Source: Nemertoderma westbladi (lineage: Eukaryota; Animalia; Xenacoelomorpha). From it: a stretch of 36,978 nucleotides of DNA. The position numbers and the translations under genes were made by a program. Position 1 is the first letter of the stretch. Each line of letters opens with the position of its first letter. The notes under the pieces are model-generated. The model had not been told where the DNA came from. It did no database searches and worked only from the letters and a program-made list of their open reading frames with translations. Of the stretch, positions 1 to 36,978 are shown piece after piece. The stretch is taken from NCBI GenBank assembly GCA_032718475.1, contig JAUCBJ010007668.1, positions 1-36,978 of the forward strand, given 5' to 3'.

Positions 1-114
1 AAGTTACTAGATATAGTCACCCACTTGCCACTTAGAGTATAAATTTACTGTACGTGTATATAAACTTATCCGTAACTTCAATTTAATGAGCTTCATTGTA
101 TTTAATTTCTACAG

Positions 115-240
115 GATGGAATGGTAACTTTCTTCGTCGATGGATCCAACTCTATAGAGCGGGGGATTATATGGGAGGGTTTATGTGTCACCGCCGGGGT
201 GCTAACTGCTGGCGCGATACTTACATTAGCACTCCGTTAG
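115..240 (+). CDS. Probable last coding exon of a Bcl-2 family (Mcl-1-like) gene: end of BH2 plus C-terminal membrane anchor
   Basis: Acceptor tttaatttctacAG at 113-114, then a phase-0 frame DGMVTFFVDGSNSIERGIIWEGLCVTAGVLTAGAILTLALR*. This resembles the Mcl-1 C-terminus (GW|DGFVEFF...hydrophobic tail ending in R), and Bcl-2 family genes have a conserved intron right after the BH2 GW. Upstream exons are outside the window. Confidence 0.62.
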   Translation, partial: DGMVTFFVDGSNSIERGIIWEGLCVTAGVLTAGAILTLALR

Positions 241-1609
241 CCCACCAGAGCTGCCATTAGCACTCAGTTAGCCTACCAGAGCTGCCCATTAACACTCCGT
301 TAGCGGGTTAGCCTACCAGAGCTGTACATTAGCACTCCGTTAGCCTACCAGAGCTGCCCATTAGCACTCCGTTAGCCGACCAGAGCTGCCCATTAGCACT
401 CCGTTAGCCTACCAGAGCTGCCCATTAGCACTCCGTTAGCCTACCAGGAGCTCCCCATTAGCACTCCGTTAGCCTACCAGAGCTGCCCATTAGCACACCG
501 TTAGCCGACCAGAGCTGCCCATTAGCACTCCGTTAGCCTACCAGAGCTGCCCATTAGCACTCCGTTAGCCTACCAGAGCTGCCCATTAGCACTCCGTTAG
601 CCTACCAGAGCTGCCCATTAGCACTCCGTTAGCCTACCAGAGCTGCCCATTAGCACTCCGTTAGCCTACCAGAGCTGCCCATTAGCACTACGTTAGCCTA
701 CCAGAGCTGCCCATTAGCACTCCGTTAGCCTACCAGAGCTGCCCATTAGCACTCCGTTAGCCTACCAGAGCTGCCCATTAGCACTCCGTTAGCCTACCAG
801 AGCTGCCCATTAGCACTCCGTTAGCCTACCGGAGCTGCCCATTAGCACTCCGTTAGCCTACCGGAGCTGCCCATTAGCACTCCGTTAGCCTACCAGAGCT
901 GCCCATTAGCACTCCGTTAGCCTACCAGAGCTGCCCATTAGCACTCCGTTAGCCTACCGGAGCTGCCCATTAGCACTCCGTTAGCCTACCAGAGCTGCCC
1001 ATTAGCACTCCGTTAGCCTACCAGAGCTGCCCATTAGCACTCCGTTAGCCTACCAGAGCTGCCCATTAGCACTCCGTTAGCCTACCAGAGCTGCCCATTA
1101 GCACTCCGTTAGCCTACCAGAGCTGCCCATTAGCACTCCGTTAGCCTACCAGAGCTGCCCATTAGCACTCCGTTAGCCTGCCAGAGCTGCCCATTAGCAC
1201 TCCGTTAGCCTACCAGAGCTGCCCATTAGCACTCCGTTAGCCTACCAGAGCTGCCCATTAGCACTCCGTTAGCCTACCAGAGCTGCCCATTAGCACTCCG
1301 TTAGCCTACCAGAGCTGCCCATTAGCACTCCGTTAGCCTACCAGAGCTGCCCATTAGCACTCCGTTAGCCTGCCAGAGCTGCCCATTAGCACTCCGTTAG
1401 CCTACCAGAGCTGCCCATTAGCACTCCGTTAGCCTACCAGAGCTGCCCATTAGCACTCCGTTAGCCTACCAGAGCTGCCCATTAGCACTCCGTTAGCCTA
1501 CCAGAGCTGCCCATTAGCACTCCGTTAGCCTACCAGAGCTGCCCATTAGCACTCCGTTAGCCTACCAGAGCTGCCCATTAGCACTCCGTTAGCCTACCAG
1601 AGCTGCCCA
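224..1609 (+). repeat. 32-bp minisatellite, about 43 near-identical copies (CCTACCAGAGCTGCCCATTAGCACTCCGTTAG)
   Basis: The unit recurs in register at 601, 633, 1081 and 1561. There are only scattered single-base variants, most of them in the first few copies. Confidence 0.98.
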
Positions 1610-3212
1610 GAGTTTGTAAATCCTTTCCCATTAAGATATATTTTTACATTTATTTGCATCTTATCTCCTTTGCCCCAATAATGCTGCCTTGAGTTAATGT
1701 TTTATATATTTGGTTCTACGACGGTTCGTAGATTTAGTCGCTGTTCTCTATCGAACTAAACTTAGTCTATACGGGTAACTACTCGATCACTCGATGGGAC
1801 CCGTTCCTGGCATTAGATATTGGCTGGATTTACCAACCAACTATATTTTTTAAGCTTTTTAGTAATAATGTTAGTTTGGCTGTTGGTGGTTGTCCTTCTT
1901 TAGTGAACCATTATCTTGCTTTCCCTATTCTCACTAAATGGTACCGGTACGGTAACGAAGTATCACATATACTTTTGTTTTATTAATTAATTTTGCGGTC
2001 GCGTTATTTTTATGCAACAACACAACCAAAGTGTGGTGGACTTTGTGTGTCAGACGACTTCCGGTAGTTCCAGCTCGATTATTTTGTTTCATTATGCCAA
2101 CTTGTCGGCGTTTAGAATGTTTTATGGATAAAATGTGTACCAAGTTTGGTTTAATTTCATCTCGAATTACCACAAATTAGACGCTGACAGACAACTCGTT
2201 AGTGGTGTCCATATCGTAAGGCTTCGCTCACTTGGTGGCTCGCCCCCAACCAGAACGCTCGAATCTGTTATTGACATAATGTAACGAAATAAAATGTTTA
2301 TTAATTATATATCTGGGCGGGTTGGTTATTAACTATATTTCGACAATATTATCGGACCCGTTGGATTATATTACTGGCAAATAAAGTTGTTTTCTAATAA
2401 ATAAACGGATTATATTTTATTCTTATCTCATTATCTTGCGCTTCGCTATTTCTATATTTTTATTTTGTTTCGACAGCGTCTCGCGCGCTTAAAGAGCTTT
2501 CTACTTTTTCATTGACTGCCGCCGAAACAATTTTTGTAGGTTCTATTTCTATTATTTGTAACGAAATATTATATTAAGTAATAAAAAGTTAAATATTACG
2601 AAAAATAAAGAGAACATTAAGGTAATATTTAACTATTTAACTTTTACTAGTTTATTTTGTTCTTCAACTGTTAATGGAAGTTATTAGTTTATATATTCTG
2701 CCGTGTTCTTAGACACTTTTATCTCGTTGTGTTGGGATTTTATCACTTTTATCTCGTTGGGTTGGGATTTTATTAGAGTATTTTATTGTTTTAGGTAATG
2801 CTGACTAACACTGCACCATTCATATACACTAACTGATTGGCTAATAATGTGCAGTTCGCATTGCTGTACGAGTACCTTTACAATATCCAGTTCAAATAAA
2901 AAGGGCTCGTTCATAAATAACCTAACGGTCTTTCAGCTAACCTAAGAACCCATACTACCACATTCTATGGTTTAAAATGTGGATGGGGCGAGCCATGAGA
3001 TACGGCGAGTCCATAACAATGCAAACACGTCACGTCTACACCCCCCCCCCCCCCCCCCCCATCCCTAAATGCCACAGGTTTCCCATAAATCCCGCCCCTC
3101 CCCTTAGTGACCGCGGTGTCGTTTATGGACGGGTCCTATTAGACTATTTTTGCGCCACCCGGCGGTTACCTGATGAATATATTAATCTATACGTACTATA
3201 TATTCTAGTGTT

Positions 3213-3440
3213 TAAACGGGATCCCGACAAATTGTGATCCCGGCGAATCTGTAGAAAGGGATCCGGTCGTATAAATAAATAGTGAAGTTAATTTATTGAC
3301 TATCCAAAGAAAAGTTCCACCAGAATAGAAATGTATTGATTATCTCGAAATGTTACTGAACCATCAAGTAATCAACTACAAATTAATTATAATGGAACTT
3401 TATCTTACTGTTAGAGTTTCCTCAGTGTGAAATAAAGTAG
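3213..3440 (+). repeat. Diverged dispersed repeat, copy 1 (MITE-like remnant)
   Basis: Shares colinear blocks with 4096-4361: AACGGGATCC..GATCCCGG, AATTTATTGA, CCAGAATA, TATTGATTAT, AGTAATCAACTA, AGTGTGAAATAAAGTA. Confidence 0.6.
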
Positions 3441-4095
3441 ACACCACCATATACACTGAAAACTTTACGGAAACTGTATTATAAAATGGTCCCAATCCCA
3501 AAAAGTCGGTTCCCGTTTGAACACTAACTGGTAAAGGTCGTCTTTAGCTATTATAATATTTAGTGACCCGATTTGAAATGCTGATTATACCAAATGAAAT
3601 TATATAGCTGTAATAATTTGTTTTCTTTGTTTTACAATTATAATTATGTAACCATATACATATTCATTAAAGTAACATAATATAATAATAACATAACAAA
3701 ATAAATCTATTCAAATTCAACTTGATTCATTAACGGCTACCTTCTACATCTACAACCAAGTCGGTAGGTACTCCTCCGATATCATCTATCATAACGAGAT
3801 TTGTGTTGTTTTCATCCGTGACAATGTGCGCGATATGTGTAGCATTGCATACTGTATTGGACCTACATACTATAGATGTGGTGCTTATACGATTGGTTTA
3901 TATAAGAATATTATTGGCTTTTTGCTTTTATGATATACAAGTGTAGACGCCCCTGGGAAGGATACGACACGATATCCAATTGTCGTATTTTAGTATTTTT
4001 TAGTTTCGAATCCCAAAAATGTTCTTTCGTATCGTATAAATACGAGAATTAATTAATGTTTGTACCAAAAACTTTTCGGTTTTTGGAGATTTGTA

Positions 4096-4361
4096 ACGGG
4101 ATCCTGATCCCGGAAAATCGGGATCGCGGTGAAAAGTACAATACCGATCCGGCATTTTTGGAACGGGATTCCGAAGTATAAATTGTTAAATTTATTGAAT
4201 ATCCGATGAATAGTTGCTATTTAGTTGAACCAGAATATAAATTTATTGATTATATCGAATTGTCGGTATACTGGATGTCAGTAAACTTTCCAGTAATCAA
4301 CTATGAATATATTTTAATATAATTTCATCGTACTAATATTTCAGAAGTGTGAAATAAAGTA
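4096..4361 (+). repeat. Diverged dispersed repeat, copy 2
   Basis: Colinear similarity to 3213-3440. Confidence 0.6.
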
Positions 4362-5419
4362 ATATAATTTTCCTAAAATCCGGAGCAGATCTGAGGAATT
4401 CAACGCAGACAACAGCCCTGATGGGATTACAAGCAAAAAATGCAACTGCTGTTAGTTGTATATACCTTATGTTATTGTCTCTAGTTGATTGTTTGCGCTG
4501 TAACCTGATCCTTTCCTGTACTCTATAATTAACATTGTTATTTATCCGAGATGGATGACCCCCCCCCCCCCCCCCCCCCGGCTCAATCAGAAAGTGTTGT
4601 TTATGAACTTATAACACAACCTAACGTTATTCTATTTACTATCTCTTACAAACCAACACCGACTCCAAAGTAATTATTGTAGCCAAGTCATGTGACTGAG
4701 TCTCATATTCATTCACTCGGATATCCTCCCAAGCCAGTGCCACTTAACCCGTTACTCTCCTACGTTTTATCTTATTTACACAGCGGATCTGCAGATATTG
4801 GATTTAAATTCAATCATCCATAGAATTCAGTTGGTAGATCGTTTACTCAGTCGTATGATGATAATAAGTGTGGTTTAGGAAAGTTTTATCGGGTTTATTT
4901 GGGTTTGTCATGTTGATGATGATGATCTGTTCATGCATCTATAGTTACTCAAGTTTGTAGCACGAGCACCCAAACACCTGGTCCAGTAGACAGAGTGGAC
5001 AGACACATCTAATTAATCTCACAGTTTGCAGAAGTGATTACATTGAAATTGTACGCAAACATTTATATTCCTAGGTCATACAGTCTGGTTATTATATTAT
5101 TATAATGAAATTATGTGGAATTTATTTAAGCTAATACAAACACGAAAATTGAAGTGAACTAGATTGGTGAGTGTGTGTTTTCGTGTAAAAATTGGAAAAT
5201 ATGGATGTTTTTTACTTGAATAACAAAAAATACATTAAATGAATGGGAGAATCTTTTATACTCATTAAGGGGGATGGGGGGTTGGGGTGATACTAATTTT
5301 GGTCATATATTTTTATTTATTTTATTATTACTTCAAGAGCAGAATTTTACGAGGATTTTAAATCTGAAAACGGCTTGGCAAGATTTATTGTACTTCTAGA
5401 ATTATGCCGTATTTTCTAT

Positions 5420-6018
5420 ATGTATGTCGGTCTGTCAGATCAAAATATTATATAAAGCACTGTCGGAGATTGTCCGACGTAGTCAAAGAAAGCACCCCAT
5501 CCAACTATAACTTTTGTTGTTACCGTGATTTAATTCCATAGTTTAATTTCCCAAGTCAGTTTTAAGATTTTGCAGAATATAGACTGTTGTCTCTAGGGTT
5601 GTGCACTGTCTGTCGGTCTGTCCATTTGTCGGTCTGTCCGTCGAAATATAAGAAAGTACGCAACCCAGTTTGCCAGTTAATGCTTCCGTTCTAAGGGTTT
5701 TCTTGGTCAGAGATTTCATTTTCGAAGTCAGTATTTTCAGTAGGAAGTACATTTGCCAACATCATGTCCGTCTTTATGGATGTCAGTCAGTCTGTCAAAA
5801 TATTACTGACAGGCGGACAAATAAACATACAGTTTGGATGCTATCAAACGAGAAAACTGTCAGTTGGAATGAAATCACCATCCAGGAAAACCCCATAGCA
5901 AAATACTTGCTTTAGATGGAATGTATTTACATTTTGTACATATACTTATATTTTGACCTACAGGCCGTCGGTCAGACACTTAATGTGCTGCGCGAAGGGT
6001 CATTTTGACCATCCTAGT
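5420..6018 (+). mobile_element. Possible non-autonomous Helitron/HINE-like remnant
   Basis: Degenerate GTCT/GTCC/GTCG microsatellite blocks at 5420-5800. A 3' end-like signature GCGCGAAG, hairpin GGTCA-TTT-TGACC, then CTAG-T lies at 5990-6018. The left boundary is uncertain. Confidence 0.35.
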
Positions 6019-6541
6019 TAGTTAAATACATAAATTATAAAAAGTATTATAATATATTACTTGAAAACGAGGATGTGAGTATCAAATGATCGATTTATCT
6101 CTATAATTGTACTCAATTGTGAAAACTTAATATGGAAATTTGAGTTTTAGTTGTAAAAAGTGGTGGGGAAAACCTTCACTTGTTTTTTCGTGCTCCGCGA
6201 AGGTTTTCTTTCATCCTGCTAAATATTGTTCAAATCATGGCATGTTGCCAATTTGGTTTTTTGGTTACTTTTATTAGGTACAAAATTGGCATCAAAGATT
6301 GATTAAAAAAACACTACAAAAGGAAAAATGTAGGACAATTGCATTATTATTAAAAATGGCGGGAAGGTTTGAATTACCGTAAGACTATAAGCTGAACTTA
6401 AAATTGATTCTCATCAAAACAAAAAAAAAACAATTTTGATAATCCATTGAGATAAAGGAACTAAAGGAGATAAAATCGTGTTTCTACTGTTTCGTAATTT
6501 GTCCTCATTAATTATGTTAATTTATGCATAATTAAGCTAAT

Positions 6542-6823
6542 TGTTAGGGTCCGATATGAATCAAAATAAATTGTAAACTTTTATCTGACCAAGTAGTATA
6601 TTTTCTAGATTGCTCTAACCGAATAATAAATATTATATCCTACAAACAGCTGTACTACGTTGTATAATCTAAGTAAAGGTCATATTACTGGATGGTGTAA
6701 GAGTCAATGTATCGAGATTTGATTATCCCATTATAGTCATTTATATACGGTATTTTTCCAGTGTTAATTACATTCCAATATAATTAAGGATTAAAGCAAT
6801 ATACACTTTTATTGACTCTTACA
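6542..6823 (-). repeat. 3' LTR of the Gypsy element (282 bp)
   Basis: TGTTAGGG...CTCTTACA. Differs from 10841-11127 by 3 substitutions and one 5-bp indel, counted by eye. Confidence 0.96.
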
Positions 6824-6837
6824 CGACACCCCTCGTT
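6824..6837 (-). promoter_or_regulatory. Polypurine tract-like site of the Gypsy element
   Basis: The minus strand reads AACGAGGGGTGTCG immediately before the 3' LTR. Confidence 0.6.
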
Positions 6838-7057
6838 AAGAGCGGAGCTCATAATTTAAAATGCTATATGGAAATAAAGAACTTCCAAATAGCATCCAAA
6901 AAATATATTTCTTATAACTAATATGGCCGCCTATTTTATTACTAAAAATATAATTATTCTGTAGGTTTAAACGAAATAATCAAATAATTATACCAAATAC
7001 ATTATATTAAGTAATTTGCATGTGTGGAACAAACATATAATTAATTATGTATGAATG

Positions 7058-9793
7058 CTACTGAATTGGGAATTGAAAACGAACTTTCTTTATTAATTTT
7101 GTTTTGTCAGATATATGATTTATTACGGGTTTGACCCTATCTAATGATATTACTTCATTTTTATCCCGTAATTTAATCGTAATAATTTTTTCCTTGATTT
7201 GTACAATTTCATATGGCCCTTTGTACAATGGATGCAGCGAAGACCGCTTAATAGGATCACGAATCCATACATGAGTAGCTTTTTGTAGAGATTTAGGAAC
7301 GTAACCTTTATTTGAATAATTTCTTCTTGGGGGAAGAAATTTGTCAACTTTTGCAAAAAGTTTTTGTACGAATTCTGGAACAGTTGGGGTATCTTTATGT
7401 GATTCTGGCTCAAAAAATTGTCCAGGAAGTAACAATTCAGTTCCGTATAAGAGCTGAGCTGGCGAATTACCATGAATTCCTACGGCTGACCTTAAACCTA
7501 AAAGGACTAGTGGCAGTTCGTTATACCATGAAGAATTATTGCACTTCGCTCGCAATGAAGCTTTTAATGAGCGATGAAATCTCTCTACGAGACCGTTGCA
7601 CGCTGGATGATAAGCAGTAGTTCTCGACCTATCAATTCCTAATTCTCGAATAAGCGCACTGTATAGTCGAGACTCGAATTGTGAACCACGATCAGTTATT
7701 ATTTTTCGTGGAACGCCGTATCGACTAACCCACGATGTCAGAAAAGCGTTTGCAATACTATCTGTTGTAATATCACGTAGTGGCGCAACCTCTGGCCACC
7801 TAGTAAATCTATCTATGGCTGTAAATAAGTATTTGTATCCACACGATGAAGGGAGAGGACCTACAATGTCTATATGTACGGTATCAAGTCTAGAGTAAGT
7901 TGGTATAGATTCTATTGGCATATTAATTTTACGAGTTACTTTTGATACTTGACAATTAACACACTCATTAGCCCACTGTTTTATTTGTTTATTCATTCCT
8001 GGCCAAATGTATCTACTAGAAATGAGGCGCAATGACTCTTTCCAACCAGGATGTGCAAGGTTATGAATTGAATCAAATATTTCCCGTCTTAATTGCACAG
8101 GCAAATAGGGTCTTAAGTTAATGGATGTGTCATCATACATTACAAATTGGTTCTCATTTACCGCAATTCGTTTCAAAGGTAAATTGGTTGATTTAAAAAA
8201 TAACAGTAGAGCCTTATCTTTTAACTGAGCCTCAGCTAATTCTCTCAAATTGTCAAATGAGATGGTTGAACAAGGTCTAGACAATGTGTCGGCTACGATA
8301 TTGTCTTTTCCGGCAACATGTTTTATTTCACAATTAAATTCCGAAAGGAAAGATAGCCAACGGGACTGCTGTGGTGTCGGATTTTTCATATTTAAACAAT
8401 GAACGAGAGGTTTGTGGTCAGTATATATTGTTATGACTTGTCCAAATAACCAATCGTAATGTTTGAGTGTTGTGTATATCGCCAGTAACTCACGGTCAAA
8501 TGCAGATTTTTTACTTTCAGTGGATGTAAGTTTTCGTGAAAAAAATGCTAGTGGTTCAGATTTTCCTTCTACCATTTGATGCACTACAGCACCTACCGCC
8601 TGCCCTGATGCATCTGTCGTTATGGTTAATGGAGCCCCGGGTGATGGAAATGATAATGTTACAGTTTGTTTTAATGCCTCTTTTAGCCTTATAAAAGCTG
8701 TATCTGCCTCCGGGGTAAATGAAAATTTTTCACTTTTCGATTTTGTGGACCTAGTTAGATCAGTAAGCGGAGCTGCAATAGATGAGAAGTTTGGAGTGAA
8801 ACGGTGGTAAAAGCCACACATACCTAGAAACCTGCGCAGTGAGGATATGGTTTTTGGCCTTGGAAACTCGTCTATCGCTCTAATTTTCTCAGGGTTTGGA
8901 CGAACGCCTGATTTAGTAACAATGTACCCAAGAAATAAAACTTCCTGCTGTAGAAATGTACATTTGCTTATGCTAGCCTTAAGACCCTTTTCCTCTAATC
9001 GTTTAAGAACCGTTTCTATGTCTTTATAGTGCTGTTCTATGTTTTCACTGGCTATTAATATATCGTCAATATATCCAATTGCAAATTTTAAGTCGTAGAG
9101 GGTTGTATCAATTAGCCGCTGAAATGTTTGTGAGGCATTTCTTAATCCAAACGGCATTCGCCGAAAAGAAAACATACCAAATGGCGTGGTTATTGCAGTT
9201 TTTTTAACATCATCCGGCGCGACCGGTATTTGGTGAAAAGCTGTTTTCAAATCAATTTTTGAAAAAATATTACAACCTCTACAATAATTGTTTGTAACGT
9301 CTGCAATGTTTGGCATAGGATAACAATCCCGGACAGTCAATCGGTTCAATTTCCTATAATCACCACAGGGTCTCCAGCTACCATTGGTTTTAGGGGCAAG
9401 ATGGAGTGGCGAGGACCAGCAGGATTCACTACGCTCTACTATTTTTGAGTTCAACAAATCATCGAATTCTTTAGTAGCTATTTTGAATTTTTCTCCGTAC
9501 AATCTCCGTGGTCTAGAAAAACATGGAGGTCCGGTTGTTAAAATATGATGTTCGATATCATGTTTGACAGGTGCATCTAAGCTTTCTGACGCAAAAACTG
9601 ATTTATATTTTTGAGTAATTTTATTTAAACGATTATCTGAGGTAATTCGATTAATATTCGGATGCCCTTTTTTATGACTCTTTTGAAAATATATATCTGA
9701 CGACCATAAATCAATTTTAGGAGGGCCTGAACATCCTATGAATTCATTTCCTACAGTAAAATCGTCTAAAGTAAGACCTACAACGCTACCCAT
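7058..9793 (-). CDS. pol: Pol: reverse transcriptase, RNase H and integrase (911 aa ORF)
   Basis: RT motifs WRPCGDYRKLN, KIDLKTAFHQIP, MPFGLRNA and YIDD. RNase H motifs TDAS, RELLA, TDHKPL and NIVADTLSR. Integrase HNLAH...CVNC zinc finger, HIDIVGP / TDRGSQF / NGLVERFH (DDE), and GPY module. The true start or expression mode is uncertain. Confidence 0.96.
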   Translation of the reverse strand: MGSVVGLTLDDFTVGNEFIGCSGPPKIDLWSSDIYFQKSHKKGHPNINRITSDNRLNKITQKYKSVFASESLDAPVKHDIEHHILTTGPPCFSRPRRLYGEKFKIATKEFDDLLNSKIVERSESCWSSPLHLAPKTNGSWRPCGDYRKLNRLTVRDCYPMPNIADVTNNYCRGCNIFSKIDLKTAFHQIPVAPDDVKKTAITTPFGMFSFRRMPFGLRNASQTFQRLIDTTLYDLKFAIGYIDDILIASENIEQHYKDIETVLKRLEEKGLKASISKCTFLQQEVLFLGYIVTKSGVRPNPEKIRAIDEFPRPKTISSLRRFLGMCGFYHRFTPNFSSIAAPLTDLTRSTKSKSEKFSFTPEADTAFIRLKEALKQTVTLSFPSPGAPLTITTDASGQAVGAVVHQMVEGKSEPLAFFSRKLTSTESKKSAFDRELLAIYTTLKHYDWLFGQVITIYTDHKPLVHCLNMKNPTPQQSRWLSFLSEFNCEIKHVAGKDNIVADTLSRPCSTISFDNLRELAEAQLKDKALLLFFKSTNLPLKRIAVNENQFVMYDDTSINLRPYLPVQLRREIFDSIHNLAHPGWKESLRLISSRYIWPGMNKQIKQWANECVNCQVSKVTRKINMPIESIPTYSRLDTVHIDIVGPLPSSCGYKYLFTAIDRFTRWPEVAPLRDITTDSIANAFLTSWVSRYGVPRKIITDRGSQFESRLYSALIRELGIDRSRTTAYHPACNGLVERFHRSLKASLRAKCNNSSWYNELPLVLLGLRSAVGIHGNSPAQLLYGTELLLPGQFFEPESHKDTPTVPEFVQKLFAKVDKFLPPRRNYSNKGYVPKSLQKATHVWIRDPIKRSSLHPLYKGPYEIVQIKEKIITIKLRDKNEVISLDRVKPVINHISDKTKLIKKVRFQFPIQ

Positions 9794-9798
9794 AACAC

Positions 9799-10821
9799 CT
9801 ACTGTATAATGAAAAATAATGGTAATATTTTAAAGTAATGAAGAAAATAAGCACAATGGTAACACAAAGTTAATATCAGTAATAGTAATATCACATTATT
9901 TTTAAATGATGAAAAATACCTACTATTACTTCTAAAAGATTCCCTCTTGTGAGTCGTATCACTTTCCTGAGAACGTTTTGGAATATGTTTAGAATTCGGT
10001 TGTTGTAATTTTGGAATGGGTGATTGCTCACATGAGACATTCTTGACTTTGTTTACACATGAGACGGACGTCCTATTCATACTATTAAGATTGCGGAAGT
10101 ATACCTTTCTATTTCTACAGTCTATGTTAATATTGTAGTGTTGAAGAAAGTCTAAACCAAGAATTGGTTGACTTACATCAGCAACAATAAATGTCCATGA
10201 AAACAATTTATTGGATAGTTCCGGTATAGAAAAAGAAAGTTTACCTTTACCATAAGATTTTATACTTGAGTGATTGGCAGCTGTTAAACTTTCAGAATTT
10301 GGTACTAATTCTTCTAAGTACATTTTGAAACATGGTGGCAAAATGGAGAGGTCACTTCCGGAATCTACTAATAATTCACCTATAGGTAAAGCTTGTACAT
10401 GTATAGCGTTGACATCGCTAGTATTATTATAATTTTGATTAGAGTTACCTGGCATTGTTGAGCTTGCCTTAGAGAAATCTTTCCAGTTACATGGAGGTTC
10501 ACACTTCGATGCCTCTTTACCGTAGGTGAAATGGTAGTAGCACCATGGCCCGGTTGGATTATATGAGCGAGATTCAGAACGTCGTCGGCTGGGAGTTCTT
10601 TGCCGACTTAGTGATCGTTGTTGCCATGAACGACCTCTACCATCTTCTCGATTAGATGACATAGCTCGTAGCTGTGTGTTGATTTGGTTAATCTGATCAG
10701 AAAGCATCTGTTGCGATTGTACTAAGAGTCTTTGAGATTCTTGCAGGGCACCAAGTTCGGTAACGTGAGCAACTGGAAATAAAGATGATTGATCTGTTTT
10801 CGACTGATGCTGCTCCATCAT
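9799..10821 (-). CDS. gag: N-terminally truncated Gag (RS-rich + CHCC knuckle) fused to aspartic protease with a hydrophobic tail
   Basis: WCYYHFTYGKEASKCEPPC (CsRN1-type CHCC), LVDSGSDLSILP and ILGLDFL (retropepsin), and C-terminal VILLLLILTLCYHCAYFLHYFKILPLFFIIQ. Confidence 0.88.
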   Translation of the reverse strand: MMEQHQSKTDQSSLFPVAHVTELGALQESQRLLVQSQQMLSDQINQINTQLRAMSSNREDGRGRSWQQRSLSRQRTPSRRRSESRSYNPTGPWCYYHFTYGKEASKCEPPCNWKDFSKASSTMPGNSNQNYNNTSDVNAIHVQALPIGELLVDSGSDLSILPPCFKMYLEELVPNSESLTAANHSSIKSYGKGKLSFSIPELSNKLFSWTFIVADVSQPILGLDFLQHYNINIDCRNRKVYFRNLNSMNRTSVSCVNKVKNVSCEQSPIPKLQQPNSKHIPKRSQESDTTHKRESFRSNSRYFSSFKNNVILLLLILTLCYHCAYFLHYFKILPLFFIIQ

Positions 10822-10837
10822 CTCGTCTGGGTCACCA
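10820..10837 (-). promoter_or_regulatory. Primer-binding site, tRNA-Trp-like
   Basis: The minus strand reads TGGTGACCCAGACGAGAT 3 nt after the 5' LTR, a 16/18 match to the tRNA-Trp PBS TGGTGACCCCGACGTGAT. Confidence 0.85.
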
Positions 10838-10840
10838 ATA

Positions 10841-11127
10841 TGTTAGGGTCTGATATGAATCAAAATAAATTGTAAACTTTTATCTGACTAAGTAGTATAT
10901 TTTCTAGATTGATCTAACCGAATAATAAATATTATATCCTACAAACAGCTGTACTACGTTGTATAATCTAAGTAAAGGTCATATTACTGGATGGTGTAAG
11001 AGTCAATGTATCGAGATTTGATTATCCCATTATAGTCATTTACTGTATATACGGTATTTTTCCAGTGTTAATTACATTCCAATATAATTAAGGATTAAAG
11101 CAATATACACTTTTATTGACTCTTACA
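10841..11127 (-). repeat. 5' LTR of the Gypsy element (287 bp)
   Basis: Near-identical to 6542-6823 and adjacent to the PBS. Confidence 0.96.
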
Positions 11128-11514
11128 CTAATCACATTACTTAATGTGAATTTTCATTTGTAATTTAACGATCCATCTTTTAATTTGAAATGGGACTAAA
11201 ATCAAGTAAAAGCACCCATAACTTATATCTACCCTGGGCGGGCCTTTCAGATCTTCCCATGATATTCCCAATCCTGGTCGACCCAGACCTGATTTCTCAG
11301 TCATTTTTAATGAAATTCACTGAAATTTTGAAACAACAACTAGTGGTATATTTTAACACATTCTTTAAAAAAAGACGAAAATTTTTTTGGAAGTTCCTCA
11401 AATATGAAAATTAGTAGTTTTGTGCGATGAAAAAATATAATTGCGGATATGTGACATGTACCTGATATTCAAGTATTATGTGTACATTGGGTTGATATAA
11501 GTAATGCAACTACC

Positions 11515-12540
11515 ATTTTTCGTGCGGGCACTAAGTGGGTGCAGCACGAAATTTTCAAAATTTTTATTTTTTTTAAATAATCCATTTTATAATCTATATT
11601 TTATTTATAGGTTTTCCGTGTTTGTGAATGCAATGGTTATGAATTGGAGTTCATCCGAGTAACGAAACTGCAATTTTTCATGCGTGCACCAAAAGTACAT
11701 AGGGCCTACAACACGAAATTTTCAAAATTTATTTTTTTGAAATATACATTGAATTATCTATATTCCCGCGATTTATAGGTTTTCTGCGATTGTAAATTCA
11801 GCGGGCACCAAAAGTGGGCGCAGCTCGAAATTTTCAAAATTATTTGTTTAGAAATATTAATTTTATGTAAATTACAATATAGCAATTACTAGAGAAGGGG
11901 GGGGTGGGGGGAGGGGGGGGGGGGGGCTGGACGCATATCCCTTCTCAGATAAATATAATTTCGGGCATAATAAAGTGACTTACTCTAAGCAGGATTGATA
12001 CTGTAGTAAAGGGAAGGAAGGGTCAGGATTGATACTGTAGTAAAGGGAAGGAAGGGTCAGGGTTGATACTGTAGTAAAGGGAAGGAAGGGTCAGGGTTGA
12101 ATGAACGCCAATGTAATAATTGCTGATGTTGACTAAAATAGTGTTGGTGATAATTTGGTAGGGGCCTATGGGTTTCCTTTTCTGCAGGATAGATTATTGA
12201 TGGAGCTGCAAAGCTACAACTTCTAAATTGATTTGTTACCTGCCACATTATGTTTACATTGATATGCCCAGTGTTTGTCTGTGGAGGGAGACTGTAGTAG
12301 ACTTACTACAGTACTTAACTACACCAACTAATATAATATTATGTTATCACCTCCACATGTTTGAAAATATTTATATAAAAGGCATTTGCGTTACTCGGAT
12401 GAACTCCATTTCAATTCTATTGAATTCGCAATCACAGTAAACCTATAAATCGCGGGAATATATGTCAAATAATGTGAATTTCGAAACAATCAATTTTGAA
12501 AATTTCGTGTAGCACCCAATTTTGGTGCCCGCACGAAAAA
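11515..12540. mobile_element. Foldback/MITE-like structure: about 2.5 tandem 120-160-bp units on the left and one inverted unit on the right
   Basis: GCAC..CGAAATTTTCAAAATT recurs near 11525, 11690 and 11805 and is inverted at 12492-12540. An exact 20-bp inverted match TGGAGTTCATCCGAGTAACG links 11645-11664 and 12389-12408. Confidence 0.6.
11990..12100 (+). repeat. 34-bp tandem repeat, about 3 copies
   Basis: CAGGATTGATACTGTAGTAAAGGGAAGGAAGGGT starts at 11990, 12024 and 12058, with a partial copy at 12092. Confidence 0.92.
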
Positions 12541-13480
12541 TACCTGTCAGGCCTCTGAACTAAACACTAGAAATATATATTATATTGTACTCAACTCCAC
12601 ATCCAAAAAAGTTATATAGAATAGGATTTTTGTAATTTCATCACCACTATGACACCAAAAAAGACTATCAAACACCAAAAATTTCGAAATATTGTGCAAT
12701 TTTCGGAATTTTAGCCAAAAATTACAGTATAGTACTTATCAACAAATCCATAAAAGAAGATCATTTTTGAGAGATTTTAAAAGCGATTCTTTTGGTGCAC
12801 GTTTGGTCAGTTCCAATCAGGAGAAAATGTTAATGTCATTTTTCCCGCGTTAGTTTTTTTGGGACACTTTCTCTATCTACTTCTTACTCAGTTAGTATTT
12901 TCATTCTGTTTGCTGAATTATGTAGATAATGATTTGAGTTATTATATTTGAATTATTCGATTTTTGGGTACCGGTACTTTTGCGAAGCGAAGAATGCCAT
13001 AAATTTTTTTGAAAAAAAATGTCGAAATTATGACAACACAATTATTTTTCGCGGAATATTTATCTACATAATTCTCGAAACAGAACGAATATCGGTTGAG
13101 TAGCCTAGTTATAAAGTAGATAGAGAAAGTATAGAAAGGGAGAATAAGGATTGAAATAGTGATGTTCCAGAATAATTAAATTTGTAATTAAGCTGATTCA
13201 ATGGGACAAGGAATAAAATTGACACTGACCTGTGAAGTACTGTATCATACAATTTTTAAATGTAACCAAAATTGCCTCACATATTAATGTCACTTATGCA
13301 AAAAATTTACACAATTAATTGCACTGCGCTGAGATTTTTCACAAATTAAAATTCCGATTGTTGCATCGATTATTATTATAAGTGTAATTTATTAATCTTA
13401 GTTTAAAAACCACAATAGTTTATGGAATAACAAGTCATTCCTTTTGGAATTTTAAGGGATTTTGAATTCGACAAATCTGA

Positions 13481-14103
13481 TGGTCTGGGCTGGGCTGGGC
13501 TGGTCTGGTCTAGACTGGTCTGGGCTGGACTGGGCTGGGCTGGTCTGGGCTGGACTGGGCTGGGCTGGGCTGGGCTGGTCTAGACTGGTCTAGGCTGGGC
13601 TGGTCTAGGCTGGGCTGGTCTGGGCTGGACTGGGCTGGGCTGGTCTAGGCTGGGCTGGGCTGGGCTGGGCTGGGCTGGGCTGGGCTGGGCTGGGCTGGGC
13701 TGGGCTGGGCTGGGCTGGGCTGGGCTGGGCTGGGCTGGGCTGGGCTGGGCTGGGCTGGGCTGGGCTGGGCTGGTCTAGGCTGGTCTGGGCTGGTCTGGGC
13801 TGGACTGGGCTAGGCTGGTCTAGGCTGGTCTGGGCTGTGCTGGGCTGGTCTGGTCTAGGCTGGGCTGGGCTGGTCTAGGCTGGGCTGGGCTGGGCTGGGC
13901 TGGGCTGGTCTGGTCTAGGCTGGACTGGTCTAGGCTGGGCTGGGCTGGGCTGGTCTGGGCTGGGCTGGGCTGGGCTGGGCTGGGCTGGGCTGGGCTGGGC
14001 TGGGCTGGGCTGGGCTGGGCTGGGCTGGGCTGGGCTGGGCTGGGCTGGGCTGGGCTGGGCTGGGCTGGTCTGGTCTGGGCTGGGCTGGGCTGGGCTGGGC
14101 TGG
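13481..14103 (+). repeat. (GGGCT)n pentanucleotide microsatellite, about 620 bp
   Basis: CTGGG units with CTGGT, CTAGG and CTGGA variants. The PAQPS ORF on the minus strand is a by-product. Confidence 0.98.
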
Positions 14104-14407
14104 ATTGGATTAAATGTAGATAAATTGCCGTTGGTCTGGAAACTAAATTGGTAACTACAGTATATATAGAAGTGCGTAGTTGAGTCAATCGATAGTCATT
14201 TGGATTAAAGTTTGTTTCACAAAATTTGGACCAATTCTCTACCATAGTTTATTGTTTAGAAGTAAAATTCTTGTAGCTAAGGAATTATAAACATCAATTA
14301 AAGTGTCTGAATTATGAAATTAATATGAATTAAAGTGTCTAATATTCTCTCTGAAATTGTTCGTGTTCATCTCCTCTGTCCTACTTTACTTTTGTGTGCT
14401 GTGTAGC

Positions 14408-14483
14408 AGGGAAAGGATACGATACGATACGATACGAAAAAACAAGGAAATACGAAAAAACTATTTTTTTCGTATCGTATTTT
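14408..14483. repeat. Short GATAC-rich inverted repeat (MITE end remnant), related to 3952-4050
   Basis: GGGAAAGGATACGATACGATACG...TTTCGTATCGTAT, with a similar GGGAAGGATACGACACG...TTTCGTATCGTAT at 3955-4037. Confidence 0.45.
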
Positions 14484-14883
14484 ATCTAAGAGTTGATAAA
14501 AATATGATAAAGTAACAAACCAGATTACCAGATTCGCACGGTTGGGGGCGCTGAATACGGCTTATGATCTCCAAAACGATAAGCTGCTACTTCAGAGAGG
14601 GAAATTCAAATTCGCCGCTAAAACGGACTTATTTATATTGCTAGTCATTATATTGTTATTATTATTTTAAGATAATTATAATAATTAAATAATCATTAAT
14701 TATATTATAAATCATTACATTACATTGCATTACATTTTACTAATTTGGTATTGCAATTGAAAAATATAAATCAATCATGATTAATTTTGTAAAAAAAACT
14801 ATAGATAAACCCACCACAGCACAAATAGCAGTTAAAAATAATTACAAAAGATAGTTAATTAAAGAAGAGGCTATGTAGATTAA

Positions 14884-15900
14884 CTAATTGCTACATATAA
14901 GGTTTCTGTCCCGTTCTGTATTCTGGAACAGCCCCTTACCGTACTCAAAGGTAGCCAACATTATGGCGCAGGCGGGGGCCACCTTGGCCACTCGGGCGCC
15001 TAACCCGGTGTACAGAGACCGGGGGCCCTGCTCCAGCCACAGTCTACGCAACAGCACCCAGGTGGAGCCACTCGAGGGTTGGGCTACTCCCCGGAAGTCC
15101 ATCTGTTGGTGCGTCTTTATCACGTCGAAAGGGTTAGTTAGTAAAGCCGCCACAGTGCCGCTGGACGCCCCGCTTACAATGTTTAGCGCCAAGTTAGTCG
15201 AGGAAACCCTGTGGATAGCCATGAGTTTAGCTTTAATCAACTCGTAGTTGAACCAAAGGAGTCCGCTAAATGGGACATCCCTGAGTAGAGATGGTCCTAA
15301 ACCGCGGTACAGCGGTAACAGCTGCCCGCGTCGGAAGGAGTCAGTTAGGGAAGTCAATATGTGGGAGTAGGAAGGGCGGGAGGTAGACTGTATGGAAGTC
15401 CGAACGAGTTCCAATGGGGACATTAGGAAGACAGCGACCGCCCGAGAGCCCATCCCGCAGACGGGGGGGATCCACGGTTTATTAATAGTGCCCGCGGAGA
15501 TGTCCCGACGGAAACCAGACCATTGCTTGAGTCTGTCGTTCAGCGTGTAGTAGACCACGGTCTGGGGCACCGCCATGATCAGGGTGGGGGAGAGCCCGCT
15601 CCACAGCGCCCGGGCGCCTTCTACCCTGGATATCGTGAGCAAGCCGTCCACGGTGCCCCGGAGGTGAGGCAGTTTACGTTTATACCAAGCCGTGCCGTTA
15701 CTTCCGTTCAGACACACACACAGATGGTCCATGAGTCCGTTACAGTACAGAAAGCAGTCTCCTTTAGCCATCGGACGGACCTGGGCTTGTAAACGGATCT
15801 TTACAACGTCCAATGGGGTCATCAATAGGGCCGTTAATAAACCGCCCACTGACGATGAAATCATTAGTTGGTTTAACTTGGGAGGCGGTTCGGTCTCCAT
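14884..15900 (-). CDS. SLC25A39/40: Mitochondrial carrier SLC25A39/40-like (glutathione transporter), single exon, 338 aa
   Basis: Three carrier signatures (PLDVVKIRLQ, PLELVRTSIQ, PFDVIKTHQQ), the family-diagnostic CFLYCNGLMDHLCVC loop, LWSGLSPTL, RDVPFSG and RVAKVAPACAIM. The first ATG is at 15900; the ORF-track start at 15903 is GTG. Confidence 0.95.
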   Translation of the reverse strand: METEPPPKLNQLMISSSVGGLLTALLMTPLDVVKIRLQAQVRPMAKGDCFLYCNGLMDHLCVCLNGSNGTAWYKRKLPHLRGTVDGLLTISRVEGARALWSGLSPTLIMAVPQTVVYYTLNDRLKQWSGFRRDISAGTINKPWIPPVCGMGSRAVAVFLMSPLELVRTSIQSTSRPSYSHILTSLTDSFRRGQLLPLYRGLGPSLLRDVPFSGLLWFNYELIKAKLMAIHRVSSTNLALNIVSGASSGTVAALLTNPFDVIKTHQQMDFRGVAQPSSGSTWVLLRRLWLEQGPRSLYTGLGARVAKVAPACAIMLATFEYGKGLFQNTERDRNLICSN

Positions 15901-16273
15901 CACACTTCTGAACTACTTAGAATACAAAGAATTCGTTTAGTATTGTAGGCCTCTACGGTATGCCTACTGCCACTGTTATTATTACCCTAGGGTATTATGA
16001 CTGTATGTTATACGCCGAATTGTTCGAACGAAACCGGGTTGGTCAATCTCTCAATCAACTATCTCATCATTTTATCAAACTCTAACAAACCAACATAGAC
16101 TGCTGGGCTGCACTGCCATTGATATATACTGATATAGCTGTCAGATAGGGCATAGGGCTGTCTGGCTGTAGGGGGGGAAACTGGACGCAATAAAAATTCA
16201 TCCCTCTCCTAGTCACCAGGCAGCCAGGGGACATTCGACGCAAATAACAGCTGATTATTCTCAAAAATAAAAT

Positions 16274-16918
16274 TGTAACCTGTTCTGCTGTAATGTGCTC
16301 AGTTTATTGTTTTGGTAAAAAAAAACGTGCTACTGTCTGACTGTAACCTGCTCCTTTCCCTAAATTGAGAATTTAACATTGAGGGGGATATTAATTCGCC
16401 AAGGCGGGATTTGCGTCCAGTTCCCCCCCCCCCGTCTCATAGCTGTAGGCCTGTATAGTAGGCCCTACATATTATCTGAGTTGAGTACTGTGTAATGCAG
16501 TAGTGTAGTAGGCCTATACTGGTTGTAGTATCGGTCAGACGGTATTCCATAAAGACCTACCGGTACTCGCCTACAGCTATTTATAACTCATACAGACATC
16601 CATCGTTTTTGCTCCTCCAGAATCAAGCTCAAGCAATCTCTCTTAAAGCAGGGTCTTGATCACTTTGCTGCTTGGTCTAGGGCCTATATCTCTAATACCA
16701 GGTACTTTGGGGACCGTTTCTAATTGTCATTCTGCGTACCGGTACCTATTGCAGTATTGCTTGAGTGCCTGATTGTTTTTGGTTATAGAGCAGTAGAGTG
16801 ACTACTGACAGTCTGACCATATGGTTTCCCTCAATTTGGTTTGAAAAGCCCGCCTCTGTAACCTGCTCCTTTCCCTCAATTGGTAAAGTGGCCGTTTATT
16901 GTTTTGGTTAGAAAAGCC
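16274..16918 (-). repeat. Cluster of short ~65-bp repeat units upstream of the SLC25 gene
   Basis: TGTAACCTGCTCCTTTCCCT(C/A)AATTG and GTTTATTGTTTTGGT blocks near 16274, 16342 and 16857. Reverse-complement copies lie at 29764-29836, 31057-31155 and 31418-31460. Confidence 0.65.
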
Positions 16919-18141
16919 TGGCAAAAGTAAAATTTCAAATTCTCGTTAAGACCCCCGAGATACTGTAATAATATACATTATACCTAACTATTTATAAAAA
17001 TAGGCTCCAGTACATTTTCGTTTCCCATGTTTCAAACCCAGCCACTACAATGAGTAATAATAGAAGAATGTATAATAATGATAGTGCAAGATGTGGATTT
17101 TACAACAACGAGGAAATCTGGCTTTTGCGTACTGTTTTTTTAAACTGTTATACTTATTTTGAAATGAATCAAGCAAAAGCTGTTGACGTCAATCCTCAAT
17201 CAACCTGCGTGGATAGACCCCGATGTGAGACAGGGATTACACCATCCAACTTCACGAACTAGTCGCCGGATTATTCCGAGTGGTGGTAATGCAAATCATA
17301 AAGAAAACAACGCATATTGGTTGGTTGGACATAATTTATTCCACTGTTGTTCTCTAAACTTATGTCCTCTTTCAGATGAGACAGATAAAAATTTAATAGC
17401 TCCAGTAGTTTTTAGATATGAGGAGTTCCTGGCCATACCATATCAGCACTTTTCGGAATTGATAAAATTACTCAATATACATCACCCATCAAAGACTTTG
17501 GTATAACCATAGGGCCTACTATGTTTTTTTTGGTGAGTCGAATTCATTATTAGTAATCGAAAGCGAAATTAGAATAAAATCTTCATTGTTTATTTTATAA
17601 TAGACACTAAAAGAGTAAATAAAATAGTAGGTCATGGCTACATAATTGGGGCGAATTGACAAGAAACGTAAAAGTAGCTATAATAGAACCAATCAGATTC
17701 AAATATGAAAGTTAGAGTAGCGACCTACGATCATTGCATAAATTGAACTGGTAGAGACAAGCTAACGAAGTACAGTAGTTGACAAAACAATAATTCGGAT
17801 TACAGCTTTCTCGAGTTAACCTTTCTCGGGTAAGCTGAGCTTCGTGCTGCGCGAAGGCCTCACGCACGTGTTCATTTTAATGTTAGTTATACTTTGAGCA
17901 CCATTGAATCAATAGCCTACCAATACCATTACATAATAATATTTAATAATATAATAAAGACATAGGTTGTACAGTTAGTAGTACATAACAAGTACTACTT
18001 GCCTAACAACGCAGTTGGTCTACTGTACATACGGTAGGCCTACAGTAAGATATGCAATGTATAATTATACTGAACATACATACAGTATAACCTTTCACCA
18101 GCCCATATCACCGCTGCCTACAATTACTACAGAATTAACTA

Positions 18142-18192
18142 TTACCAAAAAATAATGATGATAAGTCCAATCAATATTTGGCCTAGGCCAAT
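18142..18192 (-). pseudogene. Stranded 3' end (GPI-signal-like tail) of the Ly6-like gene that starts at 34549
   Basis: Removing 18198-33992 and one TSD joins ...NAGNPTV in frame to IGLGQILIGLIIIIFW*, with TAA at 18144-18142. Confidence 0.8.
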
Positions 18193-18197
18193 CACTG

Positions 18198-19422
18198 TGT
18201 TCGCGCTTTTAGACCTTTGGCAGTTTAACCCGCCAAATTAGGATGTCTTCTAGATAATAAATCACTTTAGCCTATGACAAGTATTTAATTCACTACACTA
18301 GTCGAAACCAATCTGTGCGCGATCATTCACCCGCTGGATATACCCGGGAGATTGGGTTCGACGGCTTAATCTTATTGCTATGTAAGCTTAATGTATTATT
18401 CGACTGACAGTATTATATAATCTCTGACAATATTATTCACCTTCGGGAAATATTAACAGTTCCTTTAGGACGTGGCGCTCTATCTATACAAACAGAGTTA
18501 TGACTTAAACTACTCACAACGATATGGCTTAGTTATAATTCACATATATGGCGCATTCTTTAGGAAATGCTTCGTTATCAGGCTCACTCATACACAATGC
18601 TGCACAATACTGCACACTGATCTGCCGATCTTCACTGATTTTAGTCACATATAAAAGGAACACGGACCGAATCATGTAGGGTCTATCAAATAACATTAGA
18701 TTCACTTCAAACCACTTTAACATAAGTCACAATCGTTATATGTAACCTTTCTCTCTTACCTTCGGTATATCAAGAATATTGGGTTTTCGGGGTTATTTAT
18801 CGTTATTCCAAATATAATAATTCATCAACCATATTATGAAGAACTGACAGTAAATAGCAGTAGAACAATATAAAGTATGCACAGGTTGTTTGATTAGGTA
18901 TGGTATGTTATGTTGTGATAAATGCAGATAACGGATATATGTCCTTATAATTAAGCCTACTAGTGTAAGGCTAAAGCCGTTCTTCCTGGCTTAGAATCAC
19001 CAACAACACTAAAAACTGATAAGAATAACTATAAGAATACCAGCTACCCTTATTCTACAAAGATCTCACCCACCACAGAGAATGAGCATACAGATAGGAA
19101 ATTCAGTTCAGTAGATCTGTGATAGGTCAAAATCAAAACCAACTCAAATCCTATTGGCAGATACAGAAAGCAGGGCTATGGGGCAACGTGGCAATATCAG
19201 CCGTTAGCCGTCATCATGGTAGCGACACTGTTTTCAAGAGTATCGAGCTTTTACATCACGAAATTGCAGATTATGTCCTCTAAAGTACAAATACAGAAGA
19301 AATGGCTTTTATGTCCTCCAAAACACCAGTACAGCAAGGACACGGCCTTTTTATGCCTGGTAAACCAACCACAGAGTACTTTACGGGGATAATAACCTGC
19401 TAATTACACAAAAGCTTTTACA
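18198..19422 (-). repeat. 3' LTR of the BEL/Pao element (1225 bp)
   Basis: TGTTCGCGC...GCTTTTACA. I spotted only 5 substitutions by eye versus 32768-33992. Confidence 0.96.
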
Positions 19423-19430
19423 CCGCTCCC
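19423..19430 (-). promoter_or_regulatory. Polypurine tract-like site of the BEL/Pao element
   Basis: The minus strand reads GGGAGCGG directly before the TG of the 3' LTR, which agrees with the orientation of the ORFs. Confidence 0.6.
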
Positions 19431-19448
19431 AGAAAATGGGATTTAAGT

Positions 19449-21020
19449 CTATAAAATATAACAAATCACAGTTTCTAAAATATAAAGATACTCTAAACAG
19501 TTAGTCTTTCTTGCGCAGACGGCGTTTACGCAGTTTTTTGAGGCTAGCAAGAGTCCTTTTCTCTTTGGGGCGAGCCACTTTACTAGGAGGGCTATAAATC
19601 CTGGGTGAAGGGTGCAATATGATTGCATCAGAAGGTGTAGGATTATGGTCGGGGTATCCGCCGTTTCGATATGCTTCTCCTCGAGCTGATTTTCCTCCGC
19701 TCGTAGCTGGATACGTTCATCCAAAACTCTCGCAGAGAATAGGGTTTTCTAAGCTTGATATCTTCTTAGAGATTCGAGATTTCCCAATCGAACTGAGATA
19801 AGGCAAATTCGTTTATCGATTGGACTTACTGTTATAACTTACGTTTATCTGAACAAACGCAGGTTTCTTTTTTGATCTTTATAGAATAGCGTTTAACTCG
19901 TTTCGTACAACGCTCTCCTTCACCTTGATGAAGGGTTGTATCTCGTTAAACGGGAACGACCATACGGTTGGATAGTGATATTAGGTGTCCGCGTCACAAT
20001 CCGGCTAGGTAAGATGGGCGGCTAGCTAGAAATCACTGTCGGAGTGTTACCGATTAATTGTTAGGGTAGCACTAGATCTTTGAACAGTGAATACAGTCCG
20101 CGAGGATCCGCGACACCACCAGGATCGCAGGTCTGAGGTCCGACTAAGGAATGAGGAGGTTTGACCGAGTATTCCGGGACTCTGATCGTAGGTTTACTCC
20201 AGGATCGTTCGAGCCGAGTGAGCATAGGTGATACGTCAAACAAGTTTCGCTCGAAACTCCAGTAAATATAACGAGCACAACTGTGTTTAACACAACGTTT
20301 CCGTGGATGTTTATGTCTTTCCGTTTATTAGTTGGGTCTAGGGCATTTATCATAATAATACCAAAGACGCACGTCTGGTAGGGGAAACGCGGGTGATATT
20401 TATTTGTTGTTACAATGCTTCTATCAAGAATTCCAAATATACGTTGGAGTTACCGCGTTTATTTGTTTCTTTAGTGTCTTTTCTTTCGAGTCGATTTCGA
20501 ATAGAATTTTCGCATTCGAATTTCAGTTTATGGTTCCGACTCCGCTGGGCAGGATATATAGTCGACATAGTCCGTATTATGTAAATCGATAGGATGACCA
20601 GTAGTTAAGAAGACCATATACGTACCATTACGCTGCGTATATAGAGCAGCGAATTTTCTATAGTCCAACTCGCGCGAGCTGCTCTTGGGACATTGGCGGT
20701 TCGATATGACGACCATCGTCCTCCGCAGCAGTTGGACTAACGTCGCCGCGTATTAAGCTATCAACAAACGCTTGTAAAAGTAGAGTATATCGCTCCCCGA
20801 TACTAAGACCATCTTCTATCAACTCCGTCATATCTGCTATATATGAGTTTATCCATATTATAATGAGTTTATATTTAGGCGAGCGGGCGTCGCTGCCTAC
20901 CCCAATCAACCCCCGGACAGTACGAGATCCTCAGCGCCGATGTGTCGTCGCCGCTGTACTTTCGCCAACGACGTAGCCGCACAACGACAACGACAACCGG
21001 CACAAGTCACTCGACTGTCA
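19449..21020 (-). pseudogene. Decayed coding-like region in the 3' (env/accessory) position; product unidentified
   Basis: A GC-richer block with a chain of short, offset minus-strand frames (20658-20909, 20528-20716, 20144-20449, 19449-19724). The last has a hydrophobic stretch. No recognisable motif. Confidence 0.3.
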
Positions 21021-21648
21021 GTCCCAAAGGCTTAGATACACCTCAGGTTCTTACTGGAGAGTTAGGGTTACTTTCACAATTGCGACTCGCTACTGTAAAC
21101 ACACCTTAGTAGTAACATTCGCCTATAAACTCACAAATACCACACACACAACTTGTCACAAATTACACACACTCGGGTCACTTGTCCGTTAGTCAATGCC
21201 TTCCAGAATGTCACTGTATTATTATGTATCCTTGGATACTATCAGTGCACTATTTATTCCCTATGCTATTCAATGGGACAAGCTTTCTATTGTTCTTTTA
21301 ACTCAATTCTAATTCTAGCATGGTTGTTGCTATGGTGACATTATGTAAAGCTAGCGGTAGAATTAGGGTAATTCCAATGCATACAGATCTGGGATGTTAT
21401 TTAATAGTAATTCTTTAATAGTCAATGTCCTGTTTTATACATGACTTTATGAATTTTATCGGCTATTGACTATGTTTGGGAGACCTTCGCACACTCATAC
21501 GCATAATAAGATAAATCTCCGCTCCCTTGATCTATTAATTAATGGAATTTTGGGAATGTATAAATTGCGTAAAAATTGCAATTTATTAAATTCATTAAGA
21601 GGCATGAATTTAAATTCATTCCCTGAAATTTTATTATTTGATAATTAA

Positions 21649-21942
21649 ATGGACATATTTTGAGTCTAGAACATGTCTGGGGACACAAGATCCTTAATTC
21701 TATGAAAATTGTCTTTTTAAGAATATCGGTAAATGCTACGATATCTTAATTGACTAGAATTGTTGAAGGATCTGAATTTTACAGATTTTGATTTATTAGA
21801 TTTGCAAATATTAAATAATTAATATTTGAGATGGGCACCAGTTTATTCCAGAACTTGTCTGGGGACGTTAACCATTGATTCTAGAAATTTGTCTTTCAAG
21901 TATATCGGTGGGTGCCGCGATATCTTAATCGACTAGAATTAC
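21649..21942 (+). repeat. Diverged tandem duplication, period about 181 bp
   Basis: AGAAC.TGTCTGGGGAC...TTGTCTTT...ATATCGGT...CGATATCTTAAT.GACTAGAATT occurs at 21649-21762 and 21831-21942. Confidence 0.8.
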
Positions 21943-22483
21943 AGATGGTCAAAAGGTTTAATAGATTTATTTGCGTTTCACGCTACTGTTAGAGGGACAT
22001 CACGCTACTATATGTATTATTTAATATACGGTATGAGAGCAATATCGCACGAAGCAATGTCAGTGTGAAGAGGCAAGTCGTTTCCAAGGTCTACCCAGAG
22101 CTTGGTTTAGCCGAGACACGAGGATCTGAACTTTGCATTCCTAATACTCTGCCTACCAATAATACTTAAATATAGTAGTGGCTTTATTGTACTTTAATAA
22201 GTACGGATATTTCATCTTACTGTAGTCACGTATTTATAATATGATACGGGCAGTAAGGAAAGAGAAAAAGAATTATTTCTCGCCGTCGCACTAAATATAT
22301 AATATACGTAATTAAATAATAAACGCGAATATATAGTGCACTAATCTACTAAATAATCGCTAAATAATATTCTACTAAATTAAATAAAACGATTATAATA
22401 AAATTATATAGTAATACATACAGAAATATAAAAATAATAAAATAATATAAAATAATAGAGTCACACACCCACTCCATATGTTG

Positions 22484-25400
22484 TTACGTTATGGAGTCCC
22501 TAGATGTTTGAAGGATTAGGGAGGTGGTCGTGGGAAGAGAATCTTGCCTTCCACAGTTTCCGGAGAGTCCTCCATTCCCTTCCGGTAAACACAAACGACC
22601 GACTGGGTGATTGAGTCGCTGCATCCCGAATACAATTCCAGGTTTCCTCTTCGTCCTGGAATAGTGGCGATAGAAACATCGCTCTAGGTACACGACGGCC
22701 TTACAAAGCCGATTCCAGGAGCTATAGGGGTCCGTCGCTCCCTGCAGGAGAGGTGAGAGTCCCTGCGAGACGTCTGATGTTCCAGAGCTCCAATCGCTCT
22801 CTCTGATCTTCATGAAGGATCCACTCGCGGTGGGGAGGTCCAGATCCACGGCGTCGTCCCTGGCAATATGTAATACCGACAGATCTATCCCGGGTTCAAA
22901 TAACTCCGATCCACCCGTCCGGGTTTTAGGTTTGACTTTCTCCACTCCCTTGGCTGGTCTAATCTCAGTCGGAGTAAGATGGGGAGGCCATTCATCCTCC
23001 TTACTCAGGAAGTCGGGTTCACCTAACCGGTCTGTAGTATCTGTCAGTTCTTGAGGAGTTGCTCCTCTGGAAGCGATGTCAGTTGGATTAAACTTCTTGG
23101 GGCAATATCTCCATTGATCTACATTGGAGCTAATATCGTCATTATCTGAGGAGTATGGTGTTCCCTCAGTTGGGTCGTCTCCCTCACTAGTATCATCTTC
23201 CCATTCACTCACCTGGCAGACGCGATCTTGAAGCAGTCTTTCTCTGAGCGTTCTTCGGGAAGGTCCAGTAAGGTACCAACCTACTCTAGTTCTTACCGCA
23301 TAGGTCTGAAGTGGTTGCGGTTGAGCAGGTCGTTTCTCCAATGTCTCCAGCGCCTCGTGCGCGTTTTGACCGATTAATATTTGTACTCCAGGATAATCGG
23401 TGTCGAATCTAGGGATGTTAAGTTGTTGGGCATGATCATCTTCGTTCCAATTATAAGGTTCCACTTGGGTGGTAGCGAAGTTCTTTATTGCCACCATTTT
23501 GACTGACCTTATACTGTATTCTCCTAGTTTATCCTGTGGAGTGGACAACTCACCTATATAATAGTCGGCAGCTACAGTAGAATTCCAAACCTGCATGATC
23601 CCTGACATGTTTAGCTTGGTTCGGAACTTGGGTTGTCCAGCAAAGATGACTTCGGCTAGTTCTTTATCGATGAATGTTCCTGTGCTACCGGAGTCCAGGA
23701 GGGCGTTCACTATATAGCTCTTCTGAGGTCCGTGGACCCGTAACTGGACTACAGGAAATTCTCGGATTCCTATATTGGAAGTTGGCGCTTTCCAAGATGG
23801 TTGTTGATCAGAAGTAGTTAAGGTAAGGTCGCTGTCTGTGTCTTTCTCATGCATGAGTGCTCGATACACTGCGGTGGTGTTTATTAGGTAACAGGATTCG
23901 TTTTGGTCGGAGAACTCGTCCGTATAGAATCCTTCCATCTCAGATTGATCAGTGTCGTTCACATCACTGAATTGGACATGTAGTTCGGACTCACTTACCT
24001 GACTCGGGCTGTTTCGTTCGAATTCCGTGTGCAACAAGATATGATGTTTTGCGCCGCACTTTGCACACCTTGCGTCGGAGTAACAGGTTCGCCGTTGGTG
24101 TCCTCGTCTGAGGCAATTATAACACAACCGCTTATCCCACATGACTTCACGTCTATCCTTTAGTGATTTCCTCAGGAATTTATCACACGCATTTAAACGG
24201 TGGGGCCCGTCGCACAGCACACATTTCGGCTTGATGTTACTTACTTTAACCTGTGCTATGTGGTGCACACTTGTTCTTTCCTCGGGCTTTCTCACCTGAA
24301 TTCTTTTAGGAGACGTAGGAGGGGTTTTTTGTACCGGTTCCCTTCTGTCATTGGGTCGAGACTTGGATTTACTTACCTGGTCTTTAGGCGTTTTATTGAC
24401 GTAATAAGATCTTTCAGTGTCTTTCCCGCTGTCCTCTCCTTGAGAGGTTTGGCTTTCGCCGTCGTCTGTATAACACATTGGTGTTACCCTTCTCCTAGAA
24501 ACGGGTTTCTCACTTACCTTGTTTTCCAATGTCTTCTCTCTGGACTGCCTTAGGAGCTGTAATTTCACTTCTCTATCTAAGAATGACATGAGATCAGTCA
24601 TGGTAGGGTCTCGTCGTTGTTGTTCCATCATATATAACACTTTCTTATCCCAGCGTGTACCTACTCCACCCTTCGGTAAAGTAGATGCTAAGGCTCCTAC
24701 AACCATAGAATTCTGGTATTCATGAGACTTACCTAACCAATCTAGTTGTCTACAGATCTCCTGAATCTCATCGGAAAACTCTATAATCCCGCTGCTAAGA
24801 AACTTTCGGGGCGCCATTAATTTCGCATATAAATACCTAGCTATGTTAGTCCTATTACCATACCTGATGTTTAGTGTATCCCAAACTTGTCTTAATCCAT
24901 CTGGATGTCCAATAAATTTTAACGCCATTGACTTGGGAGATCCTTCCAAGCACTCGATGAGGAATCTAAGTTTCTCTCCATTAGATAGCACAGAGTTCTG
25001 TATGTTATCTTTGTAATATTCATTAAAAGGTAACCATTTCATCTCATCTCCATTGAACTTGACGATCTCTCCCACCTTTACCGCTTGCCGGGCTTCGGTT
25101 CTAGCCATTTGACGCGTAAAACTTTCTTGGGCCATCGTGTTATTTAATATCGAGTTATCGGTATATAAATTTCTCGGATTATGATCCGGTCTATAGGGAA
25201 TATCATTATCAACAGGTTTATAATTACCCTTAATAGGGTTCACTATAGGAGTTTCTACTTCGCTAGCAGTATAGATGCGTGTAGGCTCCACACCTTGCGC
25301 ATGTGTTACTTCAGACCTAACAGGTTGACACATTGTTACAGGGGGTGGTGATATACCCCTTTTTGTGTTCACTAATTTATCGCGCTCCACCGCGATACTT

Positions 25401-25540
25401 TGCTGCACTTCTTGCAACTCTAGTCTACTTTCCCTTACTGTGCCCTTAAATTGTTGAACAGTCTCCTGCATCTGCCCGAGCAGGAGATCCATCCCCCGCC
25501 GTCTCTCGTCCACCCATTCGACCGCCGAAGCGGGAGACAT
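22484..25540 (-). CDS. BEL/Pao Gag core + zinc knuckles + aspartic protease + short in-frame remnants of RNase H and integrase ends (1018 aa)
   Basis: KFNGDEMKWLPF...EKLRFLIECLEG...L.IRYG (DUF1759-like). CVLCDGPH..C / CYNCLRRGH....C / CAKCGAKHHILLH. ALLDSGS..TFI, ILIG and TRVGWYLTG. Then QWRYCPKKFNPTDIASRG, YSSWNRL and HPVGRLCL. No YxDD motif and no DDE core. Confidence 0.9.
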   Translation of the reverse strand: MSPASAVEWVDERRRGMDLLLGQMQETVQQFKGTVRESRLELQEVQQSIAVERDKLVNTKRGISPPPVTMCQPVRSEVTHAQGVEPTRIYTASEVETPIVNPIKGNYKPVDNDIPYRPDHNPRNLYTDNSILNNTMAQESFTRQMARTEARQAVKVGEIVKFNGDEMKWLPFNEYYKDNIQNSVLSNGEKLRFLIECLEGSPKSMALKFIGHPDGLRQVWDTLNIRYGNRTNIARYLYAKLMAPRKFLSSGIIEFSDEIQEICRQLDWLGKSHEYQNSMVVGALASTLPKGGVGTRWDKKVLYMMEQQRRDPTMTDLMSFLDREVKLQLLRQSREKTLENKVSEKPVSRRRVTPMCYTDDGESQTSQGEDSGKDTERSYYVNKTPKDQVSKSKSRPNDRREPVQKTPPTSPKRIQVRKPEERTSVHHIAQVKVSNIKPKCVLCDGPHRLNACDKFLRKSLKDRREVMWDKRLCYNCLRRGHQRRTCYSDARCAKCGAKHHILLHTEFERNSPSQVSESELHVQFSDVNDTDQSEMEGFYTDEFSDQNESCYLINTTAVYRALMHEKDTDSDLTLTTSDQQPSWKAPTSNIGIREFPVVQLRVHGPQKSYIVNALLDSGSTGTFIDKELAEVIFAGQPKFRTKLNMSGIMQVWNSTVAADYYIGELSTPQDKLGEYSIRSVKMVAIKNFATTQVEPYNWNEDDHAQQLNIPRFDTDYPGVQILIGQNAHEALETLEKRPAQPQPLQTYAVRTRVGWYLTGPSRRTLRERLLQDRVCQVSEWEDDTSEGDDPTEGTPYSSDNDDISSNVDQWRYCPKKFNPTDIASRGATPQELTDTTDRLGEPDFLSKEDEWPPHLTPTEIRPAKGVEKVKPKTRTGGSELFEPGIDLSVLHIARDDAVDLDLPTASGSFMKIRESDWSSGTSDVSQGLSPLLQGATDPYSSWNRLCKAVVYLERCFYRHYSRTKRKPGIVFGMQRLNHPVGRLCLPEGNGGLSGNCGRQDSLPTTTSLILQTSRDSIT

Positions 25541-25751
25541 TCTTCAGACCTAACGGGTTGACACATTGTTACAGGGGGTGGTGGTATACCCCTTTGTAAA
25601 CCCCTTTCTATACCCCCTTTAACTGTTGAACAGTCCCTTCTAACTCTCGGACCTGTTGGGAGGAGCGCCTTTGATTCTCCTCCATCTTTCCGAGGAGAAT
25701 GTCCATCCCCCGCCGTCTCTCGTCCACCCAATCAACCGCCGAAACGGGATC
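25312..25751 (-). repeat. Internal tandem duplication (~210-230 bp) at the ORF1/ORF2 junction
   Basis: SAV(D/E)WVDERRRGMD.LLG...TVQQ.KG and GI.PPPVTMCQPVRSE are each encoded twice. Confidence 0.9.
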
Positions 25752-27560
25752 CGCCAACGTTGTAGCGGGCGGACGAGGGACAATGGGCGACAAATCATGA
25801 ATATTTCGCTCGGAGTCCAGAGCATGAACTGTCTCATGGGCTGTTCTGCTGGGCACAGGTAGCTTAGTGCTGTGCAACGGGAATTGAGAGGTAGGTTCAG
25901 GGAGTACAGGTGTCTCTACGACCGAAAGGGTAGCTTCGGGAACAGGCCTAATTATTTCAGGCTCATCTACTACAGTAGGGAGTCTCTCTATTGTAATTAT
26001 TTGGTCTGTGGGTTCTGTACTCGCTAAGTTGGTGTTATTTAGTTGCCTTCTAACAGCTGGAGGCAAATCAGGCAATTTCTGACGGTGGAATGTTCTTTTA
26101 CGTCTGCTTAGGCGAGATCGATTTCCTCCGCCTTCAGTGTCGGTGGTATCGCCTTCTTCAGATGATGTATAACCCTGTCTTTTGGGAGTAGATCGATTCA
26201 TCATCTGCATATTACTAGCTGTTAACTGTCTACTGAAGTCGTCTTGCTTCTCTTGAAGACCCTCCAACTCCAGTTGGGCGATCTCTTCAGCCGCTCTCCG
26301 TTCTGCTTCCGCCACTTTTGCCTCTGCCGCTGCCGCTGCCGCTGCCGCTTTTCTTTCTGCTTCTGCAGCTACCACTGCTGCTTTCTTTCTGTCTTCTATA
26401 CGTTTTTTCTTTACTTGTTCTTCTTGGACTCGTGTGATGCGGAGTTGTTCATCAAATTTAGCCTGATTCGCAGCCCTCATTTCCACATCGATGGCATCCA
26501 ACACAAGCTTGGTTCCTTCACTATTAGGGCTAAGTCCCTCTAACCTTCTCCTCAACTCATCATCACCTAAAAAACGTTGATAGTCTGACAGATAGATGTC
26601 AATGGCATCCCTCTTATGCGGTTTCTCTGCCGTCGCTTCACTTTCCACTTGGGAAAAAGTAGCGTCTGTTGATTCTCCATGGGTTGATCGCTCCTCCAGC
26701 TGAGCTTTCCACTGAGCTGTTCCTTGAACCTGGAGACTCACCCGTTGAAACCAAGTCTTTACGGCAACTTGCAACGACGTGTCTTGCCTTCGTTTAGAAG
26801 CCTCCTCAAAGGCCGATAATATTAGCCTGATTCGTAGAATTCTTTCTCTAACTTGATAAAGCAGTTGTCCCTGCTCTTGAGGTCCTTGTGGTTGTTGAAA
26901 CAGTTGTCCTTTTACTCGCTCCATAGAGCTGAAGAATCCCTGTGCGTATCCGGCTGCGGACCTCTTCCACACAGCTGGATCGATGGTTTCCTTGGCTACT
27001 CCCATCTGGTGTATGTCTTCCCAGGCAGCTTCTGATAAATCGAACGGGAGTCCGGGTCCGGGGAAGTTCCATTGCGACTCGACCATAGATTTCAGTTCTT
27101 CCTTTGTGTATCCCGCATAACTATCTTTAGTTGAGCGCTTACTTCTCGCCCAATCGATCTGGTGTTCTTCCACCGCGATCAATAGCCTAGTGAGTACGGC
27201 TGCAGGAAGAATGAGAAGGGGATCCGAATAAACCGCATCCGTCATCCTTGCTCCGCGCTCGGGTGTCAGTTCTACAGTATCCTCACTACTGGAGCTGTTG
27301 GGCCATTGAGAAGTAAGTTCTTGGCTCGCGGGTTGTTGCTGTTCTGCTGCTTCTTGGTCCCGCTTGACCTGAGCTCGAGTGCCTATGATAGACCTACGAT
27401 GTTGGACCAGCCTAGGTTCTGTTATTACTACAGGAGGGATGACCTTCCTCACAGTGGGAGGTGAACTGAACTTACGACTAGACGGTTCTACGCCTCTATC
27501 TGAGTCGCAGATAGCTACATCTAATAAACTATCTGACAGGTTCTGTTTAGTGTCAGACAT
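25608..27560 (-). CDS. ORF1 of the BEL/Pao element: Gag N-terminal-like coiled-coil / low-complexity protein (650 aa)
   Basis: Long uninterrupted ORF with first ATG at 27560. It has an Ala/Glu-rich helix (AAEAERKAAAAAAAAEAK), a basic patch RSRLSRRKR and a Pro-rich linker, and its end duplicates the start of ORF2. Confidence 0.8.
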   Translation of the reverse strand: MSDTKQNLSDSLLDVAICDSDRGVEPSSRKFSSPPTVRKVIPPVVITEPRLVQHRRSIIGTRAQVKRDQEAAEQQQPASQELTSQWPNSSSSEDTVELTPERGARMTDAVYSDPLLILPAAVLTRLLIAVEEHQIDWARSKRSTKDSYAGYTKEELKSMVESQWNFPGPGLPFDLSEAAWEDIHQMGVAKETIDPAVWKRSAAGYAQGFFSSMERVKGQLFQQPQGPQEQGQLLYQVRERILRIRLILSAFEEASKRRQDTSLQVAVKTWFQRVSLQVQGTAQWKAQLEERSTHGESTDATFSQVESEATAEKPHKRDAIDIYLSDYQRFLGDDELRRRLEGLSPNSEGTKLVLDAIDVEMRAANQAKFDEQLRITRVQEEQVKKKRIEDRKKAAVVAAEAERKAAAAAAAAEAKVAEAERRAAEEIAQLELEGLQEKQDDFSRQLTASNMQMMNRSTPKRQGYTSSEEGDTTDTEGGGNRSRLSRRKRTFHRQKLPDLPPAVRRQLNNTNLASTEPTDQIITIERLPTVVDEPEIIRPVPEATLSVVETPVLPEPTSQFPLHSTKLPVPSRTAHETVHALDSERNIHDLSPIVPRPPATTLADPVSAVDWVDERRRGMDILLGKMEENQRRSSQQVRELEGTVQQLKGV

Positions 27561-27689
27561 GTTGGTTTGCACAGTTGAATGCCTACTGCTATATTACAGT
27601 TTAAGCAAGTCTAGTAATTCAGAGTTAACTGCTAGCCTAGTAATTAATTACCGATACTGCTACTCAGGGCAGCGTGATATATATAATAT

Positions 27690-27945
27690 ATTAGAATACC
27701 GGTATGCTTATAGTATATATAACTATATAAGTATTATTACAGACTAGGTTTATCACAGAATACCGGTATAATTTTAGCACAAATATATATAAATATATAA
27801 TAGGCCTATCGGGAATACCGGTATACAGCTTACAGTTTGTAGTATATATAATTCTGGACTAGAATTAATTACAAGTACCGGTATAATTTCAGCCTAAATT
27901 TATAGAAATAAAGATAATAGGCCTATCGTAAATACCGGTATATCA
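27690..27945. repeat. Degenerate tandem repeat with five (A)TACCGGTAT palindromes
   Basis: Palindrome cores near 27695, 27760, 27815, 27876 and 27932. The TAATAGGCCTATCG block repeats about 117 bp apart. Confidence 0.65.
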
Positions 27946-28881
27946 ATTATTTTAAATAACTGAATTTCTGAATTTTAAGGTTACTTGGTTACCTTAACTT
28001 ACTTTATTGCCGTTATTTAAGCAGTAGTCCAACTGATATTGAGACCTAATTGTTGTATGGCAGGCCTACTATTTATAAATCGTTTGAGTTGATTTATAAT
28101 ATATATATACCCGTTTTAATGGGCTTTAGTCAATGCTTGAAATAAATGTTATTATTTCTGGGGAGTAATCACTACACAAAGCGGTGCGCTTTCAGTGAAG
28201 TGTTACTTATAGGACACTAAAACAAATAATGCTAATTTACCTAAGTTACTTAATACTACAAATTACGTACGATTCGGGTTGAGATTACAATCTCTAAATA
28301 AACACAAAAATTTACAAAAACACAATATGAATTTTCAGGGTAATTTTACAAGAAGTCTACAAACCAGCCTAACAAAGGGTTAGAAATCTGGTTATTACAA
28401 CAGACAGGGTACTACGGTATTTGAAAATAATAAGTAGTAGTAAATACACTGCGTTGTCCAGATAGGAAAATACCACCGCCTGACGACCTATAGCCGTATC
28501 GCTATAGGTTCTACGTTATGTATCACGGAGTGTTCCTACCTAGAAGTTAATAGAGCTAATCGAACGTGCCTATCAACCACTTTACAACACAAATATAATG
28601 CCTACACTAATTACTTTCGGAAAGCACTGTACACTAAACCCTAAATTAGGTACGAGTACTTGTACAACAGATAATCAGTAGTTAAATATACTTGAACAGC
28701 TAAAAGAACCACGGCATCTGCTGGAGTGACCGGTGCACAAAATCACCAGTCTTTACCTACGCCAAGCAGCCCGTGTAGTACCGGGGTTAATTTAACTATA
28801 GCGGTATGTATAACAAACACAATTATTGTAGGAACAAACTTGGGGAATGAATGTTGCGAATAATCGCATAAACTCTGAATA

Positions 28882-29140
28882 ATAAATATTACGCTACGCG
28901 TACAAACTACTCAAACAAAATGCAGACCAAATACCGACAGACTACTATCAAGCCTAAACAAACTACGGTATATGCAGACTCCGAAATGATTAGGTAGTAT
29001 GCGTTCTAACCCAGTAGTACGACTTATTCTTTAATTGGGGGTTTACCTTACAGCATTGGCTGCCCCTACTTCCTAACCGTTCTTTATCGGACAAGGGCTC
29101 TACACACACTACAATCCGTTCAGACCTAATAACAGCCAGA
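28882..29140 (-). repeat. Leader repeat copy A (~260 bp) with a ~120-bp near-invariant core
   Basis: Colinear with 32115-32378. The core ATGCAGACTCCG...TTTATCGGACA differs at one base. Confidence 0.9.
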
Positions 29141-29836
29141 TGAGGTAGAATAAAACGTCTGTCCTTATCTGATCTGATCTGACAGCATCTGATCCTATAA
29201 CCAATCAGGAGAAAGAGATATAATATTTACCTAACTGTCTGTTAGGTAAATAGCCAATAGCTGAATAGGGGATCACGTTTCAGGTTGCCTGTTACGTATC
29301 AGTATCATCATATGAAGTAGCAGTACAGGCATATCAGTATGCATCTAAATGCACAAAGGCATGTTATTATATATTAAAAATGCGATATAGGATGAAGGAT
29401 GGCGGGTATGAAAGTTGTGTGATTGTCCCAGCAAGATGGATAGTTTCAGATGTAAAAAACTTTCGTAGATTTAGTCTGTTACAGTAGTTGGTGTTGAAAC
29501 ATTCAACTTTTATTAAAAACAATACAGCATTTGCTGCAATATTTTTTTCGTAAATCTTTCTTGTTAATAGTTATCATTATTAATAGTTAAAGTTAATTAT
29601 ATTAATTATAATTAATATTATTAATTAAGTACGGTAATGATTCTTATTAATATATTACATTTAAAATATGTATGAAATTTAAGAATTTTATTAATTTTAC
29701 TATTTATTAAAGAATATGGGAAGGTGGATGGGAATGTGGGAATTTATAAACACTTATTACCTTCCAATTGAAGGAAAAGAGCAGGTTACAGCGGCTGTAA
29801 TTTCTAACCAAAACAATAAACGACGTTGTTACCTAC

Positions 29837-31051
29837 TGTTCGCGCTTTCAGACCTTTGGCAGTTTAACCCGCCAAATTAGGATGTCTTCTAGATAATAAA
29901 TCGCTTTTAGCCTCTGACAAGTATTTGATTCACTACACTAGTTGAAACCAATCTGTGCGCGATCATTCACCCGCTGGATATACCCGGGAGATTGACTTTG
30001 ACGGCTTAATCTTATTGCTATGTAAGCCTAATGTATTATTCGACTGACAGTATTATATAATCTCTGACAATATTATTCACCTTCGGGGAATATTAACAGT
30101 TCCTTTTGGACGTGGCGCTCTATCTATATAAACAGAGCTATGACTTAAACTACATGCAACGATATGGCTTAGTTACAATTCACATATATGGCGCATTCTT
30201 TAGGAAATGCTTCGTTATCAGTCTCACTCATACACAATGCTGCACAATACTGCACACTGATCTGCCGATCTTCACTGATTTTAGTCACATATAAAAGGAA
30301 CACAGACCGACTCATGTAGGGTCTATCAGATAACATTAGATTCACTTCAAACCACTTTAACATAAGTCACAATCGTTATATGTAACCTGTCTCTCTTACC
30401 TTCGGTATATCAAGAATATTGGGTTTTCGGGGTTATTTCTCGTTATTCCAAATATAATATTTCATCAACCATATAATGAATAACCGACAGTAAATAGCAG
30501 TATAACGTTATAAAAGTATGCACGACAAGACCAGCCAAGCATTGAGTAAGTTGTTAACCATTGAGTTACCCAGTGATAACGGATATATGTCCTTATAATT
30601 AAGCCTACTAGTGTTAGGCTAAAAGCAGAAAAGCACAAATATTCCAAAAGCCGTTCTTTCTTGGCTCAGGACTGAATGATAACACTGCCCATAAAGCATT
30701 GCGTGATTTCTAGGAAATTTCTGTACAAGAACAGTAAAAACGCTCTGATTGGTTGACTGAACTGAGAGGCACCGTAGAACAAAGAAAATCGACACGTATA
30801 CAGCTCAGCTGTTAACCGTCGTCATAGTAACTACTGTTTCAAGAGGATCTAGCTATTTTGCGTCATAGAATTGCCATAGAATCACCAACCATGTCCCCCA
30901 AAGTACACATACGGAAGAAATAGCTCTTAGGTCCTCTAAAAAACACCGATACAGCAATAATACGGCCTCTTACGCCTACTAAACCAACTACAGAGTATTT
31001 TACGGGAAAAATAAGGAAAAATAACCGGGCAATTCCGCAAAAGCTTTTACA
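29837..31051 (-). mobile_element. Solo LTR of a sibling subfamily of the host BEL/Pao element (1215 bp)
   Basis: Same termini TGTTCGCGC...GCTTTTACA and its own 5-bp TSD CCTAC (29832-29836 and 31052-31056). The left ~690 bp is closely similar to the main LTRs and the right part is diverged. Confidence 0.93.
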
Positions 31052-31266
31052 CCTACAAATTGGGAAAGGAGCAGGTTACCGAGACAGAGTTTTCTAACCA
31101 AAACAATAAACGATTTTGTTACCTACCAATTGAGGGAAAGGAGAATATGTTACCGCGGCAGCTTGTTTACACAGTTACACCCGTCACCTTCTTACTAACC
31201 GTCCTACGGACTGATCAATAGATCATCCCCCTCAAAAAATAAAGGACATCGCGCACGCGCATAAAA

Positions 31267-31632
31267 CACTTAATAAAGATAAATTTAATAAAAAATATCG
31301 ACCGAAAAATGAAATCCTGGTATTCTTCACATGGGCGAAGAATACCAGACTTTCTGCCGTTTTATTTCACTTTGCAGTTACCCCTATGTGAAGAATACCA
31401 GGTTTTCACCAAAAACACAGGTTACAGAAGGGCTGAATATAACCAAAACAATAAACGAATTAGTACAGTATATGTGCAGGTTATAAGACATAAATAAGCT
31501 CTATAATACACTCAATAAAGATAAATTAAAAAAGAATTAAAATCTTCAAATATAAAATTCCAATAAAAGTCGACCGAAAAGTGAAATCCTGGTATTCTTC
31601 ACATGGGCGGTATTCTTCACATGGACCGACAC
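31267..31632. repeat. Duplicated/inverted GGTATTCTTCACAT modules (MITE remnant)
   Basis: TCGACCGAAAA.TGAAATCCTGGTATTCTTCACATGGGCG occurs near 31298 and 31570, with an inverted ATGTGAAGAATACC at 31386-31399. Confidence 0.6.
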
Positions 31633-31774
31633 CAAAATTTGGCACCAGCCGCTAAAAACAAAGTTAAAATTTCTAGCTTATTTTATTTGAATTCCTTTTA
31701 GTTCGTTTCAGTTAGTCTTTTAGTTAGTATCGTTAGTTTCAGAGCGGGAAGTATTATATTGACACCCCCCCCCC

Positions 31775-31996
31775 CTGGTTTAAGGGGAATACCGGGGAAA
31801 CTTCACATGCTGACATAGGCAGAAAGTCCAGTACTCATTTAGCTACCGTACCATTTAAGGATGCAAGGCAGAGATGCCTCGCTAAACCCTTCAAAACATT
31901 CGTGCCGAAACGAAAACTACCTTGGCCCCATGCCGGGGTTGAACCCACAACCTCCGAGAGATGTGAATTCAATATAACCACTACACCAAGGTGCGC
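31775..31996 (-). mobile_element. tRNA-derived SINE-like element
   Basis: Pol III A box TGGTGTAGTGG (31988-31978) and B box GGTTCAACCCC (31945-31935) at tRNA spacing, no clean cloverleaf, followed by unrelated body sequence. The 3' limit is uncertain. Confidence 0.6.
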
Positions 31997-32114
31997 TCTG
32001 AACCAAGATGGAACAAGTGTCAGATACCGTCAGATCAGATCAGATCAGATCAGATAAGGACAGACGTTTTAGCCATCCTACAGCCAGACAACTATCCAGC
32101 CTACAAATTATCTA

Positions 32115-32378
32115 AATAAATATTATACGCTACCCGTACAGACTTACACAAACAAAGTACAGACTAAACGATGGCAGACTACTCTCAAGCCTAAATAAAC
32201 TACAGGACATGCAGACTCCGAAATGATTAGGTAGTATGCGTTCTAACCCAGTAGTACGACTTATTCTTTAGTTGGGGGTTTACCTTACAGCATTGGCTGC
32301 CCCTACTTCCTAACCGTTCTTTATCGGACAGGTGATCCACACACACTACAATCCGTTCAGACTTAACAGCAATCAGAC
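32115..32378 (-). repeat. Leader repeat copy B (~260 bp)
   Basis: Colinear with 28882-29140. Confidence 0.9.
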
Positions 32379-32577
32379 AACAGCTCAGCCTACCAATTGT
32401 CTGTACAATCTGATCAGGCTTACACGCCTTCTGTTCAATACTGGCCTACAAATAAAATAAAACTGACAGAAATAAGTAAGCTCCAAAAGAAACAAGGGGT
32501 GTACAGTCCCTAATCTCTTAAACAGCCTACCGGTATGCAACAATCAAATCGAATAATACTAATGTACTTATACGGAA

Positions 32578-32697
32578 GTACCGGTTAGGACAGTTGGGCC
32601 TACGGACCTACAGAAGTACCGGTTCTGGCAGTTGGACCTACGGACCTACGGCAGTACCGGTTCTGGCAGTTGGGCCTACTGACCTACAGATGTACCG
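32578..32697 (+). repeat. 38-bp tandem repeat, 3 copies, in the retroelement leader
   Basis: GTACCGGTTCTGGCAGTTGG(G/A)CCTACGGACCTACAGA. units start at 32578, 32616 and 32654. Confidence 0.88.
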
Positions 32698-32756
32698 TTC
32701 AGGTTTACCGGTTGACCGGTACTTTCAACTTTATTGCTTACTGCAATAAAGAAGCA

Positions 32757-32767
32757 ATATCCGTTAT
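32757..32767 (-). promoter_or_regulatory. Candidate self-primer binding site (ATAACGGATAT) in the PBS position
   Basis: Abuts the CA end of the 5' LTR, has no TGG, and is the exact reverse complement of the sense-strand LTR 11-mer at 33508-33498. Confidence 0.55.
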
Positions 32768-33992
32768 TGTTCGCGCTTTTAGACCTTTGGCAGTTTAACC
32801 CGCCAAATTAGGATGTCTTCTAGATAATAAATCACTTTAGCCTATGACAAGTATTTAATTCACTACACTAGTCGAAACCAATCTGTGCGCGATCATTCAC
32901 CCGCTGGATATACCCGGGAGATTGGGTTCGACGGCTTAATCTTATTGCTATGTAAGCTTAATGTATTATTCGACTGACAGTATTATATAATCTCTGACAA
33001 TATTATTCACCTTCGGGAAATATTAACAGTTCCTTTAGGACGTGGCGCTCTATCTATACAAACAGAGTTATGACTTAAACTACTCACAACGATATGGCTT
33101 AGTTATAATTCACATATATGGCGCATTCTTTAGGAAATGCTTCGTTATCAGGCTCACTCATACACAATGCTGCACAATACTGCACACTGATCTGCCGATC
33201 TTCACTGATTTTAGTCACATATAAAAGGAACACGGACCGAATCATGTAGGGTCTATCAAATAACATTAGATTCACTTCAAACCACTTTAACATAAGTCAC
33301 AATCGTTATATGTAACCTTTCTCTCTTACCTTCGGTATATCAAGAATATTGGGTTTTCGGGGTTATTTATCGTTATTCCAAATATAATAATTCATCAACC
33401 ATATTATGAAGAACTGACAGTAAATAGCAGTATAACAATATAAAGTATGCACAGGTTGTTTGATTAGGTATGGTGTGTTATGTTGTGATAAATGCAGATA
33501 ACGGATATATGTCCTTATAATTAAGCCTACTAGTGTAAGGCTAAAGCCGTTCTTCCTGGCTTAGAATCACCAACAACACTAAAAACTGATAAGAATAACT
33601 ATAAGAATACCAGCTACCCTTATTCTACAAAGATCTCACCCACCACAGAGAATGAGCATACAGATAGGAAATTCAGTTCAGTAGATCTGTGATAGGTCAA
33701 AATCAAAACCAACTCAAATCCTATTGGCAGATACAGAAAGCAGGGCTATGGGGCAACGTGGCAATATCAGCCGTTAGCCGTCGTCATGGTAGCGACACTG
33801 TTTTCAAGAGTATCGAGCTTTTACGTCACGAAATTGCAGATTATGTCCTCTAAAGTACAAATACAGAAGAAATGGCTTTTATGTCCTCCAAAACACCAGT
33901 ACAGCAAGGACACGGCCTTTTTATGCCTGGTAAACCAACCACAGAGTACTTTACGGGGATAATAACCTGCTAATTACGCAAAAGCTTTTACA
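32768..33992 (-). repeat. 5' LTR of the BEL/Pao element (1225 bp)
   Basis: Near-identical to 18198-19422 and upstream of the minus-strand ORFs. Confidence 0.96.
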
Positions 33993-34549
33993 CACTGTTG
34001 GGTTTCCGGCGTTGGTTTCAACAACTTCCTTTGTTGTGTCGACTATCTTTGGTGTGGTGGTTCTGTCACGAATCCACTCAACCTCCGAAGCCGCAGGACA
34101 CTGGCCTTGGCAGCATAGCGACTGGCAACCTTCTTCTATTCCGAATAAATCCGCTTGGAGTGTGTTTCTGAGACTGCTTGTCTTATCGTTAAACCTCCGC
34201 TTTGAATAACTTTTCCACAATTTTCTTCACTCAACTCCAAACAAGGATATACGCAACCCGTTTGTATGGTTTCAAAGATAAGTTCGACATTATCTTCTGT
34301 ATAGGCTGTAAATCGAACCAATAGTGCATTGCACTCCGTGCAGTTTTCCTTGTCTTCCCATTGGTTGGTTGTCAACCAACCATTAGTCTCGAATAAGTAT
34401 TCTATCCTCTCTTGGTGTTTCTTTTGAAGTTCTTCGTCTTCGGAATAGAATCTCCAGGTTTCGGTTACTGGGCAAGTATAATATGAATGTGAACAAGGAA
34501 ATGAGATCACCATCGAGACAATCACAAGAATTGTCTTTAAAGATCTCAT
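33993..34549 (-). pseudogene. Disrupted cell-surface Cys-rich protein gene, Ly6/uPAR (three-finger)-like, GPI-anchored
   Basis: Signal peptide MRSLKTILVIVSMVISFPCSHS and Cys pattern C...CxxC...GCxxxC...C...GCQSLCCQGQC, then a Thr-rich stalk. There is one frameshift near 34140-34220, and the retroelement is inserted just before the hydrophobic tail. Confidence 0.7.
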
Positions 34550-34921
34550 ATCCGTTTCATAGTCTCTGCCAATGCCAATGCAAACAATATTAATACGTCA
34601 GTGATAGTCTGAAAGCTTTATTCAACTTCCAATAATAAATTATTTAATGAGTTGTCGAATAAGCCAGGTTCCATTAATAGTATATATAATTAATAATTAA
34701 CGTATAATACGTTTTCGAATTTTAAATACCATGAGATTACAACATATTGCAAATAGGGTTGTAGGGTATGGTTGACACAATTGAGTCTTCTTATTACATT
34801 ACATTCTCAGCAACAATATTCTAAGAAATGTGATCTTAGACTTCATTATTACAAAATTCTATTTTTCTATAATTTCCTGGTTTGGTCGCTTTGATTTGAT
34901 ACTGTAGTATATCCCATTGTC

Positions 34922-34978
34922 TATGACAGTATTATGTATACTATATGACAGTATTATGTATACTATATGACAGTATTA
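34922..34978 (+). repeat. 22-bp tandem repeat, about 2.6 copies
   Basis: TATGACAGTATTATGTATACTA is repeated. Confidence 0.85.
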
Positions 34979-35744
34979 AATATCCCAAACAAGCCTGTCT
35001 GTAAGATATTACAGAACTAGTAGTCCAGCAAAAGTTTAGAAAGAATCTCAAGTTTGGTAAACAAAACGAACGAACGCAACGAGTTTACAGTGGATACGAG
35101 TATCCATCTGCCATAAATCACCAGTTACACTCACAGGTTCGGTTATAAAGGTCGTTAGTTTAGGGAAATTATTTTAAGACAAAACAGGACGAGCGCAACG
35201 AGGCTAATGAAGGAGAAGAGTATTGTAAAACTAAAAATGTCATACTTAACTTAAATAGCCCTAGTTAGAAGGTTTACAAATGACAGTTAAAGTGTGTAAG
35301 GGCAAACTGAAATGGATCTCTGTTTCTACAAGTAGTTTATCACAAACTGATAGCATCGCCTTCACTCATATAATTTTTAGGATTTTAGGAAATACAGTAT
35401 TCGTATATCTAAAGAGATTCGTATAATGTACTTTCTAATATAGGCTCTCGTGCTGCGCGAAGGCCCCGTGAACGTGTAATACAGCTTTCACTACAGTAGG
35501 TGAACAGTTTAGGCCTAGCATCAACTCATATATCGAGTCACTAATTTATACAAGCCAACTTCATTTTATTTTGTTTTTCAATAGAATATAATATTAATAT
35601 GAAATAACAAATACTGTGTATTAAATTTCAGTATATTGGAAAAATACAGTGGAATTCATAAATATTGCCAACAAAGTAATGAAAAATTCAAAATAATTCT
35701 AAAATTTTGTATAAAATCTCAATAGAGTGGATTGCAACTTATAT

Positions 35745-35931
35745 TCAAACTAAGGCAACTCCTTTCAGTGTGAAAACCTCGTAGTCCAACACGGTGAAGT
35801 TGTAATCTCCCATAAGTATATTAGATGAAGTCCCCATGTAGGTGTGTGGGTAGTTGGAGTACGATTCACTGTTCGAGTTACAGTTGTCCGCTATAGCTAA
35901 GTCTGCACCGGCACCGAATACAGGCCCAAAT
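35745..35931 (-). CDS. Last exon of a TLDc-domain protein
   Basis: Acceptor ctacacAG, phase 2. Reads (R)FGPVFGAGADLAIADNCN...YSNYPHTY...GDYNFTVLDYEVFTLKGVALV*, a typical TLDc C-terminus. Confidence 0.9.
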
Positions 35932-36583
35932 CTGTGTAGCGAGATAATGAAATGTGATTTAGGGCCTAATATAAAAAAAAAATGTACCATTACAGAGTGG
36001 AGTGCATAGTGTTTCTAATTTTTACTTACCTAACATGGTCGCTTGGCAATATGGTGCGAGTGTATTATTGTTCAAACCCGCCAGACGCAGAAGTCTTTAA
36101 TCGCTCCGGAAACTATGCACTTTACAGTTTAACGATGCTCTCAAGTCCAATATCTCTATGTCGCAGTCGGTAAAGGAGATTCATTGGCAGACTCAACATG
36201 ACTATGGAGATTGCCGTAGCACAATGTTGTGAACAGATGATCATATCGGCTATTGTAATGGCCGGCTAGCTTTAAACTGTGGGATTGTAGGGTAGAACTG
36301 GGTTTTGGCAAAGTGTACTCATCAGTAAGAGTCTAGCTAAGTTTCTTAGTCTCATAGGATCTCACTGGTCTGATTTCCAGATGTTGAACAAATGGTTGGT
36401 GGCTTCTTTCACTCTCACTACATGGCTATATAAGCAGCCTTATGTAAATATCCATCCAATCTTCTTAAATAAATATGTTATATTTTAAATATACATGTCC
36501 GATTGTATTTATGAAATCAAATTTTAAAAAATCACTGATACTAATTTATTATAAATTTGTAAATTTGTAACTTTTTAACTTAC

Positions 36584-36765
36584 CTAGGGTGATGACACAC
36601 TGCGTGTTTGTGATTTTTAACAGGGAACTTTGTGGGAGGAATACAATCGCCGTTGATTAAACTGAAAATAAAACTCGCTTTGGAGGCCATGTATTTCCCG
36701 CGAACAGATGTTTGATTCGTCCACGGAATGTCTGAAAACCCGCCACAAATATTCCCATTCGCACC
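36584..36765 (-). CDS. Penultimate exon of the TLDc-domain protein
   Basis: Acceptor ctttctAG and donor GTAAGT. The 182 nt read GANGNICGGFSDIPW...ASFIFSLING...PTKFPVK...AVCHHPR and join the last exon in frame. Confidence 0.9.
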
Positions 36766-36921
36766 CTAGAAAGTGATAATTGGTAAGAAGAAGCAGCAAA
36801 TTGAATAAATAAGATAGATACAATAAAGTAACTGGGGATTGAGTGCTGAGCTACTATACCAGAGATAAATAGCCACAACAACAACAATAATTAATTTATT
36901 TTAGAGGCTCTGTCCCTTAAG

Positions 36922-36978
36922 GGATAGGAGTAGCGCCCACCCCTACCCTCTTGTAGCAGCTATCGAAAGAGGAGCCTT
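36922..36978 (+). repeat. Possible SINE fragment truncated by the window edge
   Basis: GGAGTAGCGCCC.CCCCTAC.CT..TGTAG.AGCTAT.GAAA..GGAGCCTT resembles an invertebrate SINE body I recall from memory; not verified. Confidence 0.3.

What the first reader, a model, noticed from the sequence alone, without database searches (positions are those of the whole stretch)
32729..33540. BEL/Pao retrotransposon with no tRNA PBS but a perfect 11-nt self-primer geometry
Seen: on the sense (minus) strand the 5' LTR ends ...GCGCGAACA and is followed directly by ATAACGGATAT (32767-32757), with no TGG to pair with a tRNA CCA end. The LTR itself contains the exact complement ATATCCGTTAT on the sense strand (33508-33498; also 18938-18928). 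The match is exactly 11 nt, and the primer's 3' end would sit so that the first DNA bases are the LTR's terminal TG. The 11-mer is also invariant in the diverged sibling solo LTR (30576-30586), at the edge of a conserved island next to ~50 bp that do not align. A perfect 9-bp hairpin (CTTTATTGC/GCAATAAAG, 32729-32751) follows 5 nt downstream. Known: fission-yeast Tf1 and the Tf1/sushi group of Ty3/Gypsy prime minus-strand DNA with the transcript's own first 11 nt after RNase H cleavage, whereas BEL/Pao elements are described as tRNA-primed. Inference: this family may have evolved tRNA-independent self-priming; I know of no such report for BEL/Pao. Caveats: the transcription start is unmapped, a TATA-like TTATAA lies only about 7 nt upstream of the 11-mer, and R-U5 would be about 740 nt.
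Basis: partly seen in the sequence, partly recalled or inferred. Interest (0 to 1): 0.86.

Follow-up and report, generated by a model that had tools for sequence, protein, structure and literature searches.

The report
Self-primer signature in BEL/Pao retrotransposon
A young, cut-down BEL/Pao jumping gene in an animal genome has no tRNA landing site where DNA copying normally starts and carries instead 11 bases that pair exactly with a conserved spot in its own terminal repeat, so it likely starts copying with a piece of its own RNA, as the yeast element Tf1 does, although BEL/Pao elements are described as tRNA-primed.

Summary
Observation confirmed. A 15.8-kb BEL/Pao-lineage element lacking RT and integrase has 1,225-bp LTRs with 5 differences. 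The 11 nt after the 5' LTR (32767-32757) exactly complement LTR 33508-33498 (19 of 20,000 shuffles); the first TGG is 282 nt away. Public DNA contigs show this leader is the norm in a high-copy family, not a local deletion. Most copies would extend the pairing to 12 nt. Family conservation stops within about 3 nt of the 11-mer's 3' end, where a cut would end first-strand DNA. A PBS variant at position 1 appears matched in the LTR (2 contigs); a match for a position-5 variant was not seen. Folding gives the duplex, abutting a U5 stem, only if the RNA starts at 33508-33524. Best reading: Tf1-like self-priming (0.62). The start site is unmapped, a TATA-like word would put it past the 11-mer, and host tRNA fragments were untestable. 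ICTV calls BEL/Pao tRNA-primed; 10 searches listed no self-priming BEL. The scan noted this geometry before in other genomes (unchecked).

The parts
32768..33992 (-). 5' LTR, 1,225 bp, TG...CA
   Evidence: 5 differences from the 3' LTR; 5-bp target duplication CAGTG at 33997-33993 and 18197-18193
33498..33508 (-). candidate self-primer, exact complement of the PBS-position 11-mer
33497..33545 (-). conserved island ending in the 11-mer; holds a palindromic hairpin and the TATA-like word at 33520-33515
   Evidence: 48 of 49 identical to the solo LTR, against 283 of 447 upstream and 21 of 44 downstream; folds
33453..33496 (-). hypervariable segment directly 3' of the 11-mer
33096..33148 (-). R-region stretch predicted to pair with the island and the 11-mer when the RNA includes sequence upstream of 33525
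   Evidence: 3 of 300 shuffles as good; solo LTR 8 of 300
32768..32895 (-). predicted U5 stem: 32785-32768 pairs with 32895-32880 and abuts the PBS duplex
   Evidence: z -2.29; solo LTR -3.07; core pair probability about 0.48
32757..32767 (-). PBS-position 11-mer with no TGG
   Evidence: variants among copies
32729..32751 (-). perfect 9-bp hairpin 5 nt after the PBS
29837..31051 (-). nested solo LTR of a diverged sibling, target duplication GTAGG, 11-mer unchanged at 30586-30576
25608..27593 (-). 661-codon open frame with no family hit; probably the N-terminal part of Gag, split from the next frame at an internal duplication of about 220 bp
   Evidence: (D14, D17)
22484..25543 (-). 1,019-codon frame: BEL/Pao Gag (DUF1759), zinc knuckles, protease, then only a 40-60 residue remnant of the RNase H tail; no RT or integrase found
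19423..19430 (-). polypurine tract next to the 3' LTR
18198..19422 (-). 3' LTR

Best explanation
This BEL/Pao-lineage element has no tRNA-type primer site and carries an 11-base site that exactly complements its own LTR, so it likely primes minus-strand DNA with the front end of its own RNA, which would start at or just upstream of 33508, is predicted to fold onto the primer site next to a U5 stem, and would be cut after 33498 to free a 3' end. Shown: the complement, its register against the terminal CA, no TGG, the same leader across the family, and conservation ending at the primer's 3' edge. Predicted: the duplex and the U5 stem. Inferred: the start site; the cut (by RNase H, as in Tf1); RT supplied in trans by an intact relative not found here; the hypervariable segment as the scar of first-strand ends; and the island-to-R helix as a way to hide the second copy of the 11-mer at the RNA's 3' end.
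For: Exact 11-nt complement at offset 0: 19 of 20,000 shuffles. No TGG for 282 nt, whereas the neighbouring Gypsy element has TGG 3 nt after its LTR and no self-complement of 7 nt or more. The leader is family-wide. The commoner letter at 32756 (86% of depth in X1, 78% in X3) pairs with 33509 and gives 12 bp. PBS positions 1 and 5 vary in 22-40% of depth in X1 and X3, which is hard to square with a PBS recopied from one host tRNA each cycle (established knowledge). 6 of the 30 listed records (490 laid) begin at 33499, and the one loose-end row there (X3, 2 contigs, agreement 0.72) ends in the letter that restores the pair with the position-1 variant. 8 of the 12 listed loose-end rows on that side fall at 33495-33499, and X1 depth falls about 30-fold from 33496-98 to 33487-89. 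The LTR pair is 63% alike upstream of the island and 96% downstream of 33452, placing the U3/R border near the 11-mer by inference. Duplex probability is 0.67-1.0 for starts 33508-33524.
Against: The start site is unmapped. A TATA-like word at 33519 would, at the usual metazoan spacing of about 30 nt (recalled), start the RNA near 33489, past the 11-mer; that would explain the hypervariable edge nearly as well. The duplex probability is 0.04 or less for all 7 starts tested at 33526 or further upstream, because an island-to-R helix wins by about 6 kcal/mol at 33528-33530. No matching LTR change for the PBS position-5 variant was seen: one search listed no substitutions at all and hid 173 rows; unmatched, it would leave a mismatch in 22-40% of depth. 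The position-1 match rests on 2 contigs and is not linked to the PBS on one molecule; X4 showed no position-1 variant (0 of depth 384). By energy the duplex is matched by 13 of 1,000 shuffles. Tf1's second flanking duplex is not predicted; a local hairpin stands there. R-U5 would be 741 nt.
Confidence: 0.62

Rival explanations
1. Self-priming, but not by the first 11 bases: the primer is the same 11-mer taken from the U3 copy at the RNA's 3' end, from a 3' processing cut at 33498, or from the end of a longer capped fragment that starts upstream of the island.
For: The TATA-like word would leave the 11-mer in U3. The island is conserved for 37 nt upstream of the 11-mer and starts at a T-rich tract plus TAG in the solo LTR. 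The TATAAG word lies about 16 nt before 33498, the spacing of a poly(A) signal (recalled; lead from e1-7468529). No conserved AATAAA or ATTAAA lies elsewhere in both LTR types.
Against: With upstream sequence present the 11-mer is predicted to pair with R, not with the PBS. TATAAG is not a canonical poly(A) signal and the sequence after it is not GU-rich. No spliced GT-AG joint inside the LTR beats the contiguous match (best 10 nt).
Confidence: 0.15
2. The pairing is real and selected but structural (end-to-end circularisation, packaging, or an RNA switch), and priming happens some other way.
For: The LTR has other long predicted helices. Fungal GalEa elements have a conserved hairpin in place of a PBS with no known mechanism (PMC5445492, passages).
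Against: The duplex ends exactly at the terminal CA, the one register that gives a correct LTR end, and no other primer site is visible in 282 nt.
Confidence: 0.1
3. A host RNA (tRNA half or internal fragment, or another small RNA) primes at this site, and the LTR match is a relic or coincidence.
For: PBSs without TGG can match tRNA halves or internal regions in Ty1/copia (PMC6317226 passages; FunCo1 in PMC5445492). The host tRNA set was not available.
Against: The PBS varies at two positions in 22-40% of depth, and the LTR holds an exact, conserved complement.
Confidence: 0.08
4. Chance match, or a rearrangement peculiar to this defective copy that removed a normal PBS.
For: AT-rich DNA; 13 of 1,000 shuffles match by energy; the element is heavily rearranged (nested solo LTR, pol deletion).
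Against: The same leader is deep in 4 runs from 4 studies; exact match in 19 of 20,000 shuffles; the 11-mer is unchanged in the diverged solo LTR.
Confidence: 0.05

Closest known systems
Tf1/Tf2 of Schizosaccharomyces pombe, Tj1, Tosmo1-3 and the Tf1/sushi group (Ty3/gypsy chromoviruses)
   Same: An 11-nt PBS right after the 5' LTR that complements an LTR segment instead of a tRNA; a stem beside the PBS; a diverged U3 ending close to the primer (PMC7175516, PMC4600332, bioRxiv 10.1101/2022.12.06.519325; passages).
   Different: BEL/Pao proteins, not Ty3/gypsy; R-U5 would be 741 nt; only one of the two flanking 'pretzel' duplexes is predicted; start site and RNase H cut are shown for Tf1 and only inferred here.
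Belpaoviridae / BEL-Pao elements (ICTV profile; Achilles)
   Same: DUF1759 Gag, zinc knuckles, protease, RNase H tail remnant, TG...CA LTRs, polypurine tract.
   Different: The ICTV profile gives an 18-nt PBS for host tRNA-Arg or tRNA-Gly (PMC8742986, whole text), and Achilles has a tRNA-Tyr PBS (PMC4580426, passages). Here there is no tRNA-type PBS, and RT and integrase are missing.
TAR lineage of Ty1/copia (Houba, Osr-1) and Tcn1
   Same: Self-priming predicted from a complement of 10 nt or more between the PBS position and the 5' LTR, the criterion met here (PMC6317226, passages).
   Different: Plant Ty1/copia and Tcn1 chromoviruses; it shows the trait is already proposed outside Tf1/sushi, but not in BEL/Pao.
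Cer7 of Caenorhabditis elegans (BEL lineage)
   Same: Recalled only: proposed to encode its own tRNA-like primer RNA, so a BEL element independent of host tRNA. One search found no paper to check this.
   Different: As recalled, a separate tRNA-like sequence inside the element, not a piece of the LTR.

Membership tests
BEL/Pao (Belpaoviridae) | DUF1759 Gag followed by zinc knuckles and an aspartic protease | tested here: met
   PF03564 E 7e-13; knuckles and the DSG motif read from the translation; 10 of 10 top relatives scanned carry DUF1759 and 8 of 10 the Pao domain PF05380 (10 of the 150 listed)
BEL/Pao (Belpaoviridae) | RT, RNase H and integrase of BEL type, placed by phylogeny | tested here: inconclusive
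   RT and integrase not found with 8 full-length BEL queries; a 40-60 residue RNase H tail matches all 8. Filed as a non-autonomous derivative of the lineage.
BEL/Pao (Belpaoviridae) | LTRs with TG...CA, target duplication, polypurine tract | tested here: met
BEL/Pao (Belpaoviridae) | 18-nt PBS complementary to a host tRNA 3' end (ICTV profile) | tested here: not met
   no TGG for 282 nt; this departure is the finding
Tf1/sushi group | Ty3/gypsy chromovirus polyprotein | tested here: not met
   BEL/Pao domains only; not a member
Tf1-type self-priming (mechanism) | PBS complementary to an LTR segment in register with the terminal CA | tested here: met
Tf1-type self-priming (mechanism) | Primer is the first 11 nt of the transcript | not testable with these tools
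   no RNA holder on record; contigs cannot show a start; folding allows starts 33508-33524
Tf1-type self-priming (mechanism) | Two flanking duplexes ('pretzel') | tested here: inconclusive
   U5-side stem predicted; a local 9-bp hairpin replaces the other
Tf1-type self-priming (mechanism) | PBS and primer co-vary | tested here: inconclusive
   position 1 apparently matched in 2 contigs; position 5 not seen; no linkage on one molecule
Tf1-type self-priming (mechanism) | RNase H cut after the primer | not testable with these tools
   only the indirect edge of conservation at 33495-33499

The most novel reading that the evidence does not exclude
A high-copy animal BEL/Pao family has dropped host tRNA and primes reverse transcription with the first 11-12 bases of its own RNA, independently of Tf1/sushi. 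It does so across a 740-nt R-U5 loop, with a U3 island that hides the second copy of the primer at the RNA's 3' end, and each round leaves a hypervariable scar at the cut site.
Probability: 0.5. Interest if true: 0.82.

Novelty: new variant of a known kind. Interest (0 to 1): 0.7.

Why it matters
The ICTV profile states that Belpaoviridae replicate with a host tRNA primer and that their replication is poorly understood. Self-priming is shown for Tf1 and predicted for its group and one plant copia lineage. A case in BEL/Pao would put the mechanism in a third LTR superfamily and make it a recurring solution. It would free such elements from host tRNA supply and from silencing aimed at a tRNA-type PBS (inference), and tRNA-based LTR annotation would miss their primer sites. 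The family is abundant and recently mobile, so start-site mapping and copy-by-copy comparison can decide the question.

Tried and rejected
No genome is held, so no copy-by-copy PBS/LTR table and no host tRNA set. No RNA holder listed; X5 is only a guessed RNA run, and its one joint across U3 has no GT-AG ends and also stands in a DNA run, so it was not counted as splicing. Related DNA: none for the Gag-protease protein in viral contigs; 61 pattern hits for a BEL alignment, 0 confirmed; LTR-end patterns gave 49 viral and 12 metagenome loci, 0 of 61 related beyond the pattern. No close intact partner: best relatives about 21-39% identical over long stretches. Splice-built primer rejected here (best joint 10 nt against 11 contiguous). 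Rfam on 28000-34200 gave 1 chance match (E 0.75) and ARAGORN 0 genes in the window; neither tests host tRNA fragments. The Atlas gave no usable hit for the 661-codon frame. Host not placed: its SLC25A39/40 protein is at most 51% identical to any of the 120 listed relatives, all named ones animal. No earlier notes on this genome or sequence. The substitution table was empty although records carry other letters, so it was not read as invariance. No supplements were read; PBS tables there could bear on the novelty claim, and subscription papers and Repbase/GyDB entries were not searchable.

Full report
Observation. On the minus strand the 5' LTR runs 33992-32768 (1,225 bp, TG...CA) and differs from the 3' LTR (19422-18198) at 5 positions. 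The 5-bp target duplication is intact and a polypurine tract precedes the 3' LTR. The 11 bases after the 5' LTR (32767-32757) are the exact complement of 33508-33498, and the same 11-mer stands in the 3' LTR and in a nested solo LTR. The first TGG comes 282 nt later. An exact complement arose in 19 of 20,000 shuffled LTRs (45 of 20,000 for offsets 0-5); by duplex energy 13 of 1,000 shuffles did as well. The neighbouring Gypsy element is an internal control: TGG 3 nt after its LTR and no self-complement.

What the element is. The 1,019-codon frame has DUF1759 Gag, zinc knuckles and a protease motif. Of the 150 relatives listed, the 10 scanned all carry DUF1759 and 8 carry the Pao domain. After the protease only a 40-60 residue RNase H tail remains; 8 full-length BEL queries found no RT or integrase. 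It is a recently inserted, non-autonomous member of the BEL/Pao lineage and needs RT in trans. No close intact partner was found. The host is an animal that I could not place.

The family. No genome is held, so I laid public contigs. The family is abundant: single contigs in the LTR reach depth 10,250 against 41 for a flank contig in X3. Summed depth is not a copy number, but the leader after the LTR carries about a third to a half of the R-U5 depth in X1 and X3, so this leader is the family norm. Among the 40 substitution rows shown (173 hidden), three touch the PBS. At 32756 the commoner letter (86% in X1, 78% in X3) pairs with 33509 and would give 12 bp. PBS position 1 (32767) varies in 26% and 29% of depth, position 5 (32763) in 22% and 40%; X5 shows both at the same depth in one contig each, and X4 shows no position-1 variant. 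A PBS recopied from one host tRNA each cycle should not drift like this (established knowledge).

Covariation, as far as it could be seen. In one search (33466-33550; 490 records laid, 30 listed) 6 listed records from 3 runs begin at 33499, so they differ at the primer's last base. The single loose-end row at that place (X3, 2 contigs, agreement 0.72) ends in the letter that restores the pair with the position-1 variant. That is weak support: few contigs and no link to the PBS on one molecule. The change needed at 33502 for position 5 was not seen, because the substitution table came back empty. If it is absent, 22-40% of depth carries a mismatch in the duplex.

The edge of conservation. Against the solo LTR the 5' LTR is identical at 283 of 447 positions upstream, 48 of 49 in the island that ends with the 11-mer, 21 of 44 just after it, and 656 of 685 beyond. 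In the runs, 8 of the 12 listed loose-end rows on that side fall at 33495-33499 and the rows are unlike one another; X1 depth falls about 30-fold within 10 nt. In a Tf1-like cycle first-strand DNA ends at the cut behind the primer and jumps there, so variation would gather at this spot (inference). A start site a few bases further on would leave a similar edge, so this does not decide between the two.

Folding. With the RNA starting at 33508-33524 the primer-PBS duplex has probability 0.67-1.0 and abuts a U5 stem that reaches the terminal CA. The stem is kept in the solo LTR. For all 7 starts tested at 33526 or further upstream the duplex drops to 0.04 or less, because the island pairs with R at 33096-33148 (3 of 300 shuffles as good, solo LTR 8 of 300). 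This counts against a far-upstream start. It also suggests a role for the island: at the RNA's 3' end, where U3 is present, it would hide the second copy of the 11-mer (inference). The TATA-like word is part of that helix and of a local hairpin with the 11-mer, so its conservation need not mean a TATA box. If it is one, the RNA would start near 33489 (spacing recalled) and the 11-mer would lie in U3. Folds of 800 nt are predictions only.

Mechanism. Most likely (0.62): the RNA starts at or just before 33508, its first 11-12 bases pair with the PBS beside the U5 stem, a cut after 33498 frees a 3' end, and RT from an intact relative extends it through TG into U5-R. Rivals: self-priming by the U3 copy, a 3' cut or a longer fragment (0.15); structural pairing without priming (0.10); a host RNA fragment (0.08, untested); chance or a local rearrangement (0.05). 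A splice-built primer, a lead from earlier scan notes, is not needed here: the best spliced joint gives 10 nt.

Comparison with what is known. Tf1 pairs its first 11 bases with the PBS and RNase H cuts between bases 11 and 12 (PMC7175516, passages); the three-duplex structure is described in bioRxiv 10.1101/2022.12.06.519325 (passages) and Tj1 in PMC4600332 (passages). Self-priming is predicted for Tcn1 and the copia TAR lineage by the same test (PMC6317226, passages). The ICTV profile says BEL/Pao use a host tRNA (PMC8742986, whole text); Achilles has a tRNA-Tyr site (PMC4580426, passages). PMC3118150 has no occurrence of PBS, primer or tRNA (term search). Passages of PMC3286476, PMC3601003, PMC5341516, PMC8220671, PMC6934838 and PMC5445492 were also seen; none reported a self-priming BEL element. 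Ten searches listed no paper on one, judged from listings and these passages; the library lacks most subscription papers, and no supplements were read. The Cer7 self-encoded primer is recalled only. The element works like Tf1 by prediction but is not a member of the Tf1/sushi group.

Earlier scan notes. Searches returned 10 distinct AI notes on similar geometry in BEL/Pao elements of other genomes. I did not check them and do not count them as support; two gave leads (splice joint, poly(A) end) that I examined here.

Verdict. A real, family-wide feature; a new variant of a known kind; interest 0.70. The step that matters most, the transcription start, is still unmeasured.

Noticed in passing
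window 6542-11128, minus strand: Young Ty3/gypsy element with LTRs of about 287 bp, two frames (RT, RNase H, integrase by Pfam) and an ordinary TGG-type PBS (tRNA-Trp-like, label recalled).
   Followed up: partly
window 14884-15912, minus strand: Intronless SLC25A39/40-like mitochondrial carrier frame, at most 51% identical to listed animal relatives; compact gene or retrocopy.
   Followed up: partly
window 33096-33148 with 33498-33545: Predicted long helix between the conserved U3-side island and R, kept in the solo LTR; some contigs diverge in this R stretch, so it is not invariant.
   Followed up: partly
window 33331 and 33012, minus strand: Splice-donor-like words inside the LTR, kept in the solo LTR; a T-rich tract plus TAG precedes the island in the solo LTR and is shortened by a deletion in this copy.
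   Followed up: partly
window 29759-29836 and 31051-31126: The solo LTR sits between two copies of a repeat of about 75 bp that also occurs inverted at 16835-16915, probably another small mobile element.
   Followed up: no
window 28881-29140 and 32115-32377: 260-bp direct repeat at 89% inside the long leader, with an inverted TCAGA-repeat end.
   Followed up: no
window 32571-32697: Three 38-bp tandem units in the leader, with unit number varying among contigs.
   Followed up: no
window 223-1750 and 13366-14000 (approximate): A 32-bp satellite array and a 10/15-bp repeat array.
   Followed up: no
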